The notes under the pieces were generated by a model. The model was not told the origin of the DNA, ran no database searches, and saw only the letters and a list, made by a program, of their open reading frames with translations. Below, piece after piece: positions 1 through 64,000 of a stretch of DNA of 64,000 bases. The translations under genes were made by a program, and so were the position numbers. This stretch comes from Candidatus Bathyarchaeota archaeon. Lineage in GTDB: Archaea; Thermoproteota; Bathyarchaeia; Bathyarchaeales; Bathycorpusculaceae. Each line of letters starts with the position of its first letter. The first letter of the stretch is position 1. Where the stretch lies: positions 64,001-128,000 of the forward strand of contig CAVYHV010000030.1 of NCBI GenBank assembly GCA_963768425.1, written 5' to 3'.

Positions 1-632
1 GCTTTGACGGGGTTTGTTTCTGGATTGTTAGTGTTGCTGTTTGCGGAGACCGTCTGGTTAGCGCCGTTTCCGAAGTCCCACACGTACTCACATATGATTA
101 CGTTGTTTGCTGAGGGTGCTTCGAGGTAACCGCCGGTGAAGTATGCTGCAGTGTTCACCGTTACTATTGGTTCGTTTGGATTCAACGTGGTGTTCATTGA
201 AATTACAGGGACTGATATTACCGGGGCGTTTGAGGAACTGATCGAAGGCGATATCTGAATCGTGCTCACGGCGTTATTTGTAGAAGCGACAACGTTGCCT
301 CCTGCTGTCTCCTGAGCTGTCACGAAAAATGTTCCACCGTATTGATAGGTGTGACTTGCCGTTGGCGAACTTGCGGTCAATCCAGTTGCGGATTGTCCGT
401 CTCCGAAGTAGATTGTGGCTTGTCCGTTTGATGCAAAGTTAGATAGAGTAAAGGTTATGGCTGTGCCTTGAGTTGTAGACGATGCGCTGGCTTTCAGCGT
501 AAACCCACTACTGCTGCTGCTGCTTGTCGACTTCGTGGATTCATAGTAATATACTCCTGCTCCTATTGCTACGATCAAAATTACAACCAGAATAATTGCC
601 CAAATCGCTTTTCCCAATGCTCTTTTAGACAT
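1..632 (-). CDS. Membrane-anchored PKD-domain protein, possibly an ABC-transporter substrate-binding protein (5' part only; runs off window)
   Basis: Read by hand from ATG at 632: MSKRALGKAIWAIILVVILIVAIG (TM), Ser-rich linker, PKD-like motifs IYFGDG..SHTY and YVWDFGNG. Not in the ORF track because it is truncated by the window edge. Confidence 0.7.
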   Translation of the reverse strand, partial: MSKRALGKAIWAIILVVILIVAIGAGVYYYESTKSTSSSSSSGFTLKASASSTTQGTAITFTLSNFASNGQATIYFGDGQSATGLTASSPTASHTYQYGGTFFVTAQETAGGNVVASTNNAVSTIQISPSISSSNAPVISVPVISMNTTLNPNEPIVTVNTAAYFTGGYLEAPSANNVIICEYVWDFGNGANQTVSANSNTNNPETNPVK

Positions 633-1044
633 GTGTTTTCCCCTTTCGCTGATTTTTCTTATTAAAGTTATTTTGGTGAAAGGTATTTTACCTTTCAATA
701 TTTAACATTTGCGCTAACTCGCATATGCCAAAAAATTACTGAAAAAATATTTTACATTGACATTTTTATGTTTAATGAATTTGTATTCGATTGAACTTTA
801 TTCAGGAATTTTGCAAAATTTGACATCGCAATGTGGCCTGCTAAATTTCAATCAACTAAACCAGCCTTGCTTCTCAATAAGGAACTTAGCGTTCAAAAAG
901 TGAGAGCCAAATGGAATTTTATGCCTTGCCATTTACTTGAGCCTAAAAATGAAACCCGCATTCAATAAGGTCGACTGCTTAGTCAACAGCAAAATAGTTT
1001 GATGCACGACATCGGCGGTTTCGCAGGAGGCAAGACAAAAATAT

Positions 1045-1284
1045 TTAATCGATTATTTCGCCAACTCCGGCTTTTTCACCGACTTGGGTCACCTTTATTT
1101 TCACGCGGTCTCTCGGCTTGGCTTTCGGCACCGTAATAATGTAGCCTTGAATTATTGACATTCCGTCTCCACTTGGACAAACATCGGTAATGTTCACTTC
1201 CAATTCGTCACCCAAGGCAACTGGGGGTTTCTTCTCAACGTGTTTAATCTTGAATTTTCCCCCTCGAACCCTTCTATGGACCAT
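1045..1284 (-). CDS. Single TRAM-domain RNA-binding protein
   Basis: PPV..GDELEVNITD...GDG..IIQGYIITVP.AKP.DRVKIKVT.V matches the archaeal stand-alone TRAM pattern. Confidence 0.85.
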   Translation of the reverse strand: MVHRRVRGGKFKIKHVEKKPPVALGDELEVNITDVCPSGDGMSIIQGYIITVPKAKPRDRVKIKVTQVGEKAGVGEIID

Positions 1285-1731
1285 GCAGAAACCTTGCCTT
1301 GTTCTGTGTAAACAAAGTTAACCGCTTAAGTCTTACGCAACTCATTCTTTATTTGTCACAGTGTTCGTGGGCTGCATGTTAGTTATTTTAAATTGTGTTA
1401 AATTTTTTGGGTTAATGAGGATTGGGTATCCAGTTTTAAAAAGTAAGCAAAAGAGGGATGTGTTCCCTCTTGGCTGGGAGGAAACTTCCTCCGTTTTTTA
1501 GTTAGGAGCTCTCCTTTCTCCTTAAAAAAAATATGTTCATTCATCGCTTAAAAGGCATATTTCATTATCAGGAATATATCCAGAGATTACCTTGTAAAGG
1601 CTAGCCAAATTAAAGGATTGAGCTGCTATATTCTGCCCAAAACTTGGGAGCAAGAAGGAAACTAAGGATAAAAAAGTCTTAAATCTGAATAGCGTAGAAA
1701 TAGATCTAACGCATATTTGATGGTGAATTAA

Positions 1732-2208
1732 TTGCTTGTGAGAATGGCGGCTCCTGAAGATTCAGAGCGTATGGCTCGAATTTAACAACGAACTTAGCCC
1801 TTTGCCACGTTTCTTATCACTCTGATATACGAAGTTAAAGAAAACGTGTCCGAGCTGTGCTTGTCTATATAAAGGATAAAATCGAAAAGTCAATATCAGG
1901 AGACGGGCTTGTGCTCGTTGCCCAAGACAAAGGCATAGTTGGTTATTTGAGTTGTTCAGCATCACAGAGCAACTAATCCGAATAGGGAAATTCACAAGAC
2001 TGGTCATATAGGAGGCAGTGTATGTAATTCAGAATATCGTCGTCGGGGAATCGCTGCGGCACTCATGAAGGAAGCTTTGAAATGGATGAAAAACCGTGAA
2101 GTTGAATACGTTGACCTGAACGTTGATGTCCAAAACACCGCAGCTGTTGCAGCATGGACTGCTTTGGGGTTCAAGCCGCACCAGTACAACCTCATCCGAA
2201 AATTATAA
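1732..2208 (+). pseudogene. Disrupted GNAT acetyltransferase
   Basis: 3' frame reads EYRRRGIAAALMKEALKWMK..VEYVDLNVDVQNTAAVAAWTALGF (GNAT motifs A and B). The 5' part has in-frame stops and shifts. Confidence 0.7.
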
Positions 2209-2348
2209 GCATCTGACTCATGAGCTTTTGAGTTGTTTAGGAAAACTTTTAGGAGAAACTAGCATTAACCCTTCATAATGAGAATCGAAGTCGAAAATCA
2301 CTTCTGAACCTCAAAAATAAGAAATCATGAAAAACATTGGGGTGTCGG

Positions 2349-2876
2349 ATGGTTTATAAGATTTTCAAATTCAAGGACGGAAGAACAGCGACGCTTGATT
2401 GGTTAGAAGAAGACGACTTACCAGAACTTGTGGACGCACTTAACGGTGTAATCCGCGAAGACAAATTTCTCTTGGTGAACACCGTGATAACCGGCATGGA
2501 AGAAGAACGAGAGTGGTTCGAGCGAAGTACGAAAGCAGGCATGCATTACTTAGTAGCCAGGGTCGATGGCAAAGTCGTCGGGGGTGCAAGTATTCACCCT
2601 TTCACTGGCAAACGCTCGCACGTTGCCGAATTCGGTATTTTCATACGCGATGGCTATCGCAACATGGGCTTAGGAACAGAACTAACGAAGACTTTTATCG
2701 AAATTGCCCGCAAAAGCCGGTTCGAAATCATTCAGCTTTCCGTCTACACAACAAATGAACGAGCGTTTCATGTTTACAAGAAATGCGGTTTCAAAGAATG
2801 TGGCAAACTTACGCATGATGTTAAATTTGCAGATGGAACTTACGCTGACAGAATATTGATGGAGTTACCCTTGTAA
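2349..2876 (+). CDS. GNAT N-acetyltransferase
   Basis: YRNMGLGT motif A, N.RAFHVYKKCGF motif B; likely start MVYKIF at 2349. Confidence 0.9.
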   Translation: MVYKIFKFKDGRTATLDWLEEDDLPELVDALNGVIREDKFLLVNTVITGMEEEREWFERSTKAGMHYLVARVDGKVVGGASIHPFTGKRSHVAEFGIFIRDGYRNMGLGTELTKTFIEIARKSRFEIIQLSVYTTNERAFHVYKKCGFKECGKLTHDVKFADGTYADRILMELPL

Positions 2877-2942
2877 ATACTGAATTTGACGCTGATTTCA
2901 ACTGCTGTGTAGATTGGTCTGCTGACAGAGCAATAGAAATTT

Positions 2943-3437
2943 TTAACCTTTCGCTGTTTGCTTCAACACAGTTTTCCTAGTAAAAAAACCATAACGATTA
3001 TAGAAACCAAAAGCCTGTTCGTTTCCAGCAGCAACCTCTACTATTTTGGCTACTGTACCATTCTCATCCATCCAAGCCAAAACCCTTCTCATAAGATTAT
3101 CCCCAACACCCAAACCTCTATAATTGGAAGCAACAAATAACGATTCAATTTCACCTGTCTTGTCCTCATCAATGCTGCTTACACAGTACCCGACGTTCTT
3201 GCCTGTCATAACATCTGAACCAATATCCACTCTTAATTCGGCGCTCGCGGCTTTTTTTAGCCAATAAGCCTTCCTTTTTTCAAAAGTCATTTCAGCATAA
3301 TCCTGTTTGAAACATGGGGATAACTCAAGATGATGTTGATTCAAACTTTGCCAAAGCGACCTAATACCATCTAGCAAAGCTTCATTGCCACAACCGTACC
3401 GTATTTTGGGCTTATTCTGCATGTCTTCACTTACCAA
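2943..3437 (-). CDS. GNAT N-acetyltransferase
   Basis: EIESLFV...YRGLGVG, GNEQAFGFYNRYGF. Confidence 0.9.
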   Translation of the reverse strand: MVSEDMQNKPKIRYGCGNEALLDGIRSLWQSLNQHHLELSPCFKQDYAEMTFEKRKAYWLKKAASAELRVDIGSDVMTGKNVGYCVSSIDEDKTGEIESLFVASNYRGLGVGDNLMRRVLAWMDENGTVAKIVEVAAGNEQAFGFYNRYGFFTRKTVLKQTAKG

Positions 3438-3457
3438 CGAGTAGTGATTGTAGGAAA

Positions 3458-4018
3458 CTATTGTCCTTTAGCGGTTTTTGTCAGTATTTTTGGTTCTTTC
3501 CATTCTTCTCTGAGAATGCTGTACAAAATAGAGTCTCTGAGTTGTCCTCTGAGGAAAAAGGGTTTGCGAATTGTTCCCTCCATCTTGAAACCTGCTTTTT
3601 CCAAAACCTTCTGTGAACCAACGTTTTTCACATCAGTTTGGGCTTGTATGCGCCCTATACTGTTTGAAAGAAACAAGTAGTCCACCATAATGTTGACGGC
3701 TTCTGTGCAGTAGCCTTTGCCTCTTTCAGTGGGAACCATGAAATAACCTATTTCCAATTGGTTTCCCGCAGGATGAATTACGTTGAAATGCCACATGCCA
3801 CCAATTCTGCGTCCATCTTTATCTTCAATGAAGAATTCGGTTTCTTGAAACTTCTTTTCTCCATAATTCTTCTCCATCTCTGTTCTGGACATCTGCATAA
3901 GAGGATTGTATTTACCGAAAACCTCAGGGTTGTTATACCATTCTGCGAGAAACGCCAAATCCTCTTTCTCGACAACTCTCAGATTCACATTTTTGCCTTC
4001 AAGCAACCTGAACACCAA
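3458..4018 (-). CDS. GNAT acetyltransferase, RimJ/RimL type
   Basis: LEIGY..ERGKGYCTEA, NVGSQKVLEKAGFKMEG, YSILREEW. Confidence 0.9.
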   Translation of the reverse strand: MVFRLLEGKNVNLRVVEKEDLAFLAEWYNNPEVFGKYNPLMQMSRTEMEKNYGEKKFQETEFFIEDKDGRRIGGMWHFNVIHPAGNQLEIGYFMVPTERGKGYCTEAVNIMVDYLFLSNSIGRIQAQTDVKNVGSQKVLEKAGFKMEGTIRKPFFLRGQLRDSILYSILREEWKEPKILTKTAKGQ

Positions 4019-4271
4019 TTCAAAATAGTTAAGTCGGTTCAGCTATAACTTTTTCGCAATGAGAGTTGACTGCTATCTGACGCTATTTCTCTTTGCTAAT
4101 GAAGCCGACTGAAACGTCTCCTTGCACTAAAATGGATTTTGTAACTATGAAAACTGGGTACCTGAGTTTATCGCAGACTTCCAAAATATTCAGGAAACAC
4201 AAGCTTTAACGACTTAAAAAACCAAAAAACATCTCTGCCGGGTGGCACTCCCCATGGTTTTACTTATAGCA

Positions 4272-4298
4272 GTGCAAGAGATGAGATTTGCACCCTCA
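4272..4298 (-). repeat. Degenerate tRNA-Leu 3'-end scar
   Basis: gtgcaagagatgagatttgcaccctca aligns to gtgcagggggtgggatttgaacccacg at 12813 (20 of 27 by hand). Confidence 0.5.
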
Positions 4299-4368
4299 CT
4301 GCAGTGGAAATACGGTCGCTTCTCATCATATTCAAAAGCAATGGTTAGGAACGATCTCTTTATTGGAG

Positions 4369-4908
4369 TTAAGGCAAAAGAAGCTCCATCAAAATCCTGT
4401 CGGCGTAAGTTCCATCTATAAACTTAACATCATGCGTTAGTTTGCCACATTCTTTGAAACCGCATTTTTGGTAGACATGAACAGCCCGCTTGTTAGTTGA
4501 AAATGCAGATATTTGAATAATCTTAACACCGCTTTTTCTTGCAACATCTATGAGTTCATTTATCAGTATTGTCCCAAGCCCGCAGTTACGGAAGCCTTTT
4601 GCAATATAAATTGCGAATTCGGCGACATGCGCTTGCTTACCTTTGAAGACCGACATGCTTGCTGCTCCAATTATTTTGCCGTCTACTTTGGCAACGAGAT
4701 CGCGCATTCCAGCTGCTCTGCTTTTCTCAAACCACTCTGGTTCGGAGTCAAGATCGGTTATTTCTTGATCCATTAATAGATAGGTTTTTTCTCTAACTAC
4801 GCTGTTTAGAACCTCAACAAGCTCAAGCAGGTCTGTCGCTTCCAGCCAACTCAAAGAAGCCGCTTGCCCGTTGTTCAAGGTCACAGTCTTAAACTGCAAA
4901 CGAATCAC
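4369..4908 (-). CDS. GNAT N-acetyltransferase, paralog of 2349..2876
   Basis: C-terminus KCGFKECGKLTHDVKF.DGTYADRILMEL is shared with the 2349 gene. Confidence 0.9.
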   Translation of the reverse strand: MIRLQFKTVTLNNGQAASLSWLEATDLLELVEVLNSVVREKTYLLMDQEITDLDSEPEWFEKSRAAGMRDLVAKVDGKIIGAASMSVFKGKQAHVAEFAIYIAKGFRNCGLGTILINELIDVARKSGVKIIQISAFSTNKRAVHVYQKCGFKECGKLTHDVKFIDGTYADRILMELLLP

Positions 4909-5034
4909 TCCTTTACCTCTTGGAGTAATTTACTGATAAAACCTCCTATAACTACTCAATGTTCGGTAAACATTCTGGTTAATCCAAAAAACTGTTAGCG
5001 CCTAACGTATAGAGAATTGTTAGAAGAGCTCTGA

Positions 5035-5394
5035 TTAAAAGTTGTTTTTTAAATTATTTTTTTGTTTTTCTTTCTTTGAATCTTCGGCTATCTTCATTTT
5101 GGCAAGTTCAGGCTTTTGAATGTGCAAAATTATTGCGTTCGCGTGACCGCGTCCTAGCCCGAAGTCCCCCTTGAGCCAGGCAAGTAGCTCACCATATTTT
5201 CCTAGATCCTTCTCCTTTGCCAACGTTTGGAAATACTCTGGGTCCTTGCCAGTCTTAGCCTTGACATTATCTATGTAGGCTTTGTACGTCACAGTTTTCA
5301 CGCAGGAAATATGGTTGAAAGGGCTGCTTAAAAAATTTGTCAATTTAGCATTTCCGATTTCTGCAATAAACAAGGGTTTGCGAAACCAACCCAT
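5035..5394 (-). CDS. DUF4287-like protein (true start probably near 5292)
   Basis: YKAYIDNVKAKTGK...LLAWLKGDFGLGRGHANAI. Confidence 0.7.
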   Translation of the reverse strand: MGWFRKPLFIAEIGNAKLTNFLSSPFNHISCVKTVTYKAYIDNVKAKTGKDPEYFQTLAKEKDLGKYGELLAWLKGDFGLGRGHANAIILHIQKPELAKMKIAEDSKKEKQKNNLKNNF

Positions 5395-5449
5395 GAAAGC
5401 GTGTCATCCGTTTTTCGTATTTCAGATCGAAGAAAGTGAAGTCCGATTT

Positions 5450-5475
5450 TGGAGGAAGGGTGTGGATTTGAACCC
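5450..5475 (-). repeat. Degenerate tRNA 3'-end scar
   Basis: tggaggaagggtgtggatttgaaccc keeps the T-arm complement ggatttgaaccc. Confidence 0.45.
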
Positions 5476-5523
5476 TAGGAAGCGGAAAGATTTTGGTCCA
5501 GTTTGATTTGAATGATGAGCATA

Positions 5524-6631
5524 CTATAGTTTTTTGAAGTCTTCCAATGCGTCCTTGAGATCCATTGCTGCGTTGAAAGATAGATCATCAGTGTCATATT
5601 CAATTCTTCTTAGACCCTTAAGATTTAGAGGCAGATCTATTTTTCTCTCAACTAACAAAACAACTTGCTTACTATATTTCAGATAAGCTGCATCGATTTC
5701 AGAGGTGACATTTGAATTTATGATGTAAAGTCCACTGTACCTTCTCTCCTGTTCAGCGGCAGCGATATTTATTATTGCACAATCACAGTCCTCCATAACT
5801 CCAAATTTATTGTTAGGAATTGGCACAGTTGTTTCTTCTTTATCACCCATTACATAGTCGTAATGAAGAAAATCTAACATTTTCATTATTTGGTCAGAGA
5901 CTTGGGTTTTGCTGTTAGATATGAAGACCCGAGGTTTCAGTTCTTCTTTTTGGGGCTCATTTGGCGTTCTTTCAGTAAAAGTCGCTGTTTTTGTGACTTG
6001 GTCGTCTGGCATATATGCAGGTGCAATGTCAAACGTAACCTGTAAACGGGCAAGGTCTCTGAATTCGATCAGCATAGCGCTTATTCACTAGTTCATTTAC
6101 GCGTAGTAACTCAAGTTCAATTTCATTATCCATAGCCATTATTTTTCCCTCAGGGGCATCGTTATCATAATCGAATGCTACAATTGTGCCCTTTTGTGCT
6201 CTTCCCTTTATTAACACTTTAACAAAAGCTTCAACCTCGGCCAAGCTGACAGGATCAGATTGTTTAATCAAAAGAGGTTGACCTCCCTCGGTAAACCCAT
6301 TTACTCCCGAAGATGGGTCGCTTGGCTTACCGTTGAATTTTTTGATTACCCACGCTTCGAAGTCACGGGGTGAAATTCTGCTGAGGCTCTTTTCATTCAC
6401 CCGCTTCTTTAAAACAAATACAGACGTGACTCCAACAGCAACTGCTACAACCGCTACGATTCCAACGATAAGGAATAAGGCATTGGAACCTCCAAATATT
6501 GATGCTTTGGTTGGGGTTGGCGGTGTTGTAGAGATTGGTGTTGATGTTTGACAATAAGATATTTGTGAAAAGACAATAACTGAAAAAAGAAAACACGTTA
6601 CAAAAATGGCTAAGAGCAATTTTTTATTCAT
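5524..6631 (-). CDS. Membrane-anchored protein with degenerate Mrr-like domain and C-terminal CAP12/Pycsar-type TIR-like domain (split near 6050)
   Basis: Signal peptide, TM, ISPRDFEAWV...LLIKQS..VS..EVEAF (Mrr-like). The overlapping ORF has RVFIS...CDCAII...NSNVTSEIDAA...LPLNLKGLRRIEY (TIR-like). Confidence 0.6.
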
Positions 6632-6862
6632 ATTTTTGCATCCCCTAATATGGATAGTGGTTAACTCCTGACCATAGGTAAATGCCTACAGTGATTGGAA
6701 AGTTATTGGCATATCGCCTTAAAAAACTATTGAAAAGAAACTTGTGTCTCAAACTCACTTGTTAATGTTCGTCATCAATTTCTTGTTTACAAAAATAATG
6801 AGAGCATGGATAAGGATGCGTCTGTTTCTGCGGAAATATGCCTTTTACATTTTTGCTTATGT

Positions 6863-6903
6863 TGGTGCAGCGAGTGGGATTTGAGCCCATGAACCCTGCG
6901 GAT
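6863..6903 (-). repeat. tRNA-Leu-like 3'-half scar
   Basis: tggtgcagcgagtgggatttgagcccatgaaccctgcggat resembles the tRNA-Leu 3' half at 12813-12855. Confidence 0.7.
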
Positions 6904-7046
6904 GGCCGCCAGTACAAAAATACTGGATGAAACGGCTCACAAAGTGGGGGTTCTTTTCATAAAAGATTTACATTTGTTCACCGATAAATACAAACAGGCG
7001 CTTGAATGGCTGAAACGTTTTCGGTTTCAAAGCTAAAGCTTAGCTG

Positions 7047-8343
7047 TTGGACAAATCAAAAGGAGATGACTTAGCTTTGACAGAACCAAAATCGAAAGGG
7101 ACCAAGGGTCCTCTTCGAGTGCTCCGAAACCGCAACTTTACTCTTCTTTTCTATGCGGGCGCCGCTTCCACCGGGGGCTTTTCCCTTGGACAGGTGGCCC
7201 TTACATGGCTGGTATACGTCACGACTGGTTCGGCGCTTGATGTCGCCTACGTTGCTCTGTCAAGTACGGTAGCATCTGTTCTACTCAGCGTGATCGGCGG
7301 TACCTTGGTTGATAGACAGAACCGTAAATGGCTGATGATACTCTCTGATTTGCTAAGAGCCCTTGGGCTTGTAGTACTCGCGGTGTATCTATATTTTGCA
7401 GGATTCAGCTTGCCCCTTGTACTGGTAGTCTCCTTTGTTCTGGGCACTTTCTCAACAATTTTTAACCCCGCGCAGAGAGCAGTGATTCCATCGATTCTTA
7501 AATCTGATGAAGTTGCTGACGCTAATGGTCTAGTGCAGGTTGCAAATTCGGTCTTCCAATCTGTAGCAAGCGCGGCTGGCGGTGCTATAGTGGCGACAAT
7601 AGGCGCTGTGGCCGCTTTAGGGATTAACGCGACAACATTCGCCATCTCTGCTGTGCTTACTATGTCTATGACTCTTGGTGCTCTTGTGAAACCCAGTCTG
7701 ACAGCGCTTTAATGGAGAAGTTCGCAAAGGTTTTGTTTCTGACGCCGCCGACGGAGTCAAATACATAACTTCTAACAAGGGACTGCTTTATCTGACTGTT
7801 TCAGCCGGATTTATCAACCTATTCTTCGCCATGATAATACCATTTGTTGTAGTCTACGCCACCAATGTGCTGAACGGCGGCGTGGCTGTTTATGGCTCCT
7901 TGCTTGCTGCTTTTGCAGTAGGGATGGCGCCTGGCGCGCTTCTTGTGGGAAGAACCAAGGCGGTTGCTTATGCAGGCATTGTCTGGGGAGCCACTGGACT
8001 CTTGGCGGGAGCGGCAATGCTTTTGTCAGCGTTCACTCGAAGTTTCATCGTTGCGTTTGTGCTATTTCTCGTCGTCGGGGTCATTTCTGGATATGCAAAC
8101 GTAACTTGGCTCTCTGCAGTTCAGCTCATTGTGCCCTCCGAGATGCAGGGCAGGTACTTCGGTGTTGACCAACTGGGGAGTTTTGCGGTTATGCCAGTCG
8201 GGCAAGTTTTGGGTGCCTTTATAATCCAAAGCATGAGTGTTAAGACCGACTTTATAGTCGCTGCTGTAGGGATATCTGTAATTTCCCTTGTGTTCCTCTT
8301 ATCGAAGGATATGCGGGCGGTTGGCTACTCAGCAGAGAAATAA
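7047..8343 (+). CDS. MFS transporter (MFS_3/macrolide-efflux-like), split by an indel near 7700
   Basis: LRNRNFTLL, GTLVDRQNRKWLMILSDLLR, VPSEMQGRYFG; the two ORFs are the N- and C-terminal halves. Confidence 0.85.
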
Positions 8344-8382
8344 AGAAAACTAATGTGGGTAGGTAAATTGAGGTTGAATTAG

Positions 8383-9237
8383 ATGAATGCGAAGGGAAAA
8401 GTGGAGGCGTTTTCTGACTTGCTCAAACCAGAGCTCCCATTAGCAGCGGGCATTTGCGTGATAGCTGGCGAAATCATTTCGTCTGGTAACCTGCCAACAT
8501 TTGCTCAGCTACTTCTAGGTTTTCTAACAGGCTTCTTTATTTCAGGAACAGCCATGATTACTAATGATTACTTCGACTTATCTGTAGACAAAATCAACCA
8601 CCCTGACAGGCCGCTGCCATCGGGGCGAATCACTGTTTTTGAGCTAACCCTAGTTGAAGGCTTGTTTTCTTTTGCTGGGTTTCTAGCGGCTGCACTCTTG
8701 AATTTAACCCTGCTCATTGTAGCTTTAGTCATATGGACAATCGGTCTCCTTTACAATTGGCGGATTAAGGAAACAGGGCTGCTTGGAAATATGATAGTTG
8801 CTTTTTCAGTGGCCAGCACTTTTGTTTTCGGAGGGCTGGTGGTAGGCGGTTTGTTTAGTGGTATTGTTTGGACTTTTGGTAGTTTAGCGTTCTTGTTCGA
8901 TTTAGGCGAGGAGATTGCCGGCGGTGCCATGGACATTGAAGGCGACAAGCTACGGCATGCTCGAAGTCTAGCCATTCTTAAAGGAAGGAATTTCGCTTTG
9001 CGGGTTTCGGGTTTGCTGTTCGCTGCCTTTGTAAGTTTGAGTTTTCTTCCTTTTTTAGCAGGTTGGCTGGGCAATCTTTATCTTGCTTTAGTGGCAGCCT
9101 CGGATCTAGGTGTTGTTTACTTCACTTTTAGGTTGTTAACAAGCCAGACCCCGCGAGAAGGAAGAAAAAGAATCCGCGAACTCTACCTCACGCTAACAAT
9201 CGCTGTCATAGCTATTGTCATTAGTCGGTTGATTTAA
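8383..9237 (+). CDS. UbiA prenyltransferase, digeranylgeranylglyceryl-phosphate synthase-like
   Basis: NDYFDLSVDKINHPDRPLPSG and EIA...DIEGD motifs; multiple TM helices. Confidence 0.85.
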   Translation: MNAKGKVEAFSDLLKPELPLAAGICVIAGEIISSGNLPTFAQLLLGFLTGFFISGTAMITNDYFDLSVDKINHPDRPLPSGRITVFELTLVEGLFSFAGFLAAALLNLTLLIVALVIWTIGLLYNWRIKETGLLGNMIVAFSVASTFVFGGLVVGGLFSGIVWTFGSLAFLFDLGEEIAGGAMDIEGDKLRHARSLAILKGRNFALRVSGLLFAAFVSLSFLPFLAGWLGNLYLALVAASDLGVVYFTFRLLTSQTPREGRKRIRELYLTLTIAVIAIVISRLI

Positions 9238-9407
9238 GGAGAGGACCTTGGGCGATATCGAACCGTATTGTTTATCTGGAGGTTTAAGCCCAACCAAAGT
9301 GAATTACCCTACATTTTATTTGCTAAGAAGCAGGAAATAGCAAGAAACAAGCAGAAAACACGCAAAAAGTGCTGGGAGTGGAGCTTCATGTTGTTTCTAT
9401 GCTCTCT

Positions 9408-9892
9408 TTATCGGGCATTTCTTTTCCAAGACATTTTAGGAACTATTGAATTAACGGCATTTTTATAATCTAAATAAACTTTTCCAAACTCTTGTTCTAA
9501 GTACCGCTCTTCCTCAATTATTAGCCTCTTAATCAATACATACATTATGAAGGGCATTATCATCAAGAATAAAACTCCAGTAGCCAAGAACAAACCTGGC
9601 ACAATGAATAAGATCCAAGCAGCATAAACTGGATTTTTGAGTGTAAGCGTATATTCCACCTGTGATGAGCCTTCCATGGTTGAAAGCTTGATGTACTTGA
9701 AAGGTTGCTAAAAACATCAAGTAGAGACCAAACGCAACAACGCCGATTCCGAACCAAAACCTAAATTCATTAAAAGTAAAAACTAATTTTGGGAAAAAAT
9801 AATAATTAGCAAAAATCAGTAAAAGACCCAGTACTAAAGATATGATTGCGAATTTTGGCCGACACCCCAACTCGTCATCCTATTTGGTTCAT
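9408..9892 (-). CDS. Isoprenylcysteine carboxylmethyltransferase-family membrane protein (frameshifted)
   Basis: LITGGIYAY / KNPVYA...EEERYLEQEFGKVYLDYK across two frames. Confidence 0.75.
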
Positions 9893-9923
9893 GCGTTGAC
9901 ATTACTTTGACTAATCTCTGTTT

Positions 9924-10334
9924 TTACGTGACTTCGTGCGCTACCCATTTCTCGTCTATCCAAAGACCGAGGGTTTCCGCCCTAAGACCCCATGACCGAA
10001 CTGTCCATATCGACTCTAGAATTTGTTTCATCTGCGTTGCTTTTTCTACAGGATTTCCGGCGCAGTCATGATGGCCAACAATTACGATATGAACCGAACC
10101 ATGTTTCCCTGTAGAGATTTCAACTCTTCGTTTGATAGATTCAACCGTCGGCTTATCGGTATTTTCAGCTAAAACCCTGATTGGGCCAGGCTCCGTGATC
10201 ATATCAACGTAGTCTACATTGTACTTTTTACGAATGTAGTCGATAACTGGAATCTGCGTTCGCCCATCCATGCAGTTAATAGCGGTAGCAAAACTTCCAT
10301 GGCTCATATACTTACTTCGCCTCACACATTCCAT
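9924..10334 (-). CDS. Putative beta-type carbonic anhydrase (likely start MSHGS)
   Basis: AINCMDGR and VGHHDCAGN Zn-ligand motifs. Confidence 0.75.
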   Translation of the reverse strand: MECVRRSKYMSHGSFATAINCMDGRTQIPVIDYIRKKYNVDYVDMITEPGPIRVLAENTDKPTVESIKRRVEISTGKHGSVHIVIVGHHDCAGNPVEKATQMKQILESIWTVRSWGLRAETLGLWIDEKWVAHEVT

Positions 10335-10396
10335 GGTTATTACTCAAGTTAAATTTAACGATCCAAAACCTCTTTTCTCCATGGAGTTTGTTATAA

Positions 10397-11098
10397 CTAT
10401 GGGATGGCAAAGTTGAAGGAAACAAAGCCGCCTTGTCCATAGGTAGAAAGCCAAAAAGTATAGTTTCCAGAAGGCAAAGTAGTGTTAAAGTCAAAAATCA
10501 GAGTCTGTTCATCTCCAGGCGGTAACCTGTAAAGAAAATTCATTGTCATATAATGATGCCCCATACCATCTAGCTCTGTAGACTCAACCCAGTCGCTATT
10601 AATTTGTGCCACAATGGTTTGATTGTAAGCTTTAACGAATGCTCTATCAAAATCAATCTCATAATAGTAAAAGGATTTCGCGTCAACTAAAAATGTGAGC
10701 GGATTAGTGCTGTCTACTCTAAAGTTGGTTATTGCGAGTTTCTCCGTTTGTTGGGAGGAGAGAACTAAAGATGATGAAAAAAGCGTGCCAAGAATTAACA
10801 ATGGAATTAGAACAACAGTTAGTATAGCAAAAACAGTCCTGTGCTTCTTGTGAGATTGCATGATAGTACCTATAGTCCCAACTACGAGAAGGGCTGTTCC
10901 AGCTATTATGGTGAAAAAGAAGAAAGAATCAAGTCTAGCCCAATCAAGATACGAGTCACCTAATAATATCTGTACTGACAGAAGCTTAGCCGACCATGTT
11001 TGTTCCCAATAGAAAACTATAAAGAAGATACCTATTAGGACAGCACCTAAAACTGCAAGAATACCGAACAAGAGCTTTGAATTTTTTAACATCAGCAA
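10397..11098 (-). CDS. Hypothetical membrane protein (3 TM plus extracellular domain)
   Basis: Long ORF with hydrophobic segments. Confidence 0.6.
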   Translation of the reverse strand: MLMLKNSKLLFGILAVLGAVLIGIFFIVFYWEQTWSAKLLSVQILLGDSYLDWARLDSFFFFTIIAGTALLVVGTIGTIMQSHKKHRTVFAILTVVLIPLLILGTLFSSSLVLSSQQTEKLAITNFRVDSTNPLTFLVDAKSFYYYEIDFDRAFVKAYNQTIVAQINSDWVESTELDGMGHHYMTMNFLYRLPPGDEQTLIFDFNTTLPSGNYTFWLSTYGQGGFVSFNFAIP

Positions 11099-11161
11099 AT
11101 TTTATCATAGAAGTCGATATAAATTTTCTGAAGTCTCGATTCAGTGACGATAAATGTGCTA

Positions 11162-11196
11162 GTGCAGGGGCGGGATTCGAACCCGCGAACCTCTGC
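11162..11196 (-). repeat. tRNA-Leu-like 3'-end scar (att remnant)
   Basis: gtgcaggggcgggattcgaacccgcgaacctctgc: acceptor and T-arm complement, no 5' half. Confidence 0.8.
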
Positions 11197-11228
11197 AAAA
11201 TAACTCTACGATTTTAATAATAGGGGCG

Positions 11229-11792
11229 TTAGGGGTTTTTGTTTATTTCGTGGCGTATCCACCAGATGAGGCCTATAGCTGAGGGAACCGCGGCGATGGC
11301 GGCTATCCATATCAGGATTGTAATCATTGACCCGACCACGTAGTTCAGCGTGAAAGTTGATATGGCAGTGTTCCAGTTTCCGTCAACATACACCTTAATG
11401 GCGAATGCGACGAAGAGTAGTGGCGAGATTAAACCGCCCGCGTTTCTGGACCGCGACCCCTTGCCAAAGTTGTATGCGCTTTTTTCCTGTTCTGGCAGTC
11501 TCCGCCACCATTGCCAGGCTATCGCTGCGCCGACGAGAGCTGGAATGCCGACCAGCAGCAGTTCCCAAAAGACAGCGTTCAGGATGAACATCACCACATT
11601 ACCCATAGACCATAAGCCCAAGTTTGAAGGAACCAGATTGGAAGTCTGCGCTTGCCCGGTGAACCATGCAAAGACATAAACTCCTCCGATGCTTGCTGTG
11701 ATACCTACTGCTATGAATATGGCGAGGGCTCTCCAGTGTTTTGAGAGGAACATTTTCCCGCCTGTCTGCGCTGTGGATTGTTGAGTCATCAA
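11229..11792 (-). CDS. Hypothetical 4-TM membrane protein
   Basis: Four hydrophobic helices; directly follows the DUF996 gene. Confidence 0.65.
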   Translation of the reverse strand: MMTQQSTAQTGGKMFLSKHWRALAIFIAVGITASIGGVYVFAWFTGQAQTSNLVPSNLGLWSMGNVVMFILNAVFWELLLVGIPALVGAAIAWQWWRRLPEQEKSAYNFGKGSRSRNAGGLISPLLFVAFAIKVYVDGNWNTAISTFTLNYVVGSMITILIWIAAIAAVPSAIGLIWWIRHEINKNP

Positions 11793-11814
11793 ATCCCTCT
11801 CCTACGCCGGTTGT

Positions 11815-12445
11815 TTAGACTGGTGGTTGAGATGGGGAAGCGAGAGTGTTTGCGTATCCTGTCTGCTGCTGGGTGAATTGTTGGTATTGGCGAGATTTCA
11901 TGCTGAAGAAACCCATGGTGACAAATATCCAGGCGACGAATATCAGTACCAACCCGACGAGCACGATGGTAAGTATTGATCCAATCCAAAGTAGAGTGCC
12001 TGCCGTCGCAAACGATGATTCACCGGATTTTTGGGCGAGCGAGTCAAGTGCTCTTTTCAGATGCGATGCCGCGAGGACGTAGAATACGAAGGCGACAACT
12101 AGGCCAGCCAGTAAAGCCGCGACGCCGACGCCGAACCCGACTGTGGGAACGAAGTTTTTGAATGTGAAGTCTGTTGCCGATGCGACGCCAATCATGACTG
12201 CCACTATGGCTGCTGCCGCTGCAACAACCGCTACCACGTAGAATTTCACGCCTGTGAGCGTGTTCTGGTAGACGTTTTGGTCTTGATAGTATTTTGAGAG
12301 TTCCTTCATTCCGATGACAAGAAGGACCACTCCTACTATTGCTAATACCCAGCCGGGCGTAGGGAACAAAGCCCAATAAAAGAAGGATTGCTCCGACGCC
12401 AGCCAACGTTTTACTGTGTTCGAAACTTTCATTCATCATATTCAT
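11815..12445 (-). CDS. DUF996-family membrane protein (indel near 5' end)
   Basis: FEHSKTLAGVGAILL + GWVLAIVG..LS.YYQD + SGESSFATAGTLLWIGSILTIVLVG. Confidence 0.75.
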
Positions 12446-12813
12446 TTTTTATGCCTCCATTTTTTCTGTGAAGGCATAGGTATGGTCATGCGCGGTATAG
12501 CCCTAACTTTTGGAATTATAGCTCTAACAATTAGACCTGTAAACTCTAACAGTTAGAGTCGCAAAAGCCAACATTGTGAAGCCTGAAGGCCGCGTCTTTC
12601 GACCAAACTTGCAAAATCAAAATGCGGTTGTGCATGGGGTTAGATCTAAACCCAAGTCTAAATTTAACGAGCAAAACCCTAATCGCTCTAACTATGAAAG
12701 TGTTCGTCCGATATTTTTCAAGGTAAATCCGGCGAGATTTAAACCAAAGACGAATTCAGGGTCGTCCAATCCATGGCAACGCTTTTAGAAACAGGCAGAA
12801 AATAAGCAAAAAG

Positions 12814-12898
12814 TGCAGGGGGTGGGATTTGAACCCACGAACGCCTGCGCGATAGGGTCCTAAGCCCTACTCCTTTGACCAGACTTGGAGACCCCTGC
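12814..12898 (-). tRNA. tRNA-Leu(TAG)
   Basis: Reverse complement GCAGGGG...TAGGG-CT-TAG-GA-CCCTA, long variable arm, GTGGGTTCAAATCCCAC, CCCCTGC-A. Confidence 0.95.
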
Positions 12899-13151
12899 AC
12901 CTGTTTTTGTTGATTCGAGTATTCTTTGTCTTGCTAATTTATTAACATGAAGTGTTGTCAGCGGGCAAAAGCGAAACGATGTTGCATTTTTCTTTAATGG
13001 CAAGCGAAAACCGCATTTTTTGTTTCATTGGCTTTTTTCATTTTCAGTCTACTCTCCACTGCTATGAAGTGTCGTTTCCGATGATACCTTAAAAGGCTGA
13101 ACGGTTTACTTTGGTTTCCTCGTTGGGTTTCGAAACGTTGGGTTTGGCAAG

Positions 13152-13466
13152 GTGTGTGTTATGTCGGAGGATCAAGGGAATTTAGATGAGCTCATAGTGA
13201 TGGAGCGTGAAGTGATGGCTGAATTGAAAAAGATGTTCGGTGATCCGGCGCTTTCAACTTTGGAGAGGGTTCGGGTTGCTAATGCTCTTGCTTATCACGC
13301 TGTGGTTTTGAATAGGCTTCAATCGAAAAAAGGTGAGGACTCCTTGTTTGATGAGGATAATTTGGGCGATTTTGTTGCTGGAGCCCACTATGCAGATGGG
13401 CCGATGCGTAGACGGATTAGAAGGGACTTTAGAGATTGGACGAGACGAATTTCGTTGAAAAAGTAA
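13152..13466 (+). CDS. Hypothetical protein, candidate terminase small subunit
   Basis: Short helical ORF directly upstream of and overlapping terL. Positional inference only. Confidence 0.4.
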   Translation: MCVMSEDQGNLDELIVMEREVMAELKKMFGDPALSTLERVRVANALAYHAVVLNRLQSKKGEDSLFDEDNLGDFVAGAHYADGPMRRRIRRDFRDWTRRISLKK

Positions 13467-14899
13467 CAAACGACATGGAGTTTACAGCTTCGGTATGTGA
13501 GGGTTTACTGCAGAAACCTAAAGCGCTAAAACAGCTGGTGGCCTACAAAGAAGTTACTGACAAACTGATCAAAGACCCAGTGTTTTTCGCAGTGTTAATG
13601 TGCGGCGACAAATGGCTTACTCAAGCGCCTGAGCACCAGAAACTTCTTCGAGACGTCAACTCAAAACAGGTTGCGGTCTGCGGCAGAGGATGGGGCAAGA
13701 GCCGCGTCTTTAGCCGAAAAAATCTCTGGTTACTCTACACTAAACCCAAAATAGAAAGTTTGATAGTAAGCAGCACTCAGCGCCAATCGATGATTATGTT
13801 TGACTACTGCTACTCAACCATCATGTCCAATCCACTGCTAAGAGAGATGGTTCAAAGACCCGGAACAACCCACACAATAATAAAACTGAAACCGCCCTTA
13901 GGCGGCCGAATAGTTGCTTTGCCCTGCTCAAAAGACAAACTCAGAGGATACCACCCAGACTACATCTTCATTGACGAAGCATCGATTGTTCCAAGCGAAA
14001 TGATAACAAGCGAAATAATGATGATGCTAACAAAGCCAAAAGCAAGCTTAATCATGGGTGGAACGCCCATGGGGTCAGACCATGTTTTTCGCAAAGCCTT
14101 TCTAGATTCAAAACGTTACAGCGTACATCATTACGCAAGCTACCAAAGCCCCCTTGTCAGCGAAACGCAACTAGACGAGTGGAAAGAAGTAATGACCCGT
14201 GAAGAATGGCAACGTGAGGTTGAAGCAATGTGGGTAGAATCCACGCACACGTTCTTTTCTATGGATCTGATTGTGGGCTGCGTCGATCCTGACTTAGGTG
14301 CATCCAACGCTTACATTGAGGACATGGAAAAAGCTAAGCCGGAGCAGCTTAGAGGACAATTTTACGCTGGCTTAGACTTGGGCAAACAAATCGACTACAG
14401 TGTACTGGCAATTGTACAGAGGTTTGACAGCGGCGAAGTAAAGCTTGTGCATAAACGTCAACTGCCGCTTGGCACCAATTACCCCCAAGTCATCGGCTAC
14501 GTAGCTAGGGCAAGCCAAATCTTCCATTTTGAAAGGATAAACGTGGACAAAGGCGGAATAGGCGACGCCATAGTAGACGAATTACGCAAAGCCAACATAT
14601 ACGGTGTCGAAGGCATTTTCTTCACCGACACAGAAAAAGAAAACATGCTAAACACCCTTAAACTTTTCATGGAAAAAAGAATGCTAAAGATCACTGCAGA
14701 TGACAAAGCGCTAATCGCGCAAATCAACGAGCAGCAATATGAGTATCTGCAGCCTAAAACAGCCCAGGAATGCATACACCTCAAATTTTGGCATCCGCAG
14801 GGAAAACACGACGATCAACTGATGGCTCTAGCATTAGCTTGCCGTGCAGCTTCAAGAGCAGCGCCACCCGGTCGAGGCGCCGTTATGGGCGGAGATTGA
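13436..14899 (+). CDS. Terminase large subunit-like ATPase/nuclease
   Basis: Walker A VCGRGWGKS, LRGYH..IFIDEA Walker B, GTP motif, RNase H-like GLDLGKQIDYS, VDKGGIGD, HDDQLMALALA. Confidence 0.88.
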   Translation: MDETNFVEKVTNDMEFTASVCEGLLQKPKALKQLVAYKEVTDKLIKDPVFFAVLMCGDKWLTQAPEHQKLLRDVNSKQVAVCGRGWGKSRVFSRKNLWLLYTKPKIESLIVSSTQRQSMIMFDYCYSTIMSNPLLREMVQRPGTTHTIIKLKPPLGGRIVALPCSKDKLRGYHPDYIFIDEASIVPSEMITSEIMMMLTKPKASLIMGGTPMGSDHVFRKAFLDSKRYSVHHYASYQSPLVSETQLDEWKEVMTREEWQREVEAMWVESTHTFFSMDLIVGCVDPDLGASNAYIEDMEKAKPEQLRGQFYAGLDLGKQIDYSVLAIVQRFDSGEVKLVHKRQLPLGTNYPQVIGYVARASQIFHFERINVDKGGIGDAIVDELRKANIYGVEGIFFTDTEKENMLNTLKLFMEKRMLKITADDKALIAQINEQQYEYLQPKTAQECIHLKFWHPQGKHDDQLMALALACRAASRAAPPGRGAVMGGD

Positions 14900-14950
14900 A
14901 CCGCAAAAACCAAAACAAAAACTATGGGAAATATTTGAAGGAGAAAAAAA

Positions 14951-15191
14951 CATGGGGAAGGTACTTTCATTCGGAATATTAGAGTTTGATGGCGAAAAAA
15001 TATCGTATTCTTACTGCAGAGGTGAAAAAATACCAAACAGCGACGAATACAACAATTACATAGAAACATATTATGGCGGTCGAATTTGCGTTGATGACCA
15101 TGGATTCGGTTTAGACCATGCAATCAATTTGCTGAAAAATGAAATTTCAACTCGTAAGTCAAATCAGAAAGGTCTCCGACCGGAGAGGTAG
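14951..15191 (+). CDS. Hypothetical protein
   Basis: Short ORF MGKVLSFG..., no recognised motif. Confidence 0.35.
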
Positions 15192-15239
15192 GTTCTCTCT
15201 TGTGTGTACAAGCCGACCGGTCGGTCAATGTATATACAC

Positions 15240-15265
15240 TTTGTTGATACAGTTTGTTGATACAG
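15240..15265 (+). promoter_or_regulatory. Tandem 13-bp repeat, possible operator
   Basis: tttgttgatacag twice, between TATA-like gtatatacac and the following ORF. Confidence 0.45.
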
Positions 15266-15276
15266 GTGACTTGGGT

Positions 15277-15616
15277 TTGGCTAAGATGCTTAAAGCGTTT
15301 AGATTTAGTCCTCAACTTTACGGAAGTTTTAGAGAATTAGCGTCAAGAAATGGCTATACAGTAACTTCAGCTTTTGAAAAATTCATGTCCAAATCGCTCG
15401 AATACGGTCTGGTCTTTCCATCAGCCCCTAAAATCGAAAATGTGGAACCAGAGGCTCGAGTTATGCTTGCTTGGCTTAAAGACGGCAAGTACTGGGTTAG
15501 TCTTGGAGGCAAAACTGAGACCAGCACACGGGGGCGTCTTTTGCAACTATTACCTAACGTTGAAGATGCGGACTTAAGGCTCGATATTGAAGAGACACTG
15601 AAAAAAGAAGCCGTAG
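15277..15616 (+). CDS. Hypothetical protein with ribbon-helix-helix-like N-terminus
   Basis: KAFRFSPQLYGSFRELASRNGYTVTSAFEKFM. The track ORF runs into tRNA-Thr, probably through an A-run indel near 15605. Confidence 0.5.
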
Positions 15617-15703
15617 TACGGGAAAACATTTTGGTTTTTGCCAGCTTTTCGACCGTAAGCATTTTATTGGCTAGGAGCGTTGTTTCACCGAATACAGATA
15701 CGC

Positions 15704-15780
15704 GCCTTCGTAGCCTAGCCCGGTGGGGCGTTACCTTGGTAAGGTAATGGTCGCGGGTCCAAATCCCGCCGAAGGCTCCA
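15704..15780 (+). tRNA. tRNA-Thr(GGT), CCA encoded
   Basis: GCCTTCG acceptor, TTACC-TT-GGT-AA-GGTAA anticodon arm, GCGGGTCCAAATCCCGC T-arm, CGAAGGC-T-CCA. Confidence 0.95.
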
Positions 15781-15825
15781 ATTCTCAAAAAATGCATATA
15801 TATGCATATGCACATAGAAAGTGCC

Positions 15826-16056
15826 ATGACTAAAGTCATATCTCTCTCCAACGAAGCATATCAGACTCTTAAGGAATCCAAAAAACCCGGTGAGTCTTTT
15901 TCAGACGTAGTTCTTAGAATCGCAAAGAAGAAGAAAAAGAAGTCACTTTTGGAGTTTTCAGGCAAATGGGTGGGCGACGATGCCGATGAAGTGCTTTCAC
16001 AGATAATGAAGGACAGAGAGAGGTCAGCTTACGAAAAGGTCGACTTATTTCCGTGA
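15826..16056 (+). CDS. vapB: VapB-type antitoxin (DUF217-like)
   Basis: TKVISLSNEAYQTLK..KKPGESFSDVVLR; overlaps the PIN gene. Confidence 0.85.
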   Translation: MTKVISLSNEAYQTLKESKKPGESFSDVVLRIAKKKKKKSLLEFSGKWVGDDADEVLSQIMKDRERSAYEKVDLFP

Positions 16057-16440
16057 TTCTTGACACTGACGCGCTAATTGCACTCTTGAACGGTGAATCT
16101 GCAGCAGACGAAGCAGTTCGTCATCTGGAAGAAAAAGATGATAAAGTTGCGACCACAATTATTTCGGCATATGAACTTCTAAGGGGAGCCCATATTTCAT
16201 CTGAACCGGAGAAACCTAGCCGAAGCTCGCGAGTTGTTATCAAACATAGAGATTTTGGACTTGACACTGCAAGCCTGCGAAGAAGCTTCGAAAATTTACT
16301 GCGATCTTCGGAAGAAAGGTTGCTTGATCGGCGAAAACGACATGCTTGTGGCAGGAATTGCAAAAGCGCATGCCGACGCAGTTATGACGCGAGATACACA
16401 TTTTAAGCTTATTTCAGCGATAACTGCAGTTGAATGGTAG
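16053..16440 (+). CDS. vapC: VapC PIN-domain toxin (split by an indel near 16215)
   Basis: MILDTDALI, ISAYELLRG, IGENDMLVAGIA, VMTRDTHF. Confidence 0.85.
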
Positions 16441-16538
16441 CATAGCTGCTTGAGGAGCATTTACTAATCACAACATATTTGCAGCCGAACGGTTACCCAA
16501 AGGTTTTCACTTCGGGACCTTGCACGAACGATGAGCAT

Positions 16539-17487
16539 TCAAGCTTGGCAGGAAATGTCAACTTCGCCCAAAGTTGCAGAGGCCAACTCGTTGGGAAAGT
16601 CAAAGATGCTGATCAGCTGATTGAGCTCGGTTACCATTTCATGCGGTTTAATGATAGAGTTAATAGCGGTTCTTCGCATGATCTGCACTGATGTTAGTCC
16701 AGCGTTTCTTGCGCCCGCGATGTCGGTTTCAAGCGTGTCTCCCACGAATAGCGCTTTTGCAGGTTGGACGCCTAAGTGTTGAAGCGCCATGCTAAAAATC
16801 TGGGGATGAGGCTTGCGGAGGTTTATGTCTCCGCTGACAATTATGAGGTCCAAGTGTCTGTTGAGTTCAAAGCGTTCCACGAGTTCCCAAGCGAACTCGG
16901 AAAAAGTCAAGTTGGAAATTACTGCTGTTTTGCATCTTTTGTGGAGAAACTCTAAGACTTCGAGCGCTTGGGGATCTAGTGAAATGTGTTGTGCGAATTC
17001 CTTGGAGAACTCTTTGGCAGCTTGCATCGCCAGATGGGTTTGTGCTTTGAGCTTTGCCCCCAAGCTGGCTAGAAACTCGCTCGACATAAATTGAAAAATG
17101 CGGCTCTTCGAGCGTGCAGGCTGTTTCGGCGCTGATTTCTTTTTCAACTATCATGTAAGCCGATTTGAAATCGCCAAAAGAGCAATCAAGACCATTGCGT
17201 GAGAGGTAGGTATGCATCATAAGGAGGCTTTGGGCGAGTGAGATATTGTAGTCGTCTATTAGAACTAGAGTGTCGAATAGGTCAAACAAGACAGCTTCAA
17301 AACATGGTTTAAAACCGTATTGCGGCTCGCCCCTTTGGGCATTTGAGGGGTTTTTGTTGCATTGCTGATTCTTGCTTGACAGTAGACATGAAGTATGTAA
17401 GTCCTGGCGAAAATATAGGAGTTTATTCCGTATTATATAGAGATGACCCGAAACTATGATAATTTCATTGATGCAATCAAGGAACAA
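16539..17487 (-). CDS. HAD-superfamily hydrolase (split; true start probably near 17310)
   Basis: AVLFDLFDTLV, ISN, RKPHPQIF, FVGDTLETDIAGARNAG. Confidence 0.85.
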
Positions 17488-17534
17488 AGAGAAATTGTTT
17501 TCTTAACTAAAGTCTGCATACTTCTTCGAACTTA

Positions 17535-17756
17535 TCATGACCTGAGTGTGCTTATCTGGCGGATTTTATAGTTTGCTGCAAATTCTTCCCAAGATCTGTT
17601 TGTGTCATAATATGCTTCTCTTGAGGGTTCAAATGAAGAATTAAGATGACAATTATCGCAAAAAACAATTACTATATTTTCGTACGTTTTTCTATGTATT
17701 GAAAAACTTTGTTTACCGCATTCTGGACAAACAAAAAGCCTACTTGTAATTTCCAA
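17535..17756 (-). CDS. Small Zn-ribbon protein, Elf1-like
   Basis: FVCPECG...VFCDNCHL. Confidence 0.5.
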   Translation of the reverse strand: MEITSRLFVCPECGKQSFSIHRKTYENIVIVFCDNCHLNSSFEPSREAYYDTNRSWEEFAANYKIRQISTLRS

Positions 17757-18254
17757 AGAGCCACTTCTCCCGATTGCCCACTTTATCCTGAATCGTATTT
17801 AACTTTTTCCTAAACAAATCGTAAAAGCATCGGCACTTCTGTGTTTCCCATCAAAGCATTCAAACAGAACAGCTACTGTAACAGTATCACAACACCAGTA
17901 ACATTAATATTTTACTCTACACTCAAAAATACTCGGTCACCGAGATGAGAAAATACATTCTGACTGACTGCGAAAGACACATAATCAAAAGATATCTGAA
18001 AAAAGGTGAAAAACTCGACGGCTACCGTACGCTCCTGGCTCGATGCCGAACCACAAAAACCATTCAAGAAGACCTTCATCTCATCAATCAACTTCTTGAA
18101 AAAGCAGAAAATCTTTAACCCGAATTCCATTTAGACAGAAATGTTATTCCGTACGAAGGATAGGATCGCTTGCACGGCTGTCCAAAAAAAACTAACGTCC
18201 CAAAGCAGATAACGTGTTTTGGCTGATCTTCTGTGGCGATGTTCTGTGCATTGC

Positions 18255-18539
18255 CTAAAATCTTGGAAATTTTAGTTTTCCGACGTATTGTAAGATCCAC
18301 TTAACCAGTTTGTCATAGGTTTCCAGCCCTAAATCGGTGAGTTTAATGTTGCCCTCCTCGTCTATTTTCAGCAAGCCTTCTTGGTTCATCCAATCAACAT
18401 ATTTTGTCAGTCTATCGTAGGCTACTCCTGTGCTTGTTGCAAGCTCGGTTCGTTTCATTCCTCCCTTGTTTTTCAGTACGTTGATTATTCGGGCAACGAC
18501 GTACAAGTCAGGTTTTGAATTCGGCTGATTTGAACTCAC
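18255..18539 (-). CDS. Winged-helix DNA-binding protein
   Basis: MKRTELATSTGVAYDRLTKYVDWM..GLL...LTDLG. Confidence 0.8.
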   Translation of the reverse strand: MSSNQPNSKPDLYVVARIINVLKNKGGMKRTELATSTGVAYDRLTKYVDWMNQEGLLKIDEEGNIKLTDLGLETYDKLVKWILQYVGKLKFPRF

Positions 18540-19212
18540 TGTTGAACCACCGAAGCTCCCAGAGCAAAGTATCTAGAGAAGTTATTTGCCGATACTTTTT
18601 CTGAAGGTCCTTCTTGCTGAAGATAAACACAAAAGGCAACGAAATAAACGCAAACAAGTAGAAATTAAAGTCTGTATGAATTAGGTTCAAAGCAATCGAA
18701 TACGGAAAACCCAGAATTACCATCACAATTACCCAATAACCGATTATTCTTATGGCGGCGTACAATCCATATGCTAAAGCGGAAGTACGGATGTCGACAA
18801 AGACGGTATCCCAATTCAGCTCTTGCAGAAGCTTTACTGCCCCAGCAAAGCCTTCATCGAGAGTGCTTTTCCATTGCTCAAGCTTAATCCTTTTGAGTTT
18901 GCGGTCAACCCAGAAAATGCCTGCAATTATTCCTGCGGTGATGAAAATCAAAGCCACAAAAGAGGTACTGGAGAATCCCCCTACCGACGGAGTTACGATA
19001 GAAAGGATGTTAGGATAAGAGAAGTAGCTTTGGAAATGGCCTGTCAAGTAATAGAAGTTGAAAAACAGCTCTAAAGAGAACAAAGCAACGAAGGAAAGCA
19101 AGACTATACCTAAGAAGTCAACCATTAGTCGAGCTAGCGCCTTGTATTTTTTCACTTGATCAAGCGCTCTCATTAACTCTTCTACTTTAACGACTACGGC
19201 AGTTTCGCTCAT
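18508..19212 (-). CDS. Hypothetical 4-TM membrane protein
   Basis: Hydrophobic helices; overlaps both neighbouring genes (operon-like). Confidence 0.65.
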   Translation of the reverse strand: MSETAVVVKVEELMRALDQVKKYKALARLMVDFLGIVLLSFVALFSLELFFNFYYLTGHFQSYFSYPNILSIVTPSVGGFSSTSFVALIFITAGIIAGIFWVDRKLKRIKLEQWKSTLDEGFAGAVKLLQELNWDTVFVDIRTSALAYGLYAAIRIIGYWVIVMVILGFPYSIALNLIHTDFNFYLFAFISLPFVFIFSKKDLQKKYRQITSLDTLLWELRWFNSEFKSAEFKT

Positions 19213-19736
19213 AACGCTACCCCGTAACCGCTGATAGAGATTAATGCCCTGCCATAGACGATGTAGGTAGAAACTTGCATATCTTGGACAGAATGAGTTA
19301 AGAAATAACTTTGAGGGTCGTCAACATCGAATTTTAAGAAAATATCAAATGGCTTGTCTTGAGTCACTGAAATGGAATTGTTCCCTCCAGACATGCTCCC
19401 GCCTTCGTTACCAAAGTCGTCGCCTGTTCGAGGAAGACTGAAGGTCTTGGTGTAAACGCTTGGAGTAGCTCCATTGGTCGAAGTTAGATTTAGTGAAGAG
19501 CCGTTTGGGAAAATAATTTCGACATTACTTGTTCCATTGCTGACCATGGGAAAAACTGACAGGGTTATCCTTGCATTAACATAACTCAATTTTGCAACCG
19601 TAATAATGGCATTTGATTCTGAAAATCCTTGCTGTCCATTTACTTCGTGGAATGAGGACAAAACGATCAATTGACCTGCAATCACCAAGATTAAGGCAAG
19701 CACTAACCAGGTTCTGTTCATAGGTAGTAACAACAA
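19209..19736 (-). CDS. Hypothetical exported protein
   Basis: N-terminal hydrophobic segment, N-x-S/T sequons. Confidence 0.55.
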   Translation of the reverse strand: MLLLPMNRTWLVLALILVIAGQLIVLSSFHEVNGQQGFSESNAIITVAKLSYVNARITLSVFPMVSNGTSNVEIIFPNGSSLNLTSTNGATPSVYTKTFSLPRTGDDFGNEGGSMSGGNNSISVTQDKPFDIFLKFDVDDPQSYFLTHSVQDMQVSTYIVYGRALISISGYGVAL

Positions 19737-19800
19737 GGGTCAATGAATATAAGGCAAGCTCACTCGGTGTGAGGGGCATTAGGCCTTTCACGAATTGGGC

Positions 19801-19907
19801 GCCATAGAATAAGTCAACTGAAAATTAATTATGTTCATTTTATATTTTCTGATTATAAAGTAAATTCAGGCAAGCCTTTCCTTCTATACCCCGGATTTCG
19901 GAAGGCC
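19801..19907 (+). repeat. About 105-bp imperfect direct repeat, copy 1
   Basis: gccatag.ataagtcaa...ttttatat.ttctgat.ataa.gtaaattcaggc.agcctttc...ttcggaaggcc, shared with 21504-21608. Confidence 0.8.
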
Positions 19908-19918
19908 AAGGCAACGGT

Positions 19919-20218
19919 TTAGCGAAGGTGAAGGTTCTTAAATGCTTGTTTGTGGGATTTGAGCACGACGGAGATTATGGTGCTTTGGACGCCTTTGATC
20001 TTCAGGATTTTCTTATGCAAGACGTTGCGGAACTCTTCTATGCTTGAAGCCGAAACTATGGAGACAATGTCACATTCGCCTTTTACATCATAAATTTCCT
20101 CGATGTTTTCGACTTTTTCGAGGGCATCAATAACTTGGGCCTTCTGAGTCGGATCGACAAAAATGTTGACTGAGGCCTCAAATCGATCGTGAATATTACA
20201 GGATTCCATATTGGTCAT
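19919..20218 (-). CDS. Stand-alone Lrp/AsnC ligand-binding (RAM) domain protein
   Basis: IEEIYDVKGECDIV...ILKIKGVQST. Confidence 0.8.
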   Translation of the reverse strand: MTNMESCNIHDRFEASVNIFVDPTQKAQVIDALEKVENIEEIYDVKGECDIVSIVSASSIEEFRNVLHKKILKIKGVQSTIISVVLKSHKQAFKNLHLR

Positions 20219-20447
20219 TAAAAACAGTCAAACGATCAAGGTATCTTTTAGGCATTTTTGAGAACTGAAGTGGGCTATTTTGCAAAGCGGAGCGGGCTAA
20301 AAAGCCGATCACGAAATGGGCTGAATGTAGAAAACCAAATTGAATTTTACCATTTGTTTTTTTAGTTGTGATGATTTAACTTAATCGTGAAAAGGTCTTC
20401 TTCCCTCTATGGGGTAAATTTCTGGAAGCCTTGGTTGGCTCTTCAAG

Positions 20448-20678
20448 CTAATTTACGGTTGGCAGATTTATTTCGCTGGCTACTCTTAAAAGCTGTTCTG
20501 TCAAGAACTGCCTTAACCAATTAAGCGCTAAATTACTTTCTAAGCAACCACTTGCCACCCTGTGTTCGGCTAAATGATTTTCTATGGCACGGTTCATGGC
20601 TTTCACATCGGGCAACACCAAGATTTCAAAACCGCATGCACATCTGATAGTTCGCATGCTTTTTTTATGAGAATCCAA
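20448..20678 (-). CDS. Small putative Zn-binding protein
   Basis: IRCACGFEIL...AIENHLAEH. Confidence 0.55.
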   Translation of the reverse strand: MDSHKKSMRTIRCACGFEILVLPDVKAMNRAIENHLAEHRVASGCLESNLALNWLRQFLTEQLLRVASEINLPTVN

Positions 20679-21228
20679 TTTGCTTTTGTAGTCTTGATCA
20701 AAAGTAAAGTTGATTTCTTGGATGCTCTTTTTTGGCCATGAACTCTCATTCCTAACTTTGCCAGATTATTAGAGTAGTATTTAGCCTGCAATGGATATAA
20801 GAAATTGTGATAGGCTTGGCACAACAACATGCTAACAATTCTGTTTATTTATGTAGTTTTAGATTCATTCTTGGTTACGCACTAGAGTTTTATGAACAAA
20901 GTGATTGGTTTATTGAATTAAACAACCGCTGAGTAGCCTGCTTTCGCTAATTGGGCGGCATATAGAGAAACTGCTGAATTGGCAAGCGCGATACAATCGC
21001 AAGCAGAATCCTTGAAACAGCGCACCTGGCCATTTCTTTCATATGCATATAGCTTGAAACTCATTTTTTTTGATTCAAAATACATAATTTGCCAATTGAC
21101 TGGAATCAGCAACGTCAAAATAGCAAAAGTTTATAAAAAAATACTCGGTTATTTGCAGTGGAAAGACCACCTGTGAAATTGGAGAATCGTGAAGCACGAA
21201 GATAAGACGGTCAAAACTAGAAAGGTAC

Positions 21229-21471
21229 GTGGACATCCTCGATGTATTGGCGAATAAAGGGCCATTGAAACTAACCCACATTATGTCCAAATCTAACTTC
21301 AACAGCAACATCCTCAAAGAGTATCTCGACTTTCTAATCAAACAAGGCTTAATAGAAGAACGAACAGTAAAAAAGAGACACACAGTTTTCGCAGTCACTC
21401 AGCGAGGCACAACCATTTTAAGGTGTTTCCGGGAACTCATGCAAGAAATATCTGCCATACAAGAAGCATAA
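21229..21471 (+). CDS. ArnR1-like winged-helix protein (frame extends upstream as RRSKLE)
   Basis: RRSKLE.Y.DIL...LTHIMSKSNFN...LKEYLDFLIKQGLI...VTQRG. Confidence 0.8.
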   Translation: MDILDVLANKGPLKLTHIMSKSNFNSNILKEYLDFLIKQGLIEERTVKKRHTVFAVTQRGTTILRCFRELMQEISAIQEA

Positions 21472-21503
21472 ACTCCGAACGAGGGCCCGTCATAAAACAG
21501 GAG

Positions 21504-21608
21504 GCCATAGGATAAGTCAACCCATATTTTATCGTATTTTATATGTTCTGATGATAAGGTAAATTCAGGCGAGCCTTTCTCTCTAAACTCCCCAGTTTTC
21601 GGAAGGCC
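21504..21608 (+). repeat. About 105-bp imperfect direct repeat, copy 2
   Basis: See 19801-19907. Confidence 0.8.
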
Positions 21609-21667
21609 TTGGTGGGATGCCTGATGTATAGGCTGAAAAGTTGGATGACATAAAATAAGAGGCTTAC

Positions 21668-22132
21668 TTAGATGATTTTTTCAGGCAAATAAGCCGTTCT
21701 TCTAGCCCACTTTCGAGCGTCAGCTAACTCTTGTGCATTTGGGTGACCACGCCTTGCGAAACCAAAGGTCTTGCCCAAACATTTGTAACGGTCATCAAGT
21801 AACCTCTGGTTTTTAGCTCCTAAAAGCTGTTTAACTCGGTTAAAGGTTAAGACATCGCTCTTGCCGCCGCCTGCCCAGGTTATAAAGAGAGCAAACTGCC
21901 TGTTGCCATCTTCCAAATTCAGCCGCTTTAAGAAACGAAGCATATCCGGACTTGGTTCCCCACCCCGAACCCATGTCCCAATAAACACCAGGTCAAAATC
22001 CTTAAGTGATATTGTTGAAAATTCTGAGTCTTCCGATATTTTGATTGCTTTGCAGTTTAATTCTTGGGCGATTTCGAGCGCAACTTTTTCAGTGTTCCCA
22101 CTTTTTGTCGAATAGATTACAACTGGATTCAT
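21668..22132 (-). CDS. Flavodoxin-family protein
   Basis: YSTKSGNTEKVA FMN-binding loop, DLVFIGT, GHPN. Confidence 0.9.
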   Translation of the reverse strand: MNPVVIYSTKSGNTEKVALEIAQELNCKAIKISEDSEFSTISLKDFDLVFIGTWVRGGEPSPDMLRFLKRLNLEDGNRQFALFITWAGGGKSDVLTFNRVKQLLGAKNQRLLDDRYKCLGKTFGFARRGHPNAQELADARKWARRTAYLPEKII

Positions 22133-22272
22133 CGGATTAGCCTACCAAACGAAGTGCAGCAAAAACTTTAAAGCCTTTCTAACAAAGCTTGAGCAAATCC
22201 CGCCAACGACTCCACAACCACAGATGTATCGTTTCTGTCAAAACTGAATATGATGTCCCAAATGCATGTTGG

Positions 22273-22851
22273 CTACGTAATGTTTTTTACTTGTTTGTAG
22301 CGGAAGCACCAGACTAAATGGTCGTTCACTAATCCAACTGCCTGCATGAAAGAGTAGCATACACTAGGACCGACGAACTTGAAGCCTCTGCTCTTCATCT
22401 CCTTGCTCATGATTTTGGCCTGCTCGTTTTCAGGCGGCATTTCCGAAAAAGATGTAAATCCGTGGTTAATGGTTTTGCCGTTTACGAATTTCCATATGAA
22501 AGTGTTGAAGGAGCCAAATTCTGTTTGTATTTCAAGAATTTGTTGAGCGTTGTTTATCGCCGAAAGAATTTTGGCTTTGTGTTTTATTACCCCGGGAGTT
22601 TCCATGAGTCTGCTGACGTCGTCTTCGGAGAATTTTGCAACCTTGATTGGGTCAAAGCCTTCGAAAGCTTTTCTAAGAGCGTTTCGTCTCTGAAGAATTA
22701 GCGACCAAGATAAGCCAGCTTGGAAACCCTCGAGGACTAAAAACTCAAAGAGCTTCTTGTCGTCATGCTGTGGAACACCCCACTCTTCATCATGATAAGC
22801 CGTGTAGAGAGGGTTTTCTGTGCCCCAACATCTTTTCAAACTCGAGGACAT
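22273..22851 (-). CDS. tag: DNA-3-methyladenine glycosylase I
   Basis: RCW, YHDEEWG, LEGFQAGLSW, GFKFVGP, MQAVGLVNDHL..C. Confidence 0.95.
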   Translation of the reverse strand: MSSSLKRCWGTENPLYTAYHDEEWGVPQHDDKKLFEFLVLEGFQAGLSWSLILQRRNALRKAFEGFDPIKVAKFSEDDVSRLMETPGVIKHKAKILSAINNAQQILEIQTEFGSFNTFIWKFVNGKTINHGFTSFSEMPPENEQAKIMSKEMKSRGFKFVGPSVCYSFMQAVGLVNDHLVWCFRYKQVKNIT

Positions 22852-22941
22852 GTAAGAGATTTTGAACAGCCTTTTGATTTAAGTGTTCCGTTACAACGAA
22901 CAATCAGAAACACTTCAATTATTTTTTGCGATTTTGACCGG

Positions 22942-22965
22942 GGGTCCAAATCCTGCCGAAGGCTC
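22942..22965 (+). repeat. tRNA-Thr 3'-end scar
   Basis: gggtccaaatcctgccgaaggctc versus tRNA gggtccaaatcccgccgaaggctc. Confidence 0.85.
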
Positions 22966-22981
22966 GACATCCATCGCTTTC

Positions 22982-23332
22982 CTAAAATTCTTTATCCATT
23001 TTTTCCAGAAGCGCTTTGATTGAGCGCTTTACAGGCGGTAAGTCCTCTTTTACAGCTTTCCAGAGCACCTGCATGTTTACGCCGAAGTATTCGTGAATGA
23101 GCTTATCTCTGGTTCCAGCCATCATTTTCCAAGGAATTTAAGGATACTTCTCCTTTGTTTCTGTTGGAATGCGTTTTGTTGCTTCACTGATAATCTCAAA
23201 GTTTCTAACTGTCGCGTCAACTGTTTTGTTGTCTTAAGAGAACTCTTCGGAGGTTACTCCTTCAACGTAGCTTTCTATCTTTTCTATGGCATCAAGAATA
23301 TCGTCGAGGTACAAGCGCGAGTCTCTTTTCAA
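22982..23332 (-). pseudogene. HepT/DUF86 HEPN toxin with two in-frame stops
   Basis: Read by hand: LYLDDILDAIEKI...FS*...RNFEIISEA...[22 protein letters not shown] (R-x4-H-x-Y). Confidence 0.8.
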
Positions 23333-23619
23333 ACGTAAATTGCCTCGTTCAATATGCTGTTTTTTATTCTTGGTTTAAGGGCGTCTCTCATAACCAAATC
23401 TACCTTTACACCAAGCTGCTGGCTTAGAAAATCTTCAAGCTCAATAAATTTGAAAAGGCTTATTGTCTCGTAAAAATCAACTAAAATATCAAGATCACTT
23501 GTTTTCTTCTGTTCCCCTCTCACATAGGAACCAAAAAAACCGACAGTTTTCACTTTGAACTTTTCTTTTAGTTCAGGTTTCAGCGATTCTATTTTGTCTT
23601 TAAAATAAGGAAAGCTCAA
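23329..23619 (-). CDS. MNT nucleotidyltransferase antitoxin
   Basis: FGSYVRGEQ..SDLDILVD, KVDLV..ALKPRI. Confidence 0.9.
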   Translation of the reverse strand: MSFPYFKDKIESLKPELKEKFKVKTVGFFGSYVRGEQKKTSDLDILVDFYETISLFKFIELEDFLSQQLGVKVDLVMRDALKPRIKNSILNEAIYV

Positions 23620-23682
23620 AGTATCCTCGAGCAGAAAATATGCAGTTAGTTGTATTTAGTTTTTTTCAACTAATTATTTATT

Positions 23683-23730
23683 TTGGTAAATAATGGTTGC
23701 GGGTCCGAATTCCGGCGAAGGCTCCAATTC
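23683..23730 (+). repeat. tRNA-Thr 3'-half duplication (attR of the tRNA-Thr island)
   Basis: ttggtaaataatggttgcgggtccgaattccggcgaaggctccaattc matches the tRNA from the anticodon loop through CCA plus downstream attc. Confidence 0.85.
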
Positions 23731-23833
23731 CCAGTCAGTATGATACTTCCCTTATGCTGTCATTTCCAAAACGAGGACAGGTTTTAAGATTAGATTGCAT
23801 TTAATTAGAATTAGATGATGGAACGTTGGTGAT

Positions 23834-24199
23834 GTGTTAATGGTGAGGAAGCATTTTCAAACGGTCGATGAATATATTGCTAGTTTTCCTGAGAATGTTC
23901 AAAACGTTTTGCAGCAGGTATGGCGAGCTATTCGGGAAGCTGCGCCAGGCGCTAAAGAGCTGATTAGTTACCAGATTCCCGGTTTCACATTGAGGGGAAG
24001 CTTGGTTTGGTTTGCCGCTTTCAAAGATCACATTGGGTTTTATCCAAAAGCATCAGGCATAGAGGAATTCAAAGAGAAACTGTCGGCTTACGAAATAAGC
24101 AAAGGAACCGTCAGGTTTCCCCTTGACAAGCCGATTCCGCTTGACTTGATCCAGGAAATAGTGCGGTTTAGGGTTAGGGAAAACTGCAAAAGCCATTAA
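23834..24199 (+). CDS. DUF1801/YdhG-family protein
   Basis: TVDEYI...AIREAAP.AKELISYQIP..FAAFKDHIGFYP..SKGTVRFP. Confidence 0.85.
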   Translation: MLMVRKHFQTVDEYIASFPENVQNVLQQVWRAIREAAPGAKELISYQIPGFTLRGSLVWFAAFKDHIGFYPKASGIEEFKEKLSAYEISKGTVRFPLDKPIPLDLIQEIVRFRVRENCKSH

Positions 24200-24265
24200 A
24201 ACAAGATTCCACAAAGCCACTGCACATCTTAAATATCTAAATCGCCTATTTGTTACTGGGGAGGA

Positions 24266-24472
24266 ATGGTGTTGGAGTTACAACGTTTGTGCTTCAAAGA
24301 GTTCCCCGACCAGTGCATCGGATGCCCCGAATACACTGAGATTCGTCAAGATCAAAGCTCTGAGATTGCTTTCCTCGCAGGCATGAGCACTTTTGTCTTG
24401 CCGCAATTCACAGGCAAAATAGTAAAAGAATGCAAAAGGTACCACAAGCGCAAAGTCGAATACATAACATAA
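24266..24472 (+). CDS. Small Cys-containing hypothetical protein
   Basis: Preceded by GGAGG; C..C..C pattern. Confidence 0.45.
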   Translation: MVLELQRLCFKEFPDQCIGCPEYTEIRQDQSSEIAFLAGMSTFVLPQFTGKIVKECKRYHKRKVEYIT

Positions 24473-24658
24473 AGCTCCATAGCGAACTGAGCCGTATCAA
24501 CGAATTCCGTGCAGACCACGGGCCAACTGATTGCCGGGAAGAAATTGATTATCTACTTTGCACGCCAAACACTTGATTTCACTTAAAACTTAATCCGTAG
24601 TTATGGCGCCGCTATTTAGAACCGATTTTGATATGGGTCAGAGAGCTCCGGTGGGATT

Positions 24659-26041
24659 TTGGTCCTTTCTACCGAACATTTGGGGAATCAAAACCGTTTG
24701 CTCCTGTATGGTTTACCTAAAAACTATTCATGTAATTTTGAAAAACCTTCTTATCCCAAGACAGAGAGTATTTTTCAGAACACGGAGGGGAAAACCATCA
24801 AATTCGCAGCGAAACAGGAAATTTCCATTTTAGCCGCGGTCCTCGCCGTCTCCTTTCTAATCAGGGTTGCCTTGTTCCCGCTTAAAGGCTACACTATAGA
24901 CACGAACGACTTCCTCGCCTGGTTCAACATCGCGGCAACACATGGAATAAGACCCTTTTACAGCTCGGCAGGCTTTGCTGACTACCCGCCGTTTAATGTT
25001 TACATTTTCTGGTTCTTCGGCTCCATCGCCAATGCGGCGTCAAGAGTCGGCATCAACCCTGCCTACATCGTAAAATTGGCGCCTAACATCTTCGATTTGG
25101 GCACGGCGGTTTTAATCTTCGTTTTTGTGCGCAAACAATCAACCTTCAAACTTGCGTTGGTGGCGACGGCGCTGTACACCTTCAACCCAGCCGTAATCTA
25201 CGACGCCGCTGTCTGGGGGCAATTCGACGCCATCTACACATTCTTTCTCGTGCTTTCCCTGATGCTTGCGCTGAGAAGCAGACCGAAGCTTTCCGCGGTA
25301 GCCTTCGCCCTTGGGATCCTGACTAAGCCCCAGGGGATAGCTCTGTTGCCGCTGGTGGCGTTTCTGATTTACAAGAAAAACGGGCTCAAAGAGCTGCTTC
25401 TTTCCGTTGTTACTTTTGCTGCAACGGTTTTCGTGGTTATTCTTCCTTTCAACTGGGGAGGTAGCCCAATCTCTTTCCTAACCAACATCTACTTCGTGGC
25501 TTACAGCGGGTACAAGTACACTTCAATTAATGCGTTCAATTTGTGGGGTTTGATTTCGGGCATGTGGGTGCCAGACGGAAACCTCTACATCGTGGGGTGG
25601 GTGCTTTTTGGGGTCTTCGCCGTTTTTACTCTTTACTTGTTGAACAAACGTTTCAAAACTTCAAATGATTGGATGGCTGTTTATGCCGCGTTCATGCTTC
25701 TCTTCGCGTTTTTCATGCTTCCGACAAGAATTCATGAACGGTACCTGTTCCCGGCTATAAGTGCGATGGCGTTGATGGTTCCTTTCATAAAAAGGGCAAG
25801 GGCAATCTACGCGGTTTTAACAGCGACTTTCCTCGTCAACGAAGCCTACGTTCTGTACTGGCTAAACAAAGCTTATCCTGGCGCTCCGAACTTGACTGGT
25901 GATCCAGTGGTTTTGTTGGTGAGCGCGATTAATTTATTAATGCTCATTTACGCTTCATTTGTGATGTGGGACGAGGGGACATGGCTTAAAGCTGAACAGC
26001 CGCCGCCCTTGCAATCTGCCGAGCGAGGTGAGCCAACGTGA
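24659..26041 (+). CDS. GT-C fold integral-membrane glycosyltransferase (mannosyltransferase-like)
   Basis: DYPP, FNPAVIYDAAVWGQFD, KPQ, PTRIHERY; many TM helices. Confidence 0.85.
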   Translation: MVLSTEHLGNQNRLLLYGLPKNYSCNFEKPSYPKTESIFQNTEGKTIKFAAKQEISILAAVLAVSFLIRVALFPLKGYTIDTNDFLAWFNIAATHGIRPFYSSAGFADYPPFNVYIFWFFGSIANAASRVGINPAYIVKLAPNIFDLGTAVLIFVFVRKQSTFKLALVATALYTFNPAVIYDAAVWGQFDAIYTFFLVLSLMLALRSRPKLSAVAFALGILTKPQGIALLPLVAFLIYKKNGLKELLLSVVTFAATVFVVILPFNWGGSPISFLTNIYFVAYSGYKYTSINAFNLWGLISGMWVPDGNLYIVGWVLFGVFAVFTLYLLNKRFKTSNDWMAVYAAFMLLFAFFMLPTRIHERYLFPAISAMALMVPFIKRARAIYAVLTATFLVNEAYVLYWLNKAYPGAPNLTGDPVVLLVSAINLLMLIYASFVMWDEGTWLKAEQPPPLQSAERGEPT

Positions 26042-27881
26042 ACTTTGAATTGAACATCAACAAGAAAGACGTAATAACCATCATTTTAGTTTCGGTAGTT
26101 TTCTTCGGCATAGCTTCTTGGAACGTGGGTTCAATTCAGTATCCAGTTACAAATTGGCAATCCACTCAACCAGAAAGCTTCTATGTCAACCTCGGCGGAA
26201 TGCAAAACGTTCAAACCGTGTATTTCTTTGTTGAAAGCGGCAACGCATCCGTCACGATATATTCTGGGTCTCCAGAAAACTGGACTTCTGTCGGAAATTT
26301 AATTCTTCAACCCTTAGGTACAGATTACTCAGTTTTTGAACAATGCACAATTAATGCGGTTACTCAGTTTTTGAGCTTTGATGTTAAGCCAACAAATTAT
26401 GATTCTCGACCTGATTTCTATTGGAGTGTTCCCAACCCTTCGGATCGGCTGCCGTCACCTTTCATTCAAATCTCTGAAATTGGTCTGCAAGGCCAGAATA
26501 ACAAGCAAATTCGGATCCTGACAATTACAGGCGAAAACACTACAGACCCAACTTTATCTAAGCTGATTGATGAGCAGAGCAAACTGCAGATCCCGCCTGA
26601 TTACATGTCTAAGATGTATTTTGATGAGGTCTATTTTGCCAGGTCTGCTGAACAATACCTGCACGGTCAGATACCTGATGAGAGGACTCATCCTCCGCTT
26701 GGAAAATTGATTCAAGCCTCAGGCATAGCAATTTTCGGCGAAACTCCATTTGGTTGGCGAATAATGGGCGTAATATTCGGGACTTTACTTGTTCCCTTGA
26801 TGTACCTTATAGGAAAGAAGCTTTTTGGAACGTGGATTGCAGGTTTCTCAGCGGCATTTCTGTTTACATTCGATTTTATGCATTTTACAATGGCGAGAAT
26901 AGGAACCGTAGATACGTATGTAGTATTCTTCTCTTTGCTTTCACAGCTATTTTTCCTAGTTTACTTTATGAAAGTCATTAAAGACGGTTGGAAAACTTCT
27001 GTCCTGCCGTTATTCTTAGCAGTAATCTTCTTTGCGTTAGGAGTCTCGACAAAGTGGTTCACAATTTTCAGCGCCCTTGGCATGCTCGCACTGCTAGCGG
27101 CTTACAGGATTAAAGGCGTCAAAAAACTAAAAGCAAGCCTTGGCGAAAAATACGTTGCTTTCTTTAACTATCCCTTTTTCCTGCTGCTAGGGTTCATAGG
27201 TTTAGCGGTTGTAATTTACTTTGCAACCTATATTCCTGACATGCTCGCAGGAGACTCTTTTGGTTCGATTCTTAATCTGCAGAACGCAATGGCAGGTTTC
27301 AGTCAGGGACGGTAGACCAAAATTCCTCGACTCCATGGTGGTCGTGGCCTTTGATGATTGGCGGTCCAAATCTGCAGGTTCCGCATTGGTTTGATATAAC
27401 CTACCTGCCAAATAACGTTGACTCTACAATCACAACGATGGGTAATCCAGCTGTTTGGTGGATTGGCTTCGTTTGCGTGCTCACGCTTGCCGTAATTGTG
27501 GTGTATGAAACCGGGTTGGTTCAAAAGTTTGTGAAATATTTATCTGGACAAAAAATGGGGGCGCAAAATAAATTTAGATTGGAGTTACCTGCAGTGTACA
27601 TTGTTGTTGTGTTCTTTTTCTCATGGCTTCCTTACATCGTAATTTCCAGGTCAACTTACATTTACCATTTCTATTTGAGCGTGCCACTTCTCTGCTTAGC
27701 AACAACTTATTTCATTAACAAATACTGGAACACTCGTCTTGGGAAAGCCGCTGCCATAGCCCTATTTGTTTCAGTCGTGATTCTATTCATAGTTTTTTAC
27801 CCGGTAATTTCAGGAATGCCCGCCCCCGTAACATACATTCATAAACTCAAGTGGCTTCCAGGTTGGTTCTTTGCTCCATGA
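26038..27881 (+). CDS. Dolichyl-phosphate-mannose-protein mannosyltransferase (PMT/GT39-like), split near 27310
   Basis: YFDEVYF, THPPLGK, PFGWR, HFTMARIGTVD, GNPAVWW, YIYHFY. Confidence 0.85.
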
Positions 27882-28615
27882 TCCAAAACAGCCTCGGCAA
27901 CACGGTGGTGGTTTCTGTCGTTCTTCCAGCTTACAACGAGGCGGATGAGTTGGGCGCGGCTGTGGCAGAAGTAAGTCAAGCCCTAACAGCAGCAGGCTAC
28001 CCCTACGAAATCGTCATCGCTGAAGACGGCAGCACCGACGGAACAGCCGAGCTCTCCGAACAATTAACCCAAAAGTATCCATTTGTCAGGCATATACACC
28101 GAGAAAAAAGGCTGGGAAGAGGAACAGCGCTGAACAATGCGTTCCAGAATTGCAGCGGCGAAGTTTTGGTTTACATGGATTTGGACCTTGCCACTGACCT
28201 CAAATCGCTAAAACCTCTCATTGACGCCATCGCCGTTGAAGGGTACGAGGTTTCGACGGGTTCAAGGATGCTTCCTGAAAGCAAGGTTGAACGATCAACC
28301 CGCAGAAGCATAAGCTCCAAAAGCTACAATTTCCTTGTCAGACGCATGTTGGGCTCCAAAGTGCGGGACCACCAATGCGGTTTCAAAGCCTTCAAAAAAG
28401 AAGCCTTCTTGGCTCTGTTGGGCGAGGTGAAGGCTACTCACTGGTTTTGGGACACGGAGATACTTGTGAGGGCACAACGTCATGGCTTCAAGGTTAAAGA
28501 GATCCAGGTTGAATGGACAAGCGGCAAAGGTACAAAAGTTAATTTTGCTAAGGATTCTTGGAACATGTTTTGGCAAGTAACCGAGCTTTGGTGGACTCTT
28601 AAAAGAAAAGGCTAA
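27878..28615 (+). CDS. GT2 dolichyl-phosphate glycosyltransferase
   Basis: VVLPAYNE, EDGSTDGT, MDLDL, GSR, DHQCGFKAF, WDTEIL. Confidence 0.9.
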   Translation: MIQNSLGNTVVVSVVLPAYNEADELGAAVAEVSQALTAAGYPYEIVIAEDGSTDGTAELSEQLTQKYPFVRHIHREKRLGRGTALNNAFQNCSGEVLVYMDLDLATDLKSLKPLIDAIAVEGYEVSTGSRMLPESKVERSTRRSISSKSYNFLVRRMLGSKVRDHQCGFKAFKKEAFLALLGEVKATHWFWDTEILVRAQRHGFKVKEIQVEWTSGKGTKVNFAKDSWNMFWQVTELWWTLKRKG

Positions 28616-29127
28616 GGCTGCCGACTTGCGATAAGAACAAATGACCTTGCAACTAACGATAAGCCGCCGATCAAAATTACTCCAGCCCAAAACACGAACC
28701 ACTCACTAATTATTGTGACATTCACCAGATAGGTGAGTACTATGTAGCTTGTTCCAAGCCAGAAAACGAGATTTTCAATTGTCTCCGCTTTTCTGGGAAG
28801 CGGTGAGCAAAGCCAGACTCTGAGAACTAAAACCCCGACTTCAATTATGCCTAAGCCCAGGCAAAACTGAAATGCTACCTTGTACAGCGAGATGAAGGCT
28901 GCTGGGTTTTCTGGAGCTGGTAATTGAAGGCCTGTTCCAGGGACTGTGGCTAAAACGAAATTGTTGAGGAAATGGTTAAAGCTGTTCCATAGGTTTGAGC
29001 GGTCGTTGATAAAGTAGAGAACTGCAAGCATAACAAAAATGAGGCCTATATACAGGGCTGAAATCAAGTTTTCTTTTTTCTTATCAGGCATCGCTTGCAA
29101 CATGTCGAACTTGCTTTTGAAGCCCAT
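28612..29127 (-). CDS. Hypothetical membrane protein
   Basis: Four hydrophobic segments. Confidence 0.6.
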   Translation of the reverse strand: MGFKSKFDMLQAMPDKKKENLISALYIGLIFVMLAVLYFINDRSNLWNSFNHFLNNFVLATVPGTGLQLPAPENPAAFISLYKVAFQFCLGLGIIEVGVLVLRVWLCSPLPRKAETIENLVFWLGTSYIVLTYLVNVTIISEWFVFWAGVILIGGLSLVARSFVLIASRQP

Positions 29128-29240
29128 TTGTTATCCACTCGTCTATAGTCTCTTGTAACATATATCTTTCTCTGCAAGGAAAAAACGCATGTTTTTAAAT
29201 AGTCTCAGCGGATAGAATACGGTGACGTTGGAGGATCTGC

Positions 29241-29678
29241 ATGCCCTATTGCTTGAAGTGCGGAAGCAAAGTCGAGGACACCAATACTTTCTGCCCAGAA
29301 TGCGGAACCCAACTCAAAGACGCACCACAAAGTGCAGCGCCCACACCTGAGTCTACTCAGAACGAGCAGACTGCTCAGGAGAATCCGCAACAGCAGACGC
29401 CGACAGGCGCACCTGTGATTATGAAGCAGCAGAAACCTGAGGCAGGCTTTATCAGATATCTGGTCAGCGGGTTAATATTAATTACAGTAGGCGTTTCCGC
29501 GATAATTGAATTAACTAACCCCTCAATAGCGGTAGGTACCCTTTTGGCTGTCATGGTGCTTGCGATAGGTTTGATTGTCATACTCGGCTCCGTCTACTAC
29601 GCTTTTTCAGGAAGAAAACGGGCGCACATCCAATCAGTAGCGTCACCTGAGAAAAAGCCGTCTCAGCCCGAGGTCTAA
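29241..29678 (+). CDS. Zinc-ribbon membrane protein
   Basis: YCLKCG...FCPECG, Q/P-rich linker, two TM helices. Confidence 0.75.
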   Translation: MPYCLKCGSKVEDTNTFCPECGTQLKDAPQSAAPTPESTQNEQTAQENPQQQTPTGAPVIMKQQKPEAGFIRYLVSGLILITVGVSAIIELTNPSIAVGTLLAVMVLAIGLIVILGSVYYAFSGRKRAHIQSVASPEKKPSQPEV

Positions 29679-29829
29679 AACAAAATCATTCTGTCATCCA
29701 AACACTTGATGATAGTCTCGGTTAGCAGAATAGTGCTTCGCAACATTTCCCAGTTACAAATCTGCTTATATGCTTCTCCTTTAAATAATAAAACAGCAGA
29801 AACCAACATCACTTGGGGATTTGGAAATC

Positions 29830-30756
29830 ATGAGTGAATTTGTCCAAGCGACGGCAGACAGAATAAGGAAACTAGAAGTTCAAGGGGCACGAAACGTTGC
29901 GATCGCGGCCCTTAAAGCGGTCCAAGCCCTCGCAGATAACACGAAGGCAAAAGACAAGAATGCTTTCCTATGCGAACTCAGAGAAGCTCAAAACACGCTT
30001 TTTGCGTCAAGAGAAACTGAACCTTTGATGAGAAACGCCATTCGATACGTTATCACGCAAGCCGAAGACAGCAGCACCGAAAACGTCGACGTGTTAGGCG
30101 AGTTAGTTGATTCAAACGTCAGTTTGTTTTTGCAGAACCTTGAGGCTTCACGGGAACGAACCGCGGAAATAGGGGCCAAACGGATCCGCGACGGTATGTT
30201 GGTTTTTACCCATTGTCACTCGTCAACGGTAACACGCATGATTGCCAAAGCCAAAGCCGATGGCAAAAACTTTAGCGTAATTTGCACCGAAACCCGACCT
30301 GCTTACCAGGGAAGGATAACCGCACGGGAAATAGTTGAACTAGGGGTCCAAACAATTTTTATTGTCGATTCAGCTGCTCGTTCCTACATGGGAGACGTTG
30401 ACATTGTTTTTGTCGGCGCCGACGCCATCACCTCCGAGGGCAACGTTGTAAACAAGATTGGCACCAGCAGCATAGCAGTGTTGGCGCATGAAGCCAGAAA
30501 ACCATTCTACGTTGTTTCGGAACTGCTGAAGTTCGATCCGGAAACTCTCAACGGGGGATACGAACGAATTGAGCAGCGAAACCCAGCGGAAGTGTGGAGT
30601 GAAGCGCCAAAGAACCTGTCGGTGCGGAACCCAGCTTTTGACGTTACTCCAAGCCGTTACATTCACGGACTAATTAGCGAAGAAGGCATCATCGCACCTC
30701 AATCAATAGTTGAAACCGTGAATCGAAGCTACCCATGGGTCCTCAAGCAGATTTAG
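29830..30756 (+). CDS. e2b2: Ribose-1,5-bisphosphate isomerase (eIF-2B family)
   Basis: VQGARNVA, SRETEP, THCHSSTV, ETRP.YQG, VGADAI, NKIGT, NPAFDVTP; adjacent to rbcL. Confidence 0.92.
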   Translation: MSEFVQATADRIRKLEVQGARNVAIAALKAVQALADNTKAKDKNAFLCELREAQNTLFASRETEPLMRNAIRYVITQAEDSSTENVDVLGELVDSNVSLFLQNLEASRERTAEIGAKRIRDGMLVFTHCHSSTVTRMIAKAKADGKNFSVICTETRPAYQGRITAREIVELGVQTIFIVDSAARSYMGDVDIVFVGADAITSEGNVVNKIGTSSIAVLAHEARKPFYVVSELLKFDPETLNGGYERIEQRNPAEVWSEAPKNLSVRNPAFDVTPSRYIHGLISEEGIIAPQSIVETVNRSYPWVLKQI

Positions 30757-31976
30757 GCTTTCCAGTGCTCCAACGCAGCTTTTAGTTCGCTGTGGGTTTT
30801 CGCGTACTCTTCCAACGTCATTCCTTTCAAAATAGCATCAACTGCTTGCCGCATTGCTTTTGAACCGGCTACTGTTCCGTTGGGGTGTCCGTGGATTCCG
30901 CCTCCTGCTTGGATGACCACGTCATTGCCGAAGGTTTCAAGCAGTGCTGGAACTAAGCGCGGGTGTATTCCTCCTGAAGCAACGGGTATAACAGGCTTCA
31001 ACGTGCCCATTGATGATTTGCATGCATCGATGTTTTCGAGGACTTCAGCTTTGGTTTCACTCATTTTACCAACAACCGTGCCAACGTGGAGTTGGTCAAC
31101 CCCGATTACCCGTGCAACAGTGGCAATGGGACGCATGGCGATGCCGTGTTGCTGGTTCTTGGTGAATGCGGCGTGCCCTGCCCTGTGTGCGTGGATGACA
31201 AGTTTGAAGTTTTGATCTCTCAATGTTTGCAATGATGACCAGCCCGTCGTCAAGATATCAACCATAACGTATTCGCCGCCCTGAGCCACAACTGCTTCCG
31301 CACGTTTCAGCATGAGGTTGGTTTCGGCGGTGATGTTGACCATGTAGACTTTGCGTTCCCCTGTTTCCTGCTGCGCCTTGTCACGGCTTTCCAGTGTCTG
31401 TGAGAGTCGTTCTTCGAAGGGGTTGAAGGTTTGGCTGCTTAGGTTTTCATCGTCTTTTACGACGTCGCATCCGCCGCTCCAAGCGTTATAAGCGACTTTA
31501 GCGTGGTCTATTGTTTTCAATCCGAGTTTAGGCTTGATTATTGTGCCGACCAGTGGGCGGCTTGGAATTTTTAGAAGGTTGCGGATTCCCGCTATGCCAA
31601 TGGCGGGTCCTTTGAAGCTGCCCAGTAAGGCTTTTGGGAAATGAATGTCGAGGAGGCGCAGGTTTTTGAGTGCTTTTAGCCCAAAGACGTTACCTGCTAC
31701 GCTGCTCAGTATATTGGGCATGTTTGCGGGTTCAAAAAGTTCTATTGGGTATGCGATTTTGATTACATTGCCTTCTATGCCGAAAACGTGGGCTGCCAGA
31801 CGTTTCACGTAGGGCTTCTCGGTTGTGAGTTCAGTCCACGTGCCGACTGAGCTTTCTGCGGCTACCCCGCCTGCGGCTTCTTGGAGGCTTATGCCTTCGG
31901 GTTCAACGTAGAAGGTGCAGGTTAGGTCGGTTTCTTTAGGTTTGTAAGTTGGGTCGATAAAGTCAAGGTATTTCAC
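30753..31976 (-). CDS. rbcL: RuBisCO form III large subunit
   Basis: AAESSVGTW, GN, IIKPKLG, VKDDEN, HAHRAGHA, VGKM, ASGG, GGGIHGHP all present. Confidence 0.96.
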   Translation of the reverse strand: MKYLDFIDPTYKPKETDLTCTFYVEPEGISLQEAAGGVAAESSVGTWTELTTEKPYVKRLAAHVFGIEGNVIKIAYPIELFEPANMPNILSSVAGNVFGLKALKNLRLLDIHFPKALLGSFKGPAIGIAGIRNLLKIPSRPLVGTIIKPKLGLKTIDHAKVAYNAWSGGCDVVKDDENLSSQTFNPFEERLSQTLESRDKAQQETGERKVYMVNITAETNLMLKRAEAVVAQGGEYVMVDILTTGWSSLQTLRDQNFKLVIHAHRAGHAAFTKNQQHGIAMRPIATVARVIGVDQLHVGTVVGKMSETKAEVLENIDACKSSMGTLKPVIPVASGGIHPRLVPALLETFGNDVVIQAGGGIHGHPNGTVAGSKAMRQAVDAILKGMTLEEYAKTHSELKAALEHWKA

Positions 31977-32014
31977 AGTTTTCCACTCTTAGGCTAGGTT
32001 CAACTGGTTTTTCC

Positions 32015-32053
32015 TTAAAATCTTTAACTATCACTAGCGTTGCCTAGCTAAAA
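32015..32053 (+). repeat. att site 1 (left boundary)
   Basis: ttaaaatctttaactat + 12 nt + degenerate arm ctagctaaaa. Confidence 0.8.
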
Positions 32054-32107
32054 AGTCTGACACCATTGAAGAAAGAGTTCAAGAAGAAATGTTTGGCGTT
32101 GATCAAG

Positions 32108-32374
32108 TTAAGTCTCTACTATTTTTATGCCTTCATCAGTAAGCATGTAATATACATGGTCGTCTCTAAGTCTCTTGAAAGTGTTATCGCTCTTCTTAAC
32201 GTAACCTCTGCGCCAGAGTGTTTGTAGAATTTTATGTACTTCTTTGTGTGGCTTGTTCAAATGAGTTTCAATTGTTGTATACGTGCAGCCTCTATAGGGT
32301 GATGAGTTAGCATAGACAGCATGCAGCAACATCAATTCAGCTGTAGTTATTTGCACCTCATCTTCTTCTGTCAT
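32108..32374 (-). CDS. Winged-helix protein
   Basis: VHKILQTLWRRGYV...YMLTDEG. Confidence 0.65.
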   Translation of the reverse strand: MTEEDEVQITTAELMLLHAVYANSSPYRGCTYTTIETHLNKPHKEVHKILQTLWRRGYVKKSDNTFKRLRDDHVYYMLTDEGIKIVET

Positions 32375-32545
32375 GCGTCATCACTGAGTATGTTTCAGCA
32401 ATTGATTCAGATTACTTAAGCTTTATTACCAATTGCAGTACTCCGCAATTTGTCGTACACAAAAACAATTGCAGCAATTGAAGAATGATATTTACCATTG
32501 CAATGCAGAATTAGTATTCCATTAGTCATTTAGGAGTTGATTACA

Positions 32546-32807
32546 ATGAGCAAAGACATGGCGGGTTCTGTCATGGATATGATTAAGACACCCTTAGGGT
32601 TCGCTCTAATGTTGATTATCTTAGTCATACTCGCGGGAATTACAGCTGCAACTGCAATTTCTGGACAATTGACTGCCGCAGCAGTGAGAGTTAGAGTCTT
32701 ACGACTCAACCACAAATGCTGCTGGCTTCATTACAATAATTGTGATTCTCGCTGCAGAGCGTGCAAAAATACTTTGCACGCGCAGATTCAACCTTATTGG
32801 AAAATAA
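32546..32807 (+). CDS. Small two-helix hydrophobic protein, candidate spindle-virus-type capsid protein (frameshift near 32690)
   Basis: LGFALMLIILVILAGITAATAI... then, in the shifted frame, SYDSTTNAAGFITIIVILAA...IGK*; preceded by AGGAG. Confidence 0.35.
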
Positions 32808-33470
32808 GGACGAGATTACAATTGTTAGTAACTTCCTTCTCCTTTCTTAGTCGCCCTTGACTTTTAGATTCTTGACGTGAGAATGTGTGTCGTTTTCTTG
32901 AGCAATTGTCCAGTGGCTCAAGCTTAAGTTCAGAGAACTTTTTGAGTAAATCTCTCTGCGTTTCAGTGCCCATGACGCATGTAGTACATGGTAGATGCTA
33001 GTACCAGTTGTTCTGTGTTAATTAATTGTACATCAGTGTAGACTCAACAACTGTCAGCGCACGCTTGAATGTTGTAAGGCTTCGAAACATGTGGATTAAC
33101 ATGGTTTATGTTTATCAAAATCACATTCTTTAACATTTTCCGTATGTAAAAAACGAAATCTCGCTGTACCTTTCATATGTTAAAATATAATTAGGGTTGT
33201 AGAGCGTCTAAATAGCGGTGTCACTTTGTATACGCATATTTTCGTACACAATTGCTGCGAATCTCAGCTCACTCCTCAATAAGCTCACTCACTCAGTTGC
33301 AGACACAATCACAATTGATGCAGAAGGCACACAGTTGTTCACTCCAATTGAGCAGCATTCCTTTAGTGTTGACAGAAACTCGCTCGAACTCGCAGAACTT
33401 CCCTTCAATTGTAGCCAACCACAGCAATTGTACGTATGCATTAAAGGCTATACTCTATCATCTATCTAAC

Positions 33471-33686
33471 ATGACAGCTATACTATGCAAGGTATGTAGA
33501 GCTACACTACATCTAGCATCAGTAGATGGAGTAGAGTTACATTGGCAGTCAATACGTTGTCCATGCGGAGCACTCTTATCTGTGCATGTGACAATTGATA
33601 CAATGTACGTAACAGTAGTAGACTCAAAGCTAAAGCACAAAACAATTGAGTTCGAGCAATTAGAGTCCGAGCTTCAAGCAGTCTGA
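33471..33686 (+). CDS. Small Cys-rich hypothetical protein
   Basis: CKVC...CPCG. Confidence 0.4.
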   Translation: MTAILCKVCRATLHLASVDGVELHWQSIRCPCGALLSVHVTIDTMYVTVVDSKLKHKTIEFEQLESELQAV

Positions 33687-33705
33687 CATATTGGTGATTT
33701 GAGCG

Positions 33706-34050
33706 CTAAATGCTTCTTGCTTCATGACATGCTTTATGGAAGAGTTTAAGTTTGTGCACAACGAACGTATCTGATTCTACTAGTTCAATCTTGCACTTAT
33801 CGCATGCCATTGGTAAGTTGTTGCGCGCTCTGTAATTTCTAATTGTAACGTAGCGCAAATGCTTAAGGCGTTTGCGCTTAAAGTGTGGATGCAGCTTAGC
33901 ATATTTTCTTCTGCACTCGTGAGAACAAAAATGCCCTTCAGTAATCATCAACAATTTTCCGCACGTCATGCAATTGAAGCGTTCAATTGATTGAGCAATT
34001 TCGAGCTTCTTTGCATCTTCAGCAATTGCATATTCTGGTTCAGCCAACAT
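33706..34050 (-). CDS. Zn-finger hypothetical protein
   Basis: CMTCG..FCSHEC and CDKC..HKAC. Confidence 0.55.
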   Translation of the reverse strand: MLAEPEYAIAEDAKKLEIAQSIERFNCMTCGKLLMITEGHFCSHECRRKYAKLHPHFKRKRLKHLRYVTIRNYRARNNLPMACDKCKIELVESDTFVVHKLKLFHKACHEARSI

Positions 34051-34549
34051 AACTCTAAATTGTTTGTTGCGATTTTAAAGGATTCCATGTTTGCAAATAC
34101 ATGTAATATAGTGATTACGTTATGCAAAAAGTTGCAAGCATGATAAGTCATTTATTCTTTCAAAGCAATTATTCTCTTGTATGTCAACCAGTGTAGAAGT
34201 ATCTAAAGACTACTCTACTCTCCTAAATGGCTGCATACCTGTGACTGTGCTCAATACGACGCAATTCTAGCTCAATTGTTTTAGTAGAGCACAGTTACAG
34301 ATGTGGATAATTATTTAAACCCTGAAGTCCAATAGTATTGTTGAGCTAGATGAGAATGAGTCGTATAGGACTTCAAAATAAATTTTAACTTCTCAGCAGA
34401 AAGAATCAGCGTCTGAGAGAACTTATAGAGTCAATCTGCGGTTCACACGTTCGCCATTCATTAGCCAATGCAACAGTGTCATTCAACTTTTTGTAGAAGC
34501 AAAAACAGCAGAAGATTTTCTGTCAATTGCTAAGAAAACTGCTCTTACA

Positions 34550-34756
34550 GTGCGTTATGAACATGATAGCAACGTCCATATGCTTCACATCTATTTTAGC
34601 AAGCACGACATCAAGTTAGCTTACAGAGCTTTCAACGAAGCAAAACAAGAATACTATCGTCAACATACTCATGAATCGTTTGTGTTCAAAGTCAAGCTGC
34701 ATGAGTATGACGTCACGCTAACAAAACCAATTGCAAAGGGAGACTCAGATGCATAA
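34550..34756 (+). CDS. Hypothetical protein (probably extends upstream)
   Basis: Stop overlaps the start of the next gene (TAATG). Confidence 0.4.
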   Translation: MRYEHDSNVHMLHIYFSKHDIKLAYRAFNEAKQEYYRQHTHESFVFKVKLHEYDVTLTKPIAKGDSDA

Positions 34757-35334
34757 TGTCTGAGCGCCTAACTAATTATGAACGTTGCATTTGCTTAGAA
34801 GATCCGTTAGCAGACGCATACAAAGAATTGCAATTTAGCGTTACTCGCAATCATCAGACAGGTAAAGGTTGTGACTTCTATACTGACAATTCTGAAAATG
34901 AAGCTAAAAATGTCAAAGATTGCATATACGTCAACGACCCAGAGTGGTTTATGTCTCATGTCTGTGACAGATATGCAAAAGCAATGCCATTGATAGGAGT
35001 ACTGGCTAACTCTAGTAGACGTAGAATACTGACTATCTCGTTCAACGATATCACTAACCCAATAGTGCTAGACTACATAGCGTACTTCAACATACACATT
35101 CTAGAGGTAGGAGAACAAGTAGGCAAAGATAAGGCGCAACAACGTAAAGTAAAGAACATATTAAAGCAAAAAATCTTAGCGCTGTATATGCCATTAGAGA
35201 AAAGAGAGAAATGTGGTGTAGCGAATAGTCAAGACGCGTATGAAGAATGGCGTGAGCATCAATTTGGAGACGCATTTGATCATGCTCTATCTATTCAGCG
35301 TGAATATGAACGTGAATTTCTTTATCTATCTTAG
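34756..35334 (+). CDS. Putative PD-(D/E)xK nuclease-fold protein
   Basis: E...GKGCDF.....NEAKN resembles E/D/ExK. Confidence 0.45.
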   Translation: MSERLTNYERCICLEDPLADAYKELQFSVTRNHQTGKGCDFYTDNSENEAKNVKDCIYVNDPEWFMSHVCDRYAKAMPLIGVLANSSRRRILTISFNDITNPIVLDYIAYFNIHILEVGEQVGKDKAQQRKVKNILKQKILALYMPLEKREKCGVANSQDAYEEWREHQFGDAFDHALSIQREYEREFLYLS

Positions 35335-35527
35335 TTTTTCTAGTCTATAGTAGGCAGTGTCGCTGTTCGTCTTTCTGGACGCGCGCACTTTTTTGACAAT
35401 TTTTATTCAGTCTGATAACTCACAGTTTTGCGCGCTTGAGCATGAGCAATCATTCATTCAATAATGTGCATAAGTCTTAAAACTAAAACTTGCTAATCAC
35501 TAAAGAGAAAGTAAGAGTTGACGCCTA

Positions 35528-36013
35528 ATGACTAACTTGGTTAATTTACTTACGCTAGAGAATTTGACTTTACTAATTGCTGTTTGGGGCGCAGTTCTAT
35601 CGACCTATAAAGTTCTTTCTGACCATTCAAAGAATACTCGCAAACTAAAAGTTGAAGTTGCTTATGGTTTTCTAAGTCAAGGGAATACTGTCAGTGCAGC
35701 CACAATTAGTATTACAGCAATAAATACGGGATTTAGAGACATCACCCTAAACTCAATGGGTTTTGTGTTTCCAGACGATAGAAAAAGCATTATGTTAGAG
35801 CCTCAAGGTAACGTAACTTTCCCTCACACGTTGACTGAAGGAAATAACTGCCTTGTTTGGAAGTTTCAAAGACAATTTGCGAGTGAATTAAAGAAGAATG
35901 GATACAGTGGCAAGGTCAACGTCAGAGGATATTTTCAAGATGCAACAGGAAAGATGTTTACAAGCAAACCGATGACTTTTGACATTGAACAAGCTCTATC
36001 TCAAACTGATTGA
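35528..36013 (+). CDS. Hypothetical protein with N-terminal TM
   Basis: TLLIAVWGAVLS followed by a beta-rich domain. Confidence 0.6.
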   Translation: MTNLVNLLTLENLTLLIAVWGAVLSTYKVLSDHSKNTRKLKVEVAYGFLSQGNTVSAATISITAINTGFRDITLNSMGFVFPDDRKSIMLEPQGNVTFPHTLTEGNNCLVWKFQRQFASELKKNGYSGKVNVRGYFQDATGKMFTSKPMTFDIEQALSQTD

Positions 36014-36047
36014 TTAAAAATCTGCAAAACTAACGCGCTACTCGCTA

Positions 36048-36419
36048 TCACTTCTTAACAATCTCTATTGCTACGTTTGGTTGTGTGACATTATAGTAAA
36101 CCGTGTAAGTTGCATTTAGCACAACGTGCGCATTCACTGCTAAGGTTTCATTAGCGAGAAACGTTCTGCCATCTGCAAATGTCATTGATACACCATTGCC
36201 TATGCCATTGGGGTAGCTGCCATTAGCGTAAGAAAATGCTAGATATGAATACGCATTCGCAAGATAACCTGTGTACGTAGCAAAACCATTGTTTTGAGAA
36301 TTTCCATTAGAAAGAAAGTTGTTATTTTGAAGCAACCCAGATGTGTAGACGCTGATTGCAATTGCGATAATGGCTATGGCAACTAATGTGATTACTTTTG
36401 TGGTTCTTTGCACGCGCAT
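36048..36419 (-). CDS. Hypothetical exported protein
   Basis: N-terminal TM, Asn-rich with sequons. Confidence 0.55.
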   Translation of the reverse strand: MRVQRTTKVITLVAIAIIAIAISVYTSGLLQNNNFLSNGNSQNNGFATYTGYLANAYSYLAFSYANGSYPNGIGNGVSMTFADGRTFLANETLAVNAHVVLNATYTVYYNVTQPNVAIEIVKK

Positions 36420-36493
36420 AATGAACTATTATATCTCAAGACTTAAGTTCTTTTCGGTGAGCTAAGTTCTTAATTGCGTGCTATGGTGTTTTG

Positions 36494-36798
36494 AATGAGT
36501 CAAGCTCATAGTCAATCAGGGCTTGAACTGTGAAGATCTCGAAGGTGCTAGACATTCCATCAGTAAAGATTTTGCTGTTTATTTGGGAAAAAGAAGAAGT
36601 AAGGTACACTGACTTAACAAAACTCATTTTCTAGCAGAAGAGCATTATCCAGTAATCTGAAAGAATTGGAGAGAGAAGAACTAGTCAAAAGGAGAATCGT
36701 GACAACCAAGCCAATCCAAGCACATTATTCTCTTACTGAGAAGGGTCAGAAAATTGCAAAAGGCTTTGACAATTTGAGAGTTTTACTTCAGCAATGAT
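36494..36798 (+). pseudogene. HxlR-type winged-helix regulator, frameshifted
   Basis: Read by hand: KILLFIWEKEEVRYTDL / ALSSNLKELEREELVKRRIVTTKPIQAHYSLTEKG. Confidence 0.65.
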
Positions 36799-37054
36799 TT
36801 GAAGACTGAAGATGAGTTAGCATGGCGCAACAAACGCAATGAAAATACGTGATTTTGACATACATAAGTTTACAATAATTAAATACTGAAAAAGCTAAAC
36901 TGTTGATGCGTAAGTGCAATTGTTGGAAATGCTGTAGTCTTCTTGACTCTAACTTCTCTACAGTGTTTTTTGAGTTGCAGCAATTGATGGTTGTTTCTTT
37001 CTTGCGCTGTTGAATTCGACAGTCTTTTATGGCAGAAATTCAGAATAGAATCTT

Positions 37055-37459
37055 ATGAACTTCAATGGAATAATAAGCAATCTTGCTCCCGCAGCAATTA
37101 TACTTGGAATTGTTTTTATTATTCTTGTAGCTTTTGTGAGAAAGCATCAATTCTCTAAAGCAGCAAGAGAAGCAATTGAGTCACAAGTATCTGGATGCTT
37201 AGTGAACGCTATAGTATGGGAAATACTTGCAATTGCAGCAATTTTGTTATCACTTCAAAATGTTAAACTTTCAAATGCGTATTTGCAAGTTGTAGGCGCT
37301 AATAGTGTAAGTGCTGTGCTTTTTCCTTTGTCATTCGTTATTGTGCCAATGACTTTTTCAGTTCATAAGGCATACCCTCGTTATGATTGCAGAATACTTG
37401 CAATAGTAATTTTTATTGTAGCTGCATTTGTTCTTGGACTTTGTTATTATTACTTTTGA
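37055..37459 (+). CDS. Hypothetical 4-TM membrane protein
   Basis: Four hydrophobic helices. Confidence 0.55.
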   Translation: MNFNGIISNLAPAAIILGIVFIILVAFVRKHQFSKAAREAIESQVSGCLVNAIVWEILAIAAILLSLQNVKLSNAYLQVVGANSVSAVLFPLSFVIVPMTFSVHKAYPRYDCRILAIVIFIVAAFVLGLCYYYF

Positions 37460-37639
37460 CAATAGCGTTCTATCTAGTTCATGCTTGTAGCGTCACTCGC
37501 GCAATGCAGCTTTAAAAGATATTTTCAATAGGCAATGAAGCAGATTATTCTATTGTGGAGTTTGCTCTCTTAAACCCCCACGAAAGTAGTGCAGCAAATA
37601 CGGCTGTGAGAGTGGAAGTGATTCCAACCACTCTCACAG

Positions 37640-37825
37640 TTGAGAGGAATAAACATGGAGCTGACATTTCAACAATACTGCGAATTAATTGAGCATCTGA
37701 TTAATGCGCAAAATCGCAAAGAAGCATCCAGAACTACCGTCACAATTGATGCTGAAATTAACTTAGAAATTGACAAGAGAATGAAAGCAATAGGACGAAG
37801 AGTAAAACGCACAGTAAGACTTTGA
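37640..37825 (+). CDS. Small hypothetical protein
   Basis: GAGG before MELTF. Confidence 0.4.
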   Translation: MRGINMELTFQQYCELIEHLINAQNRKEASRTTVTIDAEINLEIDKRMKAIGRRVKRTVRL

Positions 37826-37943
37826 AACATACTGTTGAAGTAGCATTTGTAATACTTGCTAAGTTACAGCAAGAAATGTTAGTCGTTTCTAATACATTTG
37901 ATTGAATGTTTACTTCTGTATGCTAGTATTACAGATTGCACGC

Positions 37944-37981
37944 TCTTTGCAGTCAGGGATACGTATATAATTATTACAGTT
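37944..37981 (+). promoter_or_regulatory. Element A promoter motif, copy 1 (also 40420-40457 and 41210-41236)
   Basis: TCTTTGC-N6-GGAWACGWATATA in three intergenic positions. Confidence 0.65.
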
Positions 37982-38016
37982 CTCTATGTTTATTTACACT
38001 AAGGACGCAAAAACAT

Positions 38017-38529
38017 ATGAATGTAAAAAAACGAATCATACTTACATTTGTTATAATGGTTGCAATTGTAGGAAACTTGCTTGCAGTAAGCATAGTTGCA
38101 AGTGCAATTGGATTGACTGATATTAAACTAACATCACCAGCTATCAGCATCTCTTACCATAGCAACATTTCATATTCTATTCCTAATCAGCCAATGAGCT
38201 TATGGGGGTACATATCAACTCCTGACGCGGGAAACGTATTTCTTGAAGTCACAATGACAATCAAGAACAATGGTTATAGCAGTTTTCCGCAGCCATACCC
38301 AAGTATATTCTACGTTATAGCTAACGGCGTTCACTATTTGTATGATGCTACACACACAGCAGCAATTGGCACCATGGTTGCAGAAAATATGTTTGGAATG
38401 TCTAATGGTGACACATACACTGAAACAGTCGTGTTTCAAGTTCCATCAACAATTGCTTCTTTCACTATGCATTGTCATCAAACAAGCTTTACGCCATTCA
38501 ACATTGTTTTCAATCAAATAAGTGCATAA
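38017..38529 (+). CDS. DUF4352-like exported protein
   Basis: TM, FLEVTMTIKNNG, ETVVFQVP. Confidence 0.55.
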   Translation: MNVKKRIILTFVIMVAIVGNLLAVSIVASAIGLTDIKLTSPAISISYHSNISYSIPNQPMSLWGYISTPDAGNVFLEVTMTIKNNGYSSFPQPYPSIFYVIANGVHYLYDATHTAAIGTMVAENMFGMSNGDTYTETVVFQVPSTIASFTMHCHQTSFTPFNIVFNQISA

Positions 38530-38858
38530 GTAGATAGCACTAAGTTTGCAGCAATTTTGAATAGTTGCAAACATGCTCTTGTTAGTCATTATTTGTTAAA
38601 ATAGCAAGTTTATGAAGTTGTTTTCTCAATTGGTGGCTGCATAAGCCTTGTAGTTTTAAATACGCTATTGATTATATTAAATTTGAGGCAGACGTGCTTG
38701 CGTAAAAAGAAGAATACGCGCAGAAACATTCGCATAAGAGTTGATGACACACACAGCAATGAATATCATCGTCTGTATATGCAACGCTATAATGCTAAGA
38801 TTCGTGGCAAACGCGTCAAACCTCGTGGCAAATATAAAACAAAGAAGAAGGCGTAAAG

Positions 38859-39902
38859 ATGTCTTACAAGAAAAAGAAAACTCGGTTCTTCAAAGACAAC
38901 CAAAAACGAACTCGCATAATACCAGGGTGCGGTGACCAAAGAGCATCATTGTATGTTGATTCAAGCCACAGCGCAGCTTCAACTTTACATGAGCAAAGAC
39001 TTGGTCAGCGCATAAGAGCAGAGCACATTCCATTGCAGAAAGTTAATGCTACTAAAGATGGCGTTGCAGTTGTTGTTCCTGAGCGTGAAGTTGACTTGAA
39101 GCTGATTACTGCTAAGACAGATGACGTCGTTATTCCACTTAATGACCATGAGACGCAAGCACAATTAGATGAGCGTGCTCAAGTGTTTGTGGAAGCATAT
39201 CACAGAGGCGAAGTTATCCCTCCAGTTCTTCTTCACAGATTACCAAATGGCAAATTAGAAGTAGTTGATGGACGCAGTCGTGCGCGTGCATACCAATTGT
39301 TGGGTGTCAAAGAGTACGCAGCAAATGAGAATGGAATATTAGATGCATTTAACAATTCTCGCTTTGGCACAAGTCACAGCGCAAATTCAATTGCAAGCAA
39401 AGCAAGCAAAATAAATGCAGCAGGGCAGAAAGCGCTAAATGTTGGTGCATTCCACGTCGGACGACAACTTGGCAAATCTCAAACAATAGTAAAAGCAAAC
39501 ACTGCAGTACATCATAAAATTGGTGCAATAAAAAGCAAAGTTAACAACAAAATTGATCCGCACACAATTAAAACCAATATAGAAGAGCGAACGAAAGCAG
39601 CAAAAGAGCGCACTCGAATAGCAAATGAAAGAATTGCAAAAGCTGAGAACGCTGAGCAAGACGCAAAACTATTCAATGACTCACGTACAGCTTCTATGAA
39701 TGCAAGAGCAGCAAGTAAGGAGCGACTTGATAATTTAGCTAAAGCACGCAAAGCTAAACTTGACAAAGCAGCTAACAGCGTACACATCTCAGCAAATCCT
39801 GAGTTCACCAAAGCAAAAACGTACGCAGTGAAAGCAAAGAGTTATGCTGATAGTTCTAACTCGAGAAGAGACTCAGCAAGGCAGTCACATAGAAGACGTT
39901 GA
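38859..39902 (+). CDS. ParB/Srx-like domain protein with basic Ala/Lys-rich tail
   Basis: IPPVLL......LEVVDGRSRARAY..LG. Confidence 0.65.
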   Translation: MSYKKKKTRFFKDNQKRTRIIPGCGDQRASLYVDSSHSAASTLHEQRLGQRIRAEHIPLQKVNATKDGVAVVVPEREVDLKLITAKTDDVVIPLNDHETQAQLDERAQVFVEAYHRGEVIPPVLLHRLPNGKLEVVDGRSRARAYQLLGVKEYAANENGILDAFNNSRFGTSHSANSIASKASKINAAGQKALNVGAFHVGRQLGKSQTIVKANTAVHHKIGAIKSKVNNKIDPHTIKTNIEERTKAAKERTRIANERIAKAENAEQDAKLFNDSRTASMNARAASKERLDNLAKARKAKLDKAANSVHISANPEFTKAKTYAVKAKSYADSSNSRRDSARQSHRRR

Positions 39903-39934
39903 CCTTTTCAATGCTCAATGGGAGTGCACTTTAA

Positions 39935-40297
39935 TTGGGCAAAGAAATAAGCAGAACAATAAACTTTTTCAGATATCCCAATCGTCAGCAGCAATTTGAT
40001 TACGTCCAACCTCAGCCAATTGCTCAAAGAGAAACAATTGTACGAAGAGACAGCAGCAACTTGGACATTCACAATGAAAGAATTAGACTGCGTCAACTTA
40101 AAGAGAAAAAGACACATCACATGATAGAAATCTACGCATACTTACGACATCAAGGATTCTCAGCAATTGCATCTACACACAAATTGATTCAACTTTTCAA
40201 AGATACTTCTCTTGCAATTGAAATCTCTAACAAATTTGAAGCTGCAATTAGCAAGATGTCAACGTCAATTGCAGTTGCACAATTGGAGAAGAAATGA
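39935..40297 (+). CDS. Hypothetical protein
   Basis: ORF only. Confidence 0.4.
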   Translation: MGKEISRTINFFRYPNRQQQFDYVQPQPIAQRETIVRRDSSNLDIHNERIRLRQLKEKKTHHMIEIYAYLRHQGFSAIASTHKLIQLFKDTSLAIEISNKFEAAISKMSTSIAVAQLEKK

Positions 40298-40488
40298 CTA
40301 ACATTCCATTCATTTCTACGTTAATGATTTCTACTCTATCTACCCCATTGTAGACTATGCAAATATGTTACTATCACTTGTATGGTCAATTGTTAGATTC
40401 GCATGCTGCAAAGAGCGTGTCTTTGCAACCCTGGATACGTATATATTCATTACAGTTATCTTAAATCTTAAGACAGAAGGACAACAAA

Positions 40489-40920
40489 TTGAAAAAAGAT
40501 GATGGTACAATTGCAGAAGTTGGCAACAATTACATTATGCTAAATGATTCTAGAGATAGCATAATAATTTTCTTTTGCATGACTGGAGTAAGTGCAACTG
40601 TAGATGAAGAAGAATTCAAGAATCTTGCAGACATATTTGCATCTGCGAAGAAGCTTTTAGATGACGACAGAATTTCAGTTGCAAAAATAATTGCGTGCAG
40701 AGAAGAACAAACTGAGCAATGCTTTAGCAATTTGCACTTTGATAAAGGAACATGCAGAGAAACACCGTGTAGTCCAGACATGTTTTGCAAACTCTTTATT
40801 GATGACTGTTCTATGACGTTTGACATAGCATTTGAAGACTTAGACGACATCATCAAGCTGTTTGCAATTGCAATGAAAGCACTCAACAAGAAAGAAGAGT
40901 CAAACATTGCAGTCTCGTGA
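40489..40920 (+). CDS. Acidic hypothetical protein with internal duplication
   Basis: EEFKNLADIFASAKK..L / EDLDDIIKLFAIAMKAL; follows promoter motif copy 2. Confidence 0.5.
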   Translation: MKKDDGTIAEVGNNYIMLNDSRDSIIIFFCMTGVSATVDEEEFKNLADIFASAKKLLDDDRISVAKIIACREEQTEQCFSNLHFDKGTCRETPCSPDMFCKLFIDDCSMTFDIAFEDLDDIIKLFAIAMKALNKKEESNIAVS

Positions 40921-40925
40921 GGTGA

Positions 40926-41189
40926 ATGCAATTGAAAGTAGAAGCATTTTGTAATTACTTGAGAAATAAAATGGCTGCTGACGCTGCAGTGTATGCATTT
41001 ATGAATGGATTGTCTAAAGCAGAAGTTGATGCTGCAATTGCAAGTAAAAGTGATGATGATGTATTAAATGCTTACAGACATTCTAAGTACGATGGACACG
41101 AATACATTAGCAAAAGTGAGCTTGAAACTTTAATTAAGAAGTCAGCAAGCTATGAGCAAATTGAAGACGCTACTGGCAAAATGGTGTAA
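40926..41189 (+). CDS. Hypothetical protein
   Basis: GAGGTGA RBS before ATG. Confidence 0.55.
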   Translation: MQLKVEAFCNYLRNKMAADAAVYAFMNGLSKAEVDAAIASKSDDDVLNAYRHSKYDGHEYISKSELETLIKKSASYEQIEDATGKMV

Positions 41190-41344
41190 TTGCATGACTA
41201 CGTATATGCTCTTTGCGACTACGGAAACGAATATATGGAAAAACTTACTCTATAGCTAATTGCTCACTTCGTCTAACTTTCAAAAAAACTGCTTAGGAAA
41301 TGTTTGTCAATTTCTCCAATTGCAATTGGAGAAGGTGACTGAGA

Positions 41345-41545
41345 CTACATGTCTTCGCATCTTCTACAAAGTCTTAGAGCCATGACGACTCTTACGCCAT
41401 AGTTCGTTATTCCTTTGTAGATAAGTTTAGTTGGCTTTTCAAGTCCGCAATTGTTGCAATGAGTTCCATTGCAATCGTCATACCAACCTGCTAATGCTCC
41501 AGATGGAAGAATGTTTGAACGATTTGACAATTGTTGTTTAGACAT
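41345..41545 (-). CDS. Small Zn-finger protein
   Basis: CNNCG...LCRRC. Confidence 0.45.
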   Translation of the reverse strand: MSKQQLSNRSNILPSGALAGWYDDCNGTHCNNCGLEKPTKLIYKGITNYGVRVVMALRLCRRCEDM

Positions 41546-41940
41546 TTTGATTGCCTTCTTTTTGCTTTGGGAATGTTTGACGTTTTTGAGAATCTTTCAC
41601 CAGAAATTGTTTCGTTTTCTTCTGGGTTACGCCCTACTTCAGGATGTTACTGTAGAAAGAAAAGCCAGTCCTTGTCCTTAGCTTACTGGGGATGGGTGAG
41701 CCAAGATTGTCCAGAGAAGAGGTCTTGGCTTCTGGGTTTGAGGTTTTGAGTTTTTGATTCTTTAGCTTCACCTGTCGGTGTTTGACAAGCATAGATAGAT
41801 CACACGCCTATTGAACAGATGCCATTGAGCGTGTAATATTGACTACTGTAAGACACACATACAGAAGAATTATTGCAATTGTAACATTCACTTACACAAA
41901 ACTTAGAATCTGATAACTCAAAAACCCAATGGAATGTTTG

Positions 41941-42840
41941 TCATTTTCGCTTGCGAAAAAGTTTCTCACCATTAAAGTCTACGACAAACTCAAAACCTGA
42001 CTCAACCAATTTCTGAGCTTCAACAATTGTATGTGCAATTGCAGAAGAATACTCATCACTTTCAAAGTTAATCATTTGAATGTAAATTAGAGTGTTGTTG
42101 ATTGACTTGTGCCCAAGCAGTCTCATGACGTGAAGAATATCTTTCGTCTTATGATACTCAATTGTAGCTCGCCAATGTCTGAGACTGTGATAATGAATTT
42201 GTGCAAGTCTTGGATTACCTAACGCAATTGCTGCTGCACGCTTTTGATGATTGAAGTTGCATATGACTGATTGACCGCTACCCGTACCAAAAACATATTT
42301 GTTATCTTTCTTCAATTGCATCAGCATAGCACACAACTTCTCAGATATTTTGAATTGACGTGCGTTGCTGTGCTTCTCAGGATTATTGAGCAAAACTATT
42401 CTGCTCTCGAAGTCTATGTCAGTCCATTGGAGAGAAAGAGCTTCTCCGATACGCATAGCTGTCTCTTTCAACAATTGCAGAATCGTAGAAGTTTTCTTTC
42501 CACAATACGCAATTAGCTGGTCTATTTCTGATTCTAATGGAATGAATGGAAGCTTATGTGTAGCTCGATACTTAGGTGGATTCCATTCTATGTTATTCAT
42601 TGTTGCGTATTTTCTGTACGCTGCTACAACTGTTACTTTAGTCGCTGAACTCCATGTTGATTGCAATGCAATTGCAGATTTCACTGACTCTCCATCGCAG
42701 AGTTTTGCGCCTGATTTCACTAACATTTCTAAGAACTTAGAGTAGTTAGTTATCGTTCTGCTGCTATACCCATTCCTTTGCAATTGGAGAGAGAACTGCA
42801 ACAGGCTGCTTGTCTGTAGATTTGAGTACGCCTTTTCCAT
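41941..42840 (-). CDS. Tyrosine recombinase/integrase 1
   Basis: MRIGE (R), EKHS (K), HSLRH (HxxR), LGHK (H), TLIY (Y). Confidence 0.95.
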   Translation of the reverse strand: MEKAYSNLQTSSLLQFSLQLQRNGYSSRTITNYSKFLEMLVKSGAKLCDGESVKSAIALQSTWSSATKVTVVAAYRKYATMNNIEWNPPKYRATHKLPFIPLESEIDQLIAYCGKKTSTILQLLKETAMRIGEALSLQWTDIDFESRIVLLNNPEKHSNARQFKISEKLCAMLMQLKKDNKYVFGTGSGQSVICNFNHQKRAAAIALGNPRLAQIHYHSLRHWRATIEYHKTKDILHVMRLLGHKSINNTLIYIQMINFESDEYSSAIAHTIVEAQKLVESGFEFVVDFNGEKLFRKRK

Positions 42841-42942
42841 ACAATTTAATTGAGCATGTATTCCTTTTAAGACGTTCTACTTGTGCATGTGAATCAATTG
42901 CAACAAAATATAAGATAAAATTGGATTGTATGTATTTTAAAT

Positions 42943-42974
42943 CTTTAACTATCCCTATTCGAGCATAGTTAAAG
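42943..42974 (+). repeat. att site 2: CTTTAACTAT-N12-ATAGTTAAAG
   Basis: Perfect 10-bp inverted arms, about 100 bp upstream of integrase 1. Confidence 0.88.
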
Positions 42975-43073
42975 AAACTCCTCCTATAATCACCCAAGGA
43001 AAAATCAATCAAAGAACTACAGGTTGCAATCTAGTGGCAAATCATATTAGGAATTTTTTATAAATAGCAGGTT

Positions 43074-43409
43074 ATGACTCTCCTGAGTAGTCCAACAGCA
43101 ACTCCGTTTGACAATATGCAACAACAAGTTCTTATCTCACAATATTTGACATTTGCCCTAGTCTTAGGCATAGCTGTTCTGCTTGCTGTGTCAAATCTCT
43201 ATTTTTACGCACCAAGATATAGGAAATGGGTCGGGATAGCAGGTATTTCTCTTGGAGCAATGGGAAGCGCTATCTGCATTGGAGTTATACTTCTTACCGT
43301 TTCAAACAATGGTGCGGATCTTGGATTAGGTGTCATTACCCTTTTTGTCATTGAAATTCCAGTTATGTGCGTTGGAGTCTTATCTGTAAAGAACAGGAAA
43401 AAGACATAA
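43074..43409 (+). CDS. Small 3-TM membrane protein
   Basis: Lies between att site 2 and the half-site at 43422. Confidence 0.6.
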   Translation: MTLLSSPTATPFDNMQQQVLISQYLTFALVLGIAVLLAVSNLYFYAPRYRKWVGIAGISLGAMGSAICIGVILLTVSNNGADLGLGVITLFVIEIPVMCVGVLSVKNRKKT

Positions 43410-43421
43410 TCAGACGGAAGT

Positions 43422-43440
43422 TATTCGAGCATAGTTAAAG
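43422..43440 (+). repeat. att right half-site
   Basis: tattcgagcatagttaaag is identical to the right parts of the sites at 42943 and 47302. Confidence 0.85.
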
Positions 43441-43485
43441 TAAGCCTTCATATGTAAAGCAGAGAAGCAATTGAAAGAAGAATTC

Positions 43486-43540
43486 GGTCAAGAAACTTTG
43501 ACTAAATTCAGTCAAGGAATTTTTACGAATAGCCTTTTAT
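43486..43540 (+). promoter_or_regulatory. Triple-box repeat + TATA, copy 1
   Basis: GGTCAA-gaaact-TTGACT-aaattc-AGTCAA, 19 nt, TTTTAT. Confidence 0.85.
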
Positions 43541-43564
43541 CGATAACCATTCGTACTGATTATT

Positions 43565-44785
43565 ATGGGCTTTAAGAAAACTTCCGCTTTGGTGCTTATT
43601 GGGTTATTTCTGATCTCTATTGTCAGCTTTCAATCTGCAATTGTGAAAGCTCAAGCCAGAACGCTCATTGTTCCAGACCAGTACCCAACTATTCAAGATG
43701 CTATAGGCAATGCAAGTTCAGGAGATACAGTGTACGTCAAAGATGGAACATACAATACAGGGTTTAATATTGATAAATCATTATCGTTAGTTGGAGAAGA
43801 CCCAGAAAAGACTATCATTCGTGGAATCGAACGATACCCATATTGGCAATATCCAACAATTCAGGTATCTGACGAAAATGTCAGTATTTCAGGCTTTACA
43901 ATAACAAACTCCTGGGAAGCCATCGACATCTACAACGTTAATGACGCTTATTCAATTAGTATTACTGGTAACAACATTGTAAAAAATTTGTCTGGAATCG
44001 GAGCAGGGGGCGTGAATTTAGTTATCTTTGGGAATAACATAACTGATAACTCGAAAGGCGGGATAAGTTTTGACGGTCAAAACAGCATCATTTCTAATAA
44101 CTACATTTACCAAAACTCATTTGGAATATACACGTCTGAGATTAAGAATGTGACCATCCAAGACAATACTATTTCAGATAACGGAGGAAACTCGAATTCG
44201 GAGCAATTTGGTGGACTGGATCTTCAGAGTTTTGCTTCCATCTTTGTTCATGGAAATAATATCGAAAATAACGTTGGGGATGGTATCTTGCTTGAGGGCA
44301 ACATCAAAGCTTCAATCCACAATAACAATATAACGAACAACACTGTGGGCATAAAACTTGATAATTATCTTCTCGGAGGTATCTTCCATAGTGTGGGCAC
44401 AGGCAATGAGATTTACAACAACAACCTGATCGACAATATCAAGAACGCTTTAGTAGTGCATACAGACGAAAATGATGCCACATGGAATGGATACATAGGG
44501 AATGGAACAGATGTTGTTTCATGGGATAGCGGTAAGGTTGGCAATTACTGGAGTGATTACAGCGGTCAAGGAACTTATGTTATTGACCAAAACAATACTG
44601 ACGAGCATCCGCTAAGTCAACAAGTTCACATTTCTACAATAACACCTACAATACCTAATTTGCTTTCCATACTAAACGGTGCAATTATCGTGGTTATTGT
44701 AGTTGCATTAACTGCCATTGTCGCATTATTACTTTACAGAAGGCATCGAAAGACCACTAACTCCAGACAATTGACACCTCACTAA
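43565..44785 (+). CDS. Surface protein with right-handed beta-helix (NosD/CASH-like) and C-terminal TM anchor
   Basis: Signal peptide, VPDQYPTIQDAI..A..GDTVYVKDGTY, I.GNNI repeats, GNYWSDY, TM + RRHRK. Confidence 0.88.
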   Translation: MGFKKTSALVLIGLFLISIVSFQSAIVKAQARTLIVPDQYPTIQDAIGNASSGDTVYVKDGTYNTGFNIDKSLSLVGEDPEKTIIRGIERYPYWQYPTIQVSDENVSISGFTITNSWEAIDIYNVNDAYSISITGNNIVKNLSGIGAGGVNLVIFGNNITDNSKGGISFDGQNSIISNNYIYQNSFGIYTSEIKNVTIQDNTISDNGGNSNSEQFGGLDLQSFASIFVHGNNIENNVGDGILLEGNIKASIHNNNITNNTVGIKLDNYLLGGIFHSVGTGNEIYNNNLIDNIKNALVVHTDENDATWNGYIGNGTDVVSWDSGKVGNYWSDYSGQGTYVIDQNNTDEHPLSQQVHISTITPTIPNLLSILNGAIIVVIVVALTAIVALLLYRRHRKTTNSRQLTPH

Positions 44786-45190
44786 TTGAAATCGTAGTTG
44801 AATGTTTGATGATTTTCACTATGATTTAGACCTTTGAGATGATTGAGGTAACTTAGACCCATGTCTTGAGACTAGTCATAAAGTATACCCCAACGATTGA
44901 CTATGAAGAAATAACTTGTTAATTATTTTAACATTCCAATAACAAAAGAGACTTAGAGAATAATAGATATTTAGTCACAACTTGGAATGTTGAAAGGTCT
45001 TGAAATACTGTGTTTAACATGACCCATGTTGATTAAAATGCATTCTTTTCCATTGAAAAAAGAATTTTTGAACGCTTCTCTCAAAGACTTTCATATGATA
45101 AATTATAATTAGCTGTGTAGTGTGAGCGAAGGACTGTGTCATTTAGAATTATTCTTCCCAAACCAAAGAGAGCCTGATTGACTCAACAAC

Positions 45191-46021
45191 TTGTTGCTAG
45201 ACCCTTATCAGATTACCGTCAACAGTGTAGATAGGACTACTACCCTGACTGATATTTCCAGAAATCTAAATCCTAGCAGACACCATACTAATTTAAAAAC
45301 CAAAAGGGCAGATATTGAAACTCCAAAGAGGGGGGTTGACCCTCAAAGGAGTTGGACAATAATAGTTAGACAATACAATGAATATAAAACCTATCAATTC
45401 TGCAGCAATGCAGTTTATGACAATTGGTGCATGGGTTTCATTGACTATAAAGAGCTGAAAGAAGAATTTGTAAAGTTTCCTCTTCCGGATGTCCCACAAA
45501 GATATAACAAAATGGTGGAGCTAGCTACCCTGTTCTTCCTTCCAGTCATCATAAGAGAGTTGCTAGAACCTTTTTATGAGAAGATTGAAGTCTCTTGTAA
45601 CTACTTTCCATCCACAGGTCCGGACATAATTGTTTTTTCAAAGGATAGTCTCTTGTTAAAGATGGAGGTATTGAATTGGTGGATACAGTCATATCTTTCA
45701 GAGGGAAGGGCCTCAGGCATAAAAGACAATCTCAAGGGAGCACGCTACAAGGTCTTGTATGTAACATCCGACAAAAACTTAACAACATGGACTATGAATA
45801 GTAAACTCCTTTCAGGTCTCAAGAAAGCGCTCAAAGGAGTTAATATTTACTACTCACGTTACCAAATACTTCCAATTACTTATTTTGACTATCTTTTCAA
45901 GATTGATTACAGATTTGCTAAGGATAGAGCAATCTTCAATGAGAAAACCATCAAACACCAAAAGATTCGATTAAAGAGGTTCTTTGAGCAAATAGGGATT
46001 ATTCCTCTTGTAAAGAGATAA
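45191..46021 (+). CDS. Hypothetical protein, possible PD-(D/E)xK fold
   Basis: GPDIIV......KMEVLNW; true start probably downstream. Confidence 0.5.
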   Translation: MLLDPYQITVNSVDRTTTLTDISRNLNPSRHHTNLKTKRADIETPKRGVDPQRSWTIIVRQYNEYKTYQFCSNAVYDNWCMGFIDYKELKEEFVKFPLPDVPQRYNKMVELATLFFLPVIIRELLEPFYEKIEVSCNYFPSTGPDIIVFSKDSLLLKMEVLNWWIQSYLSEGRASGIKDNLKGARYKVLYVTSDKNLTTWTMNSKLLSGLKKALKGVNIYYSRYQILPITYFDYLFKIDYRFAKDRAIFNEKTIKHQKIRLKRFFEQIGIIPLVKR

Positions 46022-46298
46022 TAATAGAATAATGGCTAGACAGAGATTATCCTTGTTCTGCCTATTTCAATATTTGATTAACCCTTTCTAAAAGGAATTG
46101 TTCTCATTTGAAAATAAGAGGTTTCAATTCCGCCCTTTCCAAAAACAAGACACAATCCTCTTGTAAATATGGTATTATGTTTGATTATTTCTTTCTGTTC
46201 CCAATCTGGTTAATGGTTTCTGACTTTGTGATAGTGGGTGGTTTTATGTTGTTTGACCTATCTAAGAAACCTAAATTATTCAACTGTTTGATAGGTTA

Positions 46299-47201
46299 TC
46301 ATTTTCTCTTTCTAAAAATCTTGACTCCATCAAATTCTGTAACGTACTCGAATCCAATTTCAATCAACTTCTGAGCTTCCTCAACTGTTTTGGCAACTGA
46401 AGAGGTGTATTCATCACTCTGTTCGAACGCAACCAGATGTGTGTAGATGAGGGTGTTGTTGATGGATTTGTGTCCTAGGAGGTTCATGACATGAAGAATG
46501 TCTTTGGTTTTGTGGTATTCAGTGGTCGCCTTCCAATGTCTTAATGTGTGGAAGTGGATTTGAAGGAGATGAGGATTCGCTAACGCAACTGCTGCTTTCT
46601 TTCTCTGAAACCTGAAGTTACAAATTGTAGATTGTTTACTTCCTATTCCAAAAATAAACTTCTCATCTTTTTTTATTCTAAGTATCATGGAAGATAGTTT
46701 TTCAGATATCTTAAAACAACGAGCATTACTATGTTTCTCTGGTCTGTTGAGTAGGATTACTCCTCTTTCCAAGTTGATGTCTGTCCACTGTAAGTCTAAC
46801 GCTTCTCCGATCCGCATTCCTGTTTCCTTTAGGAGTTGAAGAATTGTAGAAGTTTTCTTTCCACAGTAGGCAATCAGAGAATCAATTTCAGATTCAGTGG
46901 GAATGAAGGGTAACTTTGTTGTTCTCTGGTACTTGGGTCTAACCCATGATATGTTGTTCATTTCCGCATACTTAGCATAGGTGGCAACCACAGTCACCTT
47001 TGTGGATGGACTCCAATCCGATTTAAGAGAGATGACTCCTTTGACAGACTCAGGGTCACTCAAGTCAGCCCCATATCTTACTAACAATTCAAGGAACTTG
47101 GAGTAATTCAATATAGTTCTCTCAGAATAACCATCCTTCTTGAGTTTCCAAGAAAACTGAATTATTCCATCGTTCTCATGATTAGAGTATGTAAGTTCCA
47201 T
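46299..47201 (-). CDS. Tyrosine recombinase/integrase 2 (close homolog of integrase 1)
   Basis: GMRIGE, EKHS, HTLRH, LGHK, TLIY; shares LIAYCGKKTSTILQLLKET and the FRKRK end with integrase 1. Confidence 0.95.
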   Translation of the reverse strand: MELTYSNHENDGIIQFSWKLKKDGYSERTILNYSKFLELLVRYGADLSDPESVKGVISLKSDWSPSTKVTVVATYAKYAEMNNISWVRPKYQRTTKLPFIPTESEIDSLIAYCGKKTSTILQLLKETGMRIGEALDLQWTDINLERGVILLNRPEKHSNARCFKISEKLSSMILRIKKDEKFIFGIGSKQSTICNFRFQRKKAAVALANPHLLQIHFHTLRHWKATTEYHKTKDILHVMNLLGHKSINNTLIYTHLVAFEQSDEYTSSVAKTVEEAQKLIEIGFEYVTEFDGVKIFRKRK

Positions 47202-47301
47202 AGTATTTTTAAGTAAGTTATTCCTTTTAAAATATTCTATATCTGCATGTCTTTCAAGTGATAAAAATATTAGTTAAAATTGGATTTTATTAGTTTTAAA
47301 T

Positions 47302-47333
47302 CTTTAACTATACCTATTCGAGCATAGTTAAAG
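47302..47333 (+). repeat. att site 3: CTTTAACTAT-N12-ATAGTTAAAG
   Basis: 31 of 32 nt identical to site 2; 100 bp upstream of integrase 2. Confidence 0.9.
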
Positions 47334-47389
47334 AAACCCCTTCCGCAATCAACCAATGGAAAACAAAGAGACAATTGGAAAAAGAGTTC

Positions 47390-47444
47390 AGTTAAGAAAG
47401 TTTGACTTAGCTTAGTCAAGAAACCTGTACAAGAACGCTTTTAT
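47390..47444 (+). promoter_or_regulatory. Triple-box repeat + TATA, copy 2
   Basis: AGTTAA-gaaagt-TTGACT-tagctt-AGTCAA, 19 nt, TTTTAT. Confidence 0.85.
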
Positions 47445-47469
47445 CGGCAGACTAATTCCAAACGTTGTT

Positions 47470-48081
47470 ATGGGTAAGAAAAGATTAGTCATAACATCCT
47501 TGTTAGTGGCTCTACTCTTTGTAAGCGCAATTGCAGGAACGGTAGCTTATTATAATGACAAAATGGCGAACCTAAACAGCCAAGTATCTGAGTTAAAAGC
47601 AGTAATAGCGAATTTATCAACTCGCAACATGACGGCTTCATTGGGAATTGCTGAACTGTTAGGCAATGAAAGCACCTATATGGGTGGCTATGTTGCTACA
47701 CCAATTCCATATAATTACCTTTACATAACTGGTTCAATAAGAAACGTTGGAAACGCCACAGCATACAATGTTGGACTACACGTCATAGCTTTTGATGCGA
47801 CAGGCGCATTAGAAATAAACATGACAGTTCCATTGGATGGAATATTTGGAATCGATAACGCAACCAGAACTTTTGTTTTAGAACACTACGGCTATGGTAA
47901 TTATGACCCAGCGAATCATACCTACAGCAACCATTACAGCTCAAGATTGTGGGAGATTGTGGATGGAAACCAGACAGTTGATATTGGTGGTGCGCCTGAC
48001 TATTATGGTTCTCTAAGCATCATCAATGAAGGCATAGTTACCAATTGGACTGTAACACCTGTATGGACAGATGCGCCATGA
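47470..48081 (+). CDS. Membrane-anchored exported protein (coiled coil + beta domain)
   Basis: N-terminal TM, LYITGSIRNVG..TAYNVGLHV, WTVTPVW. Confidence 0.75.
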   Translation: MGKKRLVITSLLVALLFVSAIAGTVAYYNDKMANLNSQVSELKAVIANLSTRNMTASLGIAELLGNESTYMGGYVATPIPYNYLYITGSIRNVGNATAYNVGLHVIAFDATGALEINMTVPLDGIFGIDNATRTFVLEHYGYGNYDPANHTYSNHYSSRLWEIVDGNQTVDIGGAPDYYGSLSIINEGIVTNWTVTPVWTDAP

Positions 48082-48118
48082 GTCAAGGAGCTTGCTTCTA
48101 TAGCTATGAATCGAAACA

Positions 48119-48173
48119 AGTCAAGAAACCTTGACTAAGCCCGGTCAAGAAATCAGTACAAGAGAGCTTAAAT
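48119..48173 (+). promoter_or_regulatory. Triple-box repeat + TATA, copy 3
   Basis: AGTCAA-gaaacc-TTGACT-aagccc-GGTCAA, 19 nt, TTAAAT. Confidence 0.85.
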
Positions 48174-48177
48174 ATAA

Positions 48178-48903
48178 ATGAAAAGTGCTGCAACAGCAAG
48201 AACGATCAAAGCCATGACTAGGAAGAGGAATTTACTATTTGGTTCAATAATTGTTGCTGTGGTAGCGGGTTCTTTTATTATTGCATTGATCCTGCTAAAT
48301 AGCCAATCTTCGCCGGTTGAGAAGACGGTACCGGAAAAACTGAGTTTGGGTCTTTTTTCAAACCAAACGAGCGTGTTGCAAGGGGGCGAAATTCAGGATG
48401 AAGTTAATGTAACCTCAAATCGCCCTGCCGAAAACATAACATTGAATGCTCAAACGGGAACAAGCGGCATAATTTCCATTTTCGAGCCCTCCGTCAGCCA
48501 CAACAATTTTACAAGTTTTCTTAACATAAAAATCACTGATTCTGCCCCTACAGGAAACTACTCCATAAGTATAACAGCCTCAGGCGATGGCCAAACAGCA
48601 ACCAGTTCTTTTGATCTTTCCGTTCTTAGTGCCAATGTCACAGTTTCCGGGAGAATTGAGATGTCCACAGGATATGAGAATGGATACCTAACCTCACTCG
48701 TGTTCTATAGCGAACAAACAAACACCAATCAAACGATACATATTCCACATGCTTCGATGCAAGGTCTATTAAACGGTCTTTTAAGCGATTATTCCGTTAC
48801 TCTTCAAAATAACCAGACGTACATCGTGTGGGTGAATTATTTTCAGGGAGACGCAAGCCTTCATGAATTTTATCCCGTGCAGTATTATTTCGGCCCGTAT
48901 TGA
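48178..48903 (+). CDS. Membrane-anchored Ig-like surface protein
   Basis: TM, SAPTGNYSISITASG; C-terminus may extend to about 48957 through an indel. Confidence 0.75.
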   Translation: MKSAATARTIKAMTRKRNLLFGSIIVAVVAGSFIIALILLNSQSSPVEKTVPEKLSLGLFSNQTSVLQGGEIQDEVNVTSNRPAENITLNAQTGTSGIISIFEPSVSHNNFTSFLNIKITDSAPTGNYSISITASGDGQTATSSFDLSVLSANVTVSGRIEMSTGYENGYLTSLVFYSEQTNTNQTIHIPHASMQGLLNGLLSDYSVTLQNNQTYIVWVNYFQGDASLHEFYPVQYYFGPY

Positions 48904-49029
48904 TCTTTGCACCCGCAGGAAAAAACACAATATCTGGATTAAACTTCACTGGATAACCCATGCAAGACTTTCACCAAAGACATAGAGTAGATTGGTCGCA
49001 CAGCAACTATAACCCACCCAATAACGTCT

Positions 49030-49084
49030 AGTCAAGAAACTTTGACTTGCCACAGTCAATAATCCTTAACGAACAGGCTTTTAT
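49030..49084 (+). promoter_or_regulatory. Triple-box repeat + TATA, copy 4
   Basis: AGTCAA-gaaact-TTGACT-tgccac-AGTCAA, 19 nt, TTTTAT. Confidence 0.85.
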
Positions 49085-49109
49085 CGCCTGCACTTGCTTA
49101 ACACTAAAC

Positions 49110-49991
49110 ATGAGTAAAATCGGCAAAACCTTCGCTTTGATTCTCATTCTCATTATGACTATCTCAAGTATTGAACTATTAGTAGCTAAACATGCAAGTG
49201 CTCAATCAATCGGAAATCTGACTGCTCCAACTTTCACAGTCACACTAACAAACACCTCTTACTCTACACCACCTAGCCATTACGTTGACCCTCAAACAGG
49301 CGCAAACATCACAGTGCCAGGCTCTTTTGTCAATCAAGAAAACCTTACGTTTACCATTCAAAATCAACCAGACGTTACCTACTACATAATCCGATGGACA
49401 ACACCGTACATGAAAAGCTGGAGTAACATCGAGGGATACATTGGTGGAGACCCTATGAATGCTACTGTTAAAGGAACTTCAGGTTCAACAACAATCTGGG
49501 TTCTAACCGGCAATAGCAATACGTTCCCAATATACGAAAATGGCAGTCTCGTTGACACGGTCGCCGGTTTCTCCTTTCCGTTTGGTTTTCAAGAACTCAA
49601 TTTTGAAAACGGAGCCAAAATAGAATTTCAAGTCCAAGCCTCAAATGGTTCGCCTACTTACGTGTCAACCATCCTAGACGAGCACTTTTCTATTATAGGT
49701 GAAATAAGCGATTGGAGCAGCACGCAAACAATAACCATACCATCAAGTTCTGCTGCAACAAGTCCATCACCTATTACTATAACAACTCCTGCCGTTCCAG
49801 AGTTGTCTTGGTTGATGATTATGCTTTTGCTTCTTTCCGTGTTCTCTGTTGCTGTGATAGTTAGGCGTCTAAAAAACCTCGGACTGGACCAGCAAAAATT
49901 TCCTGGTGAAAGTGGTAATGGAATGTTTGACGATTTTCTGGCAGTCTATAATCTTTTGCCAGTAGTATTGAAACCTATTTCTAAGACTTAA
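49110..49991 (+). CDS. Surface protein with PEF-like C-terminal sorting segment
   Basis: Signal peptide MSKIGKTFALIL, SDWSSTQTITIP, S/T/P linker, VPEL-TM-RR. Confidence 0.8.
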   Translation: MSKIGKTFALILILIMTISSIELLVAKHASAQSIGNLTAPTFTVTLTNTSYSTPPSHYVDPQTGANITVPGSFVNQENLTFTIQNQPDVTYYIIRWTTPYMKSWSNIEGYIGGDPMNATVKGTSGSTTIWVLTGNSNTFPIYENGSLVDTVAGFSFPFGFQELNFENGAKIEFQVQASNGSPTYVSTILDEHFSIIGEISDWSSTQTITIPSSSAATSPSPITITTPAVPELSWLMIMLLLLSVFSVAVIVRRLKNLGLDQQKFPGESGNGMFDDFLAVYNLLPVVLKPISKT

Positions 49992-50028
49992 TAAAACAAT
50001 TATGCAGGTAGAAATGTTTGACGTTTTC

Positions 50029-52932
50029 TCAATAATTTCTAATTAAAATTGATGTGAGACAAGCGGGCATTTTTGGTTTTCTCTCTCTGACAAATATAAT
50101 CGATAACAGTATTACTGTTGCAAGAAGTGGCAGAATTATCAAAGTTGGAAACTCTGGAACGATTGATGTCTGTGACCCAAACGTTATGACTACGGTGTGG
50201 CTACTGTGATGATAAGTAAAACTTATTAGCCAAACATTTCCCTCCGAAATGGAATTATAATTAATTGTTCCGCCGTCTAAGGTGACGTTGAGTTTTGAAA
50301 TATCTGGGATGAGGGATTGCGGAACGCAAACTTCAGTAAACCCGGTTGTTCCCGAAGGTCCAGAAACGCCAAAGCTTAATTCGTTTGTTGTTGAGTCAAA
50401 CGTTAGGCTTGTAAGCGTTGAGTTTGAAGTAACGGAGAATACGTTTTGATTTTGGCTGTTGAAAGGTTCTATTGCAAAGTTGTATACTGCACTTGCACTT
50501 GAATAGTCGCTGTCACCTGACCACGTAGCTTCGATGCCATAAAAACCTGAGACAGAGGGATTCCACACGCAAGAAAAGTTTCCGTCATTGCCAGTTTTTA
50601 AGTAAGCTAAGTCTTGCCAAGTTGCTCCTCCCGTGACGCTGTCAGAAAGCTGAATTCCAGCATCAGGCAAGCCTGCTCCGTCACCTGTTAATGAACCTTG
50701 AATTTGAACGTTAAATCCAGAGGTTGTCGTGGAACTTATGCAGACGAATGATAAGTTCGGAGATGGCAGATTTGATGCTGGTGTTGGCGTTGGAGTCGGA
50801 GTTGGAACTACGGTTGGTACAACTGTTGGGGTTGGCGTGGGAGAAGGCACATTGTTTGCCCAATACGTATCACTAACATCGACTAATCCAATGCATCCTG
50901 GATTGCTGCTTGCCGCATCAAATAATGTATATACGTTATCTCCAACTACTATGATTCCGGGAGACCCTACTCCGTTAGTGTCCCAAATGTATTGTCCGCC
51001 GCTTAAGTATGGCTCTGATGGATATGCATCCCAATGGATAAGGTCAGAACTGTAATACCAATAAATCACTGGTAGTGGACCTGCAAAAAGGGTAGCTTGC
51101 ATGAAATACAAGTTAGATGTAGGAACTGTAAAGACGTCTGAAGTTTCTATTGAATATGATGCCGTTAAAATCGGTGCCGAACCATAAATTGTCCATCCAT
51201 AAGGAAATGACGAAGCAGATGTTGTAGCTAACAGAACTTGGCCGTTTCCATCTACGAAATACATGTAGTATGTGCTTCCGACAAGAATTACAGATGGGTT
51301 AAAAATGCTGCTGCTTCCAGCCCAATTCGGCGGAGAAAGAATTGGATTTTCTGAGTATTTAGTCCATGCCGAAGTTGAGTTCAAACTACTTACTGGACAA
51401 GTGGCTAAACCAATGCTACTGTATCCTCCACCAACTTCAGAACCATAAAACATGTACACGGTACTTCCATTCACGATTAAACATGGAGCTGAAACTCCGT
51501 TAGGATTTTCCCAAGATTGTGTTTGTGTGAGAACTTGTCCAATTACAGTCCATGTTTGTAAATTGGTGCTTTGCGCTAAACCTATAGTCCAATTTCCAGA
51601 AGATTCTTCTCCCGTAGGTGTGGCGCTGAAAGACATGTAATAAGATCCGTTAGCGTAAATGACAGAGGGGTCTTTCACTCCACTGAGATCAAAACTGTCT
51701 GTTCCCGTAAACACAGGACTTGTTGAAACAAAAGTTAGAGATGATGGAGGTGTTGGGGTCACTGGTGAGGGAGTGGGTGTTGGAGAGGGACCAGGCGAAG
51801 GACTAGGCACGCTAGGAATGTAGACAGGAGCTAGCGGATTACTTGAATTTAAGAATGGAACATAATTAACCGTTCCCAAATTCAAATTGTCTTTGAAGTC
51901 ATAAATTTTTTGGCTAATTGCCTGTGAATCATTTGTTCCCCACCAATTGTAAGTAGCATCAATATTTGAGTTAACACTTCCAGCCAGTAAGAAATTATAA
52001 TTTGAGTTGTTATAGATGTTGTTACCAGAAATCAAATAGCTGACCGACCCACTATACGAGCCTATGAAAACTCCATCAGTATTATTGCTGATTGTATTGT
52101 TTTGAGTGATTATCGTAAATGGATTATAGTTGCCGTACAAATCCAGTTCAATTCCGCGAGTATTATCAAAAACCAAATTCTCCTGTATCAAAGATTGAGT
52201 GGTATACTCCGAATTAGCAGTAGCATAAATCCCCATGTAAGAACCAAACACCAAGTTGCCGTAAACGGTTGCATTTCCTAGGAGATAAATTCCAGTGTAG
52301 CGAGCAGCGAAAACTGTGTTATTGCAAATAGTTCCTCCACTGGCCGTAATTTGACCCTCTACGGTGTTGTTGGAGATTATTGGGGCCGCTATTCCTTCGA
52401 CATTAATTGCATCATTGTTACTTACTTGGTTAGTGCAATAAATTGTATTATTGTCTAATTTTGGTGAAACCGAATCTATCAGTATAGTCGGATACAGCTC
52501 CCATGTGGAAGTGATAAATGCGTTCTCAATTATGCTTCCAGATTTTGTTGCATCATTCCAACTTAGACTACTGCCCTCAAACTCAATTGCTCCATCTCCA
52601 CTACCAGCCCCATTGGGTATGTTAAACACTATGTTATCACTCGACGTGCCTGTAGCATTTAACGTACCGTTTACTCTCAGGTAATATCCATTAAAATTGA
52701 CTGTGACTCCCGGCTGAATCGTAAGCATAACGCTATTATTGACAAGTACATTTCCAACAAGCAAATATGGGCTACTTGCTTGCGTCCACATAGTGTCTGA
52801 GCTTATTATGCCACTTACGTTCGTACCGCTTTGAGCCTTGCTAAAATGGACATAAGTAACTCCAACCATCGTGGAAACTAATAATGCCACGATTAATGCC
52901 AGTGCTAATGCGCTTCTTTTCATAAGCACCAA
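50029..52932 (-). CDS. 967-aa mosaic surface protein: beta-helix + glycoside-hydrolase-like beta-propeller + Ig-like + PEF-CTERM
   Basis: WTQASSPY, I.NN.I repeats, DATYNWWG, PT linkers, DPSVI..GSYYM / WTKYSENPIL repeats, VPEFP-TM-RERK. Confidence 0.85.
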   Translation of the reverse strand: MVLMKRSALALALIVALLVSTMVGVTYVHFSKAQSGTNVSGIISSDTMWTQASSPYLLVGNVLVNNSVMLTIQPGVTVNFNGYYLRVNGTLNATGTSSDNIVFNIPNGAGSGDGAIEFEGSSLSWNDATKSGSIIENAFITSTWELYPTILIDSVSPKLDNNTIYCTNQVSNNDAINVEGIAAPIISNNTVEGQITASGGTICNNTVFAARYTGIYLLGNATVYGNLVFGSYMGIYATANSEYTTQSLIQENLVFDNTRGIELDLYGNYNPFTIITQNNTISNNTDGVFIGSYSGSVSYLISGNNIYNNSNYNFLLAGSVNSNIDATYNWWGTNDSQAISQKIYDFKDNLNLGTVNYVPFLNSSNPLAPVYIPSVPSPSPGPSPTPTPSPVTPTPPSSLTFVSTSPVFTGTDSFDLSGVKDPSVIYANGSYYMSFSATPTGEESSGNWTIGLAQSTNLQTWTVIGQVLTQTQSWENPNGVSAPCLIVNGSTVYMFYGSEVGGGYSSIGLATCPVSSLNSTSAWTKYSENPILSPPNWAGSSSIFNPSVILVGSTYYMYFVDGNGQVLLATTSASSFPYGWTIYGSAPILTASYSIETSDVFTVPTSNLYFMQATLFAGPLPVIYWYYSSDLIHWDAYPSEPYLSGGQYIWDTNGVGSPGIIVVGDNVYTLFDAASSNPGCIGLVDVSDTYWANNVPSPTPTPTVVPTVVPTPTPTPTPASNLPSPNLSFVCISSTTTSGFNVQIQGSLTGDGAGLPDAGIQLSDSVTGGATWQDLAYLKTGNDGNFSCVWNPSVSGFYGIEATWSGDSDYSSASAVYNFAIEPFNSQNQNVFSVTSNSTLTSLTFDSTTNELSFGVSGPSGTTGFTEVCVPQSLIPDISKLNVTLDGGTINYNSISEGNVWLISFTYHHSSHTVVITFGSQTSIVPEFPTLIILPLLATVILLSIIFVRERKPKMPACLTSILIRNY

Positions 52933-52993
52933 TCGCTAATACGTTTAACTTTCTCTAATGTTTTGTGCTGTAGGCTATTTCTAGAGCATTGGG

Positions 52994-53043
52994 ATAAAAG
53001 GCTATTCGTAAAAGTTTCTTGACTGGGTTTAGTCAAAGTTTCT
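52994..53043 (-). promoter_or_regulatory. Triple-box repeat + TATA, copy 5 (inverted; first box displaced to 54327-54331 by the IS)
   Basis: Minus strand AGAAACTTTGACT-aaaccc-AGTCAAGAAAC-TTTTACGAATAGCCTTTTAT; the tail is identical to copy 1. Confidence 0.88.
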
Positions 53044-53099
53044 CTTATGTAAGGAAACGATCGAAGGCCAAACCAAACAGACTTCCGACTACCTTTCTA

Positions 53100-53267
53100 C
53101 TTCACCCATCCACACTTAAATTTCTTTCACCAATGTATTTCAGACAACATTCTCTTATCAGCGAACAAAGTCGCACTACGGCTTCAGCTAACAGCCAAGG
53201 AAAACTCCATTCTTGACCAAGCAGATAAACTGCAGCAAACTTTAGAAGACATCCCAAGCTGCCCGTC
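53100..53267 (-). ncRNA. Putative bridge/seek RNA (ends approximate)
   Basis: Two guide-hairpin-guide loops, one matching the target repeat and one matching the IS end junction (see findings). Confidence 0.78.
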
Positions 53268-54257
53268 CTACTTTACCGTGAAATCCCGCTCATAAGTCCA
53301 AACAGCCCAAACCACATTCACCAACTTACGAGCAACAATCTTAATCGCATCCTTGCTATTGCCTTTCCTAACACAAGCATCTCTAAACACAGCCGCCAAA
53401 TGACCCTCTGGACAAAACCTAACATGAGACCAAGCAGACTCAATAAAAATACACTTAAGCCAACAATCACCCCTCGCTTCTTTTCCAGCAAACGAATGCT
53501 CACCAGACTGACTCACCCTCGGCACCAACCCAGCATAATGCGCCAACTTCTCAGCACTGCTAAATCGTTTAATATCGCAAATCTCCGCATACAACGTCAA
53601 AGCCGACAAAAAACCAATTCCTGGTATGGTCATAAGCAGCTCAACAGGCTTAATCTTTCCATATTTCCTTCTCAGCATGGCTTCAATTTTCTTAGTCTGC
53701 TCAGCCATAACATCCAACAGTTCAAGGTTCTGCTCAACCTCAAAAACGCCAAGATCAGAAGCTTCCCTTCTTCCCTTCAAAGTCCCCAAATTAACATCAA
53801 GACTAATATCTCGCTTCCTAAACTCGGAGCGGGTCCTATTCTTAACACTTGTAGACAACTTTGTTCTATACGACCGATGTCTTAGCAGGTTCCTAAGCCA
53901 CCGCAACTCGCTGGGAGGAACATAACAGGTTGGCAACCAATTCATCCTCACTAAATCAGCCAACAACTTACTATCCACACGATCAGTTTTAACATCTTCT
54001 GCACGATATTTCACTTTCACCGGATTCGCCAGCAAAGGCTCAAACTCTAATTCATCCAAAAAATCAATCCAAGGCCAACAAAAACCAACCGATTCCAACG
54101 CCACCTTACTGCCTTTAGGAACATTCTCTAAAGACGTTCGCAATTCAGCTCTACTTGTCTTAATTCTCTCTGTTTTTACTATCTCACCATTCACTTTCAT
54201 TATTGTTACCTGAGTATTCTTCAGGTGAACATCCAAACCAACCACCACATCGCTCAA
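53268..54257 (-). CDS. IS110-family DEDD recombinase/transposase
   Basis: VGLDVH, ALES, KTDRVDS, TIPGIG, YAGLVP..SQSG, ARKL. Confidence 0.95.
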   Translation of the reverse strand: MSDVVVGLDVHLKNTQVTIMKVNGEIVKTERIKTSRAELRTSLENVPKGSKVALESVGFCWPWIDFLDELEFEPLLANPVKVKYRAEDVKTDRVDSKLLADLVRMNWLPTCYVPPSELRWLRNLLRHRSYRTKLSTSVKNRTRSEFRKRDISLDVNLGTLKGRREASDLGVFEVEQNLELLDVMAEQTKKIEAMLRRKYGKIKPVELLMTIPGIGFLSALTLYAEICDIKRFSSAEKLAHYAGLVPRVSQSGEHSFAGKEARGDCWLKCIFIESAWSHVRFCPEGHLAAVFRDACVRKGNSKDAIKIVARKLVNVVWAVWTYERDFTVK

Positions 54258-54425
54258 CTTCTCCTACCTCCGATATCACTACTGGCTTATCGGAGGTCTA
54301 CTTAGAAAATCCTTTACATCCCGTCTTGACCAAGATTAGTTTATTTCTACTATCAGATTCAAGACTTTCGAATAAATTATGTTTCAACAAATGGATAGAT
54401 TTCTTTTTGCGAAATGCAAAAAACG

Positions 54426-54471
54426 TTAGTTGAAATTGGAATGCGTGAGTTTGAAATCCTTAACTATCACT
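54426..54471 (+). repeat. att site 4 with conserved upstream arm
   Basis: ttagttgaaattggaatgcgtgagtttgaaatccttaactat aligns with ttagttaaaattggattttattagttttaaatctttaactat before site 3; followed by cact as in site 1. Confidence 0.8.
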
Positions 54472-54639
54472 GTCTACGTCTATCTCAAGGTGGATAACGT
54501 TTCTCGATTGACTGTTTGGTGTGGTTTTATCCTCTGCTTTTGATGTGGTTTGTCTAAGATGAAAGACTGTTCTGCTTGCGGAACACTTTGTTCTTCTGGG
54601 AGAGCTAAAAGGCGCTCCTTCGTATTTTCTTAATGTGGG

Positions 54640-55338
54640 GTGTTTCGCCTGAAAAGAAAAATTGTGGCATTAACGCTTCTTACATTAATTGCTTTAGCAT
54701 TTAGCGGAGTTAATTTATCTAATCAGCAAAAAGGGCTTTTTTCCACAACCTTAGGTTTGCAGCCTACCGCTTTTCCTTCACCTTCCCCTGAACTTACACC
54801 TGTTGTAACTCTTGCACCGCCAGAACCAACTGTTTCTTTTACTCTTTGGCATACAAATTCACCTGTTATCCAGCCACCGGCAAAACAACTTGCACATATA
54901 CCTCCAATCTGCGAAATAGCATCTCCCCAAAATCAAACGGTATTGCAAACAAACAACTTTACGCTAAACGTAAACGTAGCTTCGTACTTTTGGATAATTA
55001 ACAGTGTTTATTACGAAGCAGATTGGATTGAGGGAATTCACCAAATATTCGGCATCCAGCCAAATGGTATTGACGCACTTAATGCTTCAATAACTGTAAA
55101 CTTTAGTGAAATCCCTGATGGAAACCACACATTAACGGTCTACGCTAACACTCATGACGGTTCCCATAGTTTTGCCACTGTAACCTTCTTAACTGAGAGT
55201 TATCCACCAAGCTTAACTAAGTCAGAGCCTTTTCCAACCCTAACTGTTGCCGCTTCTTCAGCAGCATCAGTAATGGTTGTGATTGCTGGTTTGTTAGTTT
55301 ATCGCGAACGACACAAAAGTTCAAAAAAGTCAAGTTGA
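54640..55338 (+). CDS. Exported protein with Ig-like domain and C-terminal EPFP-TM anchor
   Basis: Signal peptide, P/T linker, I.SPQN, IPDGNHTLTVYA, EPFPT-TM-basic tail. Confidence 0.8.
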   Translation: MFRLKRKIVALTLLTLIALAFSGVNLSNQQKGLFSTTLGLQPTAFPSPSPELTPVVTLAPPEPTVSFTLWHTNSPVIQPPAKQLAHIPPICEIASPQNQTVLQTNNFTLNVNVASYFWIINSVYYEADWIEGIHQIFGIQPNGIDALNASITVNFSEIPDGNHTLTVYANTHDGSHSFATVTFLTESYPPSLTKSEPFPTLTVAASSAASVMVVIAGLLVYRERHKSSKKSS

Positions 55339-55411
55339 CAGCTTCAGCGCCAAAGGCATCCTAAGCGCGATCGGCACTTTCTAAGCAACACTGGGGCAAC
55401 CAAGGCATTGG

Positions 55412-55428
55412 TTAAAATCTTTAACTAT
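55412..55428 (+). repeat. att site 5 (right boundary); also a plausible BRE/TATA for AMP phosphorylase
   Basis: Identical to 32015-32031; ends 34 nt before the ATG. Confidence 0.85.
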
Positions 55429-55462
55429 TCCTAAATCTAATCAGTTTAGAGAGTGATTACTC

Positions 55463-57007
55463 ATGGAGTTAAAGGTTGAACTCTTACCCATACTTACAGG
55501 CGGAAGCAGAATCGCCATCCTCAGCGAAGGAAGCGCCGACTCTTTGGGCGTGCACAGCTCCGACAGAATACGAATAAAATATGGCAACCAAGAAATAATT
55601 GCCATCGCGAACATCGCTGAATATTTTTCGAATAAGCGCATAGGGCTCTACGATGAAACCGCCAAAGTCCTCGGTGTGAAAGAGGACGAAACTGTTTCGG
55701 TGCAGTTGGCTCCTCTTCCTGAGTCGCTTTTCATGGTGAGGGCTAAACTTCATGGGGAACGTTTACGCGAAAAAGACGTCGTTACCATCGTCAAGGACGT
55801 TGTTGAACGGCATTTGAGTAACGCGGAAATATCAGCGTTTTTAACTGCCCTTAGCATCCATGGGCTGAGTGCAAGCGAGAACGAGGCGCTGTCGAGGGCG
55901 ATGGTTGCAACGGGTAAAACTTTAAACTTCGGCGAAGGGCCCATCCTTGACAAGCACAGCGTCGGCGGGATACCGGGGGACAAAACGTCCATGCTGGTCG
56001 TGCCCATCATAGCCGCTGCAGGGTACACGATTCCTAAAACTTCTTCAAGGGCAATAACTTCTCCCGCTGGAACTGCGGACAGAGTCGAAACCCTCTGCCC
56101 AGTTAACCTTTGCATAGAGGAGATTAAGAAGACGGTGGCAAAGACAGGCGGCTGCTTGGTTTGGGGCGGCGCCTTGGAGCTTGCGCCAGCCGACGACCTC
56201 TTCATCCAAGTCGAGTACCCCCTTGGAATTGACCCTATGCTACTGCCTTCGATTCTCAGCAAGAAAAAAGCAATGGGAGCAACCCACGTGGCCATCGACA
56301 TCCCCACAGGCATGGGCGCCAAAATCAAAACCCGAACAGAAGCTTACACCTTAGCTTCAGACTTTGTGGATTTAGGCAAACGTTTGGGCTTGAACATTCA
56401 ATGCGCTTTGACTTTCGGCGACCAACCATTGGGCTGCGGCATTGGACCCGCATTGGAAGCAAGAGAAGCATTAGCGACTCTTATGGGCGGCGGACCAGCC
56501 GATCTGCGCGATAAAGCCGTAAGCCTCGCAGGAATGCTTTTCGAGATGGTTGGAGCAGAGAACGGCCGAGCCAAAGCTGAAGAAATGATTGACTCAGGCA
56601 AGGCGGAGGCAAAGATGCGGGAAATCATCGCTGTCCAAGGCGGAAACCCTAAGGTGCAGCCCGACGACCTTCCAGTAGGCTGCGAACACTTTGAGGTGAA
56701 GTCTGACCGGGCGGGAAAAGTCATTTGGCTCAGCACCGACAACATCGTGCGCATCGCAAGGGAAGCTGGCGCACCCAAGGAGAAAGGCGCAGGCATGATT
56801 CTACATGCCAAACTCGGCGACACGGTGCATAAAGACAGCGTGTTATTTGAAATCTATGCAGACCGAAGCAGCAAGTTGACGTCGGCGCTGGAGCTTGCAA
56901 AGCAGCTACCCCCCATCGTGTTAACCAACAAGCCCGCGGAAAAAATGATTCTGGACCAGGTGCCTGAGAAGCTTGCACACGAAAAGACATTCAGCTTAGA
57001 CAGGTAA
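55463..57007 (+). CDS. deoA: AMP phosphorylase
   Basis: N-terminal extension, DKHSVGGIPGDKT, IPKTSSRAITSPAGTAD, SKKKAMG, DIPTG.GAK, AGAPKEKGAG. Confidence 0.95.
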   Translation: MELKVELLPILTGGSRIAILSEGSADSLGVHSSDRIRIKYGNQEIIAIANIAEYFSNKRIGLYDETAKVLGVKEDETVSVQLAPLPESLFMVRAKLHGERLREKDVVTIVKDVVERHLSNAEISAFLTALSIHGLSASENEALSRAMVATGKTLNFGEGPILDKHSVGGIPGDKTSMLVVPIIAAAGYTIPKTSSRAITSPAGTADRVETLCPVNLCIEEIKKTVAKTGGCLVWGGALELAPADDLFIQVEYPLGIDPMLLPSILSKKKAMGATHVAIDIPTGMGAKIKTRTEAYTLASDFVDLGKRLGLNIQCALTFGDQPLGCGIGPALEAREALATLMGGGPADLRDKAVSLAGMLFEMVGAENGRAKAEEMIDSGKAEAKMREIIAVQGGNPKVQPDDLPVGCEHFEVKSDRAGKVIWLSTDNIVRIAREAGAPKEKGAGMILHAKLGDTVHKDSVLFEIYADRSSKLTSALELAKQLPPIVLTNKPAEKMILDQVPEKLAHEKTFSLDR

Positions 57008-57014
57008 AGCAACC

Positions 57015-57694
57015 TTGACACATAAGCCTATGATGTCGGAAGATGAAGCCCGAAAAAGACTTGATTGGCAAAACGGAGTTTACGAGATGCATCTGAAATG
57101 CAAAGAACCTGTTTCAATGAATTTCCTTGGTAAAACAATTGAAATCCCACCAAATGTTTTTTCCCCTGTACCGTGGGAACACAATCTATTGGCTAAAGCC
57201 GTTCTAAAAGAAGTAAGAGAAACAGATAGAGTTTTAGACCTGGGGACGGGAAGCGGCGTTCAGTCAATCCTCGCAGCCTCAAAATCATCTAATGTAACTG
57301 CGGTAGACGTAAATCCATTCGCGGTAGAATGCGCCAAAGCGAATGTCAACCTCAACAAATTGTCCTCGCGGATAACAGTTAAAGAAAGTGACTTATTTGA
57401 AAACGTTAAAGGAAAGTTTGACCTAATAATTTTTGACCCGCCGTTCAGATGGTTTGAACCGAGAGACATTGGGAAGGAAGCAGCGCAGACAAAGAATACC
57501 GCACTCTGAGGCTTTTCTTTGAAAAAGCAGAAAAATATTTGAACGATAAAGGAAGAATACTGATGGCTTTTGGGACGTCAGGGGACATCGTATACTTCAA
57601 ACATCTCATCAGAAAATATGGGTTTAGAAGACGGCAAATACTCAAAGAAAACAGAGTAGGCTGGACTTATTTTACCTATAGATTAACCCTTTAG
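57015..57694 (+). CDS. Class I SAM-dependent methyltransferase (HemK-like), frameshifted near 57470
   Basis: VLDLGTGSG, AVDVN, FDLIIFDPPF. Confidence 0.8.
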
Positions 57695-57946
57695 CCACAT
57701 CATGTCAACTAAGATTTGACTAAGCTGTCGCCAGATGCTGGGCAACTTAACAATATCGCCAAGAGCTTGGAGACCCGCTTCATCTGATCAAATTTGGGGA
57801 TAAGCAAGCGCAAGGATGTTTATTTGGAATCCATAAGGTATTTTTTGCAGGTTGATATGCGTTAATTTTAATAAAGGGATGGTGCAAGTATCCATAAAAG
57901 TAGGACAGAGCGCAGGAAAAAACAAATAGAGGGTAGTTTCTGAGAT

Positions 57947-58634
57947 TTGACTAAGCGCCAAGCTGTTTGGGTAATGACTAAAAAAGTATTCAGTCTAACC
58001 CTGATTCTAAACGCACTCATAACGATAACCACGTTGGCGGGTATCCTATACGGTTTCTATTTTGCTTGGCCCGGATGGAGACCCTATTTCCCAAATCTAA
58101 TCAGCGGCAACATCTTCATCATGGCAGTCATAGCTTCGTTCATCAATATTTTCCCAAGTGCAAGCATCGGAAGGAACTTCATACTGGTCGATTCCTATTC
58201 CACCATTACGTCTACGGTTTCTTCGTACTATTCACTTCCAGCCATCTACGTTATAGCTTTCACTTCAGTATCTTTAGTGATGCTGTTCCTTGTGAACTCA
58301 TCAAACATGGCGGTTAACACAGGAAGATTTTTCCTCTTAACTGGGTTAACTTTGGTTCTCGACGATCTGCCCGATGTTTCAAAAGAGTCGAATCGACCCT
58401 TAACAAAATAAAATCGCAGGCTTGCCGAATACGTAGTGTTTTCATTGGCCTGCAGTTCCTAACAGGTGCCGTCACTTTCTACTAGCTCATCGCCATCCTA
58501 TCTTCAAGTTCATGCATCCATCCACAAACATAGCCAACTACTTGACAATGGGCACACTGCTGGTGACAAGCCTCACATCGTTTGCCTGCGCTAAAAGAAA
58601 ATCATTGGCTTAAAATCACTCCGCCCGACCCTAA
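57947..58634 (+). CDS. Hypothetical membrane protein, several frameshifts
   Basis: Hydrophobic segments alternate between frames (LHTGRFLFHHYVYG; LDDLPD). Confidence 0.5.
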
Positions 58635-58647
58635 CGCGAGCCCATCA

Positions 58648-59359
58648 TTAGTTTTTCTGCTTTAGGATTTCTTTTCCAATCGTTTTCGAGCTGCTGCCGA
58701 CTGTAATGTAAGTGCTTTTTTTGGGTAATGTGGTTGGCAACTGGGGAAGCTTGAGAACCGGAACGGTGGGGTTGTTCAGACGCAGGTCGCGTGCCGGTTT
58801 GTGAAGACAACTATTCCTTCAACCCAGAATCCGTTCAGCTTCAAAGACGGGGAAGAGTCAATTATGTGTCTTATTTTGGCAGCGTTCCGTTTTACTTGCA
58901 AGCTTGGGCTGCTCTTGAAGTTGGGTTTACCTGCCCTTTGCCACACGTCGCCATGGCACGTTATCTCGCCGTTCCAGTTCTTAGTCTCTAAAACGAAAAC
59001 GCCGTTTGGGCCTAAAACGATGTGGTCAATGTCTCCGCTGCTGTTGCGCAGATGTATGTCGTTTAAGAGGAGATATTCGTCGCTCAGGCTGCGGCTTAGC
59101 AGTTTGCTTACTTGTTGTTCGCCTGCCCAGCCGCCGTTGTAAATTCGGTACTTGCGCAGATAATAATAAAATGCGACTAACGGTGCAAGGGAAACAAGCA
59201 GTCCGACAAGGTCAAGAATAACCGAGGTCCAGGCGAAAACTACGCTTAAAGCCACAGCGAGATGATTAGGCGGAACAAGAAAAAGCAAAAAGTCGCTTTA
59301 GCCAGGTTCTTTCTAACTTGATTCTTCAGGTAGCTTCCTGAACCCTTCATCTTTCTCAT
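58648..59359 (-). CDS. NERD nuclease-related domain membrane protein (frameshifted ends)
   Basis: GWAGE..V, DIDHIVLGPNGVFVLETKNW.G, SP..QV. Confidence 0.8.
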
Positions 59360-59404
59360 GAATCAATCACTGAGACCTTTTCGTCTTGATGCTATATTAC
59401 CTTA

Positions 59405-60700
59405 ATGCATCTTGTGATTGTCACTCACTTAAAAGAAGACAAATCTTCATGGCATTTGAGTACAATTAGCAATCTTTATAATGCGCTTATATTCAATGAA
59501 GCAAGCATGACTGTTGAAAAGGAAAAAACTGCCCATGGAAAGCTTCTTCTTCCCGCTTTAGGACTTGCAGTCTTTTCTGCTTGGCTTGTCACAGTCACTT
59601 TTGAGCTTCTCCTGATCAATATCGCCAACTCATTTCACGTTCAAGTGGGAACCGCGGGTCTTGTCGCCGCAGTTGGTTCCATGTCCGGTATCGCCGCTGG
59701 GCTGCTGTTATCTGTCATAAGCATGCGTTTCAACCACAAAATACTTTTAATGATTGGATTAGCTTGCACCGGTTTGGCAGCGGTAAACTTTTTCTTAGCA
59801 TCCACATTCGCTTGGTTATTAGCCACTAACATTGCGGTGGGAGCCGGAATAGCGTTTGCTACTTCAATGGCTTACTCGTTGATCGGGGATTTCTATCCGC
59901 TGGAAAAAAGAGGCAGAGCAATCGGCTGGATTGTCGCGTCCACAGCAATGGCGTACATCGTCGGGACTCCGATAATAGGTGTGATTGCCGGCATCAGCGG
60001 TTGGCGGGCGGTCATGATTCTTTTTGCGTTGCCAGTTCCTTTGGCAGGTCTGGTATTATCTTTTGTTGCGATTCCAAGCAAGTCAAATCAAGAAGTAGCT
60101 GCAACTAAAAGGGAACCCTTTTTGGAAGGTTGCAAACAGGCGGTCACGAACAGATCAGCGGTCGCCGCTTTATTCGTTACTATGTTCAGTATGGCTGAAG
60201 GATCCATTAGCTTCTACGCTATCTCATATTTCAGGTCTCAATTTGCGATTACTATCGCAGTGGGTTCCATCGTGATGTTGGTCGGCAACATTTTGTCGGC
60301 TGGAGGCGGGGTCGTCGCTGGTCTATTTGTCAATCGGGTAGGTCGCAAGACTCTTGGAACATTTACTTGCTTGTTCGCGGCTTTGCTTACTTTGTCTTTC
60401 ACTTTCATGCCTACATTCAACTTGTCGTGGGGGTTGACTGCTCTTCGTTTTTGGTTCTCTGGAATGTCACTTACTGCAGGAAGCTGTTTAGTTATTGAAC
60501 AGCTTCCCAGATTCCGAGGAACCATGATGTCCCTAAACACAACCTTCATGAACCTAGGCATGCTCTTGGCATCTTTCGCCGCAGCCTTTGCCCTCGACCT
60601 CTATAATTATCAAACGTTGGCTTTGATTCTCGGAGGCTTAGGCATAGTAGGCACAGTCATCTGGGTTGCACTGGTCAGGGACCCATGTAAAGCTCAGTAA
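59405..60700 (+). CDS. MFS transporter (likely start 59507)
   Basis: About 12 TM, EKRGRAIG, NRVGRK, RFRGTMMS. Confidence 0.88.
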   Translation: MHLVIVTHLKEDKSSWHLSTISNLYNALIFNEASMTVEKEKTAHGKLLLPALGLAVFSAWLVTVTFELLLINIANSFHVQVGTAGLVAAVGSMSGIAAGLLLSVISMRFNHKILLMIGLACTGLAAVNFFLASTFAWLLATNIAVGAGIAFATSMAYSLIGDFYPLEKRGRAIGWIVASTAMAYIVGTPIIGVIAGISGWRAVMILFALPVPLAGLVLSFVAIPSKSNQEVAATKREPFLEGCKQAVTNRSAVAALFVTMFSMAEGSISFYAISYFRSQFAITIAVGSIVMLVGNILSAGGGVVAGLFVNRVGRKTLGTFTCLFAALLTLSFTFMPTFNLSWGLTALRFWFSGMSLTAGSCLVIEQLPRFRGTMMSLNTTFMNLGMLLASFAAAFALDLYNYQTLALILGGLGIVGTVIWVALVRDPCKAQ

Positions 60701-60772
60701 AAACCTCAAACAAAAAAGTCTGAGTTAAAATAAAAAATATTGTTGCCTCAAAAGAGGCGGTGGTTTGTTGAG

Positions 60773-62197
60773 TTATTTCTTGTTCATCAGGTACTCATGC
60801 ATTGCTTTTGCTGCGCGTTTGCCTGCGCCCATTGCGCTGATGACTGTTGCTGCGCCTGTTGCAACGTCTCCGCCTGCGTAGACTCCGTCTAAGCTGGTTT
60901 TGCCTACTTCGTTAACGCAGATTGTTCCGTGTCTCGGGTCGCTTTGCAGTCCATCTGTGGTTCGCTGGATAATTGGGTTAGGTGTCTGACCGATGGCGAT
61001 GATTACTGTGTCAACGTCCATTGTGAACTCTGAGCCTGGGACTTCTTTTACTCCGCGTCTGCCTTTTGCGTCAGGTTCGGTTAGCTCCATCGCTATGCAT
61101 TTCATGCTTTTGACCCAGCCGCTTTCGTCTCCGTAGAATTCGACTGGCGCACCGAGAAACTTGCAGACCAATCCTTCTTCTTCGGCATTTTCGACTTCTT
61201 CGTGTCTTGCGGGCAACTCAGCACGTGAACGTCTATAGAGTAAGCAAACTTCTGCGCCAAGGCGCATGCTGCTTCTTGCGCAGTCCATAGCTACGTTTCC
61301 GCCGCCGATGACAACCACGTGTTTGCCTATGCGTATTGGTGTATCGTAGTCTGGGAATTGAAATGCTTTCATTAGGTTAACGCGAATGAGGAACTCGTTA
61401 GCCGAGTATATTCCGCCTAGGTTCTCTCCGCCGCAGCCTGTGAACTGGGGTAAGCCTGCACCGCTACCGATGAATACTGCGTCGTAACCGTTTTTCATGA
61501 GTTCTGGGATGGTGTGGATTCTGCCGACGAGGTTGCCGAGGCGCAAGTCAACTCCGAGTTTCTGGATGTAGGATACTTCGTTTTGCACTATTGCTTTAGG
61601 TAAACGGAACTCTGGGATGCCATAAGATAATACTCCGCCGCCAACATGCAACGCTTCAAACATTGTGATTTCGTGACCAAGCTTTACAAGGTCAGCTGCT
61701 GCCGTTAAGCCGGCTGGACCCGCGCCTACAATCGCGACTTTTTTGCCTGTTGGTGCTTCTTTTGGGGGAAGTGCATAGCCATTATCTCTTTCCCAGTCTG
61801 CCAAGAACCGTTCTAAGCGTCCGATGCTGAGTGGTTCGCCCATTTTCCCGACGACACATTTACTTTGGCATTGTACTTCTTGGGGGCAAACACGTCCGCA
61901 GACAGCTGGCAATGCGTTCTTTGTCTTTATCAATAGAATTGCTTGATCGTACTTCTTTTCTCTGAGAAGTTTTATGAATCCTGGGATGGGGACTTCTACT
62001 GGACATCCAGTTGTACATTGGGGCTTAGGACACTGTAGACATCGGCTTGCTTCTTCTTGTGCTTCTGCTTCGTTGTAACCTAAAGCAACTTCGCTGAAGT
62101 TTTTAGCTCGAACTTTAGGTTCTTGCTTTGCCATTTCAACGGCTTTCTTGTTTAATTTTGGTTTAGGCTTAACTTCTGCCACACTTACAACCTCCAC
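60773..62197 (-). CDS. sudA: SudA/NfnB (GltD-like) NADPH-dependent flavoprotein
   Basis: RCLQC..CTTGCP, CGRVCPQE.QC, VGAGPAGL, YGIPEFRLPK, IGGGNVAMD, AGGD..GAATVI.AMGAG. Confidence 0.92.
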   Translation of the reverse strand: MEVVSVAEVKPKPKLNKKAVEMAKQEPKVRAKNFSEVALGYNEAEAQEEASRCLQCPKPQCTTGCPVEVPIPGFIKLLREKKYDQAILLIKTKNALPAVCGRVCPQEVQCQSKCVVGKMGEPLSIGRLERFLADWERDNGYALPPKEAPTGKKVAIVGAGPAGLTAAADLVKLGHEITMFEALHVGGGVLSYGIPEFRLPKAIVQNEVSYIQKLGVDLRLGNLVGRIHTIPELMKNGYDAVFIGSGAGLPQFTGCGGENLGGIYSANEFLIRVNLMKAFQFPDYDTPIRIGKHVVVIGGGNVAMDCARSSMRLGAEVCLLYRRSRAELPARHEEVENAEEEGLVCKFLGAPVEFYGDESGWVKSMKCIAMELTEPDAKGRRGVKEVPGSEFTMDVDTVIIAIGQTPNPIIQRTTDGLQSDPRHGTICVNEVGKTSLDGVYAGGDVATGAATVISAMGAGKRAAKAMHEYLMNKK

Positions 62198-62995
62198 GCA
62201 TTTCCCACAATATTGAACTTAACCTTTCCTCAGGCAACATAGTGCGTTGCCTCAGAATCAACTGGTCAAAATCGGTTTGGTGACCGTCAAATTCTGGTCC
62301 GTCAACGCAGCCGAACAGCATTTTGCCGCCGACTGTGACTCGGCATACCCCACACATGCCCATGCCGTCAATCATTATTGGTGTTAAGGTTACGATTGTC
62401 GGTATGCCATAGGGTTTGGTGATTTCGCTGACATCCTTCATGAGGATTACCGGACCCATTACTACGCAGCGGTCAAACTTTTCTTTTTTAAGTAAGTCTT
62501 TGAGGAAATCTAACCCTTTGTAACCGACTGATCCGTCGTCCGTTGCAAGATAAACTTTGTCACTGTAACGCTTCGCTTCGTCCTCCATCATTATGAACTC
62601 TTTTGTTCGTGCACCAAGAATCGTCGTTACGTTGTTACCTGCAGCCTTCATCGCTTTAGCTTGCAGCAGCAAAGGTGCAATCATTACGCTTCCGCCTACG
62701 CAGAGAACTTTCCGAAGTTTTTCACTTCAGATGGGTTGCCAAGTGGGCCTGTGATGTTGTCGATGCTTTCGCCTTGGTTTAGTAATCCAAGCGCTTTTGT
62801 GGTTTTGCCGACTTCATGGAACGCAAATGATACGGTTCCTTTCGCGGTGTCGTATCCAGAGATTGTCAGAGGTATTCTTTCGCCTTCTTTGCCGTTTATG
62901 ACTATTAAGAATTGTCCAGCTTGCGATTTAGCTGCTACGTCTGGAGCTTCAACTTCAAACATTTTTATTTTCGGCGCAAGTTCTTTTTTAGTCAC
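62169..62995 (-). CDS. sudB: SudB/NfnA (PyrK-like) FAD/[2Fe-2S] subunit, split by an indel near 62700
   Basis: GERIPLTI, GPLGNP, M.DG.GMCGVCRVTVGG..CVDGPEFDGH. Confidence 0.9.
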
Positions 62996-64000
62996 TATTT
63001 TGTACGTTTTGCTGTCGCCTCCACGGTTATTTCACATTTTGGCAATGCACAGATCTTTTTGTAGAAATCATCCAGTTTCTGACTGAACTCGTCAGCACAC
63101 CTGGGTGACTCCTCATAAATCGTGAATCGCTCAAGCAGATTGTTCTTCTTCAACACGGTAAACAGTGCGGCCAAGTTGCGCTCTGCAGTGGCTCTTCCTT
63201 CTTGAAGCTTACAGTCTTGTGCTGAGCACACGACCGCCATTACGCCGTCGAAACCGCAGTTTAATGCATTGACCACGTGTACTGGGTCTAAAGACTTGAA
63301 GCAGGGAACTTCGAGAGTTAACACGTTTTTTCCTGCAAACACAGTGTTAGGGTTGTCTAACGCTGAGAAGTTTGACCATTGACAGACGAATGCAAGAATT
63401 GCTGGACCTTGGTTTTGAGATTTCAACTTTGCAAGTGAATCAGCGTAGCGGTCAACAACGTTTTCAAACTCGAAGCCTTTAACTTCGATAGCGTGATGTG
63501 GACAAACCAGTTGGCATGCGCCGCAGCCGACACATTTTTCCTCGTTTATTTTCGGAGTGGCAAATGGTTCGAACTCTATTGCTTTGTATGGGCAGATGAA
63601 AATGCATTTGTCGCAGCCGACGCATTTCTGCACATCGTAAACTGCTTTGCGAGAGAACTTTACAACCTTAACTGCATTGTCGTCGAAGCCTAACTGTTTC
63701 AGAACGTCTTTTGCTAAGACAAGCCGGCGATTATTAATTTTTGCGCCTTCTTTATTTCGGCAGAACAGATCTTCACATTGAACCGAAACAATATTTTTTA
63801 CGCCTAAATTCAGGGCTTCAAAAACAAAATCAGTAGGGACTCTTCCTGCACACGGCAAACGCAGTGCAATATAGTTGCCAACTTTTAATCCCTGCTCCTT
63901 AAAGATGTCTTGAACTTCGCCTGTTGACGGTGAGTTTCCTCGACACATCAGGACAAGGGTGTCGACGTTTTTGGTTTTTTCAAGTGCCTGTTCAACAAAG
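62995..64000 (-). CDS. MvhD/FlpD-like iron-sulfur protein with two MvhD-like domains around a 2x[4Fe-4S] ferredoxin (5' end outside window)
   Basis: RLPCAGRV, CVGCDKCIFICP, CVGCGACQLVCP, FVCQWS, VPC, GFDGV..C...DC..EG. Confidence 0.85.
   Translation of the reverse strand, partial: FVEQALEKTKNVDTLVLMCRGNSPSTGEVQDIFKEQGLKVGNYIALRLPCAGRVPTDFVFEALNLGVKNIVSVQCEDLFCRNKEGAKINNRRLVLAKDVLKQLGFDDNAVKVVKFSRKAVYDVQKCVGCDKCIFICPYKAIEFEPFATPKINEEKCVGCGACQLVCPHHAIEVKGFEFENVVDRYADSLAKLKSQNQGPAILAFVCQWSNFSALDNPNTVFAGKNVLTLEVPCFKSLDPVHVVNALNCGFDGVMAVVCSAQDCKLQEGRATAERNLAALFTVLKKNNLLERFTIYEESPRCADEFSQKLDDFYKKICALPKCEITVEATAKRTK

Follow-up and report, generated by a model that had tools for sequence, protein, structure and literature searches.

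The window, the whole 64,000-nt stretch that was analysed, lies on a contig (C30) of a metagenome-assembled genome of a Candidatus Bathyarchaeota archaeon (2.96 Mb, 91% complete, 4.75% contamination). It carries a low-GC, foreign-looking island of approximately 23 kb (32018-55428) in the divergent intergenic region of approximately 89 bp between the genes for form III RuBisCO (rbcL) and AMP phosphorylase (deoA). GC content is 0.36-0.44 across 32-55 kb, as against 0.41-0.54 in the flanks and 0.42-0.47 in the contigs of the genome. The flanks and borders of the island are as follows:

29821..30756, plus strand: flanking ribose-1,5-bisphosphate isomerase-type gene (IF-2B family) of the AMP pathway (PF01008, 6.2e-75)
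30753..31976, minus strand: gene for a RuBisCO large subunit of the archaeal form III type, the site's native neighbour on the left (PF00016, 1.8e-88; PF02788, 3.1e-40)
32018..32031, plus strand: core copy 1, AAATCTTTAACTAT, with the native left flank, forming the island's left border
55415..55428, plus strand: core copy 5, with the native right flank, forming the island's right border
55463..57007, plus strand: gene of AMP phosphorylase type (deoA family), the native neighbour on the right (PF00591, PF02885, PF07831)

This neighbourhood is conserved. Across 13 loci of the same genus rbcL is 80-88% identical, the isomerase-type gene adjoins rbcL in relatives too, and deoA lies at most 1.5 kb from the rbcL start in all 13. 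Twelve have some 87-90 bp and a single core between the two starts, these being empty sites, while the thirteenth (G016) has an 820-bp insert flanked by two cores. In the 2.96-Mb genome studied here the 14-bp core occurs as four exact copies and one copy with a single mismatch, all in the island, pointing the same way and standing at unit boundaries. The native flanks are kept at the outermost junctions: the left flank of core copy 1, GGTTTTTCCTTA, is that of the relatives' empty sites, and the right flank is found at the rightmost junction. Core copy 1 is trailed by a degenerate right arm, CTAGCTAAAA. The island is an insertion bounded by direct repeats, at a site which is empty in relatives and variably occupied across the genus. 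Between these borders lie the following features:

32032..42938, no strand: unit A, a cryptic element of 10.9 kb and low GC, with int1 at its right end
32108-32374, minus strand: winged-helix protein in unit A
33706-34050, minus strand: Zn-ribbon protein in unit A
41941..42840, minus strand: int1, 299-aa Xer-like tyrosine recombinase (PF00589, 8.9e-21)
42939..42974, plus strand: core copy 2 with perfect palindrome (core 42939-42952; arms 42943-42952 and 42965-42974; 12-nt spacer)
43074..43409, plus strand: 111-aa membrane protein with three transmembrane segments, within a 466-bp insert
43422..43440, plus strand: half-site, the spacer remainder and right arm without the core, at the head of the beta-helix unit
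43487..43542, plus strand: triple-box operator and TATA-like box CCTTTTATCG, heading the beta-helix gene
43565..44785, plus strand: 406-aa exported beta-helix (NosD-like) protein with C-terminal anchor (PF05048, PF13229; hydropathy)
44801..44822, plus strand: cassette tail motif AATGTTTGATGATTTTC, then ACTAT, the remnant of a decayed core
44823..47297, no strand: int2-bearing unit of about 2.5 kb (a 276-aa ORF, a doubtful 88-aa ORF and int2)
45191-46021, plus strand: the 276-aa ORF of this unit
46299..47201, minus strand: int2, 300-aa Xer-like tyrosine recombinase (PF00589, 6.2e-22)
47298..47333, plus strand: core copy 3 with perfect palindrome
47312..54453, no strand: unit C, 7.1 kb, no integrase
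50029-52932, minus strand: 967-aa GH32/43-like propeller / Ig-like protein, inverted, in unit C
53044..54330, minus strand: IS110-family element in unit C (approximate bounds, from loose ends of run contigs)
53268-54257, minus strand: IS110-family transposase (PF01548, PF02371; NF033542 at 194.5 bits, cut-off 140)
54454..54467, plus strand: core copy 4, AAATCCTTAACTAT, one mismatch
54468..55414, plus strand: unit D, a single-gene cassette for a 232-aa exported protein with C-terminal anchor (gene 54640-55338)

At least six units thus stand in tandem, namely unit A, the 466-bp insert, the beta-helix cassette, the int2 unit, unit C and unit D, with the boundaries at 43422 and 44818 since decayed. 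That of the int2 unit would be set by the decayed core together with a contig from a public run (X3), in which the tail motif runs on as TGACAGTTTG, followed by the core and deoA. Unit A has 13 ORFs without family matches (GC 0.36-0.42). Searches of Pfam and PHROGs found no viral hallmark in it and only weak regulator matches, and its DNA has at most short pieces as relatives among the 119 other species. Unit C encodes exported or anchored proteins of 203, 241 and 314 aa, each with its own triple box (47391, 48120, 49031), and the 314-aa family is also present in cassettes of G091, G047, G107 and G113.

The initial annotation took almost all of the cargo to be exported or anchored. In a simple hydropathy scan a hydrophobic segment, N-terminal, C-terminal or throughout, was found in seven of the nine ORFs listed between 43074 and 55338, a count that leaves out the integrases and the transposase; the exceptions are the 276-aa ORF, without any such segment, and the 88-aa ORF, itself doubtful, whose one segment is internal. 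The beta-helix and propeller assignments hold, while the other two families named fall under their cut-offs. The 967-aa protein matches Big_3_5 (Ig-like) weakly (0.00095, 20.1 bits, cut-off 35.5) and is alone in matching the PEF-CTERM model (11.9 bits, cut-off 23), so that "PEF-like" describes a resemblance and not a family match.

R, HxxR, H and Y, the residues needed for catalysis, are present in both integrases (alignment A1), which are transcribed leftwards, starting 102 nt (int1) and 100 nt (int2) from their respective palindromes, in line with the approximately 100 nt first reported. They are Xer-like and not IntI: the IntI model gives int1 56.9 bits and the integrases a range of 57-64 bits, below its cut-off of 265, and the XerA model gives int1 96.7 bits against 220. 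Both are short forms without the N-terminal Zn-ribbon domain of about 130 aa found in relatives of 390-450 aa, which makes them unusual for the family and is counted against the reading preferred below. They are 68% identical, with pN 0.22 against a saturated pS of 0.83, a pattern indicating that both genes are under purifying selection. Core and palindrome at 42939 and 47298 match at 35 of 36 nt, as against 74 of 98 nt over the rest of the spacer to the integrase start and 604 of 903 nt of coding sequence. This site identity, kept despite saturated synonymous sites, links each integrase to its site, and both integrases and site are constrained. The layout first noted as occurring twice reflects two related elements that landed in one site, and not a single system of two parts.

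The two palindromes, the half-site, three variants and five triple boxes reported at the outset all lie where they had been placed. The perfect palindrome, CTTTAACTAT-N12-ATAGTTAAAG, is found at 42943-42974 and 47302-47333, and 32022 has a copy with three mismatches (0.01 expected by chance; three or more matches in none of 100 shuffles). Its 10-mer gives 17 matches at up to one mismatch, where 5.6 ± 2.5 are expected and no shuffle of 100 reached 17; exact copies include 32022, 42943, 42965 (minus), 43431 (minus), 47302, 47324 (minus) and 55419, and a 1-mismatch copy lies at 54458. The half-site TATTCGAGCATAGTTAAAG (19 nt) occurs three times in the whole genome (42956, 43422, 47315). Its first two copies form a direct repeat around the 466-bp insert, and the sequence downstream of 43422 aligns with other cassette heads. 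As this repeat starts 3 nt inside the spacer, it is compatible with exchange where arm and spacer meet. Canonical exchange requires a homologous overlap of 6-8 bp at the palindrome centre. Here the native site has a different spacer and right arm from those of the cassettes, so such an overlap is lacking, which also counts against the preferred reading.

The arrangement of integrase, site and cargo is that of an integron, and the initial annotation read the locus as a platform that accumulates and shuffles surface-protein cassettes through two site types, one for integration and one for each cassette. In a true integron analogue, a dedicated platform for gene capture, individual cassettes would be inserted, excised and reordered by a resident integrase. 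Integron core sites are RYYYAAC and GTTRRRY, to which the arm sequences CTTTAAC and GTTAAAG each conform at 6 of 7 positions. Against this stand the IntI scores and, as had been anticipated, the absence of attC-like sites from the array: the palindromes are 32 nt long, and a hairpin (for core copy 2, -7.2 kcal/mol, z -5.9) can form at only two of the five boundaries, copies 1, 4 and 5 being without it, a point that weighs against the preferred reading as well. The proposed second site is the triple box, present in four direct copies (43487, 47391, 48120, 49031) and one inverted copy (52993-53043), which heads the inverted 967-aa gene just as first described. The genome has 19 non-redundant triple boxes accompanied by a TATA-like box; they are spread over 10 contigs, with 15 of them outside C30, and matches number 53 when up to three mismatches are allowed. 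Since copies occur genome-wide, the triple box is not specific to cassettes; it is a genome-wide operator and promoter and not a recombination site, and the cassettes have promoters of their own, which likewise speaks against the analogue.

Comparison of 120 genomes of the genus, one per species, found the 14-mer in 95, mostly as a single copy. The interval from rbcL to deoA has at least two cores in G000, G091, G094, G047, G016, G107, G113, G049 and G122, so the site is occupied in at least nine of the 120. The inserts at the eight other occupied sites (0.8-10.4 kb) differ in content and consist of small units with surface-protein genes. Among junctions tabulated in eight genomes, 21 of 23 have the exact 14-mer and two a 1-mismatch form. 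Some features of these arrays favour the integron analogue, namely core-bounded units of one or two genes without an integrase in all eight species, a conserved head of 130-150 bp shared by six of seven compared cassettes with different cargo (in the seventh, from G113, the core, a piece of the spacer and the triple box are all that is left) and a common tail motif directly ahead of the core in several. The unit D gene, too, was recruited from a chromosomal family and has gained a head and tail seen only at the site: its homologues at other loci lack both, while the cassette recurs core to core in G094 and G047 (79-80% aa identity), where it adjoins rbcL and not deoA. However, none of the eight other sites has an integrase from which those arrays could be supplied, which weighs against the preferred reading too; the two integrases here lie inside units, and the site itself is the native rbcL-deoA promoter region, all of which contradicts a resident platform integrase. 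Multi-gene units without internal cores also occur, such as a 4.7-kb unit of G091 with three genes of the 314-aa family and further ORFs. We regard a true integron analogue as unlikely; what survives of that proposal is that the repeat beside the integrases behaves as an attachment site, at which units accumulate. Relatives of int1 were sought in seven of the other genomes with occupied sites. The best are 50% identical in G094, 46% in G016, 44% in G113 (interrupted by a stop codon), 35% in G107, 32% in G091 (a fragment) and 31% in G049, and none was found in G047.

The core, palindrome and triple-box head also fronts surface-protein genes at six further loci in G113 and G122. Neither a second core (up to one mismatch) nor an int1/int2 homologue was detected there within 3 kb either side (shorter at two contig ends). 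Such palindromic heads away from rbcL-deoA mean that the palindrome may have a regulatory role, additionally or instead. They favour an explanation with no dedicated recombinase, whereby the palindrome is a transcription factor operator heading the genes of a surface-protein regulon, the units are joined by homologous or microhomology recombination and the integrases are passengers. These heads run from core and palindrome through about 45-60 nt to the triple box, which begins 67-91 nt past the core start in the five of six that have one adjacent; moreover, the core appears to sit where TATA-like elements of rbcL and deoA would be expected. Yet the native site and the heads share only the 14-mer, which is nevertheless exact at nearly all junctions, including those of units with unrelated, non-palindromic heads (unit A, unit D and units of G016 and G094, exact or near). 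None of the genome's other 15 triple-box promoters contains the 14-mer, nor do the unit D homologues elsewhere, and this explanation leaves the near-identical site upstream of two diverged integrases unaccounted for. It seems slightly less probable still than the integron analogue.

Contigs from two public runs (Logan, depth 2-3, two studies, each observation being single and of low depth) represent further arrangements with breaks at the core. One from run X1 joins 47311, the core end, to 55475 in deoA, and one from X3 passes from 44817 through 10 nt to 55415. A loose end of X1 at 55412 bears the native left flank and is the empty site of a relative. The junctions at 42939 and 55415 are crossed by run contigs without differences, and an X3 contig spans 55275-55493 likewise. 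No circular or excised form was seen. Between species and run contigs, content and order vary with breakpoints at the repeat, as the initial annotation had predicted for a mobile array. It is very improbable that the junctions are the work of the RNA-guided IS110-family transposase or of the host's XerA and not of int1 and int2. The transposase points leftwards directly before core copy 4, placed as the integrases are in their units, and IS110 relatives target repeated palindromes. The bounds of the element do not coincide with the core, though; it is a single copy inside unit C beside a triple box, and tblastn with the transposase among the queries found none in the other arrays.

We favour, with a probability of about 0.7, the view that small integrative elements, along with cassettes lacking an integrase, have accumulated in tandem at an attB embedded in a promoter region. 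The genus-conserved core between rbcL and deoA would be the chromosomal attachment site. Each element would carry a short Xer-like integrase adjoining its own site, in which the core is extended to a lox-like palindrome with arms of 10-11 bp and a spacer of 10-12 bp. Recombination with attB, probably catalysed by int1 and int2 with exchange near the left arm/spacer boundary, would regenerate the core on either side, leaving any copy open to later arrivals. The IS110 element has landed in unit C. The cargo genes probably belong to the host's own fast-evolving surface-protein families and would come with the triple box as their operator and promoter, an element that takes no part in recombination.

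The array resembles integrons in its geometry of integrase, attachment site and cassettes and differs in having no IntI and no attC. Units without an integrase may be remnants or, if moved in trans, may be likened to cis-mobilisable elements. Two reports describe archaeal elements that re-use a single site in tandem, have short att sites, target intergenic regions and lose their integrases (PMC6563490, PMC8371274), and a third describes the same for tycheposons (10.1101/2020.12.28.424599).

Left of 32 kb, profile matches identify a RuBisCO large subunit gene (rbcL) preceded by an IF-2B-family isomerase gene, and right of 55.4 kb an AMP-phosphorylase-type gene (deoA); these three flanking genes make up the archaeal AMP pathway. 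The intervening island has a GC content of 0.36-0.44 in each 1-kb window from 32 to 55 kb, with 0.50 immediately to its left and 0.46-0.54 immediately to its right. No tRNA genes were found at either border, and no RNA family matched between 29000 and 58500 at E ≤0.1. The 14-mer core AAATCTTTAACTAT is present in exactly four copies in the 2.96-Mb assembly, all of them on the + strand at the rbcL/deoA locus, and with a one-mismatch copy there are five cores, whose starts are 10921, 4359, 7156, and 961 nt apart. The features of the island are listed below.

Features of the island between rbcL and deoA (window coordinates)
32018, 42939, 47298, and 55415, + strand: exact core copies (whole-assembly exact search)
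54454, + strand: core copy with one mismatch (assembly search)
32032-42938, no strand assigned: unit A, cryptic and low in GC, with int1 at the right end
41941-42840, - strand: int1 ORF, tyrosine integrase (PF00589)
42956 and 43422: 19-nt direct repeat of the 466-bp insert, which encodes a three-TM protein; the repeat begins 3 nt into the spacer of the palindrome
46299-47201, - strand: int2 ORF, tyrosine integrase (PF00589)
Right of the int2 unit: unit C, with four surface-protein genes and an IS110-family element
54454-55415: unit D, a single-gene cassette

In all 13 same-genus rbcL loci that were fetched, the distance from the rbcL start to deoA is no more than 1.5 kb. Twelve of these have their two start codons separated by ~87-90 bp, with a single core in this interval, and the thirteenth (genome G016) has two cores 820 bp apart between the genes. 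The exact 14-mer is found in 95 of the 120 genomes of the genus, mostly as a single copy, and this distribution, together with the single copy between rbcL and deoA in relatives, marks it as a conserved element of the divergent promoter region; it would contain the TATA-like elements of both promoters. The 23.4 kb between the first and last cores of the present genome (G000) is an insertion. Its leftmost junction retains the native left flank (GGTTTTTCCTTA, then core) and its rightmost junction the native right flank (core, then TCCTAAATCTAA...), as would be expected for the attL and attR of a site-specific event. It should be mentioned that rbcL reads as two overlapping pieces in loci L017 (G016), L135 (G122), and L138 (G116), which may be due to a frameshift or an assembly error; two of these three genomes have an occupied site.

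The rbcL/deoA promoter region is a real, recurrent site-specific integration hot spot of a Bathyarchaeia genus. Inspection identified two or more cores between rbcL and deoA in G091, G094, G047, G016, G107, G113, G049, and G122. With G000 included, the site is occupied in at least 9 of 120 genomes, a count made without G033, G105, G050, G112, and G129, five genomes that also have at least two copies of the 14-mer. Five other multi-copy genomes were inspected and their extra 14-mers are chance matches in coding regions, except in G063, where the extra core stands in front of another surface-protein gene. The inserts at the other occupied sites are 0.8-10.4 kb long and vary in what they contain, with relatives of int1 or int2 at none of the eight. 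G094 and G047 also possess unit D (54454-55415), at a protein identity of 79-80% and with DNA homology spanning from one core to the other, but it adjoins rbcL in these two genomes and deoA in G000. At locus L087 (G049), a native-type left flank and core are located 1.36 kb from the rbcL start, with a 192-aa ORF and a one-mismatch core (AAATCTTTAACTGT) in between; on account of this intervening sequence, G049 may have an additional, older insertion on the rbcL side.

At least six tandemly arranged units fill the site in G000, and short Xer-like integrases are carried by two of them; this array probably formed by accretion of integrative elements and cis-mobilisable cassettes. An intact integrase gene, located inside the unit and beside one end, is found only in the int1 and int2 units. 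In unit A, no viral or plasmid hallmarks were detected with PHROGs and Pfam, and its DNA relatives in the other 119 species are short pieces only, mostly of the integrase gene, the best match being a fragment in G097. An 88-aa winged-helix protein is encoded at 32108-32374 (- strand), 76 nt from the leftmost core. Were unit A circularised, this gene would come to stand immediately upstream of int1, the att site separating the two. Its product is a candidate for att-site binding and could be an excision or regulatory factor. The second core-to-core interval is composite, consisting of the 466-bp insert, the beta-helix cassette, and the 2.5-kb int2 unit. At the tail of the beta-helix cassette only ACTAT follows, where relatives have TGACAGTTTG and the core. 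No homologue of the beta-helix gene exceeded 48% identity and all are at other loci.

With regard to the cargo, the proteins include a NosD-like beta-helix protein and a GH32/43-like propeller with a below-cut-off Ig-like match, and most possess hydrophobic N-termini and/or C-terminal anchors, which bears out the initial annotation's view of the array as one of surface-protein genes. The PEF-like tails it described hold as a pattern, the C-termini running from a PEF or EPF motif through a hydrophobic stretch to basic residues, but not as a family assignment: with TIGR03024, the model for PEF-CTERM/archaeosortase substrates, the 967-aa protein scores 11.9 bits, below the cut-off of 23, and the 232-aa and 406-aa proteins gave no match.

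Contigs from public sequencing runs (X1, X2, and X3 among them), each run covering a small share of the stretch (≤0.14), provide further junctions. In X1, one contig passes from 47311, where the core behind int2 ends, directly to position 55475 of deoA, and a loose end at 55412 in the same run bears the native left flank. In an X3 contig the tail of the beta-helix gene (44817) is followed by TGACAGTTTG, the last core, and deoA. The variants are single contigs of depth 2-3 from two studies, and their breakpoints fall where the accretion model predicts, as hints rather than proof. Contigs with zero differences span the junctions at 42939 and 55415, which argues against chimeric assembly at those junctions. 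The joints 49047 to 47412 and 50161/55188 (opposite strands) in X2 were rejected as real variants and treated as repeat artefacts, since their positions are in the repeated promoter and in C-terminal coding regions that resemble each other. The expectation that breakpoints would lie at the repeats is borne out among the genomes, where contents and order differ with breaks at the core, and low-depth hints in the runs agree with it.

The products of int1 and int2 (299 and 300 aa) share 68% identity, each having 51-52% identity to the two nearest relatives aligned (alignment A1). Relatives occur in 54 of the 61 genomes of the genus that were searched, and most of them, with an open frame 390-450 aa long, possess a Zn-ribbon (CPxC...CxxC) at the N-terminus, a domain absent from int1 and int2. 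The int1 and int2 frames are both open and contain the catalytic R, HxxR, H, and Y residues, and their pN of 0.22 against a saturated pS of 0.83 shows that both genes are kept by selection. The best curated model is XerA (NF040815), at 96.7 and 99.3 bits with a cut-off of 220; the IntI model (TIGR02249) gave 56.9 and 64.3 bits with a cut-off of 265 and two matched stretches only, and NF011946 gave 39-52 bits with a cut-off of 435. Going by these profile scores, int1 and int2 are Xer-like recombinases and members of neither the XerA nor the IntI family. An integrase gene split in the SSV manner was also considered and rejected, with the core being 100 nt upstream of the start codons and not inside int. 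With 125-135 aa from the N-terminus of two full-length relatives as tblastn queries, no detached Int(N) fragment was detected in the island, so these genes are not of the SSV-type split form.

The initial annotation reported a palindrome near both leftward integrases, and CTTTAACTAT-N12-ATAGTTAAAG is indeed perfect at 42943 and 47302, located 102 and 100 nt from the respective int starts. A 3-mismatch relative lies at 32022, and the half-site at 43422 and the further variants at 54459 and 55419 are all present. The chance expectation is 0.01 matches, and three or more were obtained in 0 of 100 shuffles; the 10-mer arm with ≤1 mismatch is itself over-represented in the window (17 vs. 5.6 ± 2.5 expected). 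Upstream of related integrases, a search for palindromes with 9-bp arms and no mismatch, in which 41 of 48 integrase loci held scannable upstream sequence, found one unrelated example only (L044, 644 nt upstream), and a full-length integrase paralogue on contig C14 has no comparable palindrome upstream. At locus L027 (G002), a related integrase is broken by a stop codon after its Zn-ribbon domain, and an imperfect palindrome with similar arms (CTTTAAGTATAC...) is found ~45 nt upstream of the integrase start. No free element with the exact palindrome was found among viral contigs (0 matches), and four metagenome contigs possessing it were rejected as unrelated, with no homologous proteins and no core.

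Core and palindrome (36 nt) are identical at 35 of 36 positions between the int1 and int2 sites, compared with 74 of 98 in the remaining upstream spacer, a contrast that is the strongest internal sign of integrase and site working together. Across all junctions identity is limited to the 14-mer plus a partly conserved NCCT after it, and the 12-nt spacer and right arm go with the unit to their right regardless of the left neighbour. The site appears to be lox-like, and the shared left arm and the 19-nt repeat beginning 3 nt into the spacer suggest that exchange occurs at or near the left arm/spacer border. A canonical two-step exchange over a homologous central overlap does not fit, as the native site and the cassettes differ there. 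Integron attC sites are imperfect folding palindromes of roughly 57-141 bp. In this array two of five boundaries are palindromic, at 32 nt, and hairpins are predicted at these two perfect sites only (-7.2 and -7.4 kcal/mol, z ~-6). Core copies 1, 4, and 5 fold no better than shuffles, which indicates that a folded attC-like substrate is not a general requirement. The absence of attC hairpins and of an IntI-type insertion had already been remarked on in the initial annotation, and agrees with the folding results and the IntI scores.

The triple box consists of AGTCAAGAAACTTTGACT, six bases, AGTCAAG, ~20 nt, and CCTTTTATCG. All five copies previously noted are present, four direct and one inverted before the inverted 967-aa gene. 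Their proposed role as a per-cassette recombination site gives way to that of a genome-wide promoter motif, with 53 matches across the G000 genome at ≤3 mismatches, 19 non-redundant copies on 10 contigs when combined with a TATA-like box, and further copies preceding surface-protein genes in other species. The box ends ~30 nt upstream of start codons and five cargo genes have their own triple-box and TATA promoter; it can be read as an operator array with an archaeal TATA box, serving a large regulon of surface proteins. For a 314-aa ORF (49047-49991), the TTG listed as start is located inside the ORF's own triple-box promoter, and the true start is probably an ATG ~63 nt downstream (MSKIGKTF...), giving a protein of ~293 aa.

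The element at 53044-54330 inside unit C has both DEDD transposase domains (PF01548 and PF02371), and its transposase belongs to the IS110 family (NF033542, 194.5 bits, cut-off 140). It is single-copy, no others having been found in G000. This RNA-guided transposase element abuts the inverted triple box, and a further triple-box-like sequence adjoins its right end in run X1, so that the element may target the triple-box operator. A second palindromic element (...CCTATAGGTACCTGTGTACCTAAGGTTT) is located directly upstream of triple-box promoters at three other positions in G000 (C14:285859, C17:231430, C19:31040), and the genes that precede it there have tails of the ...RHRKTAN type. Run X3 has this element upstream of the promoter of the 967-aa gene (window 53043), where G000 has the IS110 element.

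A head of 130-150 bp is common to six of seven compared cassettes, which come from six genomes and carry different cargo. Its order is core, spacer, right arm, AAACTCC..., CAATTGAAAAAGAGTTC, and triple box; the seventh cassette (G113) retains only the core, some of the spacer, and the triple box. At the end of several cassettes there is a tail motif, located 10-17 nt ahead of the core, as observed in G094, G016, and run X3. Genome-wide this motif (GAATGTTTGAC) is not enriched, with 78 matches vs. 60 for a reversed control, and it is locally enriched on the contig of the island (C30, 11 matches). As (G)GAATGTTTGAYGATTTTC it is found at the 3' ends of cargo genes (window 41299, 41572, 44801, 49922, and 50013; loci L082, L084, and L127) and also after a surface-protein gene at an unrelated G113 locus. 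A single family that diverges fast accounts for much of the cargo (25-52% identity, and 94% in one pair). Homologues of the unit D gene, at 73-81% identity, are found at unrelated loci in five other species, and as these cover only 54562-55301, a head of ~95 nt and a tail of 113 nt are confined to the copies at the rbcL/deoA site; to go by these alignments, the unit D gene is evidently a recruited host gene.

The palindromic head is also present at six loci away from rbcL/deoA (in G113 and G122), each time before surface-protein genes. Neither a second core (≤1 mismatch) nor an int1/int2 homologue was found within 3 kb on each side of these, the fetched stretch being shorter than 3 kb at two contig ends. 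These could represent cassettes inserted at secondary sites; alternatively, the palindrome may have a regulatory role as well. Two G113 contigs (L126, L129) end at palindromic heads with similar left flanks, the region downstream of aspS, and L136 (G122) is grouped with these loci. In G000, aspS and the far-side gene of that locus are 27 kb apart and in the other relative orientation, pointing either to another variable locus or to an inversion with its breakpoint at such a head.

A more far-reaching and rather improbable reading is that of a Bathyarchaeia cassette exchange, with surface-protein genes being packaged between a head of ~150 bp and a tail and moved by Xer-like integrases supplied in trans. 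The head would comprise the 14-bp core, the lox-like palindrome, and the operator/promoter, and the tail would be short; small elements like the int1 and int2 units would provide the short integrases, and cassettes would move between chromosomal sites including the rbcL/deoA promoter and the aspS-side locus. Such a system, if real, would be a functional integron analogue with self-promoted cassettes and no resident integrase, serving to vary the cell surface.

The firmer reading, a site-specific hot spot with serially accreted units, has implications of its own. Bathyarchaeia are abundant, uncultured archaea of sediments and soils, and little has been described of their mobile elements. The literature searched contained no mapped pair of integrase and attachment site for them, a full-text search of papers gave no occurrence of the 14-mer or triple-box strings, and searches of main texts on Bathyarchaeia integrases, archaeal hot spots, or cassettes yielded no description of the rbcL/deoA site. 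At 14 bp, the core would be the first attachment site to be defined in this uncultured lineage. It can be read from comparative data, which also provide sites without an insert, differing occupants, and a pair of candidate integrases (299-300 aa only); site and integrase together could be turned into a compact genetic tool for archaea. The target is unusual in being the shared promoter of RuBisCO and AMP-salvage genes, which integration would rebuild on both sides. The cargo points to cell-envelope proteins that turn over rapidly, and such proteins would be plausible targets for viruses as well as for attachment to substrates.

Among known systems, the core sites of Cre/lox and Xer/dif have two inverted arms around a central spacer. 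The site described here shares this architecture and is accompanied by recombinases of the Xer branch, with XerA as best model at 97-99 bits. However, this score is far below 220, the partner sites share no central region, and exchange appears to lie at the left arm. In the streptococcal accretion of ICEs, IMEs, and CIMEs, integrase-less att-bounded units sit beside integrase-bearing elements and are in principle excisable in cis or in trans. The array has the same kind of neighbours; those are bacterial conjugative systems, whereas it lacks transfer genes.

Published archaeal integrons are classical IntI/attC systems (10.1101/2022.02.06.479319). The likeness lies in a tyrosine recombinase transcribed away from its site together with gene units in one orientation, some of them single-gene. 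Integrons have a resident integrase beside attI, a common promoter, and cassettes that lack promoters. However, the integron-like platform of the initial annotation is not an integron by any defining feature tested: it has no IntI-type integrase, attC hairpins, resident integrase, or Pc promoter, all eight other occupied sites being without an integrase. Its units carry their own promoters, with five genes self-promoted, and the site is a native host promoter.

The tycheposons of Prochlorococcus integrate successively, pushing older elements inward and leaving partial att copies (10.1101/2020.12.28.424599). Serial integration at one site, scattered partial att copies and degenerate elements, and adaptive 'plug-in' cassette cargo are common to both, but tycheposons have a bacterial host, tRNA targets, usually replication modules, and unrelated tyrosine recombinases. 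Integrated elements of archaea show tandem re-use of one att site, short att sites, intergenic targets, and integrase loss (PMC6563490, PMC8371274), with a median att site of 17 bp in the Thaumarchaeota survey (PMC6563490). As in these tandem 'cryptic integrated elements', made by pNOB8-type tyrosine integrases whose genes remain intact upon integration, direct core repeats are found at both ends of each unit and relatives have the empty site, and the short att, intergenic re-used target, lost integrases, and cryptic cargo are likewise shared. Unlike those elements, the target here is a promoter element between two metabolic genes and not a tRNA gene, the units are very small (0.5-2.5 kb), many being one-gene and integrase-less, the cargo comes from the host's own surface-protein families, and the integrase is a shortened member of a Zn-ribbon integrase family.

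Follow-up and report, generated by a model that had tools for sequence, protein, structure and literature searches.

The DNA examined here (the window, 64,000 nucleotides of a Candidatus Bathyarchaeota contig) carries, upstream of a gene for a 967-aa surface protein, an insertion sequence (IS) with a transposase gene, a left end of 67 nt and a non-coding right (3') end of 226 nt in which a putative bridge (seek) RNA is encoded (Table 1). The host genome is archaeal, as the first-pass annotation of the window had held: archaeal SRP RNA and archaeal RNase P RNA were scored at 146.5 and 191.4 bits, both above cut-offs, and close relatives of the IS were found in Bathyarchaeia genome bins.

Table 1. 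Features of the insertion sequence and its target site (positions in the window).
Feature	Position	Strand	Remarks
Insertion sequence, IS110-family	53042..54324	-	1,283 bp, right-hand AG core copy counted; junctions read, boundary agrees with homologous copies
Left-hand core copy	54325-54326	-	
Left half of target, TTGGTCA + core AG	54325..54333	-	5' half of promoter box 1
Right half of target, AAACTTTGAC...	53026..53041	-	3' half of promoter box 1
Intact promoter box 2, GTCAAGAAACTTTTAC	53008-53023	-	upstream of 967-aa gene 52932..50029
TATA-like CCTTTTATC	52993-53001	-	upstream of 967-aa gene 52932..50029
Left subterminal inverted repeat, ATGTAAAGGA	54310..54319	-	conserved in homologues
Right subterminal inverted repeat, TCCTTACAT	53047..53055	-	conserved in homologues
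Transposase/recombinase, 329 aa, TTG start	53268..54257	-	DEDD RuvC-like domain + Tnp domain with GLVPRVSQSG
Predicted bridge (seek) RNA core	53142..53268	-	outer stem GGAC to GUCU; approximate ends
Target loop 5' guide, AAAGTTTGCT = AAAGUUU-G-CU	53234..53243	-	complementary to top strand of core + right flank (AG/AAACTTT), one bulged G
Target loop distal hairpin, GCAG-UUUAU-CUGC	53221..53233	-	columns 48-51 pair with 60-63; all cells paired; 3/4 pairs changed on both sides
Target loop 3' guide, TTGGTCAAGA (as RNA UUGGUCAAGA)	53211..53220	-	identical to left flank + core + first element base; same 10-mer at 54324-54333
Donor loop 5' guide, CCGTAGT (CCGU-A-GU)	53175..53181	-	CCGU complementary to left end ACGG
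Donor loop distal hairpin, GCGA-CUUUGU-UCGC	53161..53174	-	columns 116-119 pair with 127-130; A-U to G-C in 14/46 sequences
Donor loop 3' guide, TGATAAGAGA (as RNA UGAUAAGAGA)	53151..53160	-	AUAAGAG identical to right end + core

The transposase matches PF01548 (DEDD_Tnp_IS110, N-terminal, E 1.9e-18) and PF02371 (Transposase_20, C-terminal, E 9.8e-21), both above the curated cut-offs, and is an IS110-family protein. Across 19 homologues the residues D9, E55, D88, D92 and D95 do not vary and S251 is conserved in at least 90%, the first D and the E of the DEDD catalytic set being assigned by invariance alone. The motifs KTDRVD and GLVPRVSQSG align to KTDTVD and GLTPRRYESG of IS621 (PDB 8wt6) in an alignment confined to residues 62-318 (E 1.7e-7), and the second of them, residues 243-252, fits the C-terminal motif GL-P----S(t)G given for the IS1111 group in section 6 of PMC11187229. 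The length of 329 aa is borderline against the 330-350 aa of that group.

Both junctions of the IS contain TCT (53041-53043 and 54324-54326), which the first-pass annotation had taken as the core; the trinucleotide is there, but what is conserved is the dinucleotide AG on the element strand (CT on the + strand). AGA was found at 57 of 61 distinct left junctions of homologous copies (L019 has AAA, L079 AGT and L016 AGA), and the base after the right-hand AG varies (A 28, G 10, T 6, C 2; n=46), thus the third base is part of the left end of the element. The right element end reads CATAAGAG at 53042-53049, and the subterminal inverted repeats, 9-10 bp with one indel, lie 4 and 5 nt inward of the core. 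An end at 54334, as first annotated, takes in 8 to 10 nt of flank, depending on how the left core copy is treated. With AG at both junctions, joining of the flanks gives an intact box as in uninterrupted copies, a short core without long target duplication. Metagenome contigs of sequencing runs X1-X4 match the promoter up to 53043 and then run on as the unbroken box TGAC[CT]AAA, being other promoter copies; no joint, circle junction or empty site of this same locus was found in the contigs of these runs. Among the sequencing runs listed none was recorded as RNA, and the best DNA runs contained at most 0.37 of the sampled words.

The predicted bridge RNA starts at the stop codon of the transposase and has two internal loops, each divided by a hairpin. 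In the window copy, AAAGUUU and UUGGUCAAGA of the target loop match both flanks (7/7 and 10/10), and CCGU and AUAAGAGA of the donor loop match both element ends. When the sequence was read again, the loop, hairpin and guide strings of the first-pass annotation were all found where it had placed them; its 5' target guide does match the right flank, but the pairing needs a one-base bulge. A whole-genome search returned one complete copy of the IS and no orphan RNA copy, together with two truncated fragments of the IS that contain stop codons.

We consider it highly probable that the locus is an IS110-family element of IS1111-type layout, with a two-loop bridge RNA programmed against a promoter box of an archaeal genome. 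A true IS110-family insertion whose window copy is an inactive relic, its RNA unmade or its recombinase defective and its matches the record of a past insertion, is quite unlikely. The single full copy beside truncated fragments and the TTG start would suit a relic, as would the fact that the RNA is known here from sequence alone; on the other hand, the reading frame is open over 329 aa with every invariant catalytic residue kept, the two target guides agree with the flanks at every position, the donor matches are both preserved, and the TTG start is common to the homologue L012.

The structure of the RNA was taken from an alignment because the fold of the single sequence was uninformative: over 53119-53275 (-) it reached -37.3 kcal/mol, no stabler than shuffles (mean -37.47, z 0.05). 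The alignment comprises 46 distinct homologous RNAs, drawn from genome bins of archaea, mostly Bathyarchaeia, and from unlabelled metagenome contigs. Its RNAalifold consensus has 28 stem pairs, 19 of them with compensatory changes, and 95.7% of cells are paired as compared with 35-49% when the partners are slid, a value reached by none of 500 shuffles. G-U pairs are frequent in the stems, occurring at three pairs in 23, 21 and 26 of the 46 sequences, and since they are possible on the transposase strand only, the RNA is assigned to that strand. The same pairs argue against guide-like segments that work as DNA, single-stranded or duplex, by pairing with the target as in IS200/IS605. Covariation of guides and flanks would look alike in that case, and the RNA is here a reading of genomic DNA, but the protein family is one shown to use RNA in the available portions of PMC11208160 and PMC11187229 and a Pfam search found no HUH domain in the transposase, so that DNA guides are very improbable.

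Guides and flanks covary among homologues of the bridge RNA element, as a design with two guide loops predicts. On the left side (39 insertions) the guide matches its own flank at a mean of 5.31/7 positions vs 2.40 for non-cognate flanks, and on the right side (48 insertions) at 5.5/7 vs 2.80, the related copies among these insertions being non-independent events; none of 20,000 permutations was as high on either side, in a flank permutation test that is conservative because kin share targets. At least 5 of 7 positions agree in 35/39 left and 40/48 right insertions. The window pairs AAAGTTT with AAACTTT, L013 pairs AAGGTTT with AAACCTT, L016 pairs AACTTT with AAAGTT, and in L017 ACAAAAATCT pairs with AGATTTTTGT at 10/10 positions; the one-base bulge of the 5' target guide is needed in the window sub-lineage and not in L017. 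Discontiguous guide pairing is described in the available text of PMC11208160 for the right donor guide of IS621 too. In the donor loop, 3' guide and right element end are identical in 48/49 insertions, through six variants (ATAAGAG, ATAGGAG, ATAAAAG, AGAAGAG, ATAGAAG and ATACGAG). The variable base of the donor 5' guide is consistent in 32/39 insertions, with A opposite C in the other 7/39. The target guides of L060 match neither flank, L041 and L049 show a weak guide-flank match, and L057, L080 and L082 have one common RNA and like left flanks, but their right flanks are of three unrelated kinds, none of which matches the 5' guide. Altogether the left guides comprise 29 distinct 7-mers and the 5' guides 37 distinct sequences, a case of natural reprogramming. 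The two-loop guide design of the first-pass annotation is thus borne out by the compensatory changes in the stems and by guide covariation with flanks and ends, the comparison of guides with targets that it had proposed having been run on the collected copies. Matches due to chance or to low-complexity A/T-rich flanks have a negligible probability: several target classes are indeed purine runs (AAAAAAG, GAAGAAG) with ambiguous register and inflated non-cognate matches, but permutation of flanks among loci never reached the observed match and each of the six donor-end variants has its matching guide.

The IS split the distal of two boxes upstream of the surface-protein gene. The 2.96-Mb genome has only 4 exact occurrences of the 13-mer GTCAAGAAACTTT, and a degenerate two-box motif forms 19 tandem pairs in it vs 0 in the reversed control; the box GTCAAGAAACTTTGAC appears to stand in tandem before a TATA element in a set of promoters. 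Left junctions ending in GTCAAGA with at most one mismatch number 10/63, the window copy included, with L016 as an eleventh, and 6/51 right junctions start with a half like AAACTTTGAC. Homologues L013, L016, L028, L031, L032, L072 and L073 are located in the same box motif, and both truncated copies in the same genome adjoin GTCAAGA. These junctions support the centre of the palindromic box GTCAAGAAACTTTGAC as the probable natural target of the window sub-lineage. The first-pass annotation had described an element specialised on a triple-box repeat, abundant in the genome, in which other copies should sit. The specialisation is supported, by the seven named homologues in the box motif and the two truncated copies next to GTCAAGA, but the repeat proves to be a promoter element made of two boxes, modest in copy number rather than highly abundant.

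The element can be assigned, by architecture and motifs rather than by a tree, to the IS1111 type in layout. The traits of that type found here are subterminal inverted repeats within 7-17 bp, a longer non-coding region with the RNA downstream of the gene, the C-terminal motif and the guide order: the guide complementary to the top strand is 5' of the bottom-strand guide, the same order that section 9 of PMC11187229 gives for IS1111 seekRNAs. Members of the group treated in the available portions of PMC11187229 and PMC11208160 (ISEc11, ISPa11, ISKpn4, ISPst6) are like the window IS in the DEDD recombinase, the GL-P----SG motif and the subterminal inverted repeats, in the short left end, in the long right end with the RNA encoded there, past the gene (bridge RNAs of the IS1111 group are placed in the right end in 'Diverse IS110s encode bridge RNAs', PMC11208160), and in insertion into a repeated palindromic host sequence. 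Unlike the group as these portions describe it, the window IS has an archaeal host, and its target is a promoter operator-like box, not a REP sequence, an attC site or a transposon end. The IS110/IS1111 bridge (seek) RNA design named in the first-pass annotation accordingly agrees with the IS110-family Pfam domains, the short left end, the long RNA-bearing right end and the subterminal inverted repeats.

IS621 (PDB 8wt6) likewise has a two-loop RNA with one guide per strand in each loop, an overlapping dinucleotide core that is CT on one strand, and KTDxVD and SG catalytic motifs that align. In contrast, IS621 encodes its RNA in the left end, ahead of the gene, whereas the window IS encodes it in the right end, downstream; the loop guide order is reversed, the window IS has AG as core on the coding strand, and the protein similarity is weak (the E of 1.7e-7 given above). 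ISPpu9/ISPpu10-type elements, as the available portions of PMC12288879 describe them, are IS110-family, carry a gene for a small RNA on the downstream side of the transposase and insert in a repeated palindromic host sequence, but their hosts are bacteria and they enter extragenic REP sequences instead of a pair of promoter boxes. The plasmid-borne relatives found for the transposase have at most about 33% protein identity, and almost all of those listed bear the generic name 'IS110 family transposase'. The best full-length plasmid-collection matches among those listed are archaeal, namely the ISHvo10 family (Haloferax volcanii pHV4) and other haloarchaeal IS110-family elements; unnamed ones reach 33%, and ISHvo10, with 31%, is the only specifically named family among the matches listed. 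These haloarchaeal elements are distant. ISHvo10, as section 6 of PMC11187229 describes it, differs from the window IS in that each of its two sides has a long non-coding region, and our RNA model R1 has no match in it.

Outside its clade the predicted bridge RNA is not detectable, whether by sequence or by a structure model. Searches with R1 gave no significant match in ISHvo10 (L108), an IS110-family locus of an E. coli plasmid (L107) or this genome's second IS family (L008, L009); the lowest E was 0.68. Rfam at gathering thresholds found two tRNAs only over the whole window, and over 53000-53320 it gave chance-level matches only (E at least 2), with no Rfam family for the predicted RNA. R1 matches occur patchily, in 3/151 sampled genomes of the class, the window's own included, a patchiness that is no evidence of absence because the genomes sampled are bins. 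No publication linking Bathyarchaeia with IS110 was found, and the surveyed-element supplements of PMC11208160 and PMC11187229 may include archaeal members. In the accessible literature on bridge RNA and archaea, no explicit archaeal bridge RNA was found.

The bridge RNA mechanism was first described in bacteria, in 2024. By analogy with the studied relatives IS621, ISEc11, ISPa11 and ISKpn4, the window IS would excise as a circle with the junction CATAAG-AG-ACGGGATG, the donor loop would bind this circle junction, the target loop would bind the genomic site TTGGTCA-AG-AAACTTT, and the recombinase would swap strands at the AG/CT core. The IS is a new archaeal example of a known mechanism, not a new principle. 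As for the new programmable system announced in the first-pass annotation, the guides do seem to be of a programmable type, but what is new is an orthologue of a known system.

A much wider reading would see here a deep-branching archaeal bridge-recombinase lineage in which one sub-lineage is naturally programmed against an operator-like box of conserved Bathyarchaeia promoters, so that the IS would act as a regulon-specific disruptor or rewirer of promoters; transcription of the downstream surface-protein gene would come under, or be modulated by, a conserved TATA-like module that faces outward from the right end of the IS, and the expression of the IS itself would be gated by a hairpin that hides the ribosome-binding site. 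We regard this larger scenario as unlikely.

The preferred reading, a bridge RNA programmed against a promoter box, would extend RNA-guided (bridge/seek RNA) recombination, by sequence-level evidence, to an uncultured archaeal lineage. For genome engineering it may provide one more very divergent orthologue as a candidate. The natural reprogramming series, with its 29 left-guide, 37 right-guide and six donor-end variants, shows where in the loops this clade tolerates variation. A box upstream in a promoter of shared type is an unusual natural target, and its use by the IS marks it as a genuine and conserved cis-element of these archaea.

The two-loop guide design that the first-pass annotation had read in the RNA region of this IS110-family element, one loop matching the insertion flanks and the other the element ends, holds across homologous copies, and its loop strings are all present where it placed them. 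In the window copy, the 5' target guide contains AAAGTTT, reverse-complementary to the right flank (AAACTTT); in the donor loop, ATAAGAG of the 3' guide is the sequence of the right element end, and CCGT of the 5' guide is reverse-complementary to the left end (ACGG). In element orientation, the left junction reads ...AATCTTGGTCA-AG-A|CGGGATGTAAAGG and the right junction ...CCTTACATAAG-AG|AAACTTTGACTAAACCC. Among homologous copies, AGA was found in 57 of 61 distinct left junctions, while the base following the right-hand AG varied (A 28, G 10, T 6 and C 2; n=46), thus the A after AG belongs to the left end of the element. The shared core is therefore two bases, AG (CT on the plus strand), instead of the TCT proposed previously, which the window alone could not reveal because the target also has A at that position; likewise, the earlier element end at 54334 had taken in flank.

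Coordinates of features (window positions unless a contig of the window's own genome, G000, is named)
Feature	Position	Strand	Remark
Insertion, 1,283 bp	53042-54324	-	junctions read, and homologous copies
ORF, 329 aa	54257..53268	-	Pfam DEDD_Tnp_IS110 E 1.9e-18; Transposase_20 E 9.8e-21
Hairpin CCTCCGAT...ATCGGAGG	54267-54296	-	just 5' of TTG start; 3' arm contains GGAGG ribosome-binding sequence
Target loop 5' guide AAAGTTTGCT	53234-53243	-	
Target loop hairpin GCAG-TTTAT-CTGC	53221-53233	-	
Target loop 3' guide TTGGTCAAGA	53211-53220	-	exact second occurrence at left flank 54324-54333
Donor loop 5' guide CCGTAGT	53175-53181	-	
Donor loop hairpin GCGA-CTTTGT-TCGC	53161-53174	-	
Donor loop 3' guide TGATAAGAGA	53151-53160	-	
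Right end past RNA	53061-53123	-	two conserved features
Box pairs (n=5)	43487, 47391, 48120, 49031 (+); 53008-53041 (-)		last occupied by element
Promoter architecture	43487-43540, 47391-47445, 48120-48175, 49031-49085 (+); 52993-53041 (-)		
967-aa predicted surface protein	50029-52932	-	promoter split by element
Truncated 5' fragments of related elements	C6:173375-173839; C28:19278-19553		77-79% DNA identity
Second IS110-family element	C14:43451-44676 (-); C13:102543-103554 (stops at contig end)		33% protein identity to first

A single-sequence fold of the RNA region was no more stable than shuffles (z 0.05), as expected of an RNA consisting mostly of large internal loops, and homologues were therefore collected: 17 loci from species-representative genomes and 74 from metagenome contigs. 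The donor-loop motif was recognisable in 55 of the 92 sources (window plus 91 loci), the other 37 being for the most part either contigs that stop short of the 3' end or more strongly diverged copies; removal of 3 truncated sources and 6 with identical RNA left 46 distinct RNAs for alignment. RNAalifold returned an outer stem, a long second stem and two loops, each with a closing stem and a distal hairpin, and for 19 of the 28 consensus pairs one or more sequences carry changes in both partners. Standard pairs filled 95.7% of cells, against 35-49% when the 3' partners were slid by 1-3 columns, and the observed pairing values were reached in 0/500 column shuffles. Many of the pairs are G-U, which restricts the structure to the transposase strand.

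For comparison of guides with flanks, the conserved subterminal repeats served to place the element ends, without reference to the loop sequences, and guides were taken from fixed alignment columns; rows L036, L039 and L077, in which the same insertion was counted twice, were dropped. The 3' guide matched the 7 nt before the core of its cognate left flank at a mean of 5.31/7 (39 insertions, 35 at ≥5/7; non-cognate mean 2.40), and the reverse complement of the 5' guide matched the cognate right flank, allowing up to one skipped base after the core, at a mean of 5.5/7 (48 insertions, 40 at ≥5/7; non-cognate mean 2.80). When flanks were permuted among loci, 0/20,000 permutations reached the observed mean on either side, so that the guide-target covariation anticipated by the first-pass annotation is found. 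The insertions are not independent, since kin have guides and targets in common, and this sharing raises the non-cognate background and makes the test conservative. Guides were diverse, with all members at ≥5 in 25 of 29 left-guide 7-mers and in 31 of 37 5' guides, and compensatory changes include AAAGTTT/AAACTTT in the window, AAGGTTT/AAACCTT at locus L013, AACTTT/AAAGTT at L016, and ACAAAAATCT with AGATTTTTGT at L017 (10/10). In 48 of 49 insertions the donor 3' guide is identical to the right end of the element, across six variants (ATAAGAG, ATAGGAG, ATAAAAG, AGAAGAG, ATAGAAG and ATACGAG); the exception, L037, is one base off. The donor 5' guide is short (CCGU); of 39 insertions, 32 have a variable base that agrees with the left end (CCG/CGG; CCA/TGG) and 7 have one that does not (CCA with CGGC). 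In the box-targeting sub-lineage, pairing of the 5' guide AAAGUUU-G-CU with AG/AAACTTT leaves one bulged base, and at L017 the pairing runs without interruption; for the IS621 right donor guide, passages of PMC11208160 likewise report discontiguous pairing.

Several loci depart from this pattern. Neither flank of L060 is matched by its guides, and matches at L041 and L049 are weak; L020 scores 1/7 as set, where the junction AGAG makes the boundary ambiguous, and 7/7 when shifted by two bases. One identical element with the same RNA occupies three places on metagenome contigs (L057, L080 and L082): the two readable left flanks, of L057 and L082 (AAATTAAGA), match the 3' guide, while the right flanks are mutually unrelated and none matches the 5' guide, which may reflect relaxed right-side recognition or later rearrangement. 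The 5' guide of this element, when reverse-complemented, looks like the left flank instead. In a single Bathyarchaeota bin, three full copies on three contigs carry two kinds of target-guide set, GTAGAAGA once and TTGAAAGA twice, each at a matching site, thus differently programmed variants coexist in one genome.

The repeat named as target by the first-pass annotation is a promoter architecture: box 1 GTCAAGAAACTTTGAC, 8 nt, box 2 GTCAAGAAAnnTTTAC and a TATA-like GAAnAGCCTTTTATC, with the start codon tens of bases further on. A search at 23-25 nt spacing with ≤6 mismatches in total found 19 tandem box pairs in the genome and none when the genome was reversed; a TATA-like string follows 17 of the 19. 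Downstream genes include those of a NosD/beta-helix protein and the 967-aa protein, and one transcription factor probably uses the box pair as operators to control genes of surface or secreted proteins. In this architecture the two GTCAAGAAACTTTGAC-like boxes stand at a distance of 24 nt, immediately 5' of a TATA-like CCTTTTATC. The element, which reads in the direction of the 967-aa gene, interrupts box 1 at its centre and leaves box 2 and the TATA-like element intact. The encoded protein has weak glycoside-hydrolase-type Pfam matches (GH32/GH32N, GH43 and GH130) and a sub-threshold Ig-like match; by eye, its translation shows an N-terminal hydrophobic segment, Pro/Thr-rich linkers and a C-terminal hydrophobic anchor. 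The same target recurs at other copies, namely two truncated fragments and seven homologues. Both fragments contain stop codons, lack the RNA region and adjoin GTCAAGA, that on C6 lying in box 2 of another two-box promoter, and the homologues, in other Bathyarchaeia bins, occupy box 1 (L013, L016, L028 and L032) or box 2 (L031, L072 and L073). In other sub-lineages the targets are runs of purines or sequences able to form hairpins, e.g. GAAGAAG...CTTCTTC.

The hairpin before the recombinase start, kept in nearly all homologues, probably blocks translation of read-through transcripts. Past the RNA, the right end carries an A-rich stretch with a TATA-like TTTAAG and then GAGGTGA (53113-53123 and downstream), and a hairpin near the element end (53061-53088); these could serve as a promoter, directed outward or acting at the junction, extend the RNA, or bind a protein. 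The second IS110-family element of this genome has the same layout: its subterminal repeats are TATGGGAAGT/ACTTCACATA and its core is apparently TG. Within its 3' non-coding region lie AGACTGA, which equals the left flank with the core, GTTTTTCACA, nearly complementary to the right flank, and ATAGGTGT, the sequence of its right end; the right flanks of its two copies share one hairpin-like sequence (AAAACTCAAAT[CT]GAGTT).

The genome is archaeal, with archaeal SRP RNA (146.5 bits, cut-off 96.5) and RNase P RNA (191.4 bits, cut-off 84). Among named records, the closest element copies are in Bathyarchaeia/Bathyarchaeota bins and more distant ones in one Aenigmatarchaeota and one Hadarchaeota bin. 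In the recombinase, D9, E55, D88, D92 and D95 are invariant and S251 is ≥90% conserved among 19 homologues (58-93% identity). Solved structures among its relatives are limited to the recombinases of IS621 and ISCro4 (E 1.7e-7 and 2.6e-7), and KTDTVD and GLTPRRYESG of IS621 align with its KTDRVD and GLVPRVSQSG; the best full-length plasmid-collection matches are haloarchaeal IS110-family elements (~33% identity), ISHvo10 (31%) being the only specifically named family among the matches listed.

Passages of PMC11208160 describe IS110 bridge RNAs and their right-end location in the IS1111 group and report an RNA prediction for 93.0% of IS1111 entries, and passages of PMC11187229 describe a downstream non-coding region, subterminal repeats, a GL-P----S(t)G motif and a top-strand match 5' of the bottom-strand match in IS1111 seekRNAs. 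The element shows every testable feature in these passages, a likeness in features to the IS1111 group. Archaeal IS110 recombinases are already known, 662 being counted in a passage of 10.1101/2024.06.21.599552; our literature search found no paper pairing Bathyarchaeia with IS110 and no explicit archaeal bridge RNA, which the supplements of PMC11208160 and PMC11187229 may list. Overall, the sequence evidence confirms the original observation and supports its interpretation, with the RNA and its activity as predictions, and places the element as a very divergent archaeal representative of the known bridge/seek RNA systems, bringing a good natural reprogramming series and an unusual promoter-box target.
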